Source: Acidimicrobiia bacterium
Lineage (GTDB): Bacteria; Actinomycetota; Acidimicrobiia; Spongiisociales; ZC4RG35
Length of the DNA stretch: 64,000 bases
NCBI GenBank assembly: GCA_965215185.1
Contig: OZ244034.1
Coordinates: 2,848,001 to 2,912,000 of the forward strand
Reading direction: 5' to 3'
Positions 1 to 64,000 of this stretch are shown piece after piece. The notes beneath the pieces are model-generated. The model worked only from the letters and a program-made list of their open reading frames with translations, was not told the origin of the DNA and made no database searches. The translations under genes and the position numbers were made by a program. Every line of letters starts with the position of its first letter. The first letter of the stretch is position 1.

Positions 1-243
1 TTGGGCCAGTGTCTCGGATCGGGCGTTGATGTGAAACGTCTTGAGGTCCGAAGCCCAGTGGGGTATCAGACCCCAGCGCATGGTCTCCAGGCGGGTCTGC
101 CCTTTGTGGTGGCGGGCGGCGTAGATGGGATCGGTGGGCGCCACGTTCCAGCTGGGGGAAAGGGGTTCGCTTACTATCTCGTCTACTTCCAGGTACTCCC
201 CGTATTGATAGGGGTCTCGCGCCTGGCCGAACCTGCCGCACAT
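1..243 (-). CDS. SOS response-associated peptidase (SRAP/YedK/HMCES family), 5' part; runs off window start
   Basis: Not in the ORF track. Manual minus-strand translation from ATG 243 gives MCGRFGQ...PSWNVAPT...MRWGLIPHW...INARSET, with the SRAP motifs and catalytic Cys2. TACACT -10 lies 7 nt upstream of the ATG. Confidence 0.92.
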   Translation of the reverse strand, partial: MCGRFGQARDPYQYGEYLEVDEIVSEPLSPSWNVAPTDPIYAARHHKGQTRLETMRWGLIPHWASDLKTFHINARSETLAQ

Positions 244-285
244 CCAAAGTAGTGTAAGAACGCACCGCACAAAGGAGCCCTCACT

Positions 286-693
286 ATGCCTAACTTGGAA
301 GAGTTCTGTACCATCACCGCCGCCCTCAAACCCCGGATGTTGGGCAAGACTCCGGCCGGTGTCCGTATTGACTTTGCTTTCGAGGGCAGCGCCGTGAGTC
401 CCCACTGGGAGGGATCCCGGCCAGTGTCGGGGACCGATTACGCCACCGTCCGTTCCGACGGAAATCTCGACCTCGATATCAGAAGCGTGATCGGTTCAGG
501 ACGCAAAACCGTCTCCTATCGGGGAACCGGCGTCAGCATCATGAAGTCAAAGACCGAAGCCATGCCGCGGGAACTCCTGACCTTCCAAACCTCCGACGAA
601 GAGCTGTCCTGGCTCAATACATCCATAGGAGTCGCGGTCGGCCAAGGTCAAGGATTAGACCTGACGCTCACCGTGTATGTCGTAAAGGACTGA
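286..693 (+). CDS. DUF3237-like beta-barrel protein
   Basis: AAGGAG RBS; LGKTPAGVR...GTDYATVRSDG.LDLDIR...FQTSDEELSWLN pattern resembles DUF3237. Confidence 0.65.
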   Translation: MPNLEEFCTITAALKPRMLGKTPAGVRIDFAFEGSAVSPHWEGSRPVSGTDYATVRSDGNLDLDIRSVIGSGRKTVSYRGTGVSIMKSKTEAMPRELLTFQTSDEELSWLNTSIGVAVGQGQGLDLTLTVYVVKD

Positions 694-793
694 GCAAACC
701 CGGCGCCAAGTCTCTCTTACGGGATCTCGCCAATTTAAAAGACCGTGTGGCGAAATTCGGTGTGGCGAAACCCCCCTACCGGAGGCAGGTGGC

Positions 794-1567
794 CTACGCC
801 GAGCGGAAGTCGGCTTTCCGCTTCTCCTTGAACGCTGTGACGCCCTCATGAAAGAGCGCCGATTTGCCCAAATGACCCTGGCTGGCCGCCTCGGCATCCA
901 ATCCCTTGGCAAAAGCCAGAGCCGAAGTCCGATAGAGCAGCCGTCGGTTGGCGGCGTAGGCAGAGGTGGGGCCGTCGCAGAGTCTCTTTGCCCAGTCCAT
1001 GGCCTCTGCCACAGCTTCTCCCTCGGCTGACACCCGATGACAGAGCCCAATTTCCGAAGACTCCTGGGCGCTCACCTTCCTTCCGGACATAGTGATCTCA
1101 ATGGCTCGGCCCAGCCCCACCATCTGAGGAAGGAACCAGGCGGTACCCGAGTCGGGAGTGAGCCCCAGATGAATGAAGGCGCTCATGAAATACGACCCGG
1201 GGTCCATGATCCGCAGATCGCAACTGAGGGCAATTCCCATTCCCGCTCCGGCAGCCGGCCCATTGATCGCCGCCAGGGTGGGAACCTGCGACTCCTGAAG
1301 GGCGTTGATCAGAGGATGAAAATCGCGGTGCAGGATAGTTTCCAGGTCTCCCACCTTCTCCAACTCCTTGGTCAACTCCATCAGGTCCGCCCCGGCGCAA
1401 AAGGCTCGCCCTTCGCCGGTAATCACTGTTGCCCGGGCCTCGCCAGCAGCTTGTTGAATGGCCTCGGTGAGTTCTCGGGCCATCGGCAGGGTGATGGCGT
1501 TATAGCGGGCGGGGCGCCGAAGAGTCACCACGGCTACTTCCCCTACCAACTCATATCCGCATTGCAT
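794..1567 (-). CDS. Enoyl-CoA hydratase/isomerase (PaaG-like crotonase)
   Basis: GRAFCAGADL, AAINGPAAGAG, CDLRI, LGLTPDSG and AFKEKRKADF motifs. Confidence 0.9.
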   Translation of the reverse strand: MQCGYELVGEVAVVTLRRPARYNAITLPMARELTEAIQQAAGEARATVITGEGRAFCAGADLMELTKELEKVGDLETILHRDFHPLINALQESQVPTLAAINGPAAGAGMGIALSCDLRIMDPGSYFMSAFIHLGLTPDSGTAWFLPQMVGLGRAIEITMSGRKVSAQESSEIGLCHRVSAEGEAVAEAMDWAKRLCDGPTSAYAANRRLLYRTSALAFAKGLDAEAASQGHLGKSALFHEGVTAFKEKRKADFRSA

Positions 1568-1691
1568 AGCCGGAACCTTTCATTTCGATCTGGCCTTCAC
1601 GGTAACAAAGTACCGCTTGATATCCTATCGATGGGGTAGCCTCAACTTATCCTGCTGTCCCCAACTAACCCTTATACGCTCATCTCCTAGA

Positions 1692-2930
1692 ATGCCAGCC
1701 AGATGCTCTTTTTGTAGTCGGCTCCCCGGCGCCGGTTCCTATGTGGTGGCCGGGCCCAAGGGAGTCGGTATTTGCGACGAGTGTGCTGTCACTGCCCACA
1801 CGGTTGCGCAGGAGGCGCTTCGTCCCGAGGGGACCGACCGGCTGGTTACCGGAATCGGCCGTTTGATGACCAATGACCCTTCCTGGGGGAGCAAGTTGGG
1901 CGTCATTGACGAAGCGGCGGTGGCGATTCGCAAGGGCAGGGTGGCCTGGGTGGGAAAGGAGAGCGAGATCCCGAGGCAACTCGAAGTCCTGCCCCGATTG
2001 GACTGTGAAGGCCGGGTGGCAGTTCCAGGGTTTGTGGATGCCTTCTGCCAAGTGACCGGTTCACCGGAACAGCCGGAAACGTCCAACGGAACTCCGGTTA
2101 TCGAAACGGCGGCTGAATGGGCTGGCCGGCTTCTGGCCGGTGGGGTGACTTGCCTTTTGGTGTCGGTAACGACCCGGGGAGATCCCCAGGAGGATCAACA
2201 CCGCCTCTCTGCTGCGGCCATGCTGAGAGAGCAGCTTCCTCTCAAGGTCGTGACCAATTGGATGGTGGGACCAGGTGCTGGAATCTCCCCCAATGATTCG
2301 GATGGACGCAACATTCTACGTGAGCTCGCCCAATACACATCCTGTTTGTCGGTGATGGTGGGTGCGGGAGGGTTTTCTACTGTCAATGTGCAGAAGCTAT
2401 GTGGTCCTATGGGGAGCATTCGCAAACGGATACGACTGCATGGCAGTCCAGACATCCCCGCCGCACTGGTTCGGTCCCTTCGGCCCTTGGCAGTGCAGGA
2501 CATGAATGAATTGGACGAGTGGACGGTGCAGGCGCTACGCACCAACGGCGGGGCGGTGGTGGTGCTGCCCATGGCCAGCATCCGAGCTTGGTTACCAATC
2601 AGAAGCCTGATGGAGTTGGGCATAGCGGTGGCCCTGGGTACCGACTGCCTGCCCGGCGAACGTTCTGTTACCTCTATGCCATTTTTGGTGTGGGTTGCTT
2701 CGGAAACGGGTGGGGTGCCGATTGAGACTGCATTGTGGTGTGCGACCCTGGGTGGTGCACGTGCTCTGGGCGACAAGGGAAGAGGATGGCTCGGCCGGGG
2801 CGCGGTCGGAGATCTGGCGGTCCTGGACGTCGGCAATTTCCACGAGTTAGCCAATCACCCCGACCTGCCGATGGTGTGGGAGTTGATCCGGGAGGGCGAT
2901 CTGACTGCGGTTGGCCAGGCTGCCCGATAG
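1692..2930 (+). CDS. ClpX-type C4 zinc finger fused to a degenerate imidazolonepropionase (HutI)-like amidohydrolase
   Basis: N-terminal CSFC...VAGPKGVGICDEC; then PGFVD, ALGTDCLPG, ATLGGARAL and GDLAVLD amidohydrolase motifs. The HxH metal motif is absent. Confidence 0.75.
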   Translation: MPARCSFCSRLPGAGSYVVAGPKGVGICDECAVTAHTVAQEALRPEGTDRLVTGIGRLMTNDPSWGSKLGVIDEAAVAIRKGRVAWVGKESEIPRQLEVLPRLDCEGRVAVPGFVDAFCQVTGSPEQPETSNGTPVIETAAEWAGRLLAGGVTCLLVSVTTRGDPQEDQHRLSAAAMLREQLPLKVVTNWMVGPGAGISPNDSDGRNILRELAQYTSCLSVMVGAGGFSTVNVQKLCGPMGSIRKRIRLHGSPDIPAALVRSLRPLAVQDMNELDEWTVQALRTNGGAVVVLPMASIRAWLPIRSLMELGIAVALGTDCLPGERSVTSMPFLVWVASETGGVPIETALWCATLGGARALGDKGRGWLGRGAVGDLAVLDVGNFHELANHPDLPMVWELIREGDLTAVGQAAR

Positions 2931-2931
2931 G

Positions 2932-3720
2932 ATGAATCCAAGGTTCGATTCCCTTCCGCTGGCGATCTCTCATCGGGGAGGGGCGGCGCTGTGGCCCGAG
3001 AACACCATGGAGGCATTCTCCAAGTCGGTGGAGATGGGCTATCAGTGGATCGAGACCGACCTTCACGTGACTTCCGATGGAAGGGTGGTGTGTGTACACG
3101 ATCCCACCTTGGAACGAACCACCAACGGTCAAGGAGAGGTGACGAAGCTGCCTTGGAGAGAAGTAAAAGAATTGGATGCCGGCTACCACCACCTCCCTGA
3201 TCAAGGCTTTCCCTTCCGCGCAAAGGGAGTGCGGATCCCCTGTCTGGAGGAGGTGGCCCAGTCCTTTCCGGATCTGTCCATGGTGTTGGAACTCAAAGCC
3301 GATCACACCGAGGAGCCTCTGCTCAAAGTGATTCGCCGCATGGGGCTGGGCGATCGGGTGATAGTCGGGTCCTTTTCCGACGCTCGACTGGCCAAGCTGA
3401 GGGAGCTTTCGGGCGGAAGCCTGGCCACTTCCGCCGGCGAGATGGAGGTGACTCGATTGGTCAAGGCAGCCTGGCTGGGCCGATCCGCGCGCAGTGATCA
3501 CTCCGCCCTATTAATCCCGCCTCGCTCCGGTCTTGTCCCCCTCGTAACCCGACGAACGGTGCGGGCCTACCATCGGATGGGCTTGGAGGTGCAGGTATGG
3601 ACCGTGGACCGCCCGGCCCGGATGCGCAGGCTGTTGGATGCGGGAGTTGACGGGATCATGACTGACCGGCCCGATCTTCTCCGAGAGGTGTTCAGCGCCA
3701 GGGGAATTTGGGAAAGATGA
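2932..3720 (+). CDS. Glycerophosphodiester phosphodiesterase
   Basis: SHRGG, PENT, IETD, HDPTLERTTNG, ELK, WTVD and GIMTDRP motifs. Confidence 0.93.
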   Translation: MNPRFDSLPLAISHRGGAALWPENTMEAFSKSVEMGYQWIETDLHVTSDGRVVCVHDPTLERTTNGQGEVTKLPWREVKELDAGYHHLPDQGFPFRAKGVRIPCLEEVAQSFPDLSMVLELKADHTEEPLLKVIRRMGLGDRVIVGSFSDARLAKLRELSGGSLATSAGEMEVTRLVKAAWLGRSARSDHSALLIPPRSGLVPLVTRRTVRAYHRMGLEVQVWTVDRPARMRRLLDAGVDGIMTDRPDLLREVFSARGIWER

Positions 3721-4544
3721 CATCCTCTTACTACGACTCGGATCAGCCTCGCAAGCTACTCATTTCGGAGGTGGCGAATCTGCGACGTTACCGGGGGCTG
3801 TTGCGACTCCTAGTCCGAAGGGATCTCACCGTGCGCTACAAACGTTCCATGCTGGGAGTGTGGTGGACGCTGTTGAATCCGCTCCTGACCGTGGGGGTGA
3901 TGTGGGCGGTGTTCAGCACCATTTTCCGCTTTGAGATCCCCGGGAATGTTCCTTATGTGGTGTACGTGTTGTCGGGGGTGATGCTGATCACCTTTTTCTC
4001 CCAGGGAGTAGTGGCCTCAGGGTCATCGATTGTCGACTCGGCCGGGGTCCTGTCCAAGGTGTACGTTCCTGCCGAGGTTTTCGCCGTTGCTCCGGCGCTG
4101 GCGGCACTGGTGAATTTCGGCATCAACATCGCATTACTGTTGGTGGTGCAAATGTTCGCCGGGGTGGGGATTCCTCTCACCGCCCTCCTGGCGCCGATTC
4201 CCCTGCTGTTCCTGGCGATGTTTGTGGCGGGGTTGGGGATGATAGTGGCGTCTCTGGCAGTGGCCTACCGGGATGTGCTCGACATAGTGGGGGTGCTGCT
4301 CACCCTCACCATGTACGGCACTCCCGGCTTCTACCCGGTCACCATCGTCCCTGACAGGTTTCTTTTCCTGATCCACATCAACCCTCTCTACTCCTATCTG
4401 GAGGTGTTTCGGGGCCTGGTCTATGGGGGGACCTTCGCCCCGGGGTGGATGTGGACGGTGATGGTGCTCACCGCCTGCGCGGCGCTGCTGGGAGGCGCAT
4501 GGAGATTCTCCCGTTCTTGGCGACGACTGGCGGTGCTGATGTGA
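3717..4544 (+). CDS. ABC-2 polysaccharide/teichoic-acid export permease (Wzm/TagG family)
   Basis: RDLTVRYKRSMLGVWWTLLNP, YRD, TPGFYP and INPL motifs; ATGA overlap with the upstream gene. Confidence 0.9.
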   Translation: MTSSYYDSDQPRKLLISEVANLRRYRGLLRLLVRRDLTVRYKRSMLGVWWTLLNPLLTVGVMWAVFSTIFRFEIPGNVPYVVYVLSGVMLITFFSQGVVASGSSIVDSAGVLSKVYVPAEVFAVAPALAALVNFGINIALLLVVQMFAGVGIPLTALLAPIPLLFLAMFVAGLGMIVASLAVAYRDVLDIVGVLLTLTMYGTPGFYPVTIVPDRFLFLIHINPLYSYLEVFRGLVYGGTFAPGWMWTVMVLTACAALLGGAWRFSRSWRRLAVLM

Positions 4545-5278
4545 ACTCTCCGGCAGTTGAGTGTCGAGACGTCTCCTTGGTCTATCCCCTGGTCAGGGAT
4601 CGTCCCGGTACTTTCAAGGAACAGGTGATCCGCTCCCTGCGGCGAAGGATCGAAGTCGAGGAGCTAAAGGCCATCCAGGATTTGTCGCTGCGGGTTAACT
4701 ACGGGGAAGTGGTAGGGGTGATCGGCGACAACGGAGCGGGGAAATCGACTCTGATGAAGATAATCGCCCGCGTGCTGCCCCCCACCGGGGGGAGAGTGAT
4801 CGTCAGGGGTTTGGTAGCGCCGCTCATCGAGTTGGGGGCGGGTTTCAACATAGAGTTGACCGCATTCGAAAACGTGGTCCTGTACGGGGCGATCCTGGGC
4901 CGCTCCCCAGGGGAGATGGCCGACCGGGCAACCGACATCATTGACTGGGCCGGGCTCTCGGAGTTCGCCGATGTGGCGGTGCGGGCCTTTTCTTCGGGAA
5001 TGTTGGCCCGACTGGGATTCTCCATAGCCACCGACGTCAATCCCGATGTGCTGCTGGTCGACGAGATTCTCAGTGTGGGGGATCAGAGCTTTCGGGAAAG
5101 GTCCCGGGAGCGGGTCAAGAATGTCATGGAGCGGGGAGCGGCCACCGTGTTGGTTTCCCACGACATGAAGATGATCCAAGACCTGGCTTCCCGGGTGATA
5201 TGGCTGGACAGGGGAAGAATCCGAAAAGAAGGCTCCCCGGCGGATGTGATCTCCGCTTACACCGGGGGCGATTCCTAG
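4541..5278 (+). CDS. ABC polysaccharide export ATPase (Wzt/TagH family, no C-terminal carbohydrate-binding domain)
   Basis: GDNGAGKST, ELGAGF, FSSGMLARLGF, LLVDE and VSHD motifs; GTGA overlap. Confidence 0.92.
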   Translation: MNSPAVECRDVSLVYPLVRDRPGTFKEQVIRSLRRRIEVEELKAIQDLSLRVNYGEVVGVIGDNGAGKSTLMKIIARVLPPTGGRVIVRGLVAPLIELGAGFNIELTAFENVVLYGAILGRSPGEMADRATDIIDWAGLSEFADVAVRAFSSGMLARLGFSIATDVNPDVLLVDEILSVGDQSFRERSRERVKNVMERGAATVLVSHDMKMIQDLASRVIWLDRGRIRKEGSPADVISAYTGGDS

Positions 5279-6135
5279 AGCAGGTGTGCGAACCCGGCCC
5301 GGTCCTCTGGGGTGATCGGCAACAGCGGAGCACGGCACCGTCCCACTTGCAGTCCCACCATCTCTGATGCTGCTTTGACGCCTGGAATGCCGTAGCGGGC
5401 GACCGCGTCGTTGGCGACGGTTAAACGGTTTTGGCTCTTCATATCTCCCGGAGGGTGCTCCAGTGCGGCAGCCACCACTTCCAGACTCAGCTGAGGCACG
5501 TAATTGGCGGCCGCCAGAATAACGCCGTACGTTCCCGCTGCCACGGTCAACGTCACCGACTGGGCTGATCCGTTATACAGGGCGAAATTGTCGGGAAGAC
5601 CGGTCAGGATCCTCTGGATACGGATGGCATCTCCGCTGGAGTCCTTCATACCCAGCACATTGGGGTGTTGCGCCAGTTTCCAGACCGCCTCCAGCGGCAG
5701 GGAGTAGGCGGTCACCCCCGGCACCGAATAGAGAAACACGGGGAGGGGGGACTCGTCCGCCACCTCTTGGTAAAAGGCGCTCACGAAGTTGGTGCGATTG
5801 CGGGAGAGGGTGGTGGGGGTTAATACCAGCGCCGCGTCGGCGCCGCCCTCGGCGGCCTCGGCGATCTGGCCTTTGGCGGCCCGGTTGGTCTCGGCGTTTA
5901 TCCCGCACAGAAGATAGGCCTCGTCTCCGAGGCTCTCTCGGGAGGCGGAGGCGAGTCGTCGTCTTTCTCCGTTCTCCAAAAGGGGACCCTCACCGGTGGA
6001 CCCACCCAGCACAAAACCCTCGTATCCCAGTTCACCAAGGAACGAAAGATTGTGACGGTGAGCATCCAGATCGAGTTCCTGCTGGTCATCGAAGGGAGTA
6101 ATGATGGCAGGCATAGCCCTTGGCAGTGTTTTCAT
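5275..6135 (-). CDS. Dihydrodipicolinate synthase/N-acetylneuraminate lyase family aldolase
   Basis: ITPF, GSTGE, LYSVP and Schiff-base GMKDSSGD motifs. Confidence 0.88.
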   Translation of the reverse strand: MKTLPRAMPAIITPFDDQQELDLDAHRHNLSFLGELGYEGFVLGGSTGEGPLLENGERRRLASASRESLGDEAYLLCGINAETNRAAKGQIAEAAEGGADAALVLTPTTLSRNRTNFVSAFYQEVADESPLPVFLYSVPGVTAYSLPLEAVWKLAQHPNVLGMKDSSGDAIRIQRILTGLPDNFALYNGSAQSVTLTVAAGTYGVILAAANYVPQLSLEVVAAALEHPPGDMKSQNRLTVANDAVARYGIPGVKAASEMVGLQVGRCRAPLLPITPEDRAGFAHLL

Positions 6136-6202
6136 CAGGTTTGGATGATAACCGTCTTTTGACTGTTAGCCTTTGGCCGGAAGCTAATCAAGGAGCAAGA
6201 GA

Positions 6203-7186
6203 TTGAAGTTCGCCTGGTTATGTAGCCACGAGTCCTATCAGCCCGAAGTCTTGGTAGATCAAGCGGTGCGGGCGGAGGAAGCCGGATTCGACATGGTTTT
6301 GGGATCGGATCACTTCCACCCTTGGGTTGATGACAACTGCGCGGCAGGTTTCGTGTGGTCCTGGCTGGGAGCGGTTGCCGCTCTTACCGATGTGGAACTG
6401 GCCACTTCGGTTACCTGCCCCCTCTATCACTATCACCCCGCCCTGATCGCCCAAGCGGCGGCCACGGTGGATAGGTTGTCGGGAGGAAAATTCGTGCTGG
6501 GAGTGGGTACGGGGGAGAACATCAACGAGGGACCGATGGGATTCAAATTCGGTGACTACCGGGAGCGCATCAGAAGAATGCGGGAGGCATTGGAGATCAT
6601 GCATCGGTTGCTGGAGGGTGAGAAGCTCGACTTTGAGGGCGACTGGTACGTCACCGACAAGGCCAGGCTCTACAGCCCGCCGCCTCGCAAGACGCCCATC
6701 TGGATGGCTGCCGGAGGCCCTCAGTCAGCCACGTTTGCCGGCAGACGGTCCGATGGGCTGATCGTTAGCGTGAAAGCGCCGGCTGACGCTATCGAAAGGG
6801 TGATTGGACCCTTCCGCGCCTCCGCGGAAAAGTGGGGACGGGCCGGAACCGTCATGACCACCCGCTGGTGCGTGCTGGCCGGGGACGAATCCGAAGCTTG
6901 GGAAGCCCTGGGCAGCATGCGCGGTCTGCGGGCGCCCGGAAGGTTGCAGGCTGTCGATCCCATGGTTCTTCGGGAGAGGGCCGACTCCATGGAGCGGGAA
7001 GAAATCCTGGGCAAGTACACCATGGCTTCCAGTGTGGAGGATCTGATCGAGGTTTACCGGCCGTTGGTGACCGAAGTAGGCGCCGAGTACGTCGCAATCC
7101 AGATCGCTTCCACCAATCCCGACCGCACCCTGGAAATGGTCGAAAAGGAAGTTCTACCCGAACTACGGTCTTTGGTTGCTTCTTAG
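6203..7186 (+). CDS. F420-dependent LLM oxidoreductase, G6PDH (Fgd)-like
   Basis: SHE, SDHFHPW, TSVTCP, AQAAAT and LGVGTGENINE motifs; TTG start with AAGGAG RBS. Confidence 0.88.
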   Translation: MKFAWLCSHESYQPEVLVDQAVRAEEAGFDMVLGSDHFHPWVDDNCAAGFVWSWLGAVAALTDVELATSVTCPLYHYHPALIAQAAATVDRLSGGKFVLGVGTGENINEGPMGFKFGDYRERIRRMREALEIMHRLLEGEKLDFEGDWYVTDKARLYSPPPRKTPIWMAAGGPQSATFAGRRSDGLIVSVKAPADAIERVIGPFRASAEKWGRAGTVMTTRWCVLAGDESEAWEALGSMRGLRAPGRLQAVDPMVLRERADSMEREEILGKYTMASSVEDLIEVYRPLVTEVGAEYVAIQIASTNPDRTLEMVEKEVLPELRSLVAS

Positions 7187-7315
7187 GCTCGGTCTTGGCC
7201 TTTCCAAGTCCGGATCTCTATCCAGGCAGGCGCTGCGGTTGAAGGTGGGCGTCAATACAGTGCATTCCGAATAAGAACCCCCGCAGGGCGGTTACACACC
7301 CTTGCAGTTCGGTGG

Positions 7316-8068
7316 CTAGGCGGTTCGGCGGTTTCGGAGTTTGGCCTTTACGTAGTCGCGGTTCATCATGGCGATGAAGTCAATGGAAATCTGCTTGGGA
7401 CAGGCCGATTCGCATTCCCCGTGATTGGTGCAGGAACCGAAAAACTGTTCCATAGTGTCGACCATGCGTTCCGCTCGCAAATATCGCTCGGCGTTTCCCT
7501 GGGGTAGGAGGTTGAGATGGGATACTTTGGCGGCGGTGAACAGCTGGGCGGCGGAATTGGGACAGACCGCCACGCAGGCGCCGCACCCTATGCACGCCGC
7601 CGCGTCGAAGGCGGTTTCGGCTATCTGTTTGGGGACCGGGATCAGGTTGGCCTCGGGAGCGGATCCCGTGGCCACTGTGATGTATCCGCCCGCCTCTACG
7701 ATCCGATCGAAGGCCGAGCGGTCCACCACCAGGTCGCGGACTATTTCGAAGGCGGCGGCCCGCCATGGCTCGACCGTGATGGTGTCCCCATCCTCAAAGG
7801 TCCTCATGTGGAGTTGGCAGGTGGCCGTGGCCGCTTGCGGGCCGTGGGCGCGGCCGTTGATCATCACTCCACAGGTGCCGCAGATGCCTTCCCGGCAGTC
7901 AGAGTCGAAGGCAACCGGTTCTATCCCTTCCAGGGTAAGCCGCTCGTTTAGAACATCCAGCAACTCCAGAAAGGACATGTCCGGGGAGGCGTCGGAGACC
8001 TGGTACGTCTCAAATCCGCCCTGTTCCGATGGGCCCGCCTGACGCCACACTCGCAAAGTGATGTTCAT
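7316..8068 (-). CDS. sdhB: Succinate dehydrogenase/fumarate reductase iron-sulfur subunit
   Basis: [30 protein letters not shown] and [13 protein letters not shown] cluster motifs. Confidence 0.95.
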
Positions 8069-9990
8069 TTGTAGCTCCGGGTGCTTAACTTGACATTCTC
8101 GAAGGTCAGGGGTTCCTCGCGCAGATCCGGGCGGGCCGGATCGCCCGTCCAAAACCAAGCCGAGACCGTGGCGAAATTCTCGTCATCGCGAACCGCCTCG
8201 CCTTGCGGGTTTTTGTGCTCATCCCGAAAGTGGCCGCCGCAGGACTCCTCGCGCTGGCGGGCGTCGAGGCACATGGCCATCGCCAATTCGAAGAAATCCT
8301 CCAGACGGGAGGCCTTCTCCAGAGTCTGGTTGAGGTTTTCTCCATCGCCGGGGACCCGGGCGGAGGCCCGAAACTCCTCGTACAGATCAGGCAAATCGCC
8401 TATGGCCTGATCGAGGCCTTGGCGGTTACGGGACATACCGCATTGGTCCCACACCACCTTGCCCAGGCGGCGATGAAAGTCGTCGACGGTGCGATTGCCT
8501 TTCATCGAGAGCAGGCGGGAAAGTCGGTCCTTCAGTTCCACCTCGGCCTGGGTGAAAGCCTGGTCGGAGGGGGAGGGAGGCTCCTCGTTCAAGAAGCTCG
8601 CCAAATAGTCGCCGATGGTGTAGGGGAGCACGAAGTATCCGTCTGCCAATCCCTGCATCAGGGCGGAGGCGCCCAGCCGGTTGGCGCCGTGGTCTGAGAA
8701 GTTGGCCTCTCCCAGCGCATAAAGACCGGGGATGGTGGTCATCAGGTTGTAGTCCACCCACAAACCGCCCATCGTGTAATGGGGAGCGGGATAAATACGC
8801 ATCGGTGCTTGGTAGGGATCTTCGTCGGTGATCCGGTTGTACATCTCGATGAGGTTGCCATAGCGAGCGGTGATTGCCTGGCGCCCCAGCCGGTTGATGG
8901 CGTCCTGAAAATCCAGGTATACCCCGTTCTTTTTCGCACCTACCCCATGTCCGGCGTCCACCACCCGCTTGGTGGCCCGGGAAGCCACGTCTCGGGGGAC
9001 CAGGTTGCCGAAAGAGGGATAGACCCTTTCCAGGTAGTAGTCCCGATCTGTTTCCGGTATATCGCCGGGCGCCCGGTTCTCGTCGGGGGATGTGGGCACC
9101 CAGACCCGGCCGTCGTTGCGAAGTGACTCCGACATGAGAGTCAACTTGGATTGAAAGTCTTCAGACGGGGGGATGCAAGTGGGATGAATCTGGGTGAAGC
9201 ACGGGTTGGCGAAGGCCGCTCCCCGTCGATGCGCACGCCAAGCCGCGGTGACATTGGCGGTCATGGCATTGGTGGACAGGTAGTAGACATTGGAATATCC
9301 GCCGGTGGCCAGCACCACCGCATGAGCAGAGTGAGAGTTGATCTCACCGGTCAGAAGGTCACGCACCACCACGCCCACCGCTCTTCCCTCTTTGAGCACC
9401 ACATCCATGAACTCGGTGCGAACCCACAGTTTCACCGCCCCCAGCCCCACCTGGCGAGCCAGGGCTTGGTAGGCCCCCAACAACAACTGCTGGCCGGTCT
9501 GCCCGCGGGAATAGAAAGTGCGCGATACCTGGGCGCCGCCAAAGGAGCGGTTGTCCAAGAGACCCCCATACTCGCGGGCGAAGGGCACGCCCTGCGCGGT
9601 GGCTTGGTCGATGATGTTCAACGAAAGCTGGGCCAACCGGTAGACATTGGCCTCCCGGGACCGGAAGTCGCCTCCTTTGATCGTGTCATAGAAGAGCCGG
9701 AAGATCGAATCGCCGTCGTTGCGATAGTTCTTGGCGGCGTTGATTCCGCCTTGGGCGGCGATGGAGTGAGCGCGGCGGGGAGAGTCATGGAAGGTGAAAA
9801 CGTCCACCCGGTAGCCGAGTTCCGCCAAGGTGGCCGCCGCCGAAGCGCCGGCCAGACCGGATCCGATCACGATGATCTTGAAGCGACGCTTGTTGGCGGG
9901 GTTTACCAGGTTGATGGAGAAACGGTGATTGTCCCAACTGTCGGTGAGGATGCCACCGGGTACTTTGGAATCCAACGGGACAGTAGTCAT
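8065..9990 (-). CDS. sdhA: Succinate dehydrogenase/fumarate reductase flavoprotein subunit
   Basis: [27 protein letters not shown] and HGANRLG motifs. Confidence 0.95.
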
Positions 9991-10700
9991 CCCACCATTC
10001 CTGTCCAGATCGCCAGCGGGATGCTGACGTTGCCGATCACGATCACCGCGGCGAACGCTTGGGCGAACCATCTCCTCCAGCGCTTATAAGCAGGATGGGC
10101 CAACCCCAAACTTTGAAATAGTGACCAGGCGCCGTGATAGATATGGATCCCCAGCAGCAGATTGGCCACGACATACAGGATGGCCACTCCGCCCCGCGAC
10201 AAAGAGCCGAGCAGGTTATCCTCCACCGCCCCGGCCTGCCATCCCTCCGCCGCCATCGGAGTCACGCCCCAAGTCAGATCGGCCAGATGCCAGAACAGGA
10301 AAATGGCCACGATCACCCCGCTGTATCGCATGGTGCGAGAGGCGTAGCTGGCCACTGCGTAATCCCTGGGTCCCTCATAGCGGGTATTAGCCCGTCGGTT
10401 GAGCATGGTGAGGCTGGCCGCGGCGTGGATGTGGAGCAGGAAAGCGAACACCAACCCGGTGCGGGCTAGCCACAGGGCGGCCGTTTTGGGCAGGAATGGA
10501 TACAGCAGATTCCTGAGGAAGTGCGCGTAGGAATCGAGTTGGCCCTCACCGAGAAATACCTTTAGGTTGCCGATCATGTGAATCAACACGAATCCCAGCA
10601 GAGCAACACCGGTGATGCCCATCACCCACTTCTTTCCCACCGCGGACCGGTAAAACTCCACGGGCCAGGGTCGGCGGCGGGTTGCAGGGGGAGTGGTCAT
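9987..10700 (-). CDS. sdhC: Succinate dehydrogenase cytochrome b subunit (b558 type)
   Basis: [20 protein letters not shown], haem-ligand histidines in TM helices, [11 protein letters not shown]; operon context. Confidence 0.92.
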
Positions 10701-10790
10701 GGGGTTTGGCTGGACATGGTCGGGGACATCGGTTGTCAGGGATTGTAAACACTTTGTGGCGTCTGGATGTTGTCCTTGGATATTTCTCAT

Positions 10791-10819
10791 TTGACATTGT
10801 TCGATCCCCGGTCTATATT
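10791..10819 (+). promoter_or_regulatory. SigA-type promoter of whiB
   Basis: TTGACA (10791-10796), 17-nt spacer, TATATT (10814-10819). Confidence 0.75.
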
Positions 10820-10905
10820 TCGCGTTTGTAGTTACACGCATGTAATAGCGGAACCTCTGGGGACGTGCGCATTTAGGAATGTGCAAAGTCAGGAAAGGAC
10901 AAATA

Positions 10906-11181
10906 ATGCGACGTAGTTTGATCGAAGCCCTGACTACCGTGCCGCTGGATTGGCAGAACTATGCCAACTGCCTGGGAGCGGACGCCGACTTGTTCTTTCC
11001 CGAACGGGGTTCATCCACCCGCAAAGCCAAAGCGATTTGCGGGGAGTGCGAGGTGAGAATCGAGTGTCTCGAATTTGCTTTGGACAACGGCGAGCGGTTT
11101 GGCATCTGGGGAGGCCTGTCGGAACGGGAGCGGCGGCGCGTCAGGCACGATAGGGTCCGGAGGACCGCGGTAGCTTCCTGA
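10906..11181 (+). CDS. whiB: WhiB family Fe-S transcription factor (WhiB/WhiB2-like)
   Basis: Four Cys (ANC...ICGEC...EC), LFFPERG, ERFGIWGGLSERERR; AGGAAAGGA RBS. Confidence 0.93.
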   Translation: MRRSLIEALTTVPLDWQNYANCLGADADLFFPERGSSTRKAKAICGECEVRIECLEFALDNGERFGIWGGLSERERRRVRHDRVRRTAVAS

Positions 11182-11224
11182 CGACATCCCTACAATGGGG
11201 TAGCGGCAAGGTTAGAGGGAATAC

Positions 11225-12133
11225 ATGGAATTACTGATCGCTTTCGGTGTACTCGTGCTGGCATTGGCCGGCTTGGTCATTTTGCTAATGTGGCTGTTTC
11301 GTCGTTACCGGCGCAGTTTTTCCGCCGAATCGGAGCCCGATCCCTTGGTACCCCTTCCCAATGTTGAGGATCTTTCGGTCTCCGGCGAGACTATCCGGGT
11401 TACTTTCGGGGTTCCGATGGTCGAGGACGATCCAATCCTCACCGAGTTGCTGAACTACTACGCGTTGGAGGCGGTGCGGCGCGCCCGTGAGACTCTGCCC
11501 TTGGATGGTATGGAAGGATTGGAAGTTTTTGTCTCGCATCAGGGCCGTTCGAAGAAGGTGGGAAACGTGGTATTCGATGAGCCGGGAAGGCTGCCTGAAG
11601 GTGGGCCGGTCCCGGAGATCGTCAAGCTGTCCACGGTGATGGAGGATCCGCTCGACAGCGACTTTGTTGCCCAAAAGTCCTCGGCCGCTGCTGTCGTCCA
11701 TGCTGAGGGAGAGATGCTCGCTCCGCTTGGTACGACATTGAAGATTCCAGCCAAGGCGAAGGCAGCCCTGCGTCTGCAGGGGGTTGATCCCGAGAATATG
11801 ACGGCTGGCGAGTTGGTGCGAGGCATAATGGCGTTGCGAGGCTACACAATTTCTGAGGGCCCCGATGCCCACACCCATCACGCTCGCAAGGGTGCGGCCA
11901 ATGTGTTGTTGAAAGAGATTCCCCACAGTCCGGGCGGCTATCCCGAACTCTCCGAAAAGGAAGTGCAACGATTTGTAATGGACATGGTCGGTTCGCCCAT
12001 GTCCCGCGCCATGCTGGTGACGGAAAAATACGGGCCGTTTTCGGTTTACGAGTTGGAACGCAGAGACCCCAGGTTGCGGTTTGTTACCAGGGAACGGCTC
12101 CAAAAAGCCTTAGATGCGTTATCCTTGGGGTAA
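11225..12133 (+). CDS. Membrane-anchored hypothetical protein with C-terminal Mrr-like (restriction endonuclease fold) region
   Basis: N-terminal TM helix; the C-terminal pattern LVRGIMALRGY...VLLK...EVQRF...AMLVT...LRFVTRERL parallels Mrr_cat. Confidence 0.55.
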   Translation: MELLIAFGVLVLALAGLVILLMWLFRRYRRSFSAESEPDPLVPLPNVEDLSVSGETIRVTFGVPMVEDDPILTELLNYYALEAVRRARETLPLDGMEGLEVFVSHQGRSKKVGNVVFDEPGRLPEGGPVPEIVKLSTVMEDPLDSDFVAQKSSAAAVVHAEGEMLAPLGTTLKIPAKAKAALRLQGVDPENMTAGELVRGIMALRGYTISEGPDAHTHHARKGAANVLLKEIPHSPGGYPELSEKEVQRFVMDMVGSPMSRAMLVTEKYGPFSVYELERRDPRLRFVTRERLQKALDALSLG

Positions 12134-12178
12134 GAGTCCTTCGCTCCATGGCGGAGAAGCCCAAAAAAGGAGAGAACT

Positions 12179-12370
12179 TTGTTCGGTATGAAGCCCCTGG
12201 AACTTGGGATAATCGTTCTGATACTGCTACTCTTGTTCGGCGCCTCCAAGCTTCCCAAGCTGGCACGGTCGTTGGGATCGTCCGCCCGGGAGTTCCGCAA
12301 GGGGGTCGAAGACGGCGCAAAAGCAGGCGATGCCGCGGAGACCAACGCGGAAGCCACCGAGGAGTCTTAG
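12179..12370 (+). CDS. tatA: Twin-arginine translocase TatA/E subunit
   Basis: ELGIIVLILLLLFGASKLPKLARSLGSSAREFRKG. Confidence 0.93.
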   Translation: MFGMKPLELGIIVLILLLLFGASKLPKLARSLGSSAREFRKGVEDGAKAGDAAETNAEATEES

Positions 12371-12415
12371 AACCACCTGCCCGGCCAGGTTGAGGGCGCG
12401 GCGCAGAACTGTTCT

Positions 12416-12874
12416 CTAAATAACCTGAAGGGCCTCTCTGTAGTTATTGAAGTCGCGGGGAGTTTTGACTGAGTCGGTGGAGATTATTTTCTGGATCACC
12501 CGGTCGGAGTCGAGCACGAAAGTGAACCGTAACGCGGCTCCCAGAACCTCGCTGAAGCATCCGTAGGCTTGGGCCGTCTGTCCGTGTGGCCAGAAGTCCG
12601 AAAGAATGGGGAATTCGAAGCCTTGTTCATCAGCCCATTTCTTATTGGAGAAGCGGGTATCGCAGGTTATCACCACCACATTGGCATCCAGGTTGGGCAG
12701 ATCGTCGAAATTGTCGCGAAGTTCGCATAACTCTCCCTCGCAGATGCCGGTGAAGGGGAAGGGGATGAACACCAGCAGGGTTTTCCTTTTGGGGAGTTCT
12801 TGGAGGGATACCTCGTTTCCGTCCTGATCTTTCAACGAAAATGAGGGGGCGATGGAGCCAACCTTGGCCGACAT
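12416..12874 (-). CDS. ahpE: Peroxiredoxin, AhpE type
   Basis: FIPFPFTGICEGELC and LSDFWPHG motifs. Confidence 0.85.
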   Translation of the reverse strand: MSAKVGSIAPSFSLKDQDGNEVSLQELPKRKTLLVFIPFPFTGICEGELCELRDNFDDLPNLDANVVVITCDTRFSNKKWADEQGFEFPILSDFWPHGQTAQAYGCFSEVLGAALRFTFVLDSDRVIQKIISTDSVKTPRDFNNYREALQVI

Positions 12875-12922
12875 ATCTGTATCTCCTGGGTTCGGGAAAA
12901 GGGTTACAGAAAGCTTACCGGT

Positions 12923-13999
12923 CTACCAGAGGGGATCCTCCAACAACACCCGAGCTGCCCAGCCGACCGGATCGGTGATCTCTTTGGGAGTGGGTAGCCC
13001 ATCGGGTTGCCAGATGTGCCGAGCTGCCACGGGCCCGAAACGTGCTTCGACTTCGGCCAGGAACGCGGTGCCGTCGGCCACGGCTTCCGCCGTTGTGGTA
13101 ACCATCATCCCAAGTTCTTTACCCCCATCGCCAAGGTGTAAGGCGAGGTCGCGTTCCGCGAAGATCTCTTCGAGGCCGGGCAATAACAGGGATGCCGCTT
13201 CGATCACCAGCCGACGGGACATGCTGCTAACTAAGCCCAAAAAGGCCTGCAGGTTCTGGCGGGCGGCAGCGCTGCTTGGGGAGTCGAACAGTCCCGCCTG
13301 GCCCATGTCGAGATCAAGTTGAAAGATGGCGGAGGGATCGGTTATCGAACCGAGTTGTTCCATGAGAGACTCTGGCGCCAACTGCAGGGTGGCGGCGTAC
13401 TCATCATTGAGGGTGCGAAATTGGTCATTTACATAGGGCAGGGAGAAAATCGCTCGGTGAGCCGTTTCGTGCAGAGCCGCCCACATACGCACCCCGCGGC
13501 CGTCCACCATGAGGTCGTCGGCCAAGTCCTCGATCACGGTGGCCACTAACAGGGTCCGGTTGGAGGAGACAGCGGGAAGACCCGTTTCGCATGATCCGAT
13601 TACCCGGCCTGCCATCGTCCCCGCCCAAGCTCCCAACTGCACCCCCGCCATCACCGGCCCCAGTGGGAGCAGCAGCGCCCAGGCCGGACCCTGGGAGTTG
13701 TCCCCCAACTGAGCAGCAAACGGCTCCACCATCGAGGCGAGTTCCTCCACCATCGCGTCGCCCCATTCCCGGGGGCCGAGGGGCGCCACCGACGAGGCAG
13801 GCAAAAAACTGAATGGAGCGACTTCGGAGATTTGATACTCGGCCAGTCTTACCAATTCGACGAGTTCATCAGCGTTCCAAGGGTTCACCGGTTGGGGTTC
13901 TCCGGCCAGATGGCGGGAGATCTCTCGAGCCAGATCCAAATTGACCGGACCGGGTTGACTGAACATTCGCATCAACCGGGAGAAAAGATCTTCGCTCAC
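12923..13999 (-). CDS. Zinc-dependent metalloprotease (actinobacterial Zincin_2/DUF2342 family)
   Basis: GPVNLDLA N-terminus, ALHETAH, IW..DGLPT.KEI.DP..W C-terminus; TAAAAT 7 nt before GTG. Confidence 0.8.
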   Translation of the reverse strand: MSEDLFSRLMRMFSQPGPVNLDLAREISRHLAGEPQPVNPWNADELVELVRLAEYQISEVAPFSFLPASSVAPLGPREWGDAMVEELASMVEPFAAQLGDNSQGPAWALLLPLGPVMAGVQLGAWAGTMAGRVIGSCETGLPAVSSNRTLLVATVIEDLADDLMVDGRGVRMWAALHETAHRAIFSLPYVNDQFRTLNDEYAATLQLAPESLMEQLGSITDPSAIFQLDLDMGQAGLFDSPSSAAARQNLQAFLGLVSSMSRRLVIEAASLLLPGLEEIFAERDLALHLGDGGKELGMMVTTTAEAVADGTAFLAEVEARFGPVAARHIWQPDGLPTPKEITDPVGWAARVLLEDPLW

Positions 14000-14109
14000 C
14001 CTTTCGATTTTACGGCAGTCGACGAGGAATGCTTCTTCCTGACATGCTTCTTAACAAACTCATTCCCTCACCTCGGCGGTTTTGACACCCACCGGCTAAC
14101 TTCATACCT

Positions 14110-14544
14110 ATGTCAGTGTTTTCTCCGGCCGTTCGCATCGCTGTCGTGGAGACCCCCATCGATGTGGCAGGTTTACTGGAGGAGGTAAGTTCTCCCCAAG
14201 CCGGGGCGGTGGCCCTGTTCTTGGGAACGGTCCGTAACCACTCCCCGCAACGCCAGGGAGTAACTCATCTGGAATACGAGGCATATACGTCGCAAGTGCG
14301 TGGAAAGATCGCTGAAATTGCCTGTGAGGCTTCGGAACGCTGGCCGGTTCTCTCCATGGCCGTGGAACACCGGGTGGGCAGGGTTGACATCGGAGGGGTG
14401 GCGGTGGCGGTGGCGGTATCCAGCGCTCATCGAGCGGAGGCATTCGCCGCGGCTCGCTATTTGATAGACGAGTTAAAAGAAAGAGCCCCTATTTGGAAGA
14501 AGGAGCATTGGACGGGAGGAGCGGAATGGTCCCTGGGGTCTTGA
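14110..14544 (+). CDS. moaE: Molybdopterin synthase large subunit
   Basis: GAVALFLGTVR, LEYEAY, HRVG, SSAHR and PIWKKE motifs. Confidence 0.93.
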   Translation: MSVFSPAVRIAVVETPIDVAGLLEEVSSPQAGAVALFLGTVRNHSPQRQGVTHLEYEAYTSQVRGKIAEIACEASERWPVLSMAVEHRVGRVDIGGVAVAVAVSSAHRAEAFAAARYLIDELKERAPIWKKEHWTGGAEWSLGS

Positions 14545-14630
14545 GATGCTTAACGTAGGCTTTGGCGATCATTTCGAAATTCTCTTGATATTCTGTTAAA
14601 AGCCTCTGTTTATTTGAAAAGGAGCTTCGG

Positions 14631-16517
14631 GTGACTGTCGTATTGGAGAGAAGCCAATCCTTGCCGGAAATCCCACTTGGGACCAAAACCGTAGCCGGGC
14701 TGGTCAAAGAACGCGCTATCCGTACTCCCGAATTGGTGGCCTTGCGGGAAAAGGACTATGGGATTTGGCAGGAGATCACTTGGGGCGAGTACTGGGAGCA
14801 GGCGCTGCTGGCCGCCCATGGTCTGCTGGCTCTGGGAGTGGAGGTTGGTGACCGAGTATCCATCCATTCCGAGGACCGGCCCGAATGGGTGATACTGGAT
14901 GTGGCCACCGTGGCGGTGCGGGGAATAACGGTTGGTCTCTACCCAACCAATCCCGCGTCCGAGGTGCAGTACCTGCTCTCCGATTCCGGTGCTCGGGTAC
15001 ATCTGGCTGAGGACCAGGAACAAGCCGACAAGCTGATGGAAGTGATCGACACCCTTCCCCAAGTGGAGAAGGTCATCCACGTTGAGCCGCGTGGATTTCG
15101 CCCCTACCGCAACGACCCACGTTTCATCTTCTGGGAAGCCTTCCTGGAGTTGGGGCGGCGGCACCGCACCGAGCACCCGAACGCAGTGGAGGGGCGTATG
15201 GCCGATGCCCGTTCTGACGATTTAATGACGCTTGTCTATACCTCAGGCACCACCGGCCCTCCCAAGGGGGCGATGTTGGACAACGCCAACGCGGAGTACT
15301 GCTTCAACGAACTCATCAAAGCAGCGGACCGCATGCCGAACAACGTGGGGCCCAATCCCTCCGACGAGATACTCACCTACCTGCCCCTCTGTCATGTGGC
15401 CGAACGAATCTTCTCCACGTGGACCTCGGCGGTTTCCGGCACCACCCTCAACTTTGCCGAATCCATCGAGACAGTGCAGGAGAACCTGCGGGAAGTTCAG
15501 CCTACTCTCTTCTTCGCGGTTCCTCGTATCTGGGAAAAGCTCCATGCGTCTGTGATCATCAAGAGCAAGGACGCCACTTGGTTCAAGCGGGTTCTCATGT
15601 CGTTCAGCAATGGTCTGGCCCGACTGGTCGGGCGACAGAGAGTCAAGAATGGGGGGAAACACACTCTGTTCAGCCTGCTGCTTTACCTGATCGGCTACCC
15701 GCTGGTCTTCCGAGCGCTGCGGGAGAGGATCGGTCTGCGCCGTTGCCGGTGGGCCGGGAGCGGCGCCGCTCCTATCGCTCCCGAGGTGATCGAATTCTTC
15801 CATGGCCTGGGGGTGAATCTGTACGAATTGTACGGGATGACCGAGAACGCAGCGGTGGCGACCAACAATTTCCACGGACGGATGAAGCTGGGCACGGTGG
15901 GAGAACCCTACCCGGGAATAGGCCTGCGGATTGATCCTGAAACCGGGGAGATCCAGACCAAACACCCGGGCGTGTTCCGGGGATACTGGAACAAACCGGA
16001 AAAGACCGTCGATGCTTTCACCGAGGATGGATGGTTGCGCACCGGAGATGTGGGGGAGTGGGTGGACGAAACGTACGTAAAGATCGTGGACCGGATCAAG
16101 CACATCATCATCACCTCGGGCGGAAAGAACATTTCTCCATCGGAGATTGAGAACAGCCTCAAAACCTCTCCTTATGTGAAAGAGGCCATGGTGATCGGAG
16201 ATGGGAAAAACTATCTCACCGCGTTGATCGGCATCGAGTTAGACACGGTGGGAGATTGGGCCACCCGTCGGGCTATCCCTTACACCACCTATCGCGACCT
16301 CGGGGAGAAACCCGAGGTGCTCAAGCTGATTCAAGAGGTCATCAACCTGACCAACTCAAAATTCGCCCGGGTGGAGAATATCCGTAAATTCCGCATGCTC
16401 CCCAAGGAACTTGATCATGAGGACGGGGAGTTGACGGCCACCCAGAAGCTGAAGAGAGAGTCTATGGAAGAGATGTTTGGAGAACTGATTGTCGGCATGT
16501 ATTCGGCAGGGGCCTGA
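14631..16517 (+). CDS. Long-chain acyl-CoA synthetase (AMP-binding)
   Basis: YTSGTTGPPKG, YGMTE, WLRTGD, GGKNISP and ELTATQK motifs. Confidence 0.92.
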   Translation: MTVVLERSQSLPEIPLGTKTVAGLVKERAIRTPELVALREKDYGIWQEITWGEYWEQALLAAHGLLALGVEVGDRVSIHSEDRPEWVILDVATVAVRGITVGLYPTNPASEVQYLLSDSGARVHLAEDQEQADKLMEVIDTLPQVEKVIHVEPRGFRPYRNDPRFIFWEAFLELGRRHRTEHPNAVEGRMADARSDDLMTLVYTSGTTGPPKGAMLDNANAEYCFNELIKAADRMPNNVGPNPSDEILTYLPLCHVAERIFSTWTSAVSGTTLNFAESIETVQENLREVQPTLFFAVPRIWEKLHASVIIKSKDATWFKRVLMSFSNGLARLVGRQRVKNGGKHTLFSLLLYLIGYPLVFRALRERIGLRRCRWAGSGAAPIAPEVIEFFHGLGVNLYELYGMTENAAVATNNFHGRMKLGTVGEPYPGIGLRIDPETGEIQTKHPGVFRGYWNKPEKTVDAFTEDGWLRTGDVGEWVDETYVKIVDRIKHIIITSGGKNISPSEIENSLKTSPYVKEAMVIGDGKNYLTALIGIELDTVGDWATRRAIPYTTYRDLGEKPEVLKLIQEVINLTNSKFARVENIRKFRMLPKELDHEDGELTATQKLKRESMEEMFGELIVGMYSAGA

Positions 16518-16553
16518 ACGGTACCTGCTGTTGGGGTTTAGGCAGAACAATCC

Positions 16554-17528
16554 ATGATGGTGACCGAACTGTCGTCCGTCGGGTTGCTGGCTCAGGCCGA
16601 ACACAGCCAATTGGCGGGGACTTTGGTCAGCGGTCTTTCGTTGGGAACCATCTATGCCCTGCTGGCGATGGGGTTCGTGATTATTTTCAAAGCCACCCAG
16701 GTGGTGAACTTCGCCCACGGCGCCTTGGCCACGGTGGGGGCATTCATCACCGCCGGGGTGGCGGTGGAACTCAACTTCCCCGGCCGCTTTATCGATGTCC
16801 ATCCCCTTCTGGGATGGTCGATCTCCGTGATTGTGGCGCTGCTGCTCTCGGCGCTGCTGGGCATCCTGTTGGAAAGGGTCTTTCTGCGTCCCATGGTGGG
16901 AGAGGCCCTTTTCTCGGTGGCCATTGTCACCTTGGGTATCAACGCCATATTGATGACCATCGTCACCGACTACATCGGGCCCGATCCCCGCTCCATGGCA
17001 GACCCTTGGGGGTCTGCGACCTCCGATCTGGGGTTTGTGATCATAGCCCATACCGAGATCGCCCAGTTTGTGGTGGCTGTGGCGCTGGTGCTGCTGGTGG
17101 CCGTCTTTTTTCGTACCCGCACCGGCATCGCTATGCGCGCCACCGCTTTCGATCAGGAGGCAGCCCGCGCCCAGGGGATCAGGGTGGGCGCCATTTTTGC
17201 CATTGCCTGGGCGATCGGGGCGGTGTTGGCCACGGTGGGTGGGATCTTCGGGTCCGTTTATCCCCGGCGGGTTGGGGTATACCCCGACACCGCTCTCTTA
17301 GTCTTCCGGGCTTTCCCAGCCATCATTTTGGGAGGCCTGGATTCGGTGGTGGGGGCGGTGGTGGGAGGATTGGCGGTGGGAGTGGCCGAGGCTGCTGCGG
17401 GCAGCTACCTCAACCACCCGTTGTTCGGCGCTGGCTTCAGTGGGATAGTTCCCTATCTGCTGATGATGATCGTGCTGTTCATTCGTCCCTACGGGATCTT
17501 TGGAACTAAGGAGATCAGACGCGTATGA
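16554..17528 (+). CDS. LIV/HAAT-type ABC transporter permease (LivH-like)
   Basis: YALLAMGF, VNFAHG, GIAMRA and ILGGLDS motifs. Confidence 0.9.
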   Translation: MMVTELSSVGLLAQAEHSQLAGTLVSGLSLGTIYALLAMGFVIIFKATQVVNFAHGALATVGAFITAGVAVELNFPGRFIDVHPLLGWSISVIVALLLSALLGILLERVFLRPMVGEALFSVAIVTLGINAILMTIVTDYIGPDPRSMADPWGSATSDLGFVIIAHTEIAQFVVAVALVLLVAVFFRTRTGIAMRATAFDQEAARAQGIRVGAIFAIAWAIGAVLATVGGIFGSVYPRRVGVYPDTALLVFRAFPAIILGGLDSVVGAVVGGLAVGVAEAAAGSYLNHPLFGAGFSGIVPYLLMMIVLFIRPYGIFGTKEIRRV

Positions 17529-18766
17529 GAGGCCGTCCCCACCTCTACACGTCTTACTCTGCCGATCAGGCGCTGATGCCCACGGCCGTCAAAAAGACCG
17601 CGTTAGCCATCCTTTTGGTCTTGGCGGCGCTGGCGCCGTTCGCATCCAGCATTCCCCTCTACCCGGATGTTCTGGGGGACAACGACTGGATGAAACTGTT
17701 TTCGCATGTCGCGATCTTTGGAATCGGGGCGCTGGGCATCAATCTGCTCACCGGGGTTGCCGGTCAGGTCTCGCTGGGCCATGCCTTTTTCATGGGGGTC
17801 GGCGCCTATGTGGGAGCGGTATTTGGTTCTCCTCCCGGCGATTTGTGGGGATGGGGCCTGCCCATGTGGATATGGCTTCCCATGGCGGCGATTATTCCGG
17901 CTGTGATCGGACTGCTGGTCGGCCCGGCGGCCGTGCGGGTTAGAGGTCTTTATCTGGCGTTTGCCACTCTGGGGCTGGTTTTCATCGGTGAATGGGCGTG
18001 GCGCAACCTGAAGTTTGTCTCCGGAGGGTCCTTTTCCGGACGGAAGTTCCCCAAGTTCGAGTTTCGGTTGTGGAAGGAGGAGAAACCGCTGGTGGATTTC
18101 TCCTCTGACGGGCTTTGGCTGGGGTTCGAGATCAGCGAAGAGGCCAAGATATATGTTCTGATGCTGGGGTTATTGGTGGTGGCCACGCTAGTGGCCAAGA
18201 ACCTGCAGCGCACGCGGGCGGGCCGCGCCTTCCAGGCCATCCGCGACCGCGATATCGCCGCGGAAGTTATGGGTGTAAACGAGTTTCGCTACAAGCTGAT
18301 GGCCTTTGGGATTTCCTCGGCTTATGCAGGGGTGGCGGGCGCCCTATTCGCCTCCTTCGTGGGACGTCAGATCCCCGAGACCTGGGATCTCTTCCTGTCG
18401 GTGGAGTTCATCGCCATCATCCTGATCGGTGGAGCGGGTACCGTCTCGGGCGCCTTGATGGGGTCGGCGTTCGTGATCCTCCTCCCCCGTCTGGTCCAAG
18501 ACTTCACTGATTGGTTGAGCGGGGTGATCGAAAGCGGCGACGGGATCCTGGCCAGCGCCGCCGATGTGGCTATCGCGGTGGGCCCCGACGATTTCGGACT
18601 GGTGAACATACTTCCCGGCACAGGGCCCGGTTTAACGGTGTTCCAACTCAACCAGGTCTTATTCGGTTTGTTGATCATCTTGTTCATGATCTTTGAGCCT
18701 TTGGGTTTGTACGGCATCTGGCTGCGGATCCGTAACTACTGGAAAGGATGGCCGTTTACCTATTAG
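17525..18766 (+). CDS. LIV/HAAT-type ABC transporter permease (LivM-like)
   Basis: GQVSLGHAFF, RGLYLA, GRAFQAIRD and EPLGL motifs. Confidence 0.9.
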   Translation: MRGRPHLYTSYSADQALMPTAVKKTALAILLVLAALAPFASSIPLYPDVLGDNDWMKLFSHVAIFGIGALGINLLTGVAGQVSLGHAFFMGVGAYVGAVFGSPPGDLWGWGLPMWIWLPMAAIIPAVIGLLVGPAAVRVRGLYLAFATLGLVFIGEWAWRNLKFVSGGSFSGRKFPKFEFRLWKEEKPLVDFSSDGLWLGFEISEEAKIYVLMLGLLVVATLVAKNLQRTRAGRAFQAIRDRDIAAEVMGVNEFRYKLMAFGISSAYAGVAGALFASFVGRQIPETWDLFLSVEFIAIILIGGAGTVSGALMGSAFVILLPRLVQDFTDWLSGVIESGDGILASAADVAIAVGPDDFGLVNILPGTGPGLTVFQLNQVLFGLLIILFMIFEPLGLYGIWLRIRNYWKGWPFTY

Positions 18767-18860
18767 TGGTGATTTCTATGAATAGATCATTCGGCGGAGT
18801 TCTAATCTTTTGCCTATGACACAAAACAACAAAAGCAAACGATTCGATAAGGAGTAAAAC

Positions 18861-20288
18861 ATGAAGACCAAATTCAAATGGTTGGCCATCCTTATGGCGT
18901 TCACCCTGATAGCGGCTGCCTGCGGGGGAGGAGACGACGAGGCGGAGACGGCCACGACGGCTGCTCCTGCCACGACAGCTGCTCCTGCCACGACAGCTGC
19001 TCCTGCCACGACAGCTGCTCCCGAGGAGACCATGGAAGAAGAGACCATGGAAGAAGAAATGGACATGATGATCGCCACCGATATTGGTGTTGATCTCGAC
19101 GCTGGTGTTATCAAGGTGGGAATGCTTTCCGACCTGACCGGCGCCTTCGGAGGTCTGGTGGGCCTGGTTGTGGCGGGTGCCAACACCTTCTGGGCTGATG
19201 TCAACGCCAAGGGCGGAGTACACGGCCTTCAGGTGGAAATGGTTTTCCGTGATACCGTGTATTCGGTTGACAACCATGTCCAGTTCTATGAGGAACTCAA
19301 GGATGAGGTAGTGGCGTTCGGTCACTCAACCGGATCTCCGCACACCGTGGCAATCCGTGAGGACCTGGAGGAAGACGGCATTCTGGCCATCCCTCTCACC
19401 TGGTATTCGGGCTGGTCGGATCCGGCTTTGAACGCCAACCTCCTTTCCCATGGGACGCCCTACTGCCTTGAGGCGATGAATATGGTCGGGTATTTGCACG
19501 ACTTAGCGGTGGCAAACGGCGCGGCCAGCCCGACTATGGCGGTTGCCTCTTTCCCCGGCGACTACGGTCTGGACTCGGCGGCGGGCGCCAAAATAGCGGC
19601 TGAGACTCTTGGCATGGAAGTGGTCTATGACGGCTCGGGTCAAATTATTCCCGGTCAGGACAATGCTCCCATCGGCAACGCCATCGCTCAGAGCGGCGCC
19701 GACATAGTGTGGGTAACGGCCAACGCCGCCACACTCACCGAGGTCTATGGCGCAGCCATTTCGCAGGGATTCGAGGCGATGTGGTCGGGTGCGGCGCCCA
19801 CTTGGAGCGCTGCGTTCGTGGCGCCTGATTCCCCCATCAAGGATGCGGTGACCCGCGACTACTACGGGGGCACCTACTTCCCGCCCATTATCGACGACAC
19901 TCCCGGTATGCAGGCTCTGCGTGACCTGCTGGACCAGTACGCTCCTGACGTTCCCCGTATCGACTACATCATCGAAGGATTCGTCGAGGGAATGATCCTG
20001 TTCGAGGCTCTGAAGATTGCCTATGAGAACGGCGATATGACCCAGCGCGGGGTGCTGGCCGCGGCCAAGACCATCGAAGAGGTGGACTTTGGCGGGATCG
20101 CTCCCAACGAGAGTTACGTGGGCAGCCCCAACGAGCGTCTGCAACGTTCGATTTGGGTCAATCGTCCCGATCCAGAGGCCCTGGCGGCCGGGTTGACGGC
20201 CACCGGAACCAAGGTGATCGAGGCTAACTACACGCACCCGATTGCAGCTGCGTACGTATTCGAAGAGGCTTGCTACAAGCTCTCATAA
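18861..20288 (+). CDS. LIV-type ABC substrate-binding lipoprotein
   Basis: Lipobox IAAAC, Thr/Ala linker, IKVGMLSDLTG, NAKGGVHG; AAGGAG RBS. Confidence 0.88.
   Translation: MKTKFKWLAILMAFTLIAAACGGGDDEAETATTAAPATTAAPATTAAPATTAAPEETMEEETMEEEMDMMIATDIGVDLDAGVIKVGMLSDLTGAFGGLVGLVVAGANTFWADVNAKGGVHGLQVEMVFRDTVYSVDNHVQFYEELKDEVVAFGHSTGSPHTVAIREDLEEDGILAIPLTWYSGWSDPALNANLLSHGTPYCLEAMNMVGYLHDLAVANGAASPTMAVASFPGDYGLDSAAGAKIAAETLGMEVVYDGSGQIIPGQDNAPIGNAIAQSGADIVWVTANAATLTEVYGAAISQGFEAMWSGAAPTWSAAFVAPDSPIKDAVTRDYYGGTYFPPIIDDTPGMQALRDLLDQYAPDVPRIDYIIEGFVEGMILFEALKIAYENGDMTQRGVLAAAKTIEEVDFGGIAPNESYVGSPNERLQRSIWVNRPDPEALAAGLTATGTKVIEANYTHPIAAAYVFEEACYKLS
18951..19052 (+). repeat. Coding tandem repeats: 4x 18 bp (ATTAAP) plus 2x 15 bp (EETME)
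   Basis: GCCACGAC(A/G)GCTGCTCC(T/C) x4 at 18951-19022, then GA(G/A)GAGACCATGGAA x2. Confidence 0.9.
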
Positions 20289-20299
20289 ACACCAAGTGA

Positions 20300-20339
20300 C
20301 CAGGGCCGGTTTACCCACAGATGGGTAAACCGGCCCTGG
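20300..20339 (+). terminator. Perfect 18-bp stem-loop after the SBP gene (terminator or mRNA stabiliser)
   Basis: CCAGGGCCGGTTTACCCA-caga-TGGGTAAACCGGCCCTGG; no U-tract. Confidence 0.75.
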
Positions 20340-20369
20340 CGCCCACTAGTCCGGACATAGGGATCAGAC

Positions 20370-21158
20370 ATGCTGGAAGTATCCAACCTGGAAGTCGTCT
20401 ACAACGATGTCGTTCTGGTGCTCAGGGGCATCTCCCTGGAAGCGCCGGACGGTTCGATCGTGGCGTTGCTGGGCGCCAACGGGGCAGGAAAGACCACCAC
20501 CGCCCGGGCAATCACCGGTTTGTTGGATGTCCATGAAGGAGATATCACCAAAGGTTCTGTCCGCTTCGAGGGAAAGGACATAACCCACACTCTGCCCTCG
20601 CAGAGGGTCCGGATGGGCATCAGTCAAGTGATGGAGGGCCGTCGCATCTTCGTAGAACTGACAGTGGATGAGAACTTGGCGGCCGGCGCCTACATAAGCC
20701 GCAACCGAAGCGCCACCCGCCAGGCCCGTGACCGGGTGATGGAGCTCTTTCCCGCTCTGGCCGACCGACGCAATCAGGTGGCGGGATACATGTCGGGAGG
20801 AGAACAGCAGATGCTGGCCATCGGCCGGGCGTTGATGCAATCTCCCAAACTGATGATCCTCGATGAGCCGTCCCTGGGGTTGGCGCCGTTACTGGTGCAA
20901 CGGATCGCCGAGATCATCGTGGAGATCAATCGTCAGGGAACGGCGGTGCTCCTGATCGAACAGAACGCTCACATGGCGCTCTCCATTGCCAATCATGGCT
21001 ATGTGATGGAAAACGGAAAGATGGTCATGGACGGCGCCGCCGAGAAACTCCAAGCCGACGAGGATGTGCAGGAGTTTTATCTCGGTTTGCATGGTGGCGA
21101 GCGAAAGTCGTTTAGGGATGTCAAGCATTACAAACGCCGAAAGCGGTGGCTGTCATGA
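20370..21158 (+). CDS. LIV-type ABC ATPase (LivF-like)
   Basis: GANGAGKT, MSGGEQQMLAIGRAL, LDEPSLGLAP and IEQN motifs. Confidence 0.93.
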   Translation: MLEVSNLEVVYNDVVLVLRGISLEAPDGSIVALLGANGAGKTTTARAITGLLDVHEGDITKGSVRFEGKDITHTLPSQRVRMGISQVMEGRRIFVELTVDENLAAGAYISRNRSATRQARDRVMELFPALADRRNQVAGYMSGGEQQMLAIGRALMQSPKLMILDEPSLGLAPLLVQRIAEIIVEINRQGTAVLLIEQNAHMALSIANHGYVMENGKMVMDGAAEKLQADEDVQEFYLGLHGGERKSFRDVKHYKRRKRWLS

Positions 21159-21964
21159 GTGAAACCAAAGGGGCGCCTCCCCTCTTGGAGGTCAGCGATA
21201 TCAGCCTTTCCTTTAAGGGACTAGTTGCCTTGCAAGATGTGTCGTTCCACGTCACAGAAGGGGAACTGTTCTCCATTATCGGTCCCAACGGAGCGGGAAA
21301 GACCTCGATCTTCAACTGCATAAACCAGGTCTACCGTCCTCAAGAAGGGTCGATTCTCTGGAAGGGCGAATCTCTGATGGGACTGAAGCCCAACCAGACC
21401 GCCGAGCGGGGCATTGCCCGTACTTTTCAGAACATCGAACTCTTCGCCCACATGACAGTGATGGAGAACATCCTGTCCGGTCGGCACATTCGCATGAGCC
21501 ACGGGTGGTTGGCTGGGGCGTTGTGGTGGGGTCGAGCCAGGCGAGAGGAACTTGAAAACCGTTTCAAGGTGGAGCAAATCATCGATTTTCTCGAGATTGA
21601 ACGGTGGAGGAAATATCCGGTGGGGCTACTTCCCTATGGAGTGCAGAAGCGGGTGGAGTTAGGCCGGGCTCTGGCCATGGACCCAGAGTTGCTGCTGCTT
21701 GACGAGCCGGTGGCGGGTATGAACCTGGAGGAGACCGAGGACATGGCCCGGTTCATCCTGGATATACAGGACGAGTTGGGAATCACCATGATTCTGGTGG
21801 AGCACGATATGGGTTTGGTGATGGATATCGCCGACCGGGTGATGGTCCTCGATTTCGGGCGCAAGATCGCGGAGGGGCTCCCGCGTGAGGTGCAAACCAA
21901 TGTCGAGGTGATCAAGGCCTACTTGGGCACAACGGGGGACGCACCGATGTCCCGTCTCGATTGA
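21155..21964 (+). CDS. LIV-type ABC ATPase (LivG-like)
   Basis: GPNGAGKT, ARTFQN, LPYG, LDEPVAG, VEHDM and AYLG motifs. Confidence 0.93.
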   Translation: MSETKGAPPLLEVSDISLSFKGLVALQDVSFHVTEGELFSIIGPNGAGKTSIFNCINQVYRPQEGSILWKGESLMGLKPNQTAERGIARTFQNIELFAHMTVMENILSGRHIRMSHGWLAGALWWGRARREELENRFKVEQIIDFLEIERWRKYPVGLLPYGVQKRVELGRALAMDPELLLLDEPVAGMNLEETEDMARFILDIQDELGITMILVEHDMGLVMDIADRVMVLDFGRKIAEGLPREVQTNVEVIKAYLGTTGDAPMSRLD

Positions 21965-21998
21965 ACCCGGCCCGGCGTCGACAGCCTCTGTCCACCAT

Positions 21999-22373
21999 GT
22001 GCGAGGGAGAACAGCGTTGATTGAAGAGCAGGTGGTGGGGGTTTTCGACGCCGACGGAGGGTGGATGGGAGAACTCCGATACGTGCTGGGGTTGGTTGTC
22101 GGCGGCAAGCATTGCTCACTGTGTGACATCACCCATGGTTACAACCCGTGGGGACGCAGAGAATGGAAGAGAGTCTGCGCAGATGCTCCCTTCGAAATCC
22201 GGATGATCCATCGGGATCGGGCGCATGTCTCCCAACGGGAAGCAGCAGGCGCCCTGCCGGCCGTCATTGCAGGAAACGGCGAAACTTGGCGATTGCTGGT
22301 TGGCTCAAGCGAACTGCAAGATTGCGCCGGTGACGCCGTTCAATTGATGGCTCTGATTCAAGACCGCCTGTAG
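21999..22373 (+). CDS. Conserved hypothetical protein with HCxLCDITH motif
   Basis: GVFDADGG..GEL.Y....HCSLCDITHG pattern recalled from actinobacterial hypotheticals; start uncertain. Confidence 0.6.
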   Translation: MRGRTALIEEQVVGVFDADGGWMGELRYVLGLVVGGKHCSLCDITHGYNPWGRREWKRVCADAPFEIRMIHRDRAHVSQREAAGALPAVIAGNGETWRLLVGSSELQDCAGDAVQLMALIQDRL

Positions 22374-22391
22374 AAAATCCCTAAGAGTTCC

Positions 22392-22991
22392 TTACTGGTT
22401 CCGGTTGGTAAGGCGCCAGGCGGCGGGGAGCAGCAGGCCAGCGGCGTAGGCCTTGATCGTGTCACCCAGCAGAAAGGGGACAACCCCCAACTCGACAGCG
22501 GTAACCAGATCCATGTCGGCGGCTGCCATCAGACCGACTACCCCGAAGATGTAAATGATCAGGCTTCCTGTCAGAAAGGCGGTCACCGCCGAAGGGACAC
22601 GACGGTCATGACGGCGCTCGGCCAGCTTACCCACCAAGGCGGCTGCCACCACGAACCCGAACAGGTAGCCACCGCTGGTTCCGAAAAGCACGTCGGTCCC
22701 CGACGCCCCGTTGGCATAAAACGGCATGAAGGTTCCCAGCAACAGGTACAGGATCTGACTGGCGCCCCCCGCCCACATGCCCAAAGCCGCTCCGGAGAGC
22801 AGCACCGCGAAGGTTTGGCCGGTAATGGGCACCGGGGTGAAGGGGAGCCTGATGGTGAACTGGGCAAAGAGAGCTGTCAACAGTGCAAACCCCGTCACCT
22901 GGATCACCCAGACCCCCGCCGTTGATATAGCGCCATACGACCGCGGAACCCGGGCTGCCAGTACTTCATGATGGGGGGTGAAAAAAGTCAT
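22392..22991 (-). CDS. bioY: Biotin transporter BioY
   Basis: PFTPVPITGQTFAVLL, SGGYLFGF and PFLLGDTIK motifs. Confidence 0.93.
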   Translation of the reverse strand: MTFFTPHHEVLAARVPRSYGAISTAGVWVIQVTGFALLTALFAQFTIRLPFTPVPITGQTFAVLLSGAALGMWAGGASQILYLLLGTFMPFYANGASGTDVLFGTSGGYLFGFVVAAALVGKLAERRHDRRVPSAVTAFLTGSLIIYIFGVVGLMAAADMDLVTAVELGVVPFLLGDTIKAYAAGLLLPAAWRLTNRNQ

Positions 22992-23017
22992 TTCCGCTCC
23001 TTGTCGAGATTGGTGTT

Positions 23018-23045
23018 TTGACCTGAACTTTGATAATCAGGTTAC
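23018..23045. promoter_or_regulatory. Putative BirA-like operator upstream of bioY
   Basis: TTGACC-N16-GGTTAC containing the inverted repeat ACCTGA...TCAGGT, 27-54 nt upstream of the bioY start. Confidence 0.45.
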
Positions 23046-23101
23046 CGGAGAATGCCCCGTCCCTTTGTGTCGGGAAGGGATATACGCTTGGGGGGAAAGT
23101 C

Positions 23102-24133
23102 ATGACCGGTCCTGTCTCTCCTGCTCCCCCTGCTACCCATCCCCGGTGGCTCTCCCTTCTATGGACGGTGATCGTTTTGGTGTTGGTGATCCCACTGGGC
23201 TGGATTATCAATCTTCCCTATTTTTCGGCCTCCGCCGGCCCCACCGGCGACGCGGTGGACGCGGTGATCGTGGAGGATGATTTCCCGGTGTTCCAGCCGG
23301 AAGGGGAACTGCTGCTTCTTACTGTTAGCTTGCAAACGGTGAATGTCTATGAGGCCGCGGTGGCCTTTTTCGACCGCAAGGTCGATCTGATCGAAAGAGA
23401 GTTGCTCCGTCCCCAGGGGGAGACCGACCAGCAGGCGCGCCAACGGGGCCTGCAGGCCATGGAGAGGTCCAAGGACATCGCGGTAGCAGTCGCCCTCAAC
23501 GAACTCGGATTGGAGGAGACTCTGGCCGAAGGAGTAGAAGTGGTAGGAGTTTTTGATGAATCACCGGCATTCGAGACGCTTTTGAATGGCGATCTGGTGG
23601 TAGAAATGGAGTCAGAGCCGATTCGCACCGTGGGTGACATTCGCCGGATACTGGAGAGCCGCCGACCGGGGGACCAGGTAGATGTGACGGTGATTCGCGG
23701 CGAAGAGATTCTCCCTCTCCGCCTGACGCTGCACGCCAACCCCGATGCTCCCGACCGGGCGATGGTGGGGATCAGCGCCTCCACTGCATATCCGATCAAG
23801 ATCGATTCAGCCAACTATGGCGGGCCATCTGCAGGGATGATCTACACCCTGGCGGTGATCGACCTCTTGGAAGAGGGAGACCTGACCAATGGAAGGGTGG
23901 TGGCCGGCACCGGTACCATCAGCATGGACGGGTCGGTGGGCGCCATCGGAGGTATTCGGCAGAAGCTGGTGGCTGCCGAGGCGGCCGGTGCCGATGTAGT
24001 GCTGGTTCCCAGAGACAACTACGATGAGGCCATCACCGCCCCGGTGGATGTGGAGATAGTGGCGGTCGAATCCATTTCGGAAGCGGTAAGTTATCTTCGG
24101 CAAGGTAAGACAGGGATAATCGAGACACCATGA
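23102..24133 (+). CDS. PDZ domain plus Lon-like S16 protease (YlbL/SepM family)
   Basis: N-terminal TM, LPYF...GP, PDZ region, GGPSAG (Ser), AGTGTI, GGIRQK (Lys). Confidence 0.9.
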   Translation: MTGPVSPAPPATHPRWLSLLWTVIVLVLVIPLGWIINLPYFSASAGPTGDAVDAVIVEDDFPVFQPEGELLLLTVSLQTVNVYEAAVAFFDRKVDLIERELLRPQGETDQQARQRGLQAMERSKDIAVAVALNELGLEETLAEGVEVVGVFDESPAFETLLNGDLVVEMESEPIRTVGDIRRILESRRPGDQVDVTVIRGEEILPLRLTLHANPDAPDRAMVGISASTAYPIKIDSANYGGPSAGMIYTLAVIDLLEEGDLTNGRVVAGTGTISMDGSVGAIGGIRQKLVAAEAAGADVVLVPRDNYDEAITAPVDVEIVAVESISEAVSYLRQGKTGIIETP

Positions 24134-25254
24134 ATTTTTCTTTCACTGAGGAACAAGAGGAGTTGCGCCGCTACACCCGGCAGTGGCTGGATGAGAACTG
24201 CCCGCTGGAGACCGTGCGCCACCTGATGGACACAGACCGAGGCTATGACTCCCGGCAGTGGGCAATGATCGCCGAAATGGGCTGGCAGGGTATGGCCATT
24301 CCATCACAATGGGGGGGAGCGGGTTTCAGCTTCCTGGAGTTGTTCGTGCTGCTGGAAGAGCAGGGACGGTCTCTGTTCTGCGCGCCGTTTTTCTCCACGG
24401 TGGTGATGGCCGCCACTGTTGTGGAGGAAGCCGGTGACGAACGGCAGAAGCAGGAGATACTGTCTGCCATCGCGGCGGGGAAATTGGTGGCGACAGTGGC
24501 TTTTACCGAGCCGAACGGACGCTGGGACGCCGATGGAATAACCGCCCAGGCCCAAGCCCGGGAGGGAGGAGGGTGGACATTGAACGGGACCAAGAGTTTT
24601 GTGCTGGACGGGCACATCGCCGATTTGCTGGTGGTGGCGGCCCGCACCGATCAAGGAGTTTCGCTGTTCCTGGTTCCGGCCGGGGTGGAAGGCCTGCACA
24701 GGAGTCGCTTGCAGACTATGGACCAGACTCGCAAACAGGCCGAGGTGGAGTTGGCGAATGTGGAATTGGGCGCCGATGCCCTGCTGGGTCCCGATGGGGG
24801 CGGATGGCCCGTTTTGGAGAGGATGATGGAGATGGCGGTAGTGGCGCTCTCCGCCGAGCAGGTAGGCGGTGCCCAGGCCTGCCTGGAGATGGCGGTTTCC
24901 TACGCCAAAGTCCGAAAGCAATTCGGCCGGCCCATCGGCTCCTTTCAGGCCATCAAACATAAGTGCGCCGACATGCTGGCCCAGGTGGAGGCGGCTCGGT
25001 CGGCGGCTTACTATGCAGGATGGGCCGTGAGCGAGGACAACGAAGAGCGGTCGCTGATGGCCGGTCTCGCTAAATCATATTGCTCCGAGGCCTACTTTTC
25101 TTGCACAGCCGAGAACATTCAGATCCATGGTGGGATCGGCTTTACCTGGGAGCACAACGCCCATCTGTACTTCAAGCGGGCGAAGAGCTCGGAGCTGCTA
25201 TTCGGCGACCCCTCTCTGCACCGGGAAAAGATCGCAATCCAACTGGGTCTCTAA
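24130..25254 (+). CDS. Acyl-CoA dehydrogenase (beta-subunit-like of heteromeric ACADs)
   Basis: AFTEP, LNGTK, RKQFGRPIGSFQAIKH and QIHGGIGFTWEH motifs. Confidence 0.9.
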   Translation: MNFSFTEEQEELRRYTRQWLDENCPLETVRHLMDTDRGYDSRQWAMIAEMGWQGMAIPSQWGGAGFSFLELFVLLEEQGRSLFCAPFFSTVVMAATVVEEAGDERQKQEILSAIAAGKLVATVAFTEPNGRWDADGITAQAQAREGGGWTLNGTKSFVLDGHIADLLVVAARTDQGVSLFLVPAGVEGLHRSRLQTMDQTRKQAEVELANVELGADALLGPDGGGWPVLERMMEMAVVALSAEQVGGAQACLEMAVSYAKVRKQFGRPIGSFQAIKHKCADMLAQVEAARSAAYYAGWAVSEDNEERSLMAGLAKSYCSEAYFSCTAENIQIHGGIGFTWEHNAHLYFKRAKSSELLFGDPSLHREKIAIQLGL

Positions 25255-25268
25255 TCGGCGGGGCGCAG

Positions 25269-25730
25269 ATGTCGGGGTTCACCGCTGTTGCCTTGGGTGG
25301 GTTTTTGGTTGGGGTATTCCTGTTCTTGGTGGCGATATTGATGTGGCAGGAGGCAAAGCGGCGACGGGGGAGAGGGGAGGTTATCTACGTCATCTCCGAT
25401 GCCCTGCAACACATACGAAGCAACCTGACCCCCCAGGTGTGGGAACGAGTAGGCGAGGCCGGGATACAACGCATCATCGAGTGGGAGATCTTCTACTTGC
25501 AGGGCCTTGCCCAGAAAAACCGCCGTTTGTCGGTGGAGACAGTTGCGGGTGGCTCGGAACCCTCCATCACCTACATATCCCGGCAGATTGCCAAGCGGCA
25601 CCGCATTGAGATACCCTCTGATGACATCCGCGCGGTTTTGGAATTGGAAGCCGAATACCTGCAATCCATCGGCGCGGTCGGGTCGAGGATCGACCCGGTG
25701 GCGCAGGTGACCGGAGAGGAGAAAGGCTAG
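25269..25730 (+). CDS. Hypothetical membrane-anchored protein
   Basis: N-terminal TM helix and C-terminal YLQSIGAVG; fits operon spacing. Confidence 0.6.
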   Translation: MSGFTAVALGGFLVGVFLFLVAILMWQEAKRRRGRGEVIYVISDALQHIRSNLTPQVWERVGEAGIQRIIEWEIFYLQGLAQKNRRLSVETVAGGSEPSITYISRQIAKRHRIEIPSDDIRAVLELEAEYLQSIGAVGSRIDPVAQVTGEEKG

Positions 25731-25735
25731 AACAA

Positions 25736-26062
25736 ATGAGAGTCAGATGCGGCGCTTGTCGCTCCATGGTCACTATCACCCGTCCCGGCCGTTTTTCGTG
25801 CCCGCAGTGTGGCGCTCTCAATCAGGTGAAGGGCCCGGCGCCCGGTCCAGGAGGCGGCCCGAGGCCCGGCCCACCAGACCGAGGCCCCGCCCCGGAGGGA
25901 TACCCAGGAGTCCATCGGACCGGACCCCCACCCGCCCCTGCTGAAGCTCCGTCTCCGCGGATTTCTTGTCCGCAGTGTCTATTCAGTTTCATTGTGGGTT
26001 CCGTCCAAACCGCCATTTGTCCCAACTGCCGGGCGGAAGTGCCCTTACCGGACAATTCTTGA
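25736..26062 (+). CDS. Small double zinc-ribbon protein with Pro/Gly-rich linker
   Basis: CGAC..CPQC, then a Pro-rich linker, then CPQC..CPNC; TGATG coupling to the next gene. Confidence 0.65.
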   Translation: MRVRCGACRSMVTITRPGRFSCPQCGALNQVKGPAPGPGGGPRPGPPDRGPAPEGYPGVHRTGPPPAPAEAPSPRISCPQCLFSFIVGSVQTAICPNCRAEVPLPDNS

Positions 26063-26982
26063 TGGAGTTGGGCGTTTCCCTAGTGGATCCCCGTCTGTCG
26101 TCTCGAAGACTTACCGAGATCGTGGTGAAGGCCGAGCAGCTTGGCTACCACGGGACATGGACCAACGAATCAATCGCCCGGGAGGCATTCTCTACTCTGG
26201 CGACCTGGGCGGCCGCCACCTCCCGGATCCGCTTGGCCACCGGGGTGCTCCCGGTCTATGTTCGTTCTCCGATGGCGGCGGCGATGGGCGCCGCCACCAT
26301 TGCTGCCCTGGCCGGACCGGCCCGCATGGTGCTGGGAATCGGCGCCGGACACCCGGTTATGGCCAGTCGCTACTTTGGATTTGACCTCTCCTCGCCTCTG
26401 GAGGCCGTTTCCGATTACCTGAAAATCATCGGTGGCCTTCGCCACGGAAAGAAGATCACCCACCATGGCAAGGTGTTTTCGGTGGAGGGCGCCCGGCTGG
26501 GTCTGCGCCCTGCCGGACCCCTGTTCACGGTGGTGGGCGCCATGGGACCGCGCATGTTGGATTTGGCGGCCCGGAATGCCGACGGAGTGCTTCTCAATTG
26601 GTCCTCGGCGCCCAACCTGCGGTCCACGGCCGAGGGTCTGCGCCAAAGCGACCGGGGCGCGTCGTTTTTTCATATTGCGGCCTATGTGCGGGTGGCGGTT
26701 TCATCGGACGCCGACGCGGCTCGACGGGCTCTCACTGCCGAATTGGGACAATATCTAAGGCTCCCGGCCTACCGGCGGCATGTGGAAAGCCAAGGGCTGG
26801 ATCCCGGAGATGTTTCTCATGCCGCCACCCACCTGGGGATAGCGGGGGATCCGGCGGAATGCCGAGCTGCGCTGGACGCCTATCGTTCTACAGGGCTGGA
26901 TGAACTGGTCATTCGACCGGTTCCGGTAGGAGATGACGGTATTGAGGCGGCGGTGGAGGCGATGGCTCCCGATCACATATAG
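26062..26982 (+). CDS. LLM class flavin/F420-dependent oxidoreductase
   Basis: AEQLGY, TSRIRLATGV, VLGIGAG, GAMGPRML and ADGVLLN motifs. Confidence 0.88.
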   Translation: MELGVSLVDPRLSSRRLTEIVVKAEQLGYHGTWTNESIAREAFSTLATWAAATSRIRLATGVLPVYVRSPMAAAMGAATIAALAGPARMVLGIGAGHPVMASRYFGFDLSSPLEAVSDYLKIIGGLRHGKKITHHGKVFSVEGARLGLRPAGPLFTVVGAMGPRMLDLAARNADGVLLNWSSAPNLRSTAEGLRQSDRGASFFHIAAYVRVAVSSDADAARRALTAELGQYLRLPAYRRHVESQGLDPGDVSHAATHLGIAGDPAECRAALDAYRSTGLDELVIRPVPVGDDGIEAAVEAMAPDHI

Positions 26983-27065
26983 AGACGCACAAACCAGATC
27001 GCTCCCGCCACCAGAATGGCCAGACCCACCGCGGCCGAGGCAATGATGAGATAGCGAGTGGGCAC
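26973..27065 (-). CDS. Unannotated 30-aa single-TM small protein
   Basis: (M)PTRYLIIASAAVGLAILVAGAIWFVRLYM*; TATCAT -10 exactly 7 nt before GTG (leaderless). Confidence 0.55.
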   Translation of the reverse strand: MPTRYLIIASAAVGLAILVAGAIWFVRLYM

Positions 27066-27127
27066 CCGGTTGATGATATGGGCGAAAGAGATAAAATCAA
27101 TGCCATGACCTACCCCAAACCAGTCAA

Positions 27128-28501
27128 GTGAGTGACTCCCTGTTCGATATCGTGATCCTGGGAGGGGGTCCAGGAGGGTATGCGACCGCCCTCTACGCCC
27201 GCAATTTTGGCCTCTCGGTGGCGCTGGTGGAGCAGGAGAAGCCGGGAGGTACCTGTCTGCTGCGTGGGTGCATCCCCGCCAAGCATTGGCTGCAGGTGGC
27301 CGAGGTGTTCTCTACCGTGAAGAACGCCAAGGATTTCGGGGTGCTGACCTCCCCGCCGGAGCTGGACTGGTCGGCGGCTCTGGCCCGCAAGGACCGAGTG
27401 GTCAACCAGTTGGTGACAGGGCTCGGGGGCCTACTCCGCAAACGGGGAGTGCAGGTCGTCTCTGGTCGGGGGCGGATCGCGGGGGCGGGAAGCGTGGAGG
27501 TGGAGGGAGGCGAGACCTTGCGGGGACGAACGGTGGTGGTGGCCACCGGATCGAATGCCCGGACCATCCCCGGATGGGAAATCGACGGGGAGCGGATCGT
27601 CACCTCCGATCATGCGGTGAACTGGTCCTCCCGTCCCGACCGGGTAGCAATTATCGGAGGTGGGGTGATCGGCTGTGAGTTCGCGTCACTGCTGGTGGAT
27701 CTGGGATCGCAGGTGCATGTCTTCGAATTGGAGAAACAACTCATCCCAGGAGGGGACACCGACGCCTCCCGCCAATTGTTGCGCCAACTCTCCAGGCGCG
27801 GCGTGGAGTTCTACCTGAAAACAGGGGTGGGGCCAGCGGAACTCACCGCTAATGGAGTTGAAGTCCCTTATCGCGGAAAGAGTGTGGAAGTTGATGTGGC
27901 CTTGGTGGCGGTGGGCAGGGGACCCAACACCGAGGGTATCGGACTGGAGTCGGTGCAGGCCGAGGTGGAGCGGGGGTACATAGCGGTGAACCGACACACC
28001 ATGGAGACTGCCGAGCCCGGTTTGTTCGCGGTGGGTGACATCGTGGCTGGCACACCCCAACTGGCTCACGCCGCTTTCGCGGAGGGCATCGCGGCGGCCA
28101 CCTACATTGCCACCGGGGCATCCGCACCGGTTGACTACCGGGTAATCCCCCGGGTCACCTACACCCATCCGGAGGTGGCGGAAGTGGGAATCAGCGAAGC
28201 CGAGGCAAAGGCCCAGGGAATGGAGGTTGAAATCACCAAGCATCCGTTCGGCGGGGTGGGAAGGGCTCTGATCATTGGACAAAGTCAGGGCCTGGTGAAG
28301 GTCATTGCCGAGAAGGACGGACCTCTGGTGGGGGCGGCCGTGGTGGGACCCCAGGCCGGAGAGATGATCCATGAACTTATGTATATGGTGGGCTGGGAGG
28401 CGCTGCCGGATGAGGCCGCTGCCTTTATTCACGCCCACCCCACCCTGTCGGAGGCGGTGGGAGAGACATTGTTGTCAGCGTCGGGCCGTAGCCTGCACTG
28501 A
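27128..28501 (+). CDS. lpdA: Dihydrolipoyl dehydrogenase
   Basis: GGGPGGY, GGTCLLRGCIP, GGGVIG and HAHPTLSE motifs. Confidence 0.95.
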   Translation: MSDSLFDIVILGGGPGGYATALYARNFGLSVALVEQEKPGGTCLLRGCIPAKHWLQVAEVFSTVKNAKDFGVLTSPPELDWSAALARKDRVVNQLVTGLGGLLRKRGVQVVSGRGRIAGAGSVEVEGGETLRGRTVVVATGSNARTIPGWEIDGERIVTSDHAVNWSSRPDRVAIIGGGVIGCEFASLLVDLGSQVHVFELEKQLIPGGDTDASRQLLRQLSRRGVEFYLKTGVGPAELTANGVEVPYRGKSVEVDVALVAVGRGPNTEGIGLESVQAEVERGYIAVNRHTMETAEPGLFAVGDIVAGTPQLAHAAFAEGIAAATYIATGASAPVDYRVIPRVTYTHPEVAEVGISEAEAKAQGMEVEITKHPFGGVGRALIIGQSQGLVKVIAEKDGPLVGAAVVGPQAGEMIHELMYMVGWEALPDEAAAFIHAHPTLSEAVGETLLSASGRSLH

Positions 28502-28517
28502 CCAGAAGGAGGACTTG

Positions 28518-29846
28518 ATGACCACCACTATCCCCATGCCCCAATTGGGTGAGACAATCACCGAAGGAACCATCTTGCGGTGGGCCAAAGAGGTGGGAGA
28601 TTCCATCGCACGGGGCGAAGTGGTGCTGGAGATATCCACCGACAAAGTGGACACCGAGATTCCCTCTCCGGTGTCGGGGGTGATGGTGGAGATACTGGTG
28701 GAAGAGGGCGAGACAGTGCAGGTGGGAACAGAACTGTGCGTGGTGACAGATCCGACCGGTGCGGTTGCAGAAGAGGCGCCTACCCCGGAAGCGGCTGCTC
28801 AGCCTTCCCAACCCCTCGAGGAACGCGAGCCACCCTCGATGGCGCCCACTGCCGAACCCCTCTCTCCGGTTCACCCAGTTGCAGCGCCGGCCCGATCCCG
28901 ACGAATGTCTCCGGTGGTGCGCCGCCTGGTGCGCCAACACGGGGTGGACATAAACCTGATAGAGGGCACCGGGGAAGGCGGCAGAGTCACTCGTCGGGAT
29001 GTGGAAGCCTATTTGGGGGCCGAGCCCAAGTCCGCTCCCAGCCCCCAGATTCCCCCAGCCCCCGTCGTGGCGCCCACGGCTGCGAGGGCGCCGGTGGCTT
29101 CTCCGGTCACACCGGTGCGAGATGTCACCGAGGAGAAGGTGGATCTGAACCGCCTCAGGGTGCGGATCGGCGAAAACATGATCCGTTCCCGCCAGACCGC
29201 CGCCCATGTGTGGAGTGCGGTGGAAGTGGACTATGAACCCATTGCCGAAGTGCGGTCCGCCCACCGGGAGCGTTTCAAGCAAGCTGAGGGGTTCTCGCTT
29301 ACCTATCTGCCGTTTGTGTGCCGGGCAACCATCGATGCGCTACGGGCGTTTCCAGTGGTGAACAGCTCCTTTTATCTGGAAGAGCGCAAGGCGGTCTTCC
29401 ATAACCGGGTCCATCTGGGAATCGCGGTCGATCTCGATCAGCAGGGTCTGGTGGTGGTGACCATCAAGAATGCCGACGATCTGCGCTTGCGTGGACTGGC
29501 TCGCAATATCCGACAACTGGCCACCGCGGCCCGCAACCGTCAACTCGGACCGGATCAATTGAGCGGTTCCACCTTCACCCTGACCAATCCGGGGCCTTAC
29601 GGCTCCTACATGTCGGCGCCGATCATCAACATTCCCAACGTGGCGATACTCTCCACCGATACTGTGGCCAAACGGCCGGTGGTGGTCACCACCGCAGACG
29701 GCCGTGACGCCTTGGCCATCCGCCATACGGGTTTCTTGGGGTTCTCGTGGGATCACCGCGCATTCGACGGCTCCACCGCAGTGCTCTTTTTGCAGCGCAT
29801 CAAGCGCAATCTGGAGACGTGGGACTGGGAGCAGGAGTTGAAATGA
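28518..29846 (+). CDS. 2-oxo-acid dehydrogenase E2 dihydrolipoamide acyltransferase (DlaT/SucB-like)
   Basis: Lipoyl domain STDKVDTEIPSP, E3-binding SPVVRRL...GTG.GGRVT, catalytic WDHRAFDG. Confidence 0.93.
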   Translation: MTTTIPMPQLGETITEGTILRWAKEVGDSIARGEVVLEISTDKVDTEIPSPVSGVMVEILVEEGETVQVGTELCVVTDPTGAVAEEAPTPEAAAQPSQPLEEREPPSMAPTAEPLSPVHPVAAPARSRRMSPVVRRLVRQHGVDINLIEGTGEGGRVTRRDVEAYLGAEPKSAPSPQIPPAPVVAPTAARAPVASPVTPVRDVTEEKVDLNRLRVRIGENMIRSRQTAAHVWSAVEVDYEPIAEVRSAHRERFKQAEGFSLTYLPFVCRATIDALRAFPVVNSSFYLEERKAVFHNRVHLGIAVDLDQQGLVVVTIKNADDLRLRGLARNIRQLATAARNRQLGPDQLSGSTFTLTNPGPYGSYMSAPIINIPNVAILSTDTVAKRPVVVTTADGRDALAIRHTGFLGFSWDHRAFDGSTAVLFLQRIKRNLETWDWEQELK

Positions 29847-31552
29847 CCGACTCCGGCCCGGCTCCCATGCTCCGGGTGCGATGGTTGAGCAGGCTGCCCT
29901 ATGGCGAGGCGTGGGACCTGCAGCGGGCCGTTTGGGAACGCCGAAGCGGCGGGACCATTGTAGATGACTATCTGTTCCTCCTGGAACATCCTCACGTCTA
30001 CACCGTGGGCCGACGGGGAGACGGGTCGCACCTTCTGATTAGCCCCGAGCGGCTGGCGGAGGTGGGGGCGGAATTCTTCAGGGTTGATCGGGGAGGCGAC
30101 ATCACCTATCACGGTCCCGGGCAACTGGTGGGGTATCCACTCGTAGGCGTCCAACCTCGTCGGGTCACCGACTACGTGCGCTCTTTGGAAGAGGCATTGA
30201 TGCTGACTCTCTCCGATTTGGGAGTGGGGTCGTGGCGGGAGAAGGGCTTGACCGGGGTGTGGACCGAACGGGGCAAGGTGGCGGCCATCGGAGTGCGCGT
30301 CTCTCGACGGGTATCCATGCACGGTTTCGCACTGAACTTGCATCCCCAGATGGACTACTTCGGCTATATCAATCCCTGCGGCATAACCGGCCGCCCGGTC
30401 ACCTCGGTAACCGAGTTGCTGGGTCGTCGAGTTTCGATCGAGGAAGCAGTGGAAGCTTTCATTCCTCGTTTTGTTGAAGTCTTCGGATACCCCGAGGTGG
30501 AAACCCAGCTGGCGGCCTTTGTCCGAGGCCAGGGCCGGTCCACCGAATTTGAGGTGGACAGGTTGGTCCGGGAGGGAACGTTCTCTCCCAACCGGCCGGC
30601 GCCCGCTGTCTCCCGGCGGTCCGCAAGATTGCCAGGCGAACCGGAGCGCCCCCCGTGGCTGAGGGTAACTGCCCGGATGGACCCCGAGTATCTGGAACTA
30701 AAGAAACTGATGCGATCTTTGGATCTGAACACGGTCTGTGAGGAAGCAGGGTGCCCCAACATCTACGAGTGTTGGGGGATGGGGACGGCCACCCTGATGA
30801 TCCTCGGCGATCGGTGCACCCGCGCCTGCGGATTCTGCAACGTCACTACCGGGCGTCCGGTGGGGCTTGATTTGGAGGAGCCGTACCGGGCCGCCGAGGC
30901 TATCTTCCGGATGGGCCTCAGCCATGCGGTTATCACTTCGGTAAACCGTGACGACCTGTCCGATGGCGGCTCGGCGGTGTTCGCCGCCACCATTCGAGAA
31001 ACCCGCGCCCGGTCTCCCCAGACCGACATCGAGGTGCTGATCCCCGACTTCAAAGGCGACCACCAAGCGCTTGCAACCGTGATGGAGGAGCACCCCGATG
31101 TTCTCAACCACAACACCGAGACGGTTGTCCGTTTGCAGCGCGAGATCCGGACCTCCGCCAATTACGGACGGTCGCTGGCGCTTTTGACGCGGGCCAAGCG
31201 TCTTTTCCCTGAGGGTCTCGTGAAATCCGGCCTGATCGTGGGGATGGGAGAGACTCGCGCCGAGGTGCTGGGGGCCCTGGCGGACCTGCGAGCGGTGGGG
31301 GTTGACATCGTGACCATCGGGCAATACCTGCGGCCCACCCCCGGGCACCGGCCCGTCCATCGCTACGTTCATCCCGACGAGTTCGAGGAGTATCGTGCCT
31401 TTGGCGATCGAATAGGCATTCCGCATGTGGAGTCCGGGCCGCTGGTTCGCTCCAGCTATCACGCCAAGAGCGCCAAGCAGTCGGTTGCTCCGCTGCCTGC
31501 AAGGAGGACGCCGGTGATGATCGGTCGCCGGTCGCCGGTACGTTTCTCTTAG
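29843..31552 (+). CDS. lipA: Fused octanoyltransferase-lipoyl synthase (LipB-LipA)
   Basis: LipB motifs LEHPHVYT, RGGDITYHGPGQ, KVAAIG, HGFALN, INPCG; LipA motifs CEEAGCPNIYEC, CTRACGFC, RSSY; one continuous frame. Confidence 0.93.
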   Translation: MTDSGPAPMLRVRWLSRLPYGEAWDLQRAVWERRSGGTIVDDYLFLLEHPHVYTVGRRGDGSHLLISPERLAEVGAEFFRVDRGGDITYHGPGQLVGYPLVGVQPRRVTDYVRSLEEALMLTLSDLGVGSWREKGLTGVWTERGKVAAIGVRVSRRVSMHGFALNLHPQMDYFGYINPCGITGRPVTSVTELLGRRVSIEEAVEAFIPRFVEVFGYPEVETQLAAFVRGQGRSTEFEVDRLVREGTFSPNRPAPAVSRRSARLPGEPERPPWLRVTARMDPEYLELKKLMRSLDLNTVCEEAGCPNIYECWGMGTATLMILGDRCTRACGFCNVTTGRPVGLDLEEPYRAAEAIFRMGLSHAVITSVNRDDLSDGGSAVFAATIRETRARSPQTDIEVLIPDFKGDHQALATVMEEHPDVLNHNTETVVRLQREIRTSANYGRSLALLTRAKRLFPEGLVKSGLIVGMGETRAEVLGALADLRAVGVDIVTIGQYLRPTPGHRPVHRYVHPDEFEEYRAFGDRIGIPHVESGPLVRSSYHAKSAKQSVAPLPARRTPVMIGRRSPVRFS

Positions 31553-31656
31553 TAATTACCATAAATGGTCTAAGCTAGGTGATTGCGGCGCGGGTGGGGT
31601 CTTTTAAATATGTTCCCACATTGACGGGCTTTACCTTGGAAAACGATCTAAAAAAC

Positions 31657-34600
31657 ATGAGGCAGCGCTTCGGTTTGCGTATTGCCGCTGGTCTGGGCGC
31701 AGTGTTATTTCTGGTGGGGACGACTCTTCCCGTGCTGGCGCAGGAATATCCCGGCGAGCCGATCCGGTTGGGTAGTCAGGGAGAGGCGGTTCGGGTGTGG
31801 CAGGAGGCGCTGGGGATTCCAGCCGACGGAGATTTCGGCGAGCGGACCCGGGAAGCCACCATTGCATGGCAGATCGAGAAGGGTTTGACTGCGGACGGCA
31901 TCGTGGGACCCACCTCCTGGAAAGTCATGTTTCCCGACTCAACTATTGACCTTGATGATGTGCAGATAACCATCCGAGGCGCCGGCAACGGTCATGGAGT
32001 GGGCCTCACCCAGTACGGCGCCAAAGGGATGGCGCAGCAGGGCTACACCTCCACCCAGATTCTCGAGCATTTCTACCAGGGATCATCTGTTGAGAACCTT
32101 GCCGACGCCATACCCGGCTCCTGGGTGGTCACCGAGTCGATGCCGATCTGGGTGGGTATCAGACAGAATCGCACCGAGTTCACCTTCGTGGTCAGCACCG
32201 GGCGAGTGAAAGTCTGCTTCGACGACGATTACAACTCCTATCCGTTGTTGGCGGCCGGGTCAGCGCCGGATCGTGATAACACTTTCACCGATCTCCTGCT
32301 CAACAGGTTGGCCGATCTGGGGTACTTGCAGGGGGCGCCCGGGACTTTCAACGAGACGGTGCGGGAAGCGGTGATCTCCTTTCAGGCCGCCCAGGGTCTG
32401 GAGGCGGACGGGGCGGTGGGCGGCCAAACCTGGCAGACCCTTGTGCAGGGAAGCGGTTTGTCCGATTGCGCCGGCGCCTATTACCTGAACAGTGGGGAGG
32501 AGCTGGTAGTGACCGCCGAGGGGGACGGGTCCTGCTCCACCAATCTGGTGGGAGTGGCCGGGCAGTGCCGATTGAGCATTCAGGATCTCTCGCACGACAA
32601 CCGGGTTGGTCTGCGGGGCCTCAATTACGCGGGTGAGATGACGCAGTTCATCCATGGTCACATACGAATACGCTCCAGCGGCGCAAGGATGCACTTTTCG
32701 TTGCAACTGGACATAGAGGACTATGTGGCGGGCATCGCCGAGATCCCCACCTCCTGGATGGATGTGGCTTTGGAAGCCCAGGCCATAGCGGCCCGGTCCT
32801 ATGCCATTTACGGCATGCTGAGACGGGGTTCGGAGACATCTTTCAGTAGCTCTCGGAAATCGGCTTGCTGGTGCCATGTTGTAAGCGACACGCGTGATCA
32901 GGTATACGCCGGATGGAACAGGGAGATACAAGACGGCGGCCGGTGGGAGATGGTGGGAGCGCGTCCGACGGCCGGCCGGGTGGTGACCCATCCCGAGGAG
33001 GAAGTGACGGTTGTTCAGGCTTTCTACTCGTCCTCCAGCGGCGGGGCCACCGAAGATTCCTCCGCGCTTTGGGGTACCGCCGGGAGGCCCTATCTGGTCT
33101 CGGTGGAGGATCCGTGGTCGATTGACCCCAATGTGAACCCCAACGCCTTCTGGTCGAGTAGCCTCTCGCTCTCCCGTTTGCTTACAACCTATGGCTTGGC
33201 TGGCCAGTTCGATGATGTCATCTCGGTCAGCACGGTTCCTTACCCGTGGGGCAGCGCCCAGTTTGTGACGGTGGTCGGAATCAAGGGGGGAAGCAGGGTA
33301 ACCGAAAGGGCCTCGGCCTCGACTTTAAGGTCCTCTCTGCGGTTGAGGTCGAAGTACTTTGAGATCGACTATCTGGCCGACTGGTGGGCCCCGCCCCCGG
33401 CGCCCACCGGGGTGGCTGTAACAGGTGGGGCGGCAGCCACGGTGAGTTGGGACCCGGTTCCTTCGCGCTTTGCTCCAGAGAGCTACACGGTGACCGCTAA
33501 TCCCTCCCACGCCGATCCGATCACGGTAGGCGGTTCCCAGACCAGCGCAGTGTTCGGGGGCCTTCGTGCGGGAGTGGATTACAGCTTCACAGTGACGGCC
33601 ACCAATCAGATAGGAACCAGTCCATCCTCGGCAGCGACCGCTCCCAGGGTGGTGATCGCTGAGAATCCTTATCCCGGTGAGCCACTTCGGGAAGGGAGCC
33701 GAGGCGAGACGGTTCGGGTGTGGCAGGAGGCTCTCGGGATTGGGGCGGATGGTGACTTCGGCCCGGGGACCAGCGCCGCAACCCGCCAGTGGCAGCAGGC
33801 CAACGGTCTGGTCGCCGACGGGATCGTGGGGGAGGAGTCCTGGAACAAGATGTTCTCCTCGCCTCCATCCACCGAGACTCCGGAAGAGACGGAGACCGGG
33901 GGTGAGACTGAGACGGAACCCGAAACAGAGACCGAGGAAACCGAGCCTGAGGAGACCGAATCAGACGTTCCCAGCTACCCGGGCTTCCTGTTGAGGGTTG
34001 GTAGCCAGGGCAAGTGGGTGAGGACCTGGCAGTCCGCCCTGGGTCTGTTCTCCGACGGCTATTTCGGGTCGGACACAGCCCAGGCCACCCGAGAGTGGCA
34101 ACGGGCCAATGGTCTGGAGCCCGACGGGATAGTTGGCATGAAGAGTTGGCAGACCATGTTCCCCGGCGCCGGGGTGGAACGACCTACGCCTCCACCTGCC
34201 ATCGGAGATGACGGCGAGGATCCAACCGACGACGGCACGGAGTCCACGGGGAGCGACGGCGCCGATACCGGTGCCCGCCCGGGAGTCCCCTCCTTTCCGG
34301 GCAGCCCTCTCAAGTTGGGATCACAGGGCCTCGACGTAATCGTCTGGCAGCGGGCTTTGGGAATCGCGGCAGATGGATACTTCGGCCCGGCAACGCTGTC
34401 CGCCACCAAGGCTTGGCAGTACCGCCAAAACCTGATGGCCGATGGAGTGGTAGGCCTCGATTCCTGGCTGAAGATGTTCCCCGGCGCAGGTGTGAAGGAG
34501 GGTGGTTCCTCCGCGCCCGAGGAAAGCGATAATGACAGTGCGGCTGAAGAGGCGCCTCCCTATCCCGGCCGGCCCCTGAGAACAGGATCGCGAGGCGCCG

Positions 34601-35262
34601 ATGTTGTGATTTGGCAACGGGCGCTGGGCATTGCAGCCGACGGCTACTTCGGGTCCCAGACCGACCGGGCCACCAGGAACTGGCAACGGGCCAAGGGTCT
34701 TGACGCCGACGGGATTGTTGGTCTCACCTCCTGGCAGAGGATGTTCTCGGGAGCGGGCCAGGCGGGTTCTACGGTAAGCCGGCCATCATCGGTGTTACTG
34801 GAATTGGGGAGCACCGGAGAGATGGTGGAGAAGTGGCAGAGGGCTTTGGGGATCGATGTGACTGGTGTGTTTGATGACAATACGGTGGCGCATACCAAGT
34901 ATTGGCAGCGTACTCAGGGGATCGCCGCCGACGGCAGAGTCACCGAAACGTCTTGGGCTCGCATGTTCCCAGAAGAAGACGTGCCTGAAGGTGACGACCG
35001 ACCGTCCGGTTCCGACGACTCCTCCACCGACGGCGCCGGAGATACTCAACCGCCGGAACGCCCGCACTTGGAAGTTCTGGAATTGGGGAGCACCGGGGAC
35101 AGAGTGGAGAAGTGGCAGAGGGCTTTGGGGATCGATGTGACTGGTGTGTTTGATGACAATACGGTGGCGCATACCAAGTATTGGCAGCGTACTCAGGGGA
35201 TCGCCGCCGACGGCAGAGTCACCGAAACATCTTGGTACCGTATGTTTCCTGATGAGGAATGA
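31657..35262 (+). CDS. Secreted SpoIID/LytB lytic-transglycosylase-like protein with FN3 and 8 peptidoglycan-binding domains
   Basis: Signal peptide; GNGHGVGLTQYGA, YVAGIAE, AQAIAARSYA, DQVY, FYSSSSGG, LRS motifs; repeated G..V..WQ.ALG..ADG.FG..T...W Q...GL.ADG.VG..SW units. Confidence 0.88.
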   Translation: MRQRFGLRIAAGLGAVLFLVGTTLPVLAQEYPGEPIRLGSQGEAVRVWQEALGIPADGDFGERTREATIAWQIEKGLTADGIVGPTSWKVMFPDSTIDLDDVQITIRGAGNGHGVGLTQYGAKGMAQQGYTSTQILEHFYQGSSVENLADAIPGSWVVTESMPIWVGIRQNRTEFTFVVSTGRVKVCFDDDYNSYPLLAAGSAPDRDNTFTDLLLNRLADLGYLQGAPGTFNETVREAVISFQAAQGLEADGAVGGQTWQTLVQGSGLSDCAGAYYLNSGEELVVTAEGDGSCSTNLVGVAGQCRLSIQDLSHDNRVGLRGLNYAGEMTQFIHGHIRIRSSGARMHFSLQLDIEDYVAGIAEIPTSWMDVALEAQAIAARSYAIYGMLRRGSETSFSSSRKSACWCHVVSDTRDQVYAGWNREIQDGGRWEMVGARPTAGRVVTHPEEEVTVVQAFYSSSSGGATEDSSALWGTAGRPYLVSVEDPWSIDPNVNPNAFWSSSLSLSRLLTTYGLAGQFDDVISVSTVPYPWGSAQFVTVVGIKGGSRVTERASASTLRSSLRLRSKYFEIDYLADWWAPPPAPTGVAVTGGAAATVSWDPVPSRFAPESYTVTANPSHADPITVGGSQTSAVFGGLRAGVDYSFTVTATNQIGTSPSSAATAPRVVIAENPYPGEPLREGSRGETVRVWQEALGIGADGDFGPGTSAATRQWQQANGLVADGIVGEESWNKMFSSPPSTETPEETETGGETETEPETETEETEPEETESDVPSYPGFLLRVGSQGKWVRTWQSALGLFSDGYFGSDTAQATREWQRANGLEPDGIVGMKSWQTMFPGAGVERPTPPPAIGDDGEDPTDDGTESTGSDGADTGARPGVPSFPGSPLKLGSQGLDVIVWQRALGIAADGYFGPATLSATKAWQYRQNLMADGVVGLDSWLKMFPGAGVKEGGSSAPEESDNDSAAEEAPPYPGRPLRTGSRGADVVIWQRALGIAADGYFGSQTDRATRNWQRAKGLDADGIVGLTSWQRMFSGAGQAGSTVSRPSSVLLELGSTGEMVEKWQRALGIDVTGVFDDNTVAHTKYWQRTQGIAADGRVTETSWARMFPEEDVPEGDDRPSGSDDSSTDGAGDTQPPERPHLEVLELGSTGDRVEKWQRALGIDVTGVFDDNTVAHTKYWQRTQGIAADGRVTETSWYRMFPDEE
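34798..35235 (+). repeat. Near-identical ~159-bp duplication (34798-34956 and 35077-35235) encoding the last two PG-binding domains
   Basis: Direct nucleotide comparison at offset 279 shows only a handful of mismatches. Confidence 0.9.
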
Positions 35263-37180
35263 ATCTTTAGCTGTAGCGGTTGTCAAAGGCCTGGCAATGG
35301 ACGCCGTCCAACGGGCCAACTCCGGACACCCGGGTATGCCGATGGGAATGGCCGATATAGCGGTGACGCTCTGGTCGCGTTTCATCAAGGTGGATCCTGA
35401 TTGCCCCACGTGGCCGGACCGGGACCGTTTCGTTCTATCCAATGGCCACGGCTCTATGTTGCTCTACGCCATGTTGCACCTGTCGGGGTTCCCGATCACC
35501 ATGGAAGATCTGAAGAACTTCCGCCAATGGGGCTCTCCCACCGCCGGCCATCCGGAGCGAGAGCCGGAATTGGGCATCGAAACCACCACCGGGCCTCTCG
35601 GTCAGGGCTTTGCCAACGGGGTGGGAATGGCCATTGCAGAGGAGCATCTGCGCGCCCGGCTGGGCGCCGACCAGGTGGATCATTACACCTACGGATTCGT
35701 CTCCGACGGCGACCTCATGGAGGGCGTGGCGGCCGAGGCTGCGTCGTTGGCGGGGCACCTCGGTTTGGGAAGGCTCATCTACTACTACGACGACAACGGC
35801 ATCTCGATCGACGGAACCACCGACATCACTTTCTCCGAGGATGTCGACGCAAGATTTCGGGCTTTGGGATGGCACACCGTCCTGGTGGACGGCCACGATC
35901 GGGAGGCGGTGGCAGAGGCGACTCTGCAGGCTTTGCATACCCAGGAACAACCATCTCTGATCATCTGCTGTACCCACATCGCGGCGGGCGCTCCCAACAA
36001 GGTGGACACACCCGGGGCCCATGGGGCGCCGCTGGGCGTGGAAGAGGTGAGACTGGCCAAGGAGAACATCGGGATTCCACCCGATGAGGATTTCTGGGCG
36101 CCATTGGAGGTTTACAGTTTCATGTCCGACGCTATGGAGCGGGGGAGGGCTGCCCGTCGGGAGTGGGAAAGCCGGGAACGCACCGCCGATTGGCAAACCT
36201 TGCACACCATTGCACCGGTGAAGCTGGATTCCCCGGGATTCGAGCCCGGCGCTAGCGTGGCCACCCGGAACGCGTCAGGAAAGCTCTTCGGTCAGATCGG
36301 TCGGAAGGTGCCCGGTTTGATCGGAGGAGCGGCTGATCTGGTCGAGTCAACCAAGACAGTGCTCCCCGGCGAGGCGGGATTCTCCCGCTCCAACCGGCTG
36401 GGTCGCAACCTTCACTTTGGAATCAGGGAACACGGCATGGGTGGAATCGTCAACGGCATGGCTCTCCACGGGGGAGTACGACCTTACGGTTCCACCTTCT
36501 TTGTCTTCACCGACTACATGCGGCCATCCATCCGGCTTTCAGCTCTGATGGGACTTCCCTGTATATGGGTGATGACCCACGACTCCATCATGCTGGGGGA
36601 GGACGGTCCCACCCACCAGCCCGTCGAGCATCTGGCCAGCCTGCGGGCCATGCCCGGCCTGTGGGTGATTCGGCCCGCCGACGCAACCGAATCGGTGGAG
36701 GCTTGGGAGATGGCCCTCAACCGTACCGTCGGGCCGACCCTTTTGGTGTTCAGCCGGCAGGGTCTTGCGGTACTGGACAGGTCCGGCACAGAGGGCATGA
36801 CCGCCCGGGGTGGCTACGTGGTACGTTCCGGGAAGGATGTGGTGATCATGGCCACCGGATCCGAGGTGTCGGTGGCGCTGGGCGCTTCGCAAATCCTGGA
36901 GTCACACGGCGTATCGGCGAGGGTGGTCAGTCTTCCCTGTTGGGAGGCGTTCGAGGCGCAGGAACCCGATTACCGGCGAGAGGTGTTGGGAGAAGGCATT
37001 CCCAGGGTGTCGGTAGAGGCAGGGGCCACGTTCGGCTGGGAGAGGATGGTGGGATCCGACGGACTGTTGATCGGAATTGACCGGTTCGGAGCGTCGGCCC
37101 CGCAAAAGGTTCTGGCCCAAAAGTTCGGCTTCGACCCCCAAACCGTTGCCGAGCGGGTGTTGTCCCACCTCTCCGATTAG
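35252..37180 (+). CDS. tkt: Transketolase
   Basis: SGHPGMPMG, RDRFVLSNGH, TTGPLGQG, DGDLMEG, FGIREH and GEDGPTHQP motifs. Confidence 0.96.
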   Translation: MRNESLAVAVVKGLAMDAVQRANSGHPGMPMGMADIAVTLWSRFIKVDPDCPTWPDRDRFVLSNGHGSMLLYAMLHLSGFPITMEDLKNFRQWGSPTAGHPEREPELGIETTTGPLGQGFANGVGMAIAEEHLRARLGADQVDHYTYGFVSDGDLMEGVAAEAASLAGHLGLGRLIYYYDDNGISIDGTTDITFSEDVDARFRALGWHTVLVDGHDREAVAEATLQALHTQEQPSLIICCTHIAAGAPNKVDTPGAHGAPLGVEEVRLAKENIGIPPDEDFWAPLEVYSFMSDAMERGRAARREWESRERTADWQTLHTIAPVKLDSPGFEPGASVATRNASGKLFGQIGRKVPGLIGGAADLVESTKTVLPGEAGFSRSNRLGRNLHFGIREHGMGGIVNGMALHGGVRPYGSTFFVFTDYMRPSIRLSALMGLPCIWVMTHDSIMLGEDGPTHQPVEHLASLRAMPGLWVIRPADATESVEAWEMALNRTVGPTLLVFSRQGLAVLDRSGTEGMTARGGYVVRSGKDVVIMATGSEVSVALGASQILESHGVSARVVSLPCWEAFEAQEPDYRREVLGEGIPRVSVEAGATFGWERMVGSDGLLIGIDRFGASAPQKVLAQKFGFDPQTVAERVLSHLSD

Positions 37181-37186
37181 CGATCG

Positions 37187-37849
37187 GTGATCCCCGCCGG
37201 CGCAACTTTCGGTCCTGCCGCCTTCATGGCTGCCTGGGCCGGCGGATTGGCTCTTACTCTGCCCTTGGCGGTCCGGTGGAAGGTAGCCAAGCGGGGGTAC
37301 CAGATGCTGGGAGCGGGGACAGCCGCGTTGTTGATGGCCTATCCGGCTTTGCGGTCCTGGTGGGCTGCAATCGGTTTGGCGGCGGTGTTGGTGGCTGTTT
37401 GGAGGTCAGACCGGCGCGAGTACTCTCCGCTGGTGGCGCTGTCTGCGGTTCTGGTGCTGGTCCCCTCGGTGATCACGGCCGGATTGGTGTCGACCATCGC
37501 CGGAGCTACGGCATTGGGGGGTATTACCGCCACCATGTTGCTGGGTCACTGGTTCCTAGTGGATCCCACCCTTCCCCGCTGGGCGTTGCGCCGTCTGGAT
37601 CTGCTGGCCGGGGTCGGCCTGGTTCTGAGCCTGTTGGCCGGCTGGCTAGATGGAGCCGTGCCCTATGACGGGGGCGCGTTGGGCTGGACTCTTGCTGTCC
37701 TCTCCCTGGTGAGCGCCGCGCTGGTGGTGGCCACCTGGTTTTCCCTGGGTGAAACCGGCTACTCTGGAGTGATGGCCGCAACGGGCCTGTCTTACCTGGG
37801 TGTGGTCACGGTAGCAGGTGTGGTTTTTCTCAGTCGTCTTATGGTGTAG
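37187..37849 (+). CDS. Multi-pass membrane protein with MLLGHWFL motif
   Basis: About 7 hydrophobic segments; MLLGHWFLVDP and MAATGLSY motifs. Confidence 0.7.
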   Translation: MIPAGATFGPAAFMAAWAGGLALTLPLAVRWKVAKRGYQMLGAGTAALLMAYPALRSWWAAIGLAAVLVAVWRSDRREYSPLVALSAVLVLVPSVITAGLVSTIAGATALGGITATMLLGHWFLVDPTLPRWALRRLDLLAGVGLVLSLLAGWLDGAVPYDGGALGWTLAVLSLVSAALVVATWFSLGETGYSGVMAATGLSYLGVVTVAGVVFLSRLMV

Positions 37850-37921
37850 CCAAACCGGGTCTGAGTACACGACATCGTGCTACACCGAAATAGTGGAACG
37901 TACATTTAGAGGGGGTTAACC

Positions 37922-38117
37922 ATGCGAAACGTGACTATCACTTTGGATGAAGAAACGGCGCGGTGGGCCCGCGTAGAAGCCGGCGATGCGGGGCACCAGC
38001 GTTTCCCGTCTTGTTGGGGAAATGTTGCGGGAGCACATGGAGAGCGTGGCAACCTATGAGGGGGCGCCCAGCTTTTATATCCGCCGCGAAGCAACGGTTC
38101 TGAAGATAGCAGGCGGG
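37922..38117 (+). pseudogene. Frameshifted, truncated RHH/CopG-type (VapB-like) antitoxin
   Basis: MRNVTITLDEETARWARVEA, then a +1 frameshift near 37980, then AMRGTSVSRLVGEMLREHM...; no toxin gene follows. Confidence 0.75.
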
Positions 38118-38357
38118 ATGATCCGCTCGAACAGCGGTGAACATCATCATGCGGTCATACAGAGACAGGTTCCAATCGGACGGGAACTTCTCCACTTCGG
38201 GATTGTGGTGCTCTTTCCACCACAGGTAGGTGCCTCTCCAGGACTCCAAGTTGGCGTTGTACAGCTCGGCGCACATACGAAAGATCTGGTCAAGGCGACG
38301 ATGTCCCGAAGGGGACAACTTAGCGGACACCCGCACCGTCTCAAACCAAGGATTCAT
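38115..38357 (-). mobile_element. tnpB: IS200/IS605-family TnpB N-terminal remnant (~81 aa)
   Basis: TVRVSAKLSPSGHRRLDQIFRMCAELYNANLESWRGTY resembles the OrfB_IS605 N-terminal HTH; no RuvC domain or zinc ribbon remains. Confidence 0.6.
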
Positions 38358-38526
38358 GCGCTACACAGAATACCGAAAGGGTGTGACAATACTCGGGCAG
38401 TCAGCGTGCGTAAGCCTCAAAACATGCCTGTCAACCCAAGTATATAAATCCCTTTTGAATCCCTTTGTGCACGAACCGCGAAGCTTTCTCACAGGCCCAT
38501 AGGTTGCCTTGTTGGGCTGAGTGTGT

Positions 38527-41500
38527 TTAGTTGGGTTGGGGGATGAAGGAGGTGTTGCCGGGTCCCCAGATGTGAGGTCGGATGGCTACTCCGTTGATGA
38601 ACACCGCAGCCTCGGCGCGGGTGGCGTCCCGGTCGGGACAGAATAGATCGGGTCCGCAACCGGGCACGACCTGGAAATCGGTTAACCACGCGGCGCTGAC
38701 CGCGTAAAAGGCATCGATTTCGATGTCAGTATGAGAAGGTACCGTTCCGATGTAATCGGCTTCGGTGTGCCGGTATAGCAGGGTGGCCATCTGTCCGCGG
38801 GTGACGGACTGGGTGGGGCAGAAGCGCCAGTCGGGGTCGCCGAATTCGCCTGGGGTGCATCCTCGGGTTACTCCGTTGGCGACCGCCCAGCCGATCGGTT
38901 CTTCGGCGTACACCCCTTGGCGTACGTCGGTGAAGGCTTCGGATCCCAGGTACGGCGGGGCTGGTTGTCCGGCTGCTCGCCATAGGAAGGTGACGAATTG
39001 TTGCCGGGTGAGGTTGGCGTCGGGGCAGAACATGGTGGTAGTGCATCCTCGGGTTACTTCGTGGAGGATCATCCACGACACCGCCGATTCGTACCAGACT
39101 CCAGCCGGAACATCGGTGAACAGTTCAGAAGCTCCCGGCGGAAGTTCATCACCACCACCCTCATCAAAACCTCCACCTCCACCACCCCCTCCACCTCCCC
39201 CTCCACCGCCTCCACCACCTCCACCACCTCCACCACCTCCACCACCTCCACCACCTCGGATGGTTACGGTAACGGTCCCCACGATTTGCCCGTTATGTTC
39301 GGCTTCGATAACGATCGTCTCGGTGGATTCCGTCTGACTGTCGGTCAGGGCTGTGATCGTTGCGGCCCCTGAGGTTTCCCCGCCGGAAATAGTGATTGCG
39401 GGAGGGGTGATTGTGTAGTCGACTCCCTCTATTGCGGAACCCCCGATTACCCGGAGGGTCACAGTTTGGTCTCCGGGAAAGGTACGGGCGTTCCCGGTTG
39501 TTGCGGTTAGGGTGGCCCTTGAACCTTCGCTGATCTGTGAAGGCGCCACGGATAGAGTGATCTCGGGCACCGGGTCGTTGGTGACTGCATCTGCACTCTT
39601 GTTGGGTCCCTCCCTATCGTCATAGGTGGCAACGGCCCGTAGATAGTGGTCTTGGTCGTCGGTTGTCGGTGTGTAGGTGTGGGATGTGGCGCCGTCAATC
39701 AGGGTCCCGTTGGCAAACCGGCTGAGTGAACGTCGCCAGGACCAGGTGAGATCGGACACTCCGCCGTCGGGATCTTCCAGTTCAGCCTTGAGGGGGCGTC
39801 CTACCTGTGGTGGGTCCGAGGGCAGGGTGACGGTTCCGTCCTCGTCCAGGTTCTCGATGTTGACAGTGACCGTGATGGTGTCTGACAACCCGGATAGATC
39901 AGTGGCGGTGACTCTTACCGTGTATCGGCTCCGTTGCTCGAAGTCCGGTTCCGTCTTGGTTCGGAGTTGACCGGTTGAGTCATTGATATCCAGCAGCGTG
40001 GCGTGAGAGCCGCTGAGGGTGTAGGTCAGCCGGTCGTTGTTGTCCGGGTCGTCTGATTCCACTGGCAGGCCGATATCCATGCCCGGTGGGGTGTTCTCTT
40101 CGATGCTGCGGACGCCTGTTTCCGAGAGTGGGAAGTCCGGTGCTCGGTTACTGACCGGTTTGGCCTGTACTCGGTTGTCCGAGACGATCTCGAGAGGCTT
40201 GACGGTGCCGTGGTCGGTGTAGGACACCGAGACTCGGAGATATTTGCCGACATCTGCGGCTACCGGTCGGTAGGAGTTTGATGCAGCGCCGTCGACAAGC
40301 AACCAGGGGCCGTTGCGGTTGGTGGAACTGTGCCACTCCCAGGTAGCTGCAGTGACGCCGTCGGGATCGATCAACGTGGCAGTCAACCGGCTGTCCTCTT
40401 GGGGCTGGTCCGTTGACAGGGTGAAGGACTCCTCCTCGTTTTCGTTGGTAACGTTCACGGTGACATCGATGCCTTTGGTAATTGCTCCGTCGGAGGCTTC
40501 GACCGTTACCAGATAGGTGTTGTCCCGGTTGGCGTCGGCCGGGTTCTCATAGTCGGGCGGGGCGGAGAAGTGCAGCCCTCCATTTTCGTCTATGGTGAAG
40601 TCACCGCTATCGGGGCCGGCCGGCTTCCAGGTGAAGCTGTCGTGGTTCTCCGGATCCATTACGCTATACCCAGCTACTTCTACGGTGCCGTTCTCCGTGT
40701 AATCGATATCGGTTTGACCGATGACCTCATGGGCTTCGTTCTGGTTGGTCACCGTGACTGTGATATCCAAGCTGCCGTCATCGTTTCCATCGGAGGCGAC
40801 AACTGTGATCTCATAGGTGTTATCCCCGTCGTCATCGCGCCGTACTTCGAAGTCGGGTGGAGATCGGAAGCTCGGGGAAAACACGTTGTTTGTCAAGACA
40901 AAATCAAAAAGAGCGTCGTCGGGTCCAGTTATGTCCCAGTTTTGGATCGGTTCACGTTCTGGGTCTGTCGCGCTATAGGTACCGATCGGCCGATCGCCGT
41001 TCTCGGTATAGAAGACGGTGGTCTGTCCGGTCACAATCGGCTTCTCGTCAACATCAAGTACCTTGATGGCAACGTCGATGGTGTCATCGATGCGAGTGTC
41101 GGTTACATCGTGTATGTTCTTCTGGTCGCTGACCCTCACCCCTACCGAATAGTTGTCCCGCGTATCTGCGTCCAGTGACGTTCCGACGTCCACCGAGATC
41201 TGTCCGGTGGCGGTATCCAAATCAAAGAATCGGGAGTCGGTGCCCGTGAGGGAGTAGGTCAGGGTATCACCATCAGTGTCTATCGCCTCGACGGGTAAGC
41301 CGACAAGGGCTTCAGCGGGAGAATTCTCTTCGATCTCCCTGTCTGCGTCGTCACCTTCTTCGAAGTAGGGATCGACGTTGAGGACCGGCGTGCCCTCCTT
41401 GGTTGCCGACCACGGCCCGTCACCCTCGCTGTTTTTCGCCCGTAGCTGAACATCGTACTTCTTATTCGTCTCCAGACTTGTGATTGTGTACTCCCGGGCC

Positions 41501-44500
41501 GTCCCGCCGCCAGCGTTCTCGGTGGTCCAGTTGCTGTCGGACTTGTCCGAAGCATGGCTTGTGATGTAGCGGACTTCGTACCCGCTGATCGAAGCCGTGC
41601 CAGTGTTTGACGGGACGTCCCATTTGACCTTGAGAGAGGTGTCGCTGGAGACAATCGATTTGATGGTTGCCTCACCGGGGGCGTTCCGGTGGCCGTAGAC
41701 GGTGAGACTCCAATTCCGCAATCGGCTTGTTGAACCCCCGGAGTAGCGATCGGTGATGTGGAGTTTCCAATCGCCCGCGGGGTCTTCTCCCAAGTGCCTG
41801 GCTGAGCCAAAACGGTAGCTGCCGTTGAGTGCGCAACTGACCTCAAAGATGTCGAGATAGCGAGCGCAGTTCCCCGGGGAGTAGGGCACGGACAAAGTGG
41901 AGAAATCACCTGACGGAGATTCCAGTCTCACCTCCAGGTTCCTGAAGTCAGGAGCGGAGAAATTGGTGTTGATTTCCACGAATTCGACGAACTGCACTTC
42001 AGAACCCATGGTGATGGTGCTCGTCACGGTTGTGTCATTGTCGGGTATGGTCAGCGACCCCCCTGTGGAATTTGCCGTTTCCTGGGCGAACTCGGGGAGA
42101 TTGGTCCAACTGGAGGGGTTTGCCAAGTCCACTGCCGCCTTGGCGTCTACTACTCCGAAGCCATATTCGTGGTTGAAGCTGTAATTTCCAGTCGAGCCGT
42201 ATTTGGATGCCCCCTCTTCCCAGCCGCCGTTGGCCGAGTCGTTCTTGCGGGCCGAAGCGGCCAAAATGAGCTTCACGTCCCGCCAGGTCAGATCGGTGTT
42301 GGCGGCGCGAATCAGAGCAACTACCCCCGCCACCGCGGGAGCCGCCGAAGAGGTGCCGCCGAACGAGTTGATGTAAGCGTTGTAATTGGTGGTGGTGGTG
42401 ATACCGGGGCGGTCGCCGTAATCGTTCGAAGGACCGCACACCCACAGGTTGGCGCCTTGCTCCGAGTAGGCGGACCGCTCGCCAAGGTTGTTCACCGCGC
42501 ACACCGCGGTCACTCCGTAGTAATTAACAATCTCTTCGAGGTTCGAATTGTCACCTTTTCGACCTCCGTTGCCGGCCGCCCACACATAGAACACGCCTTT
42601 GCCTCCCAGACCTTGCGTGATTCCTAACTTCACCGCTTCTTCCCAGCCTTCGTGGATACGATCTACTCCAGGCCCGTCCAGAGAACCCCAACTGTTGGTG
42701 TTGACATGGGTGGTCTCCATTTCACGGATCGCGGCATCTGTGATGTTTACATTGGTGCCTTTTCGAAGGATGTTGTACGCATATATCTTGGCCCGCGGCG
42801 CTACTCCTCTACCCCCCAGGCTGTTGTCCCGCGCTGCAATGACACCCGCTACGTTGGTGCCGTGGGAGTTGTCATAGTAGAACACTTCATCGCCACCCCG
42901 GTAGTCATGGTTGAGGCTGGTGTTTACGTTGGGCTTTAAGTCGTCATGCTCGTAATCCAAACCGTTGTCAACCACCGCCACATTGATTCCTGCGCCCATG
43001 TTTCCGCCGGTCCATACATCTAAAACGTTGATGTCTTCCCCCGCTGTGCCGTTCAACTGGCCGGTGTTATCGAGGTGCCACTGGCATCCGTACAGGGGAT
43101 CGTCGAAGGAGGCGCTTATTGCCGAGCATTCGGTCACAGTGTTCTGATGACTTGTGTCCTCGATCATTTGGATGGTGTAGGGACCCGTTCCCACATCGTC
43201 GGCAATGTCGACCTTCATGTAATAGGTGCCGGCCCCCAAGCGGGTCCGTAGGCTAAAACCCTTTCCGCCCTCTGAGAAAAGGTCTTCGTAGATGTCCGCA
43301 GCTACCTCGGTGCCTCCGCTATCAAGCAGAGCCCCATCGATATCAACCGATCTACTCAGGGCTCGGAAGAAGATGTAGGTGCTCTCGGTGGTAACTATTT
43401 TGAAATAGTCCGAATCGGTTGAGGGATCCATTCTGCCCCCTCTTATGAACGATCGAGGGCTTGGATCGCCGAACTCCAAGGGGACCGCGTCCGAAAGTGT
43501 GTTTCCTGGTTCTGTGACCGTTTCAACGTGGATCGTGTATAGACCGGTAACTGCTCTGCCAGATCGTCGGGAGTGTGGGAACGACTCGACTTTGATGTAG
43601 TACACGCCGGCTGCCAGTTTGGCGCGGATGAGGAATTGCTTACTGGATAGGAGATCTCCATCATCGTTGTCCTTGATCTTCCTACTACGGCTGTCCAGTA
43701 GTTCTCCCACCGTGTCGTAGATCTGACCTGTGCTGCGTATGACGAGGTCGGTTTCTTCTTCCAGCTCTATCTTGAAGTAATCAACGTCGCCTCGCGGTGT
43801 CAATATGCCGTTCTCGAAGCTGCCAGGTGCTATTTCCTGGGCATTTCCTGTGCCGGTGGTTTCCGGGATCGTCTTGGTGCGCAAAACAAAGGGTCCGGTG
43901 GTGCTGTTTTCGTAACTGGTGACTTGGATGTAATATATTCCAGCTCCCAGATTCGCCGTGAGCAGGAAGTTCAATGGCCCATGGGAAAGACGACCGTCGT
44001 CATTGGAGCCCAGACTGTTGCCGTCTTTATCAAAGATCTCCCCACGGGTGTCGAGGTCACCGTAGGTGAAGATTAGAAACTGGGTCCTTTCCCTGAGGAC
44101 AAATTTGAAAAAGTCCTTGTCTGTTGCCGGATCGATCTTGCCCCCCATCCGGATGTCGAGTGGCAGGTCGGTGGCTGTCTGGAGGGTGTCGCCGTGCTCC
44201 TTCGGTGTGCCCGTTGCGGTGGCCGACCAAAGGCCGTCGGTTGTGGCCACTGCCCGTATCTGGACGTCATATACCGTGCCGTTAGTCAGACCGGCCAGCA
44301 CGTACTCTCTCCTACCGGATGTCCAGATATCTTCTTCTTCGGTCCAGTTGGTGGCAGAGGATTCCTTATAGCGAAGATCGTATGCGGTGATGTTTGCTTC
44401 TTCGAGGTCCGTGGGAACCTCCCAGGTGACGGTGAGAGCCTCGTCACCGGGGGTGATAGATGGTTCGTTGGGTTCGGGTTTCCCGGTGGAGGTAGCCGAC

Positions 44501-44853
44501 CAAGCCCCGTCTTCAGTGGTGTAAGCACGGATCTGGATGTCGTATTCCGTGTCGTTGGCCAAGCCGGTGAGCACATACCTCAAAGCGCCGGCGCCGGGGG
44601 TCCAAATGGTCCCTTGCGGCATCGGCATCCATTTGTCATCGGATTTATCCGTGGCGTCACTCTCTATGTAGCGAAGGTGGTAGGCGGTGATGCCGGTCAC
44701 CCCGGTGGGTGCGGTCCATTCGATGATGAGCGCCTGGTGGAAGGGGGTGATCGAATCGATAGTCGGTGGGCCGGGGCTCTGCGCCCAAACTTCGCCGGGG
44801 GCCACCAGTAGACACATCAGCGCGCAAATCAATCCATAACGCATTGATTTCAA
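38527..44853 (-). CDS. Giant surface S8 kexin/furin-like serine protease-adhesin (FN3x2, PPCx3, S8, P-domain, FN3, cadherin/Ig repeats, Calx-beta-like, poly-Gly, SLHx3)
   Basis: Triad VAVVDNG / SHGTNVAG / GGTSSAAP, oxyanion AAGN, LTWRDV, YGFG, P-domain GDWKL; SLH FTDV and TRAE motifs; probable TTG start at 44853 after GGGAGG, alternative ATG at 44844. Confidence 0.9.
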   Translation of the reverse strand: MKSMRYGLICALMCLLVAPGEVWAQSPGPPTIDSITPFHQALIIEWTAPTGVTGITAYHLRYIESDATDKSDDKWMPMPQGTIWTPGAGALRYVLTGLANDTEYDIQIRAYTTEDGAWSATSTGKPEPNEPSITPGDEALTVTWEVPTDLEEANITAYDLRYKESSATNWTEEEDIWTSGRREYVLAGLTNGTVYDVQIRAVATTDGLWSATATGTPKEHGDTLQTATDLPLDIRMGGKIDPATDKDFFKFVLRERTQFLIFTYGDLDTRGEIFDKDGNSLGSNDDGRLSHGPLNFLLTANLGAGIYYIQVTSYENSTTGPFVLRTKTIPETTGTGNAQEIAPGSFENGILTPRGDVDYFKIELEEETDLVIRSTGQIYDTVGELLDSRSRKIKDNDDGDLLSSKQFLIRAKLAAGVYYIKVESFPHSRRSGRAVTGLYTIHVETVTEPGNTLSDAVPLEFGDPSPRSFIRGGRMDPSTDSDYFKIVTTESTYIFFRALSRSVDIDGALLDSGGTEVAADIYEDLFSEGGKGFSLRTRLGAGTYYMKVDIADDVGTGPYTIQMIEDTSHQNTVTECSAISASFDDPLYGCQWHLDNTGQLNGTAGEDINVLDVWTGGNMGAGINVAVVDNGLDYEHDDLKPNVNTSLNHDYRGGDEVFYYDNSHGTNVAGVIAARDNSLGGRGVAPRAKIYAYNILRKGTNVNITDAAIREMETTHVNTNSWGSLDGPGVDRIHEGWEEAVKLGITQGLGGKGVFYVWAAGNGGRKGDNSNLEEIVNYYGVTAVCAVNNLGERSAYSEQGANLWVCGPSNDYGDRPGITTTTNYNAYINSFGGTSSAAPAVAGVVALIRAANTDLTWRDVKLILAASARKNDSANGGWEEGASKYGSTGNYSFNHEYGFGVVDAKAAVDLANPSSWTNLPEFAQETANSTGGSLTIPDNDTTVTSTITMGSEVQFVEFVEINTNFSAPDFRNLEVRLESPSGDFSTLSVPYSPGNCARYLDIFEVSCALNGSYRFGSARHLGEDPAGDWKLHITDRYSGGSTSRLRNWSLTVYGHRNAPGEATIKSIVSSDTSLKVKWDVPSNTGTASISGYEVRYITSHASDKSDSNWTTENAGGGTAREYTITSLETNKKYDVQLRAKNSEGDGPWSATKEGTPVLNVDPYFEEGDDADREIEENSPAEALVGLPVEAIDTDGDTLTYSLTGTDSRFFDLDTATGQISVDVGTSLDADTRDNYSVGVRVSDQKNIHDVTDTRIDDTIDVAIKVLDVDEKPIVTGQTTVFYTENGDRPIGTYSATDPEREPIQNWDITGPDDALFDFVLTNNVFSPSFRSPPDFEVRRDDDGDNTYEITVVASDGNDDGSLDITVTVTNQNEAHEVIGQTDIDYTENGTVEVAGYSVMDPENHDSFTWKPAGPDSGDFTIDENGGLHFSAPPDYENPADANRDNTYLVTVEASDGAITKGIDVTVNVTNENEEESFTLSTDQPQEDSRLTATLIDPDGVTAATWEWHSSTNRNGPWLLVDGAASNSYRPVAADVGKYLRVSVSYTDHGTVKPLEIVSDNRVQAKPVSNRAPDFPLSETGVRSIEENTPPGMDIGLPVESDDPDNNDRLTYTLSGSHATLLDINDSTGQLRTKTEPDFEQRSRYTVRVTATDLSGLSDTITVTVNIENLDEDGTVTLPSDPPQVGRPLKAELEDPDGGVSDLTWSWRRSLSRFANGTLIDGATSHTYTPTTDDQDHYLRAVATYDDREGPNKSADAVTNDPVPEITLSVAPSQISEGSRATLTATTGNARTFPGDQTVTLRVIGGSAIEGVDYTITPPAITISGGETSGAATITALTDSQTESTETIVIEAEHNGQIVGTVTVTIRGGGGGGGGGGGGGGGGGGGGGGGGGGGGGFDEGGGDELPPGASELFTDVPAGVWYESAVSWMILHEVTRGCTTTMFCPDANLTRQQFVTFLWRAAGQPAPPYLGSEAFTDVRQGVYAEEPIGWAVANGVTRGCTPGEFGDPDWRFCPTQSVTRGQMATLLYRHTEADYIGTVPSHTDIEIDAFYAVSAAWLTDFQVVPGCGPDLFCPDRDATRAEAAVFINGVAIRPHIWGPGNTSFIPQPN
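39169..39255 (-). repeat. Poly-glycine (29 Gly) GGN trinucleotide tract in front of the SLH domains
   Basis: (ACC/TCC)n run on the + strand, in frame with the protease. Confidence 0.9.
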
Positions 44854-44891
44854 CGAGTGCCTCCCCAGGTGGACCCCTTCAAGACGCGGCC

Positions 44892-45842
44892 CTACTTGGT
44901 GGCTCTTTCCGTCCACCAGTTAGGACTTGAAAACACCACGCCATCCTGACCTGCAAGCGCGTTCGCCAGTTCCAAAGACGGGAAACCCGGTTCGGTCTCG
45001 ATGAAGAAGCCGTTCGGAAGCCATTCCAGTTCCGACACCTGGTCCAAGGTGATCTGGTTGGTGGCGAAAAAGGCGTCGGTGTCGGTTTGGCTCCACTCTG
45101 GATCAAGAGCCAGCAACACGCCTCCGGGCAGTGTCATCAACGCCCCGGAATCCGAGCGAAATACCGGCAGTCCATCGCTCTGGGTACTCCCGCTGGAACC
45201 CTGCTGTCCCCGAACTACGCTTCCCGCCCCGGTGTCGGCTATGACTTCGTCGCTGGGGAGGGTGGCGCCGTCCTCTCGCACTGTCAGATCCGGTTGTAGC
45301 GTCGCCTCCAACGTTCGGTCACCGTCCTGCCAGGAGTAGGTGGGGCCTTTGGAGGAACCGGGACTGTCTACAGGTTGGTCGCTGATGTGCGCCGGTTCTT
45401 CTTGTCCTTCTCCCGGGCTCTCGGCCTTCTCCGCGGAACTGCCATCGGAATCGACCGACAAAACAGTGTCGCTTGAGATCGTCTCGGATACTCCAGGGTT
45501 TTCCTCACCGGTGTACGTCTCGGCTCTGGATGTGGCAGTGGGGGCAGTAGTCGGTGGGGATTCGCCGGAAGCCACGGAGTGACTTGTAGAGGTTGTGCCC
45601 TTTTCTGGCAGCGGCGCATCGGGTGGGAGAAGCTCAATCGCATCACTCGAGGTCGTGGATGCGGGCTCAGCGACCAAGGCGGTTGGTCCCTGTTCGGTGG
45701 CCGAAACCGTGTCCTCGGTGGTGGCCGGGGATGTAAGGGACTGGACTGAAGAGGCGGGCATGTCGTCGCGCTCTAGCACCCAGAGGCCAATTGCCACCAA
45801 GGCAATGGCCACGATGACCAATAGGACCATTAGCCTTTTCAT
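44892..45842 (-). CDS. Secreted/membrane-anchored protein with Ser/Thr-rich stalk and C-terminal propeptide/external-chaperone-like domain
   Basis: MKRLMVLLVIVAIALVAIGLW anchor; low-complexity stalk; PVFRSDSGALMTLPGGVLL...FFIET...SLELANALAGQDGVVFSSPNWW..K resembles S8 prodomain ends (..GV.yAePN). Confidence 0.7.
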   Translation of the reverse strand: MKRLMVLLVIVAIALVAIGLWVLERDDMPASSVQSLTSPATTEDTVSATEQGPTALVAEPASTTSSDAIELLPPDAPLPEKGTTSTSHSVASGESPPTTAPTATSRAETYTGEENPGVSETISSDTVLSVDSDGSSAEKAESPGEGQEEPAHISDQPVDSPGSSKGPTYSWQDGDRTLEATLQPDLTVREDGATLPSDEVIADTGAGSVVRGQQGSSGSTQSDGLPVFRSDSGALMTLPGGVLLALDPEWSQTDTDAFFATNQITLDQVSELEWLPNGFFIETEPGFPSLELANALAGQDGVVFSSPNWWTERATK

Positions 45843-46121
45843 GTCACTTCCTGGCGGAGCGGGAACTCCAAATGGGCGATGCGAGGTAAAAGATGATATT
45901 AGGTTGGAGTATCGCAAAATCTGCGGAAGCCATGGTGAGGGCATCTCATAGGTGAGGCCGTGGTCGGAAGGCCTGTGACAGGGAGTCAAACAGGGTTAGG
46001 TCACAGGAACCCATGAGGCATGGAGCCTTGGCTGTGGAAGGAAACGTCGAACGAGACCTCCCTGGCTGCTTATTCTGGTGACTGGGTATGAAGGAAGTGC
46101 AGAGGCAGAGAGAGGCCTTGC

Positions 46122-47225
46122 CTAGGTTCCGACCAGCCTTTCGATCAGGGTGACCGACCGCAGCGAAGCGGTGCCGTCACCGTAGGGGGTGGGGGTTTGC
46201 GTCAGTTGGCGGTGGGTGAAGTCCAGGGTTTCTGTTATCTGCGTGATGGCTTCTTCCACGCCTTGACCTGGTTGGCGCAATACGGCGAAGGTGCCGATCA
46301 CCTCAGGGCGTTCGGTGGAGTTGCGGACTACCACCAAAGGGCGTTTGAGTACCGATACCTCTTCTTGCACGCCTCCCGAGTCGGAAACGACCAGGGCGCA
46401 TTCGGCCATAAGTGACAGGAAATCGGGGTAGGGGAGGGGATCCACCACCCGCAGTTTGTCCAGCAGCGGGCCCAGCCCGAAAGAGGCGGCTCTCTGGCGG
46501 CTGCGGGGATGGAGGGGCAGCACCACGGGCAATGAAAGGCTGGCCAGGTCGGAGAGGATGGTCTCCCAGGTCTGGGGATGATCGACGTTCTCGGGTCGAT
46601 GGAAGGTAGACAGGATGAAGCCGTTGGGTTTCAGACCGTAATGGGTCAGCACCTCGGCACGCTGGCCGGCGGGCGGGAGCAGCGAGTTAAGGGCTTCCAC
46701 CACCGGGTTGCCCGTGATAGCCACCCGGTCGCCACCGATTCCCTCCTTCGCCAGGTTCATAAAGGACGTTTCGGTGGGTGCCAGGCACAGGTCGGACAGA
46801 TGGTCGCAGACCACCCGGTTGTGCTCTTCAGGCATGGCCCGGTCGTAACTTCGAAGTCCCGCTTCGACATGCACCAGTGGAGTTTCGGCGGCGTTGGCGG
46901 CCAGGGAGCCGGCCAGCACCGCGTTGGTGTCGCCCTGAACCACCACCGCCCTGGGAGGGTCATCGGTGAACAACCGGGTCAGGCGGGAGGTCGCTTCTCC
47001 GATCTGGATACCCCGCGGCTCTCCTCCTACTTCCAGATAGTCGGAAGGAAAAGACAGGTCGAAGGCCCGAAAGAAATCGGCAGAGAGATTGGCGTCGTAG
47101 TGTTGGCCGGTGTGGATCACCCGGGCCGCGGGTCCCAAGAGTCGGATGATGTGCGCCAGTTTGATTATTTCGGGGCGGGTGCCCAGCACCACCGCTACCG
47201 AACCGGGAGGAAGATCAACGCTCAC
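46122..47225 (-). CDS. wecB: UDP-N-acetylglucosamine 2-epimerase (non-hydrolysing)
   Basis: GTRPEIIK, HTGQH, VQGDT, HVEAGLRS, PEE.NR, SDSGGVQEE, TERPE and YGDG motifs; GTGA overlap start. Confidence 0.93.
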   Translation of the reverse strand: MSVDLPPGSVAVVLGTRPEIIKLAHIIRLLGPAARVIHTGQHYDANLSADFFRAFDLSFPSDYLEVGGEPRGIQIGEATSRLTRLFTDDPPRAVVVQGDTNAVLAGSLAANAAETPLVHVEAGLRSYDRAMPEEHNRVVCDHLSDLCLAPTETSFMNLAKEGIGGDRVAITGNPVVEALNSLLPPAGQRAEVLTHYGLKPNGFILSTFHRPENVDHPQTWETILSDLASLSLPVVLPLHPRSRQRAASFGLGPLLDKLRVVDPLPYPDFLSLMAECALVVSDSGGVQEEVSVLKRPLVVVRNSTERPEVIGTFAVLRQPGQGVEEAITQITETLDFTHRQLTQTPTPYGDGTASLRSVTLIERLVGT

Positions 47226-47839
47226 AATGGGTTGTGGGACGGCCATTCCCGATCGAGCAGCGAAAACACCATATGATCCATCCACTCTCCCCGCACCAGG
47301 ATCTCCTCCCGGGCGATCCCCTCATAGGAGAATCCCAGCTTCTCGGCGACCCTGCGACTGGAGTGGTTGCCCACTCCGATTCTCATCAGTATCCGATGGA
47401 GCCCCATTTCCTCAAAGCCGAGAGGCAGAAGCGCTTCGGCCGCCTCGGTGGCCACGCCCATATTGGCCAGGTCGGTTCGTACCCAATAGCCGATCTCCCC
47501 GGTGCGCTGTATCCGGGAGGTGTACCAGATCCCCGCTCCTCCCGCCACCCGACCGGGCTCCTCTTTCAGGCTGAGCGCGAAGTCGAAGGCCCGGCCCCGT
47601 CGCCAGGAACGGTGGGAGCTCTTGATGAAAATCCGGGCCTGGGGGAGTCCATAGAAGCCCTGCGCCCAGGGCAACCATCTACTCAGCTCGGGAAGCGACT
47701 CACCGACCGCTTCCGACAAAGGGCGGGCGTCACCGCTACGGAACCGGCGCAGCCAGAGCCGGTCGGTTGGTACTGCCGGGGGCATGGTATGGAAGAAGGT
47801 ATTCACAGGGTTTTTCGGTTGTCTTGCGCTTTGTGCCAT
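47222..47839 (-). CDS. GNAT N-acetyltransferase, RimJ/RimL family
   Basis: WLPWA, GEIGYW, GVATEA, GLHRI, N..SRRVAEKLGF..EG motifs; start uncertain. Confidence 0.9.
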   Translation of the reverse strand: MAQSARQPKNPVNTFFHTMPPAVPTDRLWLRRFRSGDARPLSEAVGESLPELSRWLPWAQGFYGLPQARIFIKSSHRSWRRGRAFDFALSLKEEPGRVAGGAGIWYTSRIQRTGEIGYWVRTDLANMGVATEAAEALLPLGFEEMGLHRILMRIGVGNHSSRRVAEKLGFSYEGIAREEILVRGEWMDHMVFSLLDREWPSHNPL

Positions 47840-47849
47840 GATGGAGGGA

Positions 47850-48401
47850 ATGTGGGACCGCCTTCAATACTCCTCCGAGGAGCCTATTCCTCCCAATGAG
47901 GGCATGGCGGCGGTCTTGGCCCCCATTTTCACAGATCAGGATGGAATTCTACGACTTGTGATCACCAAGCGGGCGCACACACTCAACAACCACGCCGGGC
48001 AACTCTCCTTTCCGGGCGGAAAGCCCAGTTCCGAGGACGCCGGTCCGGTGGAGACTGCTCTTCGCGAGACGTATGAGGAGGTGGGTATCCATCCCTCGCA
48101 GGTGGAGGTGCTCGGATTTCTACCGGTGATCCGCACTGTGCGGTTTGCCCTGCCCATGCTGGGGGTGGTCGCCCGCATCAAGGATGAACCGGTGTGTCGT
48201 CCCTCTCCCGATGAGGTGGAGAAGGTTCTCACACCCTCCCTGGAGAGCCTGGCCGAACCCGCAAACTGGCTTGATCGAAGCTGGGCCGGCGTTCCGCTTT
48301 GGTTCACCGAGGTATCAGGGGAATGGCTGTGGGGGGCCACCGCCCATCTGGTCCGCGTAATGCTGGGATTGCCCGTGACCTCGCGGCCCGCCGTTCGGTG
48401 A
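47850..48401 (+). CDS. Nudix hydrolase, CoA pyrophosphatase type
   Basis: AAVL, TKRA..L..HAGQLSFPGG, Nudix box ETALRETYEEVG, LWGATA. Confidence 0.9.
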   Translation: MWDRLQYSSEEPIPPNEGMAAVLAPIFTDQDGILRLVITKRAHTLNNHAGQLSFPGGKPSSEDAGPVETALRETYEEVGIHPSQVEVLGFLPVIRTVRFALPMLGVVARIKDEPVCRPSPDEVEKVLTPSLESLAEPANWLDRSWAGVPLWFTEVSGEWLWGATAHLVRVMLGLPVTSRPAVR

Positions 48402-48591
48402 ATCGCCACTCGTAAAGCCAGATGATGGTGTTATCCAAAGGCGGAAGCTGCCGTTGTCACTTTGATTTCGTACAATTCGTCCTTGGAACCACAGATCTCC
48501 TCAGGGTGGGTTAGGTCGGCTTCGGCGGGACCCTTGTGCTCCCCGTCTTCTATCTGGACTCTGGGGTTTTCCGCTTGCTGCCCAACGGCGC

Positions 48592-50190
48592 CTATTGAGG
48601 AGGCGATGCGTTCTCCAACCGCAGCAGGCCCACAATCAGGCCGTCGGAAAGAGCCTCCCACGAGGCTTCGATGATATTGGGATGGACTCCCACCGTCCCC
48701 CAGGAGGTGGTTCCATCGGTGGTTTCGATCAGTACCCGCACGGTGGCGCCGGTGCCGTCGGAGGAGTCCAGCACCCGGACCCGGTAGTCGATCAGTCGAA
48801 GGAGCTCGACCTGGGGAAAAGCGGAGGTCAGCGCGGAACGGAGAGCCTGGTCGAGTGCATGGACCGGGCCCACTCCGGTACCGGTGGTGTGGTGGCGTTG
48901 TTCTCCGAGCTCCACTACCACCTCGGCCTTGGAGACGACTTCACCAGGGCCGTTGTCATGGTGGATGGAGACCGAAAAGCTCTGGGTTGAAAAGAGATTC
49001 TGGCGCCAGCCGAGTGTGTATCTCACCAACAATTCGAATGATCCGTCGGCAGCTTCGAACTGGTATCCGCGGTGTTCCTGTTCCTTGACCTGCTCCAGCA
49101 CCTCGCCAGCGGAATTTTGATCGAGGCCAATGCCCAGGGAGGCGGCCCTTCGGATGACGGCCGCCCGCCCCGCCTGTTCGGAGATGACCATCCGGGTGCG
49201 GTTGCCCACCAGGTCAGGTCGGGTGTGCTCGTAAGCGTCGGGTCGCCGCGCCAGGGCGGAGGTGTGAAGACCGGCCTTGTGGGTGAAGGCGGAGGAACCG
49301 ACATAGGGACGGTGGGGATCCAAAGTGATATTGACCACCTCGGCTATGTGGTGGGAGATGGAGGAAATCTGTGAGAGCCGCCCGCTATCAACCACGGGGA
49401 CGCCCATTTTCAGCACCAGGTCTGGGATGACCGTGGAGAGGTCGGCGTTCCCGGTCCGCTCTCCGTAGCCGTTGATGCATCCCTGCAACTGTCTGACCCC
49501 CTGCCCGGCGGCGCCCAACGAGGACGCAACCGCGCATCCGGTGTCGTTGTGAAAGTGGACTCCCAGCTCGGCTTGAGGCAGGGCCCGGTCAATCTGGACA
49601 ATGGTCCGGGTTATCTCGGTGGGCAGCGCTCCACCGTTGGTGTCGCACAGCACCAGCCGTTCCGCTCCGGCTTCCCAGGCCGCCTTAATCACCGCCAAGG
49701 CGTATTGGGGATTTGTCCGATAACCGTCGAAAAAGTGCTCGGCGTCGAAGAAAACCCGCCGGCCGTGCGATTTGAGATACTCCACCGACTCGGCGGCCAT
49801 CCGTATTCCCTCATCGGGCTCACAGCGCAACGCTTCTCGGACGTGATAATCCCATGACTTTCCCACGATGCAGATGATCTCGGTCTCCGCCTCCAGGAGA
49901 TGGCGCAGTTGCGGGTCGGCCTCCACCCGCCGGGAGGGCCGGCGCGTGGACCCGAAGGCAGTGAGTTGGCTGTTTGACAGGGACAGTTCCGTCTTGGCCC
50001 GAGCAAAAAACTCGTTGTCTTTGGGTAGAGCTCCCGGCCACCCACCCTCGATGTAATGAACGCCCAAAGAGTCCAGAAGCGAGGCGATTCGCAGCTTGTC
50101 GGAGACGGTGAGGGAGATACCCTCCTGCTGTGCGCCGTCACGGAGAGTCGTGTCGTATATCTCGAGCTTTGGGTGGATGGTGGGGGTCAT
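48592..50190 (-). CDS. cimA: Citramalate synthase
   Basis: YDTTLRDGAQ, IEGGWPG, FDAEHFFDG, HFHND, ERTGNA, HKAGLH, FEAADGS and DYRVRVL motifs. Confidence 0.93.
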   Translation of the reverse strand: MTPTIHPKLEIYDTTLRDGAQQEGISLTVSDKLRIASLLDSLGVHYIEGGWPGALPKDNEFFARAKTELSLSNSQLTAFGSTRRPSRRVEADPQLRHLLEAETEIICIVGKSWDYHVREALRCEPDEGIRMAAESVEYLKSHGRRVFFDAEHFFDGYRTNPQYALAVIKAAWEAGAERLVLCDTNGGALPTEITRTIVQIDRALPQAELGVHFHNDTGCAVASSLGAAGQGVRQLQGCINGYGERTGNADLSTVIPDLVLKMGVPVVDSGRLSQISSISHHIAEVVNITLDPHRPYVGSSAFTHKAGLHTSALARRPDAYEHTRPDLVGNRTRMVISEQAGRAAVIRRAASLGIGLDQNSAGEVLEQVKEQEHRGYQFEAADGSFELLVRYTLGWRQNLFSTQSFSVSIHHDNGPGEVVSKAEVVVELGEQRHHTTGTGVGPVHALDQALRSALTSAFPQVELLRLIDYRVRVLDSSDGTGATVRVLIETTDGTTSWGTVGVHPNIIEASWEALSDGLIVGLLRLENASPPQ

Positions 50191-50215
50191 GGTCTTAGTC
50201 CTGTTCGGGGCAATG

Positions 50216-50243
50216 AAAAAGCCCTCCGCTGGGCGGAGGGCTT
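50216..50243 (-). terminator. Intrinsic terminator of the cimA attenuator
   Basis: Minus strand AAGCCCTCCGC-cca-GCGGAGGGC-TTTTT, ending 25 nt upstream of the cimA ATG. Confidence 0.85.
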
Positions 50244-50267
50244 GGCGCAGGCTCGGGTTGCCAGCGC

Positions 50268-50309
50268 CTATGGGTCAATAATGATGGAGCGGGAACTGAT
50301 CTGTTTCAC
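50268..50309 (-). CDS. cimA leader peptide (M)KQISSRSIIIDP, Ile-sensing
   Basis: GTG AAA CAG ATC AGT TCC CGC TCC ATC ATT ATT GAC CCA TAG; three consecutive Ile codons. Confidence 0.8.
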   Translation of the reverse strand: MKQISSRSIIIDP

Positions 50310-50316
50310 GGCCCCC

Positions 50317-50345
50317 ATTATGGCAGAACCAAACGGGTTCGTCAA
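50317..50345 (-). promoter_or_regulatory. SigA promoter for the leaderless cimA leader
   Basis: TTGACG-N17-CATAAT-N7-GTG on the minus strand. Confidence 0.75.
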
Positions 50346-50369
50346 CCGGCTAGGATGAACGCTGTTTGT

Positions 50370-51356
50370 ATGGCCACAGCGAAGAAAAAGGTTTTTTCAG
50401 GTATCCAGCCCACCGGTGAGCTTCATCTGGGCAATTTGGTGGGGGCGCTGCGTAACTGGACGCAGATGCAGGACGACTATGAGACCTACTACTGCGTGGT
50501 GGATCTTCATGCCATGACCATCCCCTATGACCCGGCGGTTTTTCAGGCTGCGAGGCTGGAAACCGCCAAGCTGGTGATTGCGGCGGGGATCGACCCCCGA
50601 CGGTCGGTGTTCTACTTTCAATCCCAGGTTCCTCAGCATGCCGAATTGGCCTGGGTGCTGTCCACCATCACTGGGATCGGGCAGCTTCACCGGATGACCC
50701 AGTACAAGGAAAAGGCCGACCGAAGCGGACAGAATCTGGGCCTTTTGTCATACCCGGTACTGATGGCGGCCGACATCCTGATCCACAAGGTGCATGCCGT
50801 GCCGGTCGGGGAGGATCAGCGCCAGCACCTGGAATTGACCCGCGACCTGGTGGAGAGGTTCAATCACCGCTTTGGGGAGGTCTTTCCCGTTCCCGAGCGC
50901 ATCACCCCACAGGTAGGAGCCAGAGTGATGTCCCTGCAGGATCCCACCTCCAAGATGTCCAAGAGCGACCCCGATGTGCGGTCGAGATTGCTGTTGACCG
51001 ACTCGCCCGATCAGATTCGTCGCAAGGTCCGGGTGGCAGTTACCGATTCGGAGCGGACGGTCGCCTACGACTGGAAGAACAAGCCGGGCATCTCCAACCT
51101 GTTGGAATTGTTGTCGGTTTCCACCAGTTGCCCGGTGGAAGAACTGTCCGCCGAATACCGGGATGTTGGGTACGGTCGGTTCAAGGCGGCGGTGGCCGAA
51201 GCGCTTTGTGAGTACCTGGCGCCGGTTCGGGAACGCTATGCGGGTATGGACGACGCCGAAGTTGCCCGCCTTATGGAAGAGGGCGCCGCCGAGGCGCGGC
51301 GTCGCGCCGAAATCTCAATGGCCACCGTCTGGGAGGCGGTGGGGTTGTCTGTATAG
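50370..51356 (+). CDS. trpS: Tryptophan--tRNA ligase
   Basis: FSGIQPTG, HLGN, YPVLMAADI, VPVGEDQ and KMSKS motifs. Confidence 0.96.
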   Translation: MATAKKKVFSGIQPTGELHLGNLVGALRNWTQMQDDYETYYCVVDLHAMTIPYDPAVFQAARLETAKLVIAAGIDPRRSVFYFQSQVPQHAELAWVLSTITGIGQLHRMTQYKEKADRSGQNLGLLSYPVLMAADILIHKVHAVPVGEDQRQHLELTRDLVERFNHRFGEVFPVPERITPQVGARVMSLQDPTSKMSKSDPDVRSRLLLTDSPDQIRRKVRVAVTDSERTVAYDWKNKPGISNLLELLSVSTSCPVEELSAEYRDVGYGRFKAAVAEALCEYLAPVRERYAGMDDAEVARLMEEGAAEARRRAEISMATVWEAVGLSV

Positions 51357-51387
51357 AGACGGATGACCGTCTTCTAACAGACGAATC

Positions 51388-53001
51388 TCATTGGGGTGGG
51401 GGGGCCCACAACTGGGTGTTGGGCCAGAATTGGCTCCATGCGAACCAGAAAGCCTGGTGGGAAGGGATTTCGGATCCGTCGGAGACTGAAATGGCCCGCA
51501 GGCCGTCACCGTCTTTGATCAAGCGGATGCCTGCGGCCGTCACATCTGCGCCGGAGTCGAGCACCGATAGGGCGGCTTCCCGTGGGAAGGCGATTGTCCC
51601 TCCGCCTTCCAGTTCCACACCCACCACCAAATCTTGCACACCGAGTCGGGTGTCCACATCTCCAACCGGGAAGATCGGGCCAAAGTCGTCTCTGCCTCGC
51701 AGGGGATCGGAGGGATAAGAGCGCCCGAGCCCACCGTCTTCGGCCAGGATGGTCGTGTCGGGATGGGCCTCTTTCCAGGTGCCCCAGGTGGATGCCACCA
51801 CCGTGGCCTGTTTCAGTCGCACTCCTGCTTCTCTCAGGGGGCCGGAGACCGCTTCGCCGGTGAAGGTATCGAAAACCGATCGGGTGTTGAGGTCGTACAT
51901 GACCTTGTTCGATCTGTTTAGCAGCCCCGAGGTCCGCAAGACCGGCGTCTCGATCCCTTCGGGAACGTCGTCGGTGAAATAGGCCTGTGCCGACCCGCAC
52001 AGGGTGCAGTAGGGCATCCCGATCCGTCGGCCCCCCAGGGTGTCGTTGACCATCTCATGGATTTCCATCTGATTTTTGGGATAGGCGCGGGACTCTCCGT
52101 TGATGGTGACGCCAAACACCACCCGGTCGTCGGGGTACCAGTTCCCTTCGGAAGCAGGGGTGACTTTTGGATCATCTAGCGCCGGGATACACCCCCGGTT
52201 GCAGGGTCCGGTGTCTCCAAGGGGCCGGTCGTCTATCAGAACTCCTCCCCAACTCACCCACCGCCAGTCGATTGTGGCTTGGGCGTCTGCGAAAAAAGGC
52301 TCCCACCCGGGCTCGACCAACTGGAAGAGGCGCTTCTTATATTCCCGGTACTCAGGAAAGGCCGGAAGGTCCCAGGCGATGAGCAAGTCCACCGTCCTCT
52401 TCCACAGATCCGGAGTGGCGCCGCTCAACACGTCGTCTCCCAGAAGAGTCTGGATGCGGGCGCCAAGCAGCTCTAACAGTTCGACGTTGTTGGCAAACCG
52501 CAGAAAGTCGGTGAGGATCCAGGCCATACGGATGTCCATATGAGACACGACTGCCGACAGCTCCTCGTGGCCGAATCTCAACTCGGATTCCAACAATGCG
52601 AAGAGCCCACCAAGGTCGAAGCGGAGCGCATCGGACATGGGTCCGGTGGGAAAATCCGGCGGGGAAGGAAAGGTGTCGCCATCACTGGAGACGAGAGCCG
52701 CCGACGCTTGCCTGTCTGTCGTGTCCGGCAGGCGGGTGGTGTTTGTCGACTCTGCGGCGACGGGGCCCGCTTCCGGAGTTCCACCTTCTGCTGTCTCCGG
52801 AAGGGTTGTGGCGGTGGTCGATGCTCCCGCCACAGTGACATCGGCTGTGGCAGGGGTCGTGGCAGTGTTCGTGGGCGTCTGGGGTGTTGTCTCTCCGCCG
52901 CATGACGACAGGATCAGCAAGGTCAGAGCGAGCACCAAGACTGTACGAGTTATGGCTTCTCCTAGAGCAGTTGCTGTTGATGCTACGACAATCGTGAACA
53001 T
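51388..53001 (-). CDS. DUF3179-domain lipoprotein with Thr-rich N-terminal stalk
   Basis: Lipobox LSSC; IPALDDP, RAYP..HEMVND, YCTLCGS, SGLL.RSN.VMYD, FWFAW motifs; start uncertain. Confidence 0.8.
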   Translation of the reverse strand: MFTIVVASTATALGEAITRTVLVLALTLLILSSCGGETTPQTPTNTATTPATADVTVAGASTTATTLPETAEGGTPEAGPVAAESTNTTRLPDTTDRQASAALVSSDGDTFPSPPDFPTGPMSDALRFDLGGLFALLESELRFGHEELSAVVSHMDIRMAWILTDFLRFANNVELLELLGARIQTLLGDDVLSGATPDLWKRTVDLLIAWDLPAFPEYREYKKRLFQLVEPGWEPFFADAQATIDWRWVSWGGVLIDDRPLGDTGPCNRGCIPALDDPKVTPASEGNWYPDDRVVFGVTINGESRAYPKNQMEIHEMVNDTLGGRRIGMPYCTLCGSAQAYFTDDVPEGIETPVLRTSGLLNRSNKVMYDLNTRSVFDTFTGEAVSGPLREAGVRLKQATVVASTWGTWKEAHPDTTILAEDGGLGRSYPSDPLRGRDDFGPIFPVGDVDTRLGVQDLVVGVELEGGGTIAFPREAALSVLDSGADVTAAGIRLIKDGDGLRAISVSDGSEIPSHQAFWFAWSQFWPNTQLWAPPPQ

Positions 53002-53213
53002 TGTTGCCGATCTGGTCGCACCTTTCCTCGGTTCCTCACCAAAGGGACTAATCGGCAGCAGGGCAAGGACGGTTGCACCGTACACGGCGTGTTGAGATAT
53101 ATCACTCAATATCAACACTCCCCTGTTTAAGGCCCAACGGGTCACAAAGCGACTAGTAACCTTGAGTGACTGCGACTTCACAAGAAACAGGGAGAGGGGT
53201 AGGTACAATGATA

Positions 53214-53222
53214 TGCTATAAT
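53214..53222 (+). promoter_or_regulatory. Extended -10 promoter (TGcTATAAT) facing guaB3-guaA
   Basis: Consensus TGnTATAAT within an AT-rich patch. Confidence 0.55.
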
Positions 53223-53500
53223 ATATTGCCTATCCCGCGTGCCGATTTCCAAAGTCGGAGGACTTGATGTCTCCAACCGCGGCTTGCATCCCGATTAATG
53301 GCTGGGTGGCCCTTTGCCACGGTCGGCAAGGTTTCTCCTCCGATGCCTAGGGCCTCCACACCCTGGGAGCCACAGTCGCCAGTTGCTACAAATACTCTCT
53401 TGTTATGGAAACCAATGAGATGGCCCAAACGGGGCTGGGTTGTCATATCTGTCACTGGGATTTGGTAGCCTTCGGGGACTAGCTTTTCGGGGAAAATCTC

Positions 53501-54658
53501 ATGGCAGTTGATATCGGCATCGGAAAAACCGCCCGGCGTGTATACGGGCTCGATGACATAGCCATAGTCCCCACTCGCCGCACCCGTGATCCCGACGATG
53601 TGGACCTGGGTTGGCAACTGGACGCCTATCCCTTCTCGGTTCCATTGATGTGCGCCTCGATGGATTCAACTATGAGCCCGGCCACGGTAATAGAAATAGG
53701 GATACTGGGTGGTCTCGGGGTGCTGAACCTGCAGGGATTGTGGACCCGTTACCAGGATCCGGCACCGATCTATGACGAGATCTCCTCCGCTACTCCTGAT
53801 CGGGCCACCGCTGTCCTCCGAGAGGTCTATAGCGAACCGATAAAGCCTGCGCTGATCGGTGAGCGCATCCAGGAGATCAGGGATTCGGGTGTGATCACGG
53901 CGGCCAGCCTTACGCCGCAGAACACCCTCCAGTATGCGCCGCTGGCGGTTGAGGCCGGTCTCGATCTGCTGGTCATACAGGGAACAGTGGTCTCGGCTGA
54001 GCATGTATCTACCCGCACCGAACCGTTGAATCTGAAGGAATTCATCGCCTCCTCTCCAGTGCCCGTGGTGGTGGGAGGATGTTCTTCATATTCCATGGCT
54101 CTTCACCTGATGCGCACCGGCGCGGTGGGAGTGTTGGTGGGTGTCGGACCGGGAGCCGCCAGCGGCACCCGAAAGGTGTTGGGAGTGGGAGTGTCTCAGG
54201 CCACAGCCATCGCCGACGCGGCCGGTGCCCGGGTACATTATCTATTGGAGACGGGACGGTACGTGCATGTCATCGCCGATGGGGGGATGAGAACCGGAGG
54301 GGAAGTCGCCAAGGCGATTGCCTGTGGGGCGGACGCGGTGATGCTGGGTTCCCCCTTGGCCGCCGCGCAGGAGGCGCCCGGGCGGGGCTTCCATTGGGGG
54401 ATGCTGTCTTCGCATCTCACCCTGCCTCGCGGTGTTCGGGTTGAGATTCCGACCCGCGGGACCCTGCGGGAGATCTTGTTGGGGCCGGCGACAGAAAGCG
54501 ATGGCCTCACCAATTTGTTCGGCGGGCTGCGCAGGTCGATGTCCACCACCGGGTACTCCAACATATTGGAATTCCAAAAGGCCGAAGTGGCAATAGCGCC
54601 CTCCTTCTTAGGCGAGGGCAAAGCTATCCAGCGGTCGCAGCAGGTGGGGATAGGTTGA
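53501..54658 (+). CDS. guaB3: GuaB3-type IMP dehydrogenase family protein
   Basis: [44 protein letters not shown] and VIADGG motifs. Confidence 0.9.
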
Positions 54659-56193
54659 CCTCTTCCGGCGACAATGTACTGGTAGTGGATCTGGGGGCGC
54701 AGTACGCCCGTCTGATCGCTCGGCGTATCCGAGAGGCGCGTGTTCACTCCGAGATAGTGCCGGCCCGGGTAACCGCTTCCGAGGCCGCGGCCCGATCTCC
54801 CTCGGGAATCGTCTTGTCCGGCGGTCCGGCCTCTGTCTACTCACCGGAAGCGGTCTCCATCGATCCGGACCTGCTGTCGTTGGGGGTACCGGTGCTGGGC
54901 ATCTGTTATGGGCATCAACTCATCGCCGAAATGCTGGGGGGCCAGGTGGTGGCAACCGGCGGGGGCGAGTTCGGGAATACCATCATGGAGTCGGACGACT
55001 CATCTCTGTTGTTGCAAGATTTGCCCCCGGTCTGCGATGTATGGATGAGCCATCGCGACGCGGTAGCGAAACCTCCTCCCGGTTTCACGGTGACTGCGCA
55101 CACCCCGGGAGCTGTGGTGGCGGCCATGGAGAACCGGGACGCGGGGCTATATGGGGTTCAATTCCATCCAGAGGTGACCCATACGCCGGGGGGGATGGAT
55201 GTTTTGAAGAGATTTCTCTACGGGGCTTGCGGCGCCCGGGGCGCCTGGACGGCTCGTTCCATAATTGAGACCGAGGTTGAGGATGCCCGCCAGCGGATCG
55301 GAGGTGCCCGGGCGGTGTGCGGTCTCTCTGGCGGAGTGGACTCGGCGGTGGCCGCCGCCCTGGTGCATCAAGCCATAGGTGACCGTCTCACCTGCGTCTT
55401 CGTCGACCACGGGCTGCTCCGATCCGGTGAACCCGAGCAGGTGGAAGAAGTGTTCGGAAACCACTTTTCCACCAACCTGATTCACGTCAAGGCCCAGTCC
55501 CGGTTCTTGGATGCCCTGACGGGCGTTACCGACCCGGAAACCAAGCGAAAGTTGATCGGGGAGACTTTCATCCAGGTGTTCGAAGAGGTATCCGATGGAC
55601 TGGCGGAATGTCGCTTCCTGGTGCAGGGGACTCTCTATCCTGATGTGATCGAATCGGGAGGGGGAGATGCGGCGGTGATCAAGAGTCATCACAATGTGGG
55701 CGGCCTCCCTGAGCACATGCGGCTCGAGCTGGTGGAGCCTCTCCGTGATCTGTTCAAGGACGAGGTGCGGGCGGTGGGTACGCAACTGGGGTTGCCGGAC
55801 GAGATAGTGTGGCGCCATCCCTTCCCCGGGCCGGGTTTGGCGATTCGAATCATCGGGGAGGTGACTGCCGAGCGGCTGGATATCCTGCGCCGCGCCGATG
55901 CCATCGTCATCGATGAAATCCGCCGGGCGGGCCTGTACCGCGATCTGTGGCAGGTTTTCGGCGTGCTGCCGACGGTGCGTTCGGTGGGGGTTCAGGGAGA
56001 TGAACGGACTTATGCCTATCCGCTGGTGGTGCGGGCGGTGGAGAGCTCTGAGGCGATGACCGCCGACTGGGCGCGGCTTCCCTACGAGGTGTTGTCGGCT
56101 ATTTCCCGGCGGGTGATCGGAGAAGTGGAGGGTATCAATCGGGTGCTTTACGATGTGTCCTCCAAACCTCCCGCCACTATCGAGTGGGAATGA
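54655..56193 (+). CDS. guaA: GMP synthase (glutamine-hydrolysing)
   Basis: [28 protein letters not shown] and KPPATIEWE motifs. Confidence 0.96.
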
Positions 56194-56194
56194 A

Positions 56195-58417
56195 GTGATC
56201 GGTTCACATCCGCTGCTCCAAGATCTGAACCCCAACCAGCAGGAGGCGGTGACCATCGCCGGGGTGCCCGTGATGGTGGTAGCGGGGGCCGGATCGGGCA
56301 AGACCCGGGTGCTAACCCATCGCATTGCCTACCTGATCCGGGAGATGGGAGCACCGCCCGGCTCCATCCTGGCCATAACCTTCACCAACAAGGCCGCCCG
56401 GGAGATGCGGGGGAGGGTGGGGGAGTTGCTGGGCGCCACGGTCAACAACATGTGGGTTTCCACCTTTCACTCGGCCTGCGCCCGCATCCTTCGCCGGGAG
56501 GCGCATGTCTTCGGCTATCGCTCCACGTTCTCCATTTACGACCGCTCCGACTCGATGCGTCTCATCAGGCAGTGTCTCAATGAACTGGGTCTGGACGCCA
56601 GTCGGCTCTCCCCTCAGGGGCTCTTGAAGAAGATCAGCGCCGCCAAAAACGATCTGGTGGACTATGAGACCTTCCTGGACCGCACGGAAGGACCTGTGGA
56701 GATAGCGGAGGCCTACAAGCTCTACCAGCAGCGCCTGCTGCAGATGTCGGCCATGGACTTTGATGATCTGCTGATGGTGACCGTGGAACTGTTCGGGGCG
56801 GTCCCCGAGGTCCTGGAAAAATACCGGGCTATCTTCCGCCATGTGCTGGTGGACGAATACCAGGACACCAACCGGGCCCAGTATCTGCTGGTTCGTGACT
56901 TGGCTCACCAGCATCGCAGCCTGTTTGTGGTGGGCGACAGCGATCAGTCCATATATGCCTTCCGCGGGGCCGACTTTCGGAATTTCGATCGTTTCGATGA
57001 TGATTTTCCCGAGGCCCGCCGGGTGATACTCAGCCGCAACTACCGCTCCACCTCCACCATCTTGGATGCGGCCAACGAGGTGATAAGCGGCAATCGTCGC
57101 TCTGAACCCAAAGACTTGTGGTGTGATCAGGGGGAGGGAGAACCCGTCTTGGTGCATCAGGGCGCGGGGGCTACGCGGGAGTCGCGGTTTGTCGCTGAAC
57201 AGGTTAGGAAACTGATGGGGGAGGGCTACAACCCGGGGGATGTGGCCGTGTTCTATCGGACCAACGCCCAGTCGCGTGCCCTCGAAGAGGCCTTGCGCAG
57301 TGCCAAACTGCCCTATCAAGTGGTAGGGGCGGTGGCCTTCTACCAACGCCGGGAGGTCAAAGACGTCGTGGCCTATCTGCAGGTGGTCGCCAATCCCGAC
57401 GACGGGGTGGCCTTGCGAAGAATCATCAACACCCCTCGCCGAGGGATCGGACGTACCTCTTTGGGGCATATGGAGCGTTACGTCTCAACGGAGGAAGTGA
57501 GTCTGCGGGAGGCTTTGGAAAGAGCAGATGACATTGGCGGCCTCTCCACCCGGGCCCGCAAAGGCGTCAAGGAACTGGCGAAGGTGCTGGCCTCGATCAA
57601 GGGGCATCTGGAGTCGGATGGGGTGGGCAGGGCCACTGAGAGCGCCATCTTCGACACCGGCTTGGCGGAGATGGCAACGGCGGAAGGGGGGATCGAAGCG
57701 GAGAGCCGCTCCGAGAACCTGGCCGAACTCTCCCGAGTGGCTTACGAATTCGACGCCGACCTGGAGGAGGAGTTGACTCCAACCGAACAGTTGGGTCGTT
57801 TCCTGGAAGGCGCCTCGCTGGTTTCTGATCCGGACAACCTGGATGAGGGAGCGGGCGCGGTGGCGCTGATGACTGTCCACAGCGCCAAAGGCCTGGAATT
57901 TCCGGTGGTGTTCGTGGTGGGAATGCAGGACGGTCTTTTTCCCCACGAACGCAGTTTGTCGGATCCCGATCAGCTGGAAGAGGAGCGGCGGCTCTTCTAT
58001 GTGGCGATCACCCGTTCCATGGAGCGGCTCCACCTGAGTTGGAACGACACCCGCTTGGTGGGAGGATCTCCCTATCCGCAGACCCCCAGCCGCTTCTTAC
58101 GTGAAATTCCCGACCGCCTGGTGAAGCGGGTCGGCGGCCGCCAGCGTTTCTCCTCCAGTGCACCTACCGGGGGTGGTCCCCCCGCAGGGGGTCAAGGCTC
58201 TTTCCGCTCCGAATACCGGCCGGTTAGAGGAATAGTTCGCCAATCGGGATTCGAAGTAGGTGATCGGGTACGCCATCCCCAACTGGGAACGGGACGGGTG
58301 CTGACCATTTCCGGCCAGGGACCCCGCGCTTCGGCCACCATCTTCTTCCCGGAGTCAAGGGAGCGTCGCGAGCTGATGCTGTCAACCGTGGAGAGAGTGG
58401 GGGGATTCGGACCTTGA
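56195..58417 (+). CDS. pcrA: UvrD/PcrA family ATP-dependent DNA helicase
   Basis: AGAGSGKT, TFTNKAA, DEYQD, YRTNAQSR, HSAKGLEF, EERRLFYVAITR; C-terminal Tudor-like VGDRVRH. Confidence 0.93.
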   Translation: MIGSHPLLQDLNPNQQEAVTIAGVPVMVVAGAGSGKTRVLTHRIAYLIREMGAPPGSILAITFTNKAAREMRGRVGELLGATVNNMWVSTFHSACARILRREAHVFGYRSTFSIYDRSDSMRLIRQCLNELGLDASRLSPQGLLKKISAAKNDLVDYETFLDRTEGPVEIAEAYKLYQQRLLQMSAMDFDDLLMVTVELFGAVPEVLEKYRAIFRHVLVDEYQDTNRAQYLLVRDLAHQHRSLFVVGDSDQSIYAFRGADFRNFDRFDDDFPEARRVILSRNYRSTSTILDAANEVISGNRRSEPKDLWCDQGEGEPVLVHQGAGATRESRFVAEQVRKLMGEGYNPGDVAVFYRTNAQSRALEEALRSAKLPYQVVGAVAFYQRREVKDVVAYLQVVANPDDGVALRRIINTPRRGIGRTSLGHMERYVSTEEVSLREALERADDIGGLSTRARKGVKELAKVLASIKGHLESDGVGRATESAIFDTGLAEMATAEGGIEAESRSENLAELSRVAYEFDADLEEELTPTEQLGRFLEGASLVSDPDNLDEGAGAVALMTVHSAKGLEFPVVFVVGMQDGLFPHERSLSDPDQLEEERRLFYVAITRSMERLHLSWNDTRLVGGSPYPQTPSRFLREIPDRLVKRVGGRQRFSSSAPTGGGPPAGGQGSFRSEYRPVRGIVRQSGFEVGDRVRHPQLGTGRVLTISGQGPRASATIFFPESRERRELMLSTVERVGGFGP

Positions 58418-58459
58418 GGTAGCCGGCTTCCCGGTACCGGGAAGAACAGGTGTTGGGAC

Positions 58460-59572
58460 TCAGGCCAGTTCTTCGTATTTGGCTTGGATATGGGTCTGCA
58501 GTTCCACGAAGGAGTCGGCAAACTTTCGCACTCCCTCGGCCTCCAGGGCTTCAACCACATCCTGGTAGTCCACTCCCGCTTCCTCCAGTTGGGCCAACAA
58601 ACCGCGGGACCGGGCGATCTCTTCGGGGCCGAAGATGGAGGGCCGAGACGATCCGTGGTCGGCATAGGCCTCGATGGTGGATAGAGGCAAAGTGTTGACC
58701 GTGTGAGGGGCAACCAATTCATCCACGTACAAGGTATCGCGATAGGCCGGGTTCTTGGTGGAGGTGGAGGCCCACAGCGGCTGCTGGATGCGTCCCCCCT
58801 GCGCGGCCAAGCTGTCCCAGCGGTCACCGGAGAATACGGATAGGAACTCACCGTAGGCGGCGTGAGCGTTGGCCACCGCCGCTTTCCCGCGAAGGGCCAG
58901 CGCCGACGCGTTGCCCAGCTGCTCCAGCCGGTGGTCCACCTCAGTGTCCACCCTCGACACGAAGAACGAGGCCACCGAGGCCACTTCCCGAAGGTTCCCC
59001 CCCATGGTGGAGAAGTCTTCCAGGCCCCCCAGATAGGCGTCCATCACCTCTCGGTAGCGCCCCAAGGAAAAGATCAGGGTGACGTTTACCGAGATACCCT
59101 CTCCGATCAATTGGCGTATAGCCGGGATTCCCTCGGGGGTGGCCGGCACTTTCACCAGCAGGTTGGGGCGACTGACCCGCTTCACCCACTCCCGGGCCTC
59201 GGCTACGGTGGCTGGGGTGTCCGCCGCCAACTGCGGGGAGACCTCCACCGAGACGAACCCGTCTGATCCACCGGTCCGGCTGTGAACCGGTCTCAGCACA
59301 TCGCAGGCATCGGTGATGTCACGGGTGATCAGTGCCGCGTATGTTTCGTCGGGATCCGCACCTCGGCGGATGAGGCGCGCCATTTCCTGGTCGTAGTCGT
59401 TGCTTTTGGTAATGGCACCGGCGAAAATGGAAGGATTCGAGGTGACCCCGGTGATGTTCTGTTCGCTGACCCGGCGGGAGAGTTCCCCGCTGTCCAGCAT
59501 TGCCCGGGAGATCTGATCGGCCCAGATGCTTTGCCCGGCCAGGGTCAGGGCGTGAAGAGGGAGAAATGACAT
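58460..59572 (-). CDS. tal: Transaldolase (actinobacterial long type)
   Basis: [37 protein letters not shown] and [10 protein letters not shown] motifs. Confidence 0.95.
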
Positions 59573-59609
59573 GCTTTGTGATTGTATCGGCGGCTCTACC
59601 CTTGCACAT

Positions 59610-59993
59610 ATGAGAAGACGGGTCCTGATCGCCAAAGCAGGCTTGGACGGGCATGACCGGGGCGCCAAGGTGGTGGCCCGGGCGCTTCGCGACGGGGGGC
59701 ATGAAGTGATCTACACGGGGCTTCACCAGAGCCCTGAGCAGGTGGTGGCCGCCGCCATCCAGGAAGACGTAGACGCTATCGGATTGTCGGTGATGTCCGG
59801 GGCCTATATGTCCATATTCCCTCCCATCATCGAACTGCTGGCCTCCTCCGGAGCGGATCACATCGCCGTCTTCGGGGGAGGGGTGATACCGGCCGAGGAT
59901 GTGGAGGGGCTCCTGGCTTTGGGCGTGGCCCGGATCTTCACGCCGGGAGCATCGTTGGATGAGATCCTCGCCTGGGTGAGTGCCGACCTCTAG
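59610..59993 (+). CDS. Methylmalonyl-CoA mutase C-terminal cobalamin-binding subunit
   Basis: [29 protein letters not shown] and FTPG motifs. Confidence 0.92.
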
Positions 59994-60057
59994 ACGGCTG
60001 CGTCGGTCAAATCACCGCGGCAGTCGGTCTTCTGCAACCGGGTAGCATATTTGTTTT

Positions 60058-61278
60058 GTGAACATTCATGAGCATCAGGCCAAGGAGTTATTGGCCTCCT
60101 ACGGGGTGGGGGTTCCTCCCGGTGTAAAGGCTTCCAATCCTGAACAGGCTGGTGATGCGGCGGTGTCTCTGCTGGAGAGTACCGGCGGTCACATGGTGGT
60201 GATCAAAGCACAGATCCATGCCGGAGGTAGGGGGAAGGGGCGTTTCCTGGAGTACCCCGACGCTGGGATCGGCGGAGTGAACATTGTGGCCTCCGGGCAG
60301 GCGATGCTGATACGGGGCCGGGTGGTGACAGTGGCCGAGAAGATGCTGGGGTCGACGCTGGTGACCGCGCAGACCGGTCCTTCGGGGAAGGTGGTCAACC
60401 GCCTGCTGGTGGAGGCGGGGGTGGACATCGCCCAAGAGTTGTATCTAGCGATACAACTCGACCGCAAGCGTTCCCGGCCGGTCCTGCTGGCCTCCACCGA
60501 GGGAGGGGTAGAAATCGAGAAGGTGGCTGCCGAATCCCCCGAGAAACTGGTAACGGAGGTAATCGATCCGGCCGTCGGCATCCGTCCCTTTCAATTGCGG
60601 CGTCTGGCCAGGAAACTGGGCCTTTCCGGGAAGGCGGCTTCCTCTTATAGCAACCTGGTGGAAAAGCTGATTACCGCGGCCGGGGGCCTGGACACCGAAC
60701 TGTTGGAGATCAACCCGCTGGTCATCACCTCTTCGGGTGAGGCGGTGGCTCTCGACGCCAAGGTGGCTTTCGAGGACAATGCTCTCTACCGCCACCCGAA
60801 GGTGGCCGAGATGCGGGACGAGAGCGAAGAGGATCCTGCCGAGACCAGTTCTCGAAAGGCCGGGCTCAACTATGTGAAGCTAGACGGTGAGATCGGTTGC
60901 ATGGTGAACGGGGCGGGGCTGGCCATGGCCACCATGGACATTGTCAAGCATTACGGGGGGACTCCCGCCAACTTCCTGGATGTGGGCGGGGACACCGACG
61001 CGGCGCGGGTGGCGACCGGGTTCCGCATCATCACCGCCGATCCCAACGTGAAGGGGATTTTCGTCAACATCTTTGGGGGGATCGTGCACTGTGACATGAT
61101 AGCCGAAGGGGTGCTGGCCGCCACCCAGGAGGTGAGGCTGTCGGTGCCGCTGGTGGTCCGGCTGGAGGGAACCAATGTTGATTTGGGACGCAGAATGATT
61201 GCCGAATCCGGTCTGGATGTGATCTCGGCCGTTGACATGGCGGACGGCGCCCGCCAGATAGTGGAGTTGTGCCGATGA
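60058..61278 (+). CDS. sucC: Succinyl-CoA ligase beta subunit
   Basis: [36 protein letters not shown] and NIFGGI motifs. Confidence 0.96.
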
Positions 61279-62201
61279 GCATTCTCTGCAACCGCGACAC
61301 CAGATTGCTAATACAGGGCCTGGGCAGGGCTGGGAGTTTTCAAGCTCAGCAGATCATCGCTTATGGAACGCAGGTGGTAGGGGGGGTCCATCCCCGTCGG
61401 GCGGGAGAGATCCTTCGCTTCTCGGGCAAGACCGATCACACCGGAGTCCCCGACAGAACAGACACGTTCGAGGTTGATGTGCCTGTGTTCTCGGGTGTGA
61501 GTGAGGCGGTGGACGCCACCAGCGCCAACGCCAGCCTGATTTTCGTCCCACCACCCTTCGCGGCCGATTCCATCATGGAGGCGGCGGAGGCAGGAGTGGA
61601 GTTGATCGTGTGTATCACCGAGGGGGTGCCGGTCAACGACATGGTGACAGTGAAGCGTTACCTGCAGTCGCGCTCCTCGCGCCTGCTGGGACCCAACTGC
61701 CCGGGAGTCATTACTCCTGGCGAATGCAAACTGGGGATCATGCCCGGCTACATCCACGCCCGTGGGAAAGTGGGGGTGATCAGCCGATCGGGAACCCTTA
61801 CCTATGAGGCCGTCTATCAGCTAACCAACCTGGGTTTAGGGCAGACCACCGCCTTGGGCATCGGGGGCGATCCGGTGAACGGAACCAGTTTCGTGGATGC
61901 CCTGCGACTCTTTGAAGCCGACCCTGCTACCGAAGGGGTGCTGATCATCGGCGAGATCGGAGGGCCGGCCGAAGAGGAGGCTGCCGAATACGTGCGCTCG
62001 GAGATGACCAAGCCCGTGGCGGGATTCATCGCCGGCCTTACCGCTCCTCCAGGAAGGCGCATGGGCCATGCCGGAGCAATCATCTCCGGCGGCCAGGGCA
62101 CCGCGCAGAGCAAGATCGAAGCCTTCCGCCGGGCGGGAATCGAGATAGCCGCCACCCCTCCCGACATGGGTTCGGCCATGTTGGCCGCTCTGAGGAGATA
62201 A
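61275..62201 (+). CDS. sucD: Succinyl-CoA ligase alpha subunit
   Basis: [28 protein letters not shown] and phospho-His RMGHAGA motifs. Confidence 0.96.
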
Positions 62202-62293
62202 CCAGAGCGAACCTTCCTCCAAAAGTGAGGTGAGTTACTCTTTCGTCTCATGGAATCTGCATCCGTGCTTGCTCATGACGGTGAGGCTTGCCT

Positions 62294-63721
62294 GTGAAGT
62301 TGGTGATGCTGGGAGCGGGAAACGTGGCTCGGAATGTCTTAGGACGATTGGGCGACAGGTGGGAGGTCACGCTCATCGATCCTCTGGATTCGGCCTTGGA
62401 GTTGGCTCACCAGGTACGGGAGGTTGAAACCGTTCTGGGAGACGGGTCGAGTCGACTGGTGCTACGCCGGGCCGGGCTGGAAGAGGCCGAGGCCCTGGTG
62501 GTCACCAGCCGCGATGACGATATCAATCTTGAGGCGTGCCGATATGCCCAGGAACTGGGGGTTCCCCGGATCATCGCGGTATCGGGAGGATCAGAACAGC
62601 TTTCGTCCTATCGGGAACTGGGTGTGAAGGCGGTGTGGGCAGACAACCTGACGGCTCGGCATGTCGAGATCAACCTGGACGGTCGCCGGACACAGTCGGC
62701 GGCATTTGCCAGTGGTCTGGCGGAAGCGATGGAATTCCGCATTTCCCACGACTCTCCTCTTCGGGGGGTCAAAGTCCGGTCGTTGGGCCTGCGCACCTGG
62801 CTGGTAGCGACCGTTCTCCGAGAACAACGTCTGATCATTCCCCACGGCAACACCGTGCTGGAAGAGGGCGATTTGGTGACAGTGGTGGGCGCCAACGAGG
62901 ACTATGCCGACATGGTGGAGACCTTCACCGCCGGTCACGCTCGGTTTCCGCTGGACTACGGGCTTTCGGTGGCAGTGTCGCTCACCGCCGCTCCTTCCGA
63001 CGACGCCGTGCTGGCCGAGGCGGTCCACTTCGTGAAGTTCACCGCCGCTGATTCCATCCTGGCTGTGCATCCCCCATTGGACCGGATGGAACCGGAGGAC
63101 GCCGAGTCTCTGCACCACAAGATGGACCTTTGGCGGGCACGTCACGAACACACTGAGATAACTTTCATGGCTGCTCCCGGCGCTGGCCTCGAGGGACCCT
63201 TTGACTTGGCGTCCTCGGAGTCGGCGGGGGTGGTGGTCTTCCCACGGCCGCGGGGGCGGCGCAAAGTCATGAAGCTGGTGGAGATGAGCCGCCGGAGAGG
63301 AGTTCCATTGCTGATCGCCTCGGGGCGTTTTCCATACTCGGGTCCCATGGTGCTATTCAGCGGCGATGAGGAAGAAGAACGGTTGGGCGCCAGGGAAGCG
63401 ATTGACATGGCCGCCCACTCGGGTACGGTCCTGCAGACGGTGGGGGTGCTTCCTCCCCAGTTCCTGCCCGGCGAGAAAACCCTTCACGACATCCGGAGCC
63501 AGATCAGTCGGGTCAGGGAGGAAGCTTCCGTACATGGCGTCACCATCCGCCGCCGTATACAGCGGGGCAATCCGGTGAGGGTGGCGGATGAACTCTCTTC
63601 GGATTCGCTGGTGGTGATGGGGATTGGAGGCCATCCATACAGCTACCTTCGTCCGGGGATAGCAGGCCTGATGGCCGCCAGCGTGGATTGCTCGGTGATC
63701 CTGGTGCCCTCCCGAGGCTGA
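62294..63721 (+). CDS. TrkA-N/TrkA-C (RCK) protein fused to USP-like domains
   Basis: LGAGNVA, GDGS...L..AG, TrkA-C IIPHGNTVLEEGD; C-terminal USP-like RGNPV...LVVMG...CSVILVP. Confidence 0.8.
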   Translation: MKLVMLGAGNVARNVLGRLGDRWEVTLIDPLDSALELAHQVREVETVLGDGSSRLVLRRAGLEEAEALVVTSRDDDINLEACRYAQELGVPRIIAVSGGSEQLSSYRELGVKAVWADNLTARHVEINLDGRRTQSAAFASGLAEAMEFRISHDSPLRGVKVRSLGLRTWLVATVLREQRLIIPHGNTVLEEGDLVTVVGANEDYADMVETFTAGHARFPLDYGLSVAVSLTAAPSDDAVLAEAVHFVKFTAADSILAVHPPLDRMEPEDAESLHHKMDLWRARHEHTEITFMAAPGAGLEGPFDLASSESAGVVVFPRPRGRRKVMKLVEMSRRRGVPLLIASGRFPYSGPMVLFSGDEEEERLGAREAIDMAAHSGTVLQTVGVLPPQFLPGEKTLHDIRSQISRVREEASVHGVTIRRRIQRGNPVRVADELSSDSLVVMGIGGHPYSYLRPGIAGLMAASVDCSVILVPSRG

Positions 63722-63727
63722 CCGGCA

Positions 63728-64000
63728 GTGGAGTCGACCGATGCAACCACCCTGATCCTGGTGGGATTGGCAGCTCTGGGCCTCCCCCTGGTGGCTCGAC
63801 GTATCCGTCTGCCGCCGGTGGTGTTGGAAATCCTATTCGGGGTGCTGGTGGGCCCGGTGTTGAGGATCGTTTCCTCTTCGACTCTCCTTGAATCGCTGGC
63901 CCAGTTGGGTTTCTTGATGTTGATGCTTCTGACTGGTTTTGAGATCAACATCGGGTTCTTCCAGCGTCAGGGAGCAGGACCCATTCTGGTATCACTCTTG
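63728..64000 (+). CDS. Cation:proton antiporter (CPA2/KefB-like), 5' part; runs off window end
   Basis: Manual translation MESTDATTLILVGLAALGLPLVARRIRLPPVVLEILFGVLVGP...LAQLGFLMLMLLTGFEIN. Confidence 0.85.
   Translation, partial: MESTDATTLILVGLAALGLPLVARRIRLPPVVLEILFGVLVGPVLRIVSSSTLLESLAQLGFLMLMLLTGFEINIGFFQRQGAGPILVSLL

Follow-up and report, generated by a model that had tools for sequence, protein, structure and literature searches.

How is a giant bacterial surface subtilase folded and kept in check when its gene encodes no recognizable propeptide? Subtilases are the textbook case of folding dependent on a covalently attached propeptide, and to our knowledge the only bacterial exception studied, with the helper made as a separate protein, is the ASP-ORF2 pair. 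The question is raised here by a locus in a 64,000-nucleotide stretch of an Acidimicrobiia genome (the whole stretch analysed, called the window below). We consider it probable that two neighboring genes form one unit, a secreted S8B protease anchored by S-layer homology (SLH) repeats and lacking a propeptide, together with its propeptide made as a separate, tethered protein. Computation supports this by homology to domains in the cis prodomain position, a conserved tail, the fold, gene linkage, and a controlled binding prediction.

Two co-oriented genes

As the original prediction had described, the two open reading frames lie in the same orientation on the minus strand, to which all coordinates below refer, with the partner gene (44892-45842) followed downstream by the protease gene (38527-44844). 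They are read in different frames. The partner ORF spans 44892-45989; translation probably begins at the ATG at 45842 (MKRLMVLL...) and yields 316 residues before a TAG stop. This start is backed by P0156, a 316-residue database protein that is 98% identical and begins at the same residue. The protease ORF covers 38527-44916, with a likely start at the ATG at 44844 (MRYGLICALM..., resembling a signal peptide), for a product of 2,105 residues. The intergenic spacer between the partner TAG and the protease ATG measures 47 nt (44845-44891), where about 40 had been estimated, and contains a GGAGG (44860-44864) located 15 nt 5' of the ATG, a long spacing for a ribosome-binding site. A promoter scan found no promoter-like site, and a terminator scan found none on the minus strand between the genes; the only terminator-like sites lie within the protease gene, on the plus strand. 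The junction is also found in contigs from three further public runs, belonging to three other studies, which differ from it by substitutions and never by an insertion or deletion; the two-gene split is thus not an assembly error. No RNA run was among the 24 runs listed.

A kexin-like protease without a propeptide

The protease begins with the signal peptide MRYGLICALMCLLVAPGEVWAQ (44779-44844), followed by two FN3 and three PPC-like beta-sandwich repeats (43117-44778; Pfam fn3 and PPC, NCBIfam FDP_fam, AlphaFold2). Next come the kexin-like S8 catalytic domain (42154-43101) and a P-domain of the proprotein-convertase type (41701-41985), then FN3, cadherin-like repeats, and Calx-beta domains (39304-41652). 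A run of 29 glycines (39169-39255) forms a linker 5' of the C-terminal SLH region for cell-wall attachment (38530-39144). In ORF numbering, Peptidase_S8 (PF00082) is matched at 641-921 with an E-value of 6.6e-39, and P_proprotein (PF01483) directly after it at 978-1072 (1.7e-11). Other Pfam matches include fn3 (one at 1089-1172) and Cadherin (3e-22), with PPC and Calx-beta (1786-1871) both below the Pfam cut-off. SLH (PF00395) is found at 1933-1974 (1.2e-10), and there is a second FTDV motif at 1995. Proteases of this kind combine cadherin, FN3, and Calx-beta domains, and many of them are from symbiont-like lineages that have not been cultured.

When the S8 and P-domains were ranked against solved-structure sequences, kexin was the best match (2id4, 2.9e-52), ahead of furin (about 1e-42) and ASP (3hjr/3wqb, 2e-39), with subtilisins behind kexin and furin at 1e-20 or weaker. 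The kexin alignment starts at ...SFDDPLYGCQWHL, immediately past the third PPC-like repeat, and continues through the P-domain. The catalytic residues D650, H685, and S856 follow the subtilase order Asp-His-Ser and, with the oxyanion N783 (ORF numbering), lie in the motifs VVDNG, SHGT, AAGNGG, and GGTSSAAP. They are conserved in 80 relatives, among which the G-T-S and the G before it show little or no variation. Judged by its sequence, with this triad and oxyanion Asn, the P-domain, and kexin and furin as nearest solved relatives, the protease is a member of subtilase subfamily S8B (kexin/furin-like). In S8P numbering, D189 is present in the window enzyme and in 67 of the 80 relatives, and position 243 is Thr in the window enzyme and Asp or Glu in 56 of them. 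We take both columns to belong to the S1 pocket, where they would bear indirectly on cleavage after basic residues. Position 243 presumably aligns with an S1 Asp of furin, and the Thr found there in the window enzyme counts against the two-gene reading.

The earlier claim that the S8 domain directly follows the FN3/PPC repeats, with no recognizable propeptide, agrees with both methods applied. Pfam places no I9 or S8 pro-domain model on the protease at E<=0.1. The AlphaFold2 model of residues 1-576 (pLDDT 82.3; numbering of the 2,105-residue protein) is all beta and contains no prodomain fold, its only helices being that of the signal peptide and a last one entering the S8 domain. Proteases at related loci have comparable signal peptides of their own.

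A detached partner with probable prodomain kinship

The partner consists of a hydrophobic anchor, a 137-residue linker, and a domain of 150 residues. Just after the initial MKR, the hydrophobic segment LMVLLVIVAIALVAIGLWVL (45774-45833) probably acts as a signal-anchor and would tether the protein to the membrane. Among 253 unfused homologues, the N-terminus carries a lipobox-like Cys plus a hydrophobic segment in 100, a hydrophobic segment only in 103, and neither in 50, whose starts may be miscalled. The low-complexity linker or "stalk" (45351-45764) is rich in Ser, Thr, Pro, and Glu (S 18%, T 14%, P 12%, A 11%, E 11%; S/T/P/E/G/A/D together 79% of 137 residues), and this region does not align among homologues. 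The conserved C-terminal domain, originally put at about 120 residues, is in fact about 150 residues long. The translation ends in ...LANALAGQDGVVFSSPNWWTERATK*, which confirms the predicted end sequence and the basic free C-terminus.

AlphaFold2 models this domain with a pLDDT of 89.9. Its N-terminal beta subdomain (45135-45353; P0003 residues 1-73) has strands at 5-48 and 62-74 and contains the motif YSWQDGDRTL; W8, D10, and G11 vary little or not at all among homologues. The C-terminal half (44916-45134; residues 74-146) takes the beta-alpha-beta-beta-alpha-beta fold of prodomains, and is followed by the tail WTERATK with its free terminal Lys (44895-44915). The highest-ranking structural match is the prodomain of PC1/3 in complex with furin (PDB 9fid/9fie). 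Its Z score is, however, less than 1 unit away from those of Boca/Mesd, RRM, and S6 domains, which are unrelated, the ferredoxin-like fold being very common. In the structure alignment, the basic last partner residue meets the end of the PC1/3 prodomain chain. A Foldseek search of the domain against the PDB returned nothing at E<=0.001.

Sequence searches against known families were largely silent. The partner matches no Pfam model: I9, S8 pro-domain, and Fervidolysin_NPro-like gave no match at E<=0.1 in the window protein P0002, nor, among the 25 families listed, at E<=1 in P0003 or in any of the 139 relatives of the alignment. No solved-structure sequence is credibly matched by the partner (phmmer) or by the family profile (hmmsearch, all solved-structure sequences), the best hit being NqrC at E 0.13, over the low-complexity linker. 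In the nearest language-model Atlas clusters (score 0.94), 11% of members carry PF22148 Fervidolysin_NPro-like, a result we take as no more than a lead.

The kinship becomes visible in relatives that keep the domain and the protease in one chain. Two genomes from the same genus as the window have the partner domain 79 and 85 nt 5' of the S8 domain within the same ORF (1,631 and 2,479 residues). The domain stands directly before S8 in P0154 and P0155, and with spacer domains in P0023, P0041, and P0133. The best 150 of the 799 family representatives include six long proteins, of which five, together with P0020, were scanned with Pfam (P0024, with 5,724 residues, was left out). Among the long proteins scanned, P0041, P0133, and P0023 carry the partner domain near the N-terminus, then Peptidase_S8 with or without a P-domain; P0020 is an unfused form of 537 residues with three fn3 domains. 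The cis forms do not match the Pfam prodomain models at E<=1. An hhalign comparison of the family profile with the cis form P0154 gave a probability of 98.0% (E 2e-13, 142 columns). At the level of sequence, these computations show homology between the partner domain and a domain found in cis ahead of S8 in relatives. In the window it has its own gene and is not N-terminal to S8 in one polypeptide, so its free C-terminus comes from a stop codon and not from autocleavage.

The position of this stop is strictly conserved. Among the best 150 of the 799 representatives, it falls exactly seven residues after P[ND]W in all 144 unfused forms, whose last residue is K in 63, R in 52, Q in 9, E in 6, D in 4, N in 4, S in 2, Y in 2, and A in 2 (115 of 144 with K or R at the end, 29 non-basic). 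At genome loci, 76 unfused forms end with K (57), R (16), Q (2), or Y (1), making 73 basic ends. Three fused forms have K or R at the same +7 position, and then a linker. The fused relatives, together with the 25-nt overlap of the longest protease ORF with the partner stop, could hint that sequencing error or mutation has recently broken an ancestral fused gene and that the pair is a pseudogene. This we judge very improbable, as the split occurs at the same residue in 144 of the 150 best representatives (of 799) and at 76 of 80 loci, the same indel-free junction recurs in contigs from the three other runs, and the protease and its relatives have signal peptides of their own. A pseudogene or assembly error was rejected on these grounds.

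Linkage, predicted complex, and known systems

A kexin-like S8+P gene lies downstream on the same strand at 78 of 80 public loci, and within 3 kb at 77. The exceptions are two loci with no protease within 10 kb and one where it is 8.9 kb away; the 80 loci are mostly from related MAGs, are not independent, and may overlap the related-genome set. In the related genomes, each of the 12 loci holding a partner match has a kexin-like protease downstream. Across 61 related genomes, a credible partner is found in 10, all of them among the 11 with a protease, the 11th protease match being at a contig start; both genes are therefore jointly present or absent in 60 of the 61. Partner homologues and kexin-like S8 genes thus co-occur. 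The window's own genome (3.12 Mb) has one such protease and one partner. The partner family comprises 799 representatives at 50% clustering and at least 1,585 clusters at 90%, with members in MAGs labelled Dehalococcoidia, Tepidiformaceae, Candidatus Multivorans, Aldehydirespirator, Spongiisociaceae, and Holophagales as well as in this genome. It is not covered by any Pfam model, and the sources searched give it no name. In the full-text literature searched, we found no stand-alone membrane-anchored propeptide family beside kexin-like proteases outside Aeromonas and its relatives.

In the complex model, the partner domain and the S8+P construct reach a score of 0.92, against 0.04 for the best of three controls. 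Among solved complexes, 58 of 80 attain that mark, against 2 of 110 mismatched pairs; this calibration holds only roughly with the alignments used here. The three runs share at least 92% of their contacts, with a partner pLDDT of at least 86. On the protease side, the predicted interface includes the catalytic D50, H85, and S256 together with the oxyanion N183 and the SWG strand (construct numbering); on the partner side, it includes all of residues 143-153 as well as 10-15, 40-43, and 66-71. The tail is thereby predicted to lie across the catalytic triad. Since prodomain-subtilase complexes have already been solved, the score may reflect likeness to them and not binding by the window pair. 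The partner might also be a membrane adaptor or an unrelated co-transcribed surface protein (an anchor, sorting factor, or substrate) that leaves the active site unoccupied. Its anchor and long stalk would suit such a role, it matches no known family, and gene linkage alone does not give a joint function. However, neither an exact tail length with a basic last residue nor fusion directly before S8 in relatives would be expected for an adaptor, and in the complex model the tail lies over the catalytic residues, which makes this explanation improbable.

A model can be proposed for the tethered propeptide. Both proteins would be exported, with the partner held at the membrane by its N-terminal anchor and the 137-residue flexible linker. 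Its 150-residue domain would dock on the catalytic domain in the manner of a classical prodomain, and the tail ...WWTERATK-COOH would occupy the substrate cleft much as a product of cleavage does, the terminal Lys probably in the S1 pocket. The protease would thus be kept inactive near the membrane, its folding probably templated by the partner acting as a chaperone. The partner would later be released or degraded, and the active protease would stay on the wall by its SLH repeats. If this is correct, autoprocessing is made superfluous by a stop codon: the gene itself specifies the free basic C-terminus, and the tail length is fixed to the residue. Annotating such a protease as "propeptide-less", or its partner as "hypothetical", would then miss half of the system, and expressing these giant surface proteases would need the partner gene.

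Several known systems can be compared with this pair. Like subtilase cis prodomains, as in PC1/3 with furin (9fid/9fie), the partner domain has the prodomain fold, a basic last residue, and a predicted docking over the catalytic cleft, and its relatives carry the domain directly before S8. It differs from them by an extra beta subdomain of 70 residues and by matching no Pfam prodomain model.

Free-standing propeptide-like inhibitors of subtilases include Pleurotus POIA1 (PDB 1v5i) and yeast PBI2. The proteases they target are known to keep their own cis prodomain, and such inhibitors are thus regulators and not the sole prodomain. The Plasmodium SUB1 propeptide-like protein is of this type (PMC6993865). 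Unlike the presumably tethered window partner, these inhibitors are not known to be membrane-tethered or to form an operon-like pair with the protease. The partner could nevertheless be a dedicated tethered inhibitor only, a safety or "immunity" protein of prodomain descent that spares the cell's own surface from a protease able to fold alone. We find this rather unlikely, since the window protease, unlike the targets of known free-standing inhibitors, has no prodomain of its own, since subtilases in general depend on a prodomain for folding (the basis of ASP-ORF2), and since close relatives have the same domain in the classical cis position. The lipase-specific foldase Lif of Pseudomonas and Burkholderia follows the logic proposed for the partner, being a private steric chaperone with an N-terminal membrane anchor and a flexible linker, encoded beside its secreted client enzyme. 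Its helical fold and its client are unrelated, however, and it is not known to place an inhibitory tail in an active site.

The closest parallel is ASP-ORF2, whose complex (PDB 3wqb) was reportedly solved by Kobayashi and colleagues in 2015. Both systems have a kexin-like S8 and P-domain protease without a propeptide and an adjacent, co-oriented small partner gene ending in Lys. The window protease is a SLH-anchored protein of about 2,100 residues, whereas ASP is a released enzyme, and the window partner is presumably membrane-anchored, with a long stalk, and has natural cis-fused relatives in its family. The gene order also differs, the partner gene being upstream of the protease whereas orf2 lies downstream of asp, according to PMC5638518. 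The same source describes ORF2 as needed for ASP maturation and as an inhibitor of ASP, with its C-terminal Lys at the catalytic centre (catalytic Ser); further background on ORF2 is given in PMC13492141. No sequence match to 3wqb chain B (ORF2) was obtained from the partner protein or from the family profile. ORF_2_N (PF18492) was absent from the window protein and its own genome at E<=10, had no match over the cut-off in 14 control genomes, and was touched by one of 139 relatives (E 0.0086). Atlas clusters with ORF_2_N score 0.89 and 0.88, under the 0.9 lead line, and chain B is not among the 50 structural matches given in either VIA-align list, which excludes nothing.

More speculatively, and with rather less than even chances in our estimation, external membrane-tethered propeptides may be widespread and ancient for kexin-like proteases of monoderm-type and other environmental bacteria. 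The partner family and Aeromonas ORF2 would then be distant branches of one lineage, sharing an N-terminal beta extension, a prodomain body, and a basic tail, and one tethered copy would repeatedly fold and license several protease molecules at the membrane, or several tandem protease genes or domains, before hand-over to the wall. If so, the cis-adjacent, cis with spacer, and trans states among close relatives would offer a natural system for studying what an "intramolecular chaperone" requires. On the main reading, the solution known from ASP-ORF2 appears here as a large family of gene pairs. Leaving membership in the ORF2 family aside, the window pair would, by analogy, work as Aeromonas ASP-ORF2 does.

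The gene pair and its junction

The partner and the protease are encoded on the minus strand in co-oriented open frames, at 44892-45989 and 38527-44916 respectively. The likely start of the partner is the ATG at 45842 (MKRLMVLL...), giving a 316-aa product, and a database protein of identical length that matches it at 98% identity backs this start. Translation of the protease likely begins at the ATG at 44844 (MRYGLICALM...), 15 nt 3' of a GGAGG, giving a product of 2,105 aa. The two genes are in different frames, and the partner's TAG stop is separated from the protease ATG by 47 nt, which confirms the closely spaced, co-oriented upstream gene described in the original prediction. No terminator-like site was found on the minus strand between them. 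The junction is spanned by contigs of three further public sequencing runs from three other studies, and these carry substitutions only (nine changes in X7, ten in X8, none in X6), with no insertions or deletions. Thus the split into two genes is genuine. A fourth run, X2, is identical over the junction and was kept apart from the other three as a possible source.

The pair is flanked by housekeeping genes, among them those for UDP-GlcNAc 2-epimerase, a GNAT acetyltransferase and transketolase. A second large cell-wall-associated protein, of 1,227 aa (31579-35262, plus strand), lies 3 kb from the protease and has six PG_binding_1 repeats, SpoIID and FN3. [quoted passage not shown]

In Pfam, the protease is made up of fn3, PPC, Peptidase_S8 (residues 641-921, 6.6e-39), P_proprotein (978-1072, 1.7e-11), fn3, Cadherin, Calx-beta and SLH domains, with PPC and Calx-beta below the cut-off. 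An uninterrupted run of 29 glycines (39169-39255, minus strand), an unusually long homopolymer linker, sits between Calx-beta and the SLH region. Among solved-structure sequences, kexin is the best match of the S8+P part (2.9e-52), followed by furin (about 1e-42) and Aeromonas ASP (2e-39), and subtilisins score 1e-20 or weaker. The kexin alignment opens at the mature N-terminus of kexin, which corresponds to ...SFDDPLYGCQWHL in the protease. The catalytic triad is D650, H685 and S856, and the oxyanion residue is N783 (numbered from the start of the longer ORF). This is the only kexin-like S8+P gene of its genome, the two other S8 matches being distant (30-33% identity). As had been proposed, the protease appears to have no propeptide of its own: no propeptide family matches it in Pfam at E<=0.1, and no propeptide fold is found in an AlphaFold2 model of its 576-residue N-terminal region (21-row alignment, pLDDT 82.3). 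This model is all beta, the only helices being that of the signal peptide and a final one leading into S8, so the protease harbours no hidden prodomain.

The partner domain, detached and in cis

The partner consists of MKR, a 20-residue hydrophobic segment, a 137-aa linker (79% S/T/P/E/G/A/D) and a conserved domain about 150 aa long. Searches of Pfam, NCBIfam and solved-structure sequences returned nothing credible for it. The domain does belong to a large family: a 50%-clustered library holds 799 representatives of it at E<=1e-3, and 225 remain at E<=1e-30. Clustering at 90% gives at least 1,585 clusters, none bearing a name from its source and almost none a Pfam domain. Full-text searching of the literature found no description of this family. 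Among the N-termini of 253 unfused homologues, 100 have a hydrophobic segment followed by a lipobox-like Cys, 103 have the hydrophobic segment only, and 50 have neither, possibly through miscalled starts. Export or tethering thus appears to be a trait of the family. In the window's partner, the hydrophobic stretch is long and no cleavage site is obvious, both of which point to an anchor rather than a cleaved signal. In all four runs, extra short contigs at other depths match the window only over 35-40 bases at 44934-45015, with three mismatches. This is the most conserved part of the domain, and members of the family seem to be present in further organisms of these samples.

The domain also occurs in cis with S8. 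The 150 best of the 799 representatives include six long proteins, five of which were scanned with Pfam, leaving out P0024 (5,724 aa). In three of these five (P0041, P0133 and P0023) the partner domain is near the N-terminus and Peptidase_S8 comes further on, with or without a P-domain; the remaining two show fn3 only and may be cut. Two genomes of the window's genus carry a diverged copy (31-34% identical) 79 and 85 nt 5' of S8, in ORFs of 1,631 and 2,479 aa, and these copies are thus in the classical prodomain position. When the family profile was aligned with one of them by hhalign, both subdomains were covered over 142 columns (probability 98.0%, E 2e-13). Spacer-type fusions (loci L053, L054 and L056; proteins P0023 and P0041) run from a signal peptide through FN3, the partner domain and about 350-500 aa of other domains to S8. 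Their prodomain-like unit has no membrane anchor and stands apart from the catalytic domain.

The C-terminal tail is conserved to the residue. All 144 unfused proteins among the 150 best representatives end exactly seven residues past P[ND]W, with K or R last in 115. The 80 public-genome loci comprise 76 unfused forms, three fused and one broken, and the 76 share this ending, closing with K (57), R (16), Q (2) or Y (1). Three fused forms have K or R at +7 followed by a linker, and three others deviate. Such a residue-exact tail with a basic end is what one would expect of a ligand that mimics the product of a basic-specific protease.

Linkage, spread and predicted complex

Partner homologues co-occur with kexin-like S8 genes, as the original prediction expected. 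In public genomes, S8+P lies downstream in 78 of 80 loci (the exceptions being L072 and L112) and within 3 kb in 77, the protease of L080 being 8.9 kb away. All 12 judged loci of relatives have an S8+P match 3' on the same strand, 79 to 2,128 nt away; one extra copy is too close to a contig end to judge. A credible partner (E<=1e-9) is present in 10 of 61 related genomes and the protease (E<=1e-40) in 11, which include all 10; the eleventh protease match begins at the first base of its contig. These counts overstate independence, since the genomes are kin and the two locus sets may overlap. Chance adjacency is nonetheless negligible when a 3 Mb genome holds a single protease of this kind.

Several loci hold more than one protease. 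At L027 (G014:C128, about 3626-13159), a search of the genomes places three tandem kexin-like S8+P domains behind a single partner gene, in one 7,664-aa open frame that is possibly a multi-protease polyprotein. One same-genus genome (G003:C1; L022, L024, L025) has eight kexin-like S8+P and five partner matches, mostly within about 40 kb at both ends of a single contig and several with identical scores, explained either by recent expansion or by a repeat in the assembly. At many loci labelled Dehalococcoidia (L033, L034, L038, L048, L064, L066, L081, L107 and others) the first protease gene is followed, about 5 kb past the partner, by another kexin-like one; no second partner domain was detected between the two proteases, and one partner may serve both.

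Most public-genome loci of the family are labelled Dehalococcoidia, and MAGs bearing it carry the labels Dehalococcoidia, Tepidiformaceae, Candidatus Multivorans, Aldehydirespirator, Spongiisociaceae and Holophagales. Within the window's genus, the pair is present in 8 of 16 other genomes and both genes are absent from the other half. Such patchiness across phyla is a hint of horizontal transfer.

Modelling the partner with the S8+P part, as had been suggested, brings the tail and the catalytic residues together. Given alignments for both chains, three runs of the complex have a median score of 0.92, and the highest of three controls scores 0.04. This passes a mark that 58 of 80 solved complexes attained, compared with 2 of 110 mismatched pairs, although the pass may come from likeness since similar complexes are solved. 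The runs share at least 92% of contacts, with partner pLDDT of at least 86. On the protease, the predicted interface takes in the whole catalytic triad, the oxyanion Asn, both the SWG and the 716-723 strands and part of the P-domain; on the partner, it takes in residues 143-153 (the whole tail) and loops of the beta-subdomain. The model supports binding of the partner to the protease.

Proposed mechanism and relation to ASP-ORF2

The reading of the partner domain as a detached propeptide is supported by computed homology, tail conservation, fold, linkage and the predicted interface. Inhibition, help in folding, a Lys in S1, tethering, a release step and any host-directed role are inferred. Both proteins would be exported, and the tethered domain, close to the membrane, would catch the catalytic domain as it emerges and dock as a prodomain. 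The partner's free C-terminus would then fill the protease cleft and, being genetically encoded, would make an autoprocessing step unnecessary. The docked partner would keep the protease inactive and probably aid its folding, until partner release or degradation yields an active protease that its SLH repeats hold on the wall.

We propose that the pair works like ASP-ORF2, the Aeromonas sobria serine protease with its separately encoded chaperone. Neither the partner sequence nor the family profile finds similarity to ORF2 among solved-structure sequences. PF18492 (ORF_2_N) has no match in the window's partner or its genome, and one weak match (E 0.0086) among 139 relatives. As leads only, language-model neighbours include, at scores of 0.89 and 0.88, clusters with ORF_2_N and Fervidolysin_NPro-like, and the nearest cluster (0.94) has Fervidolysin_NPro-like on 11% of its members. 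The gene order of ASP-ORF2 is the opposite of that seen here. The membrane anchor and stalk distinguish the window's partner, the protease differs as a 2,105-aa SLH-anchored enzyme, and the family is set apart by its cis-fused relatives. According to PMC5638518, the C-terminal Lys of ORF2 is located at the catalytic Ser in ASP, and the basic tail end of the partner family parallels it.
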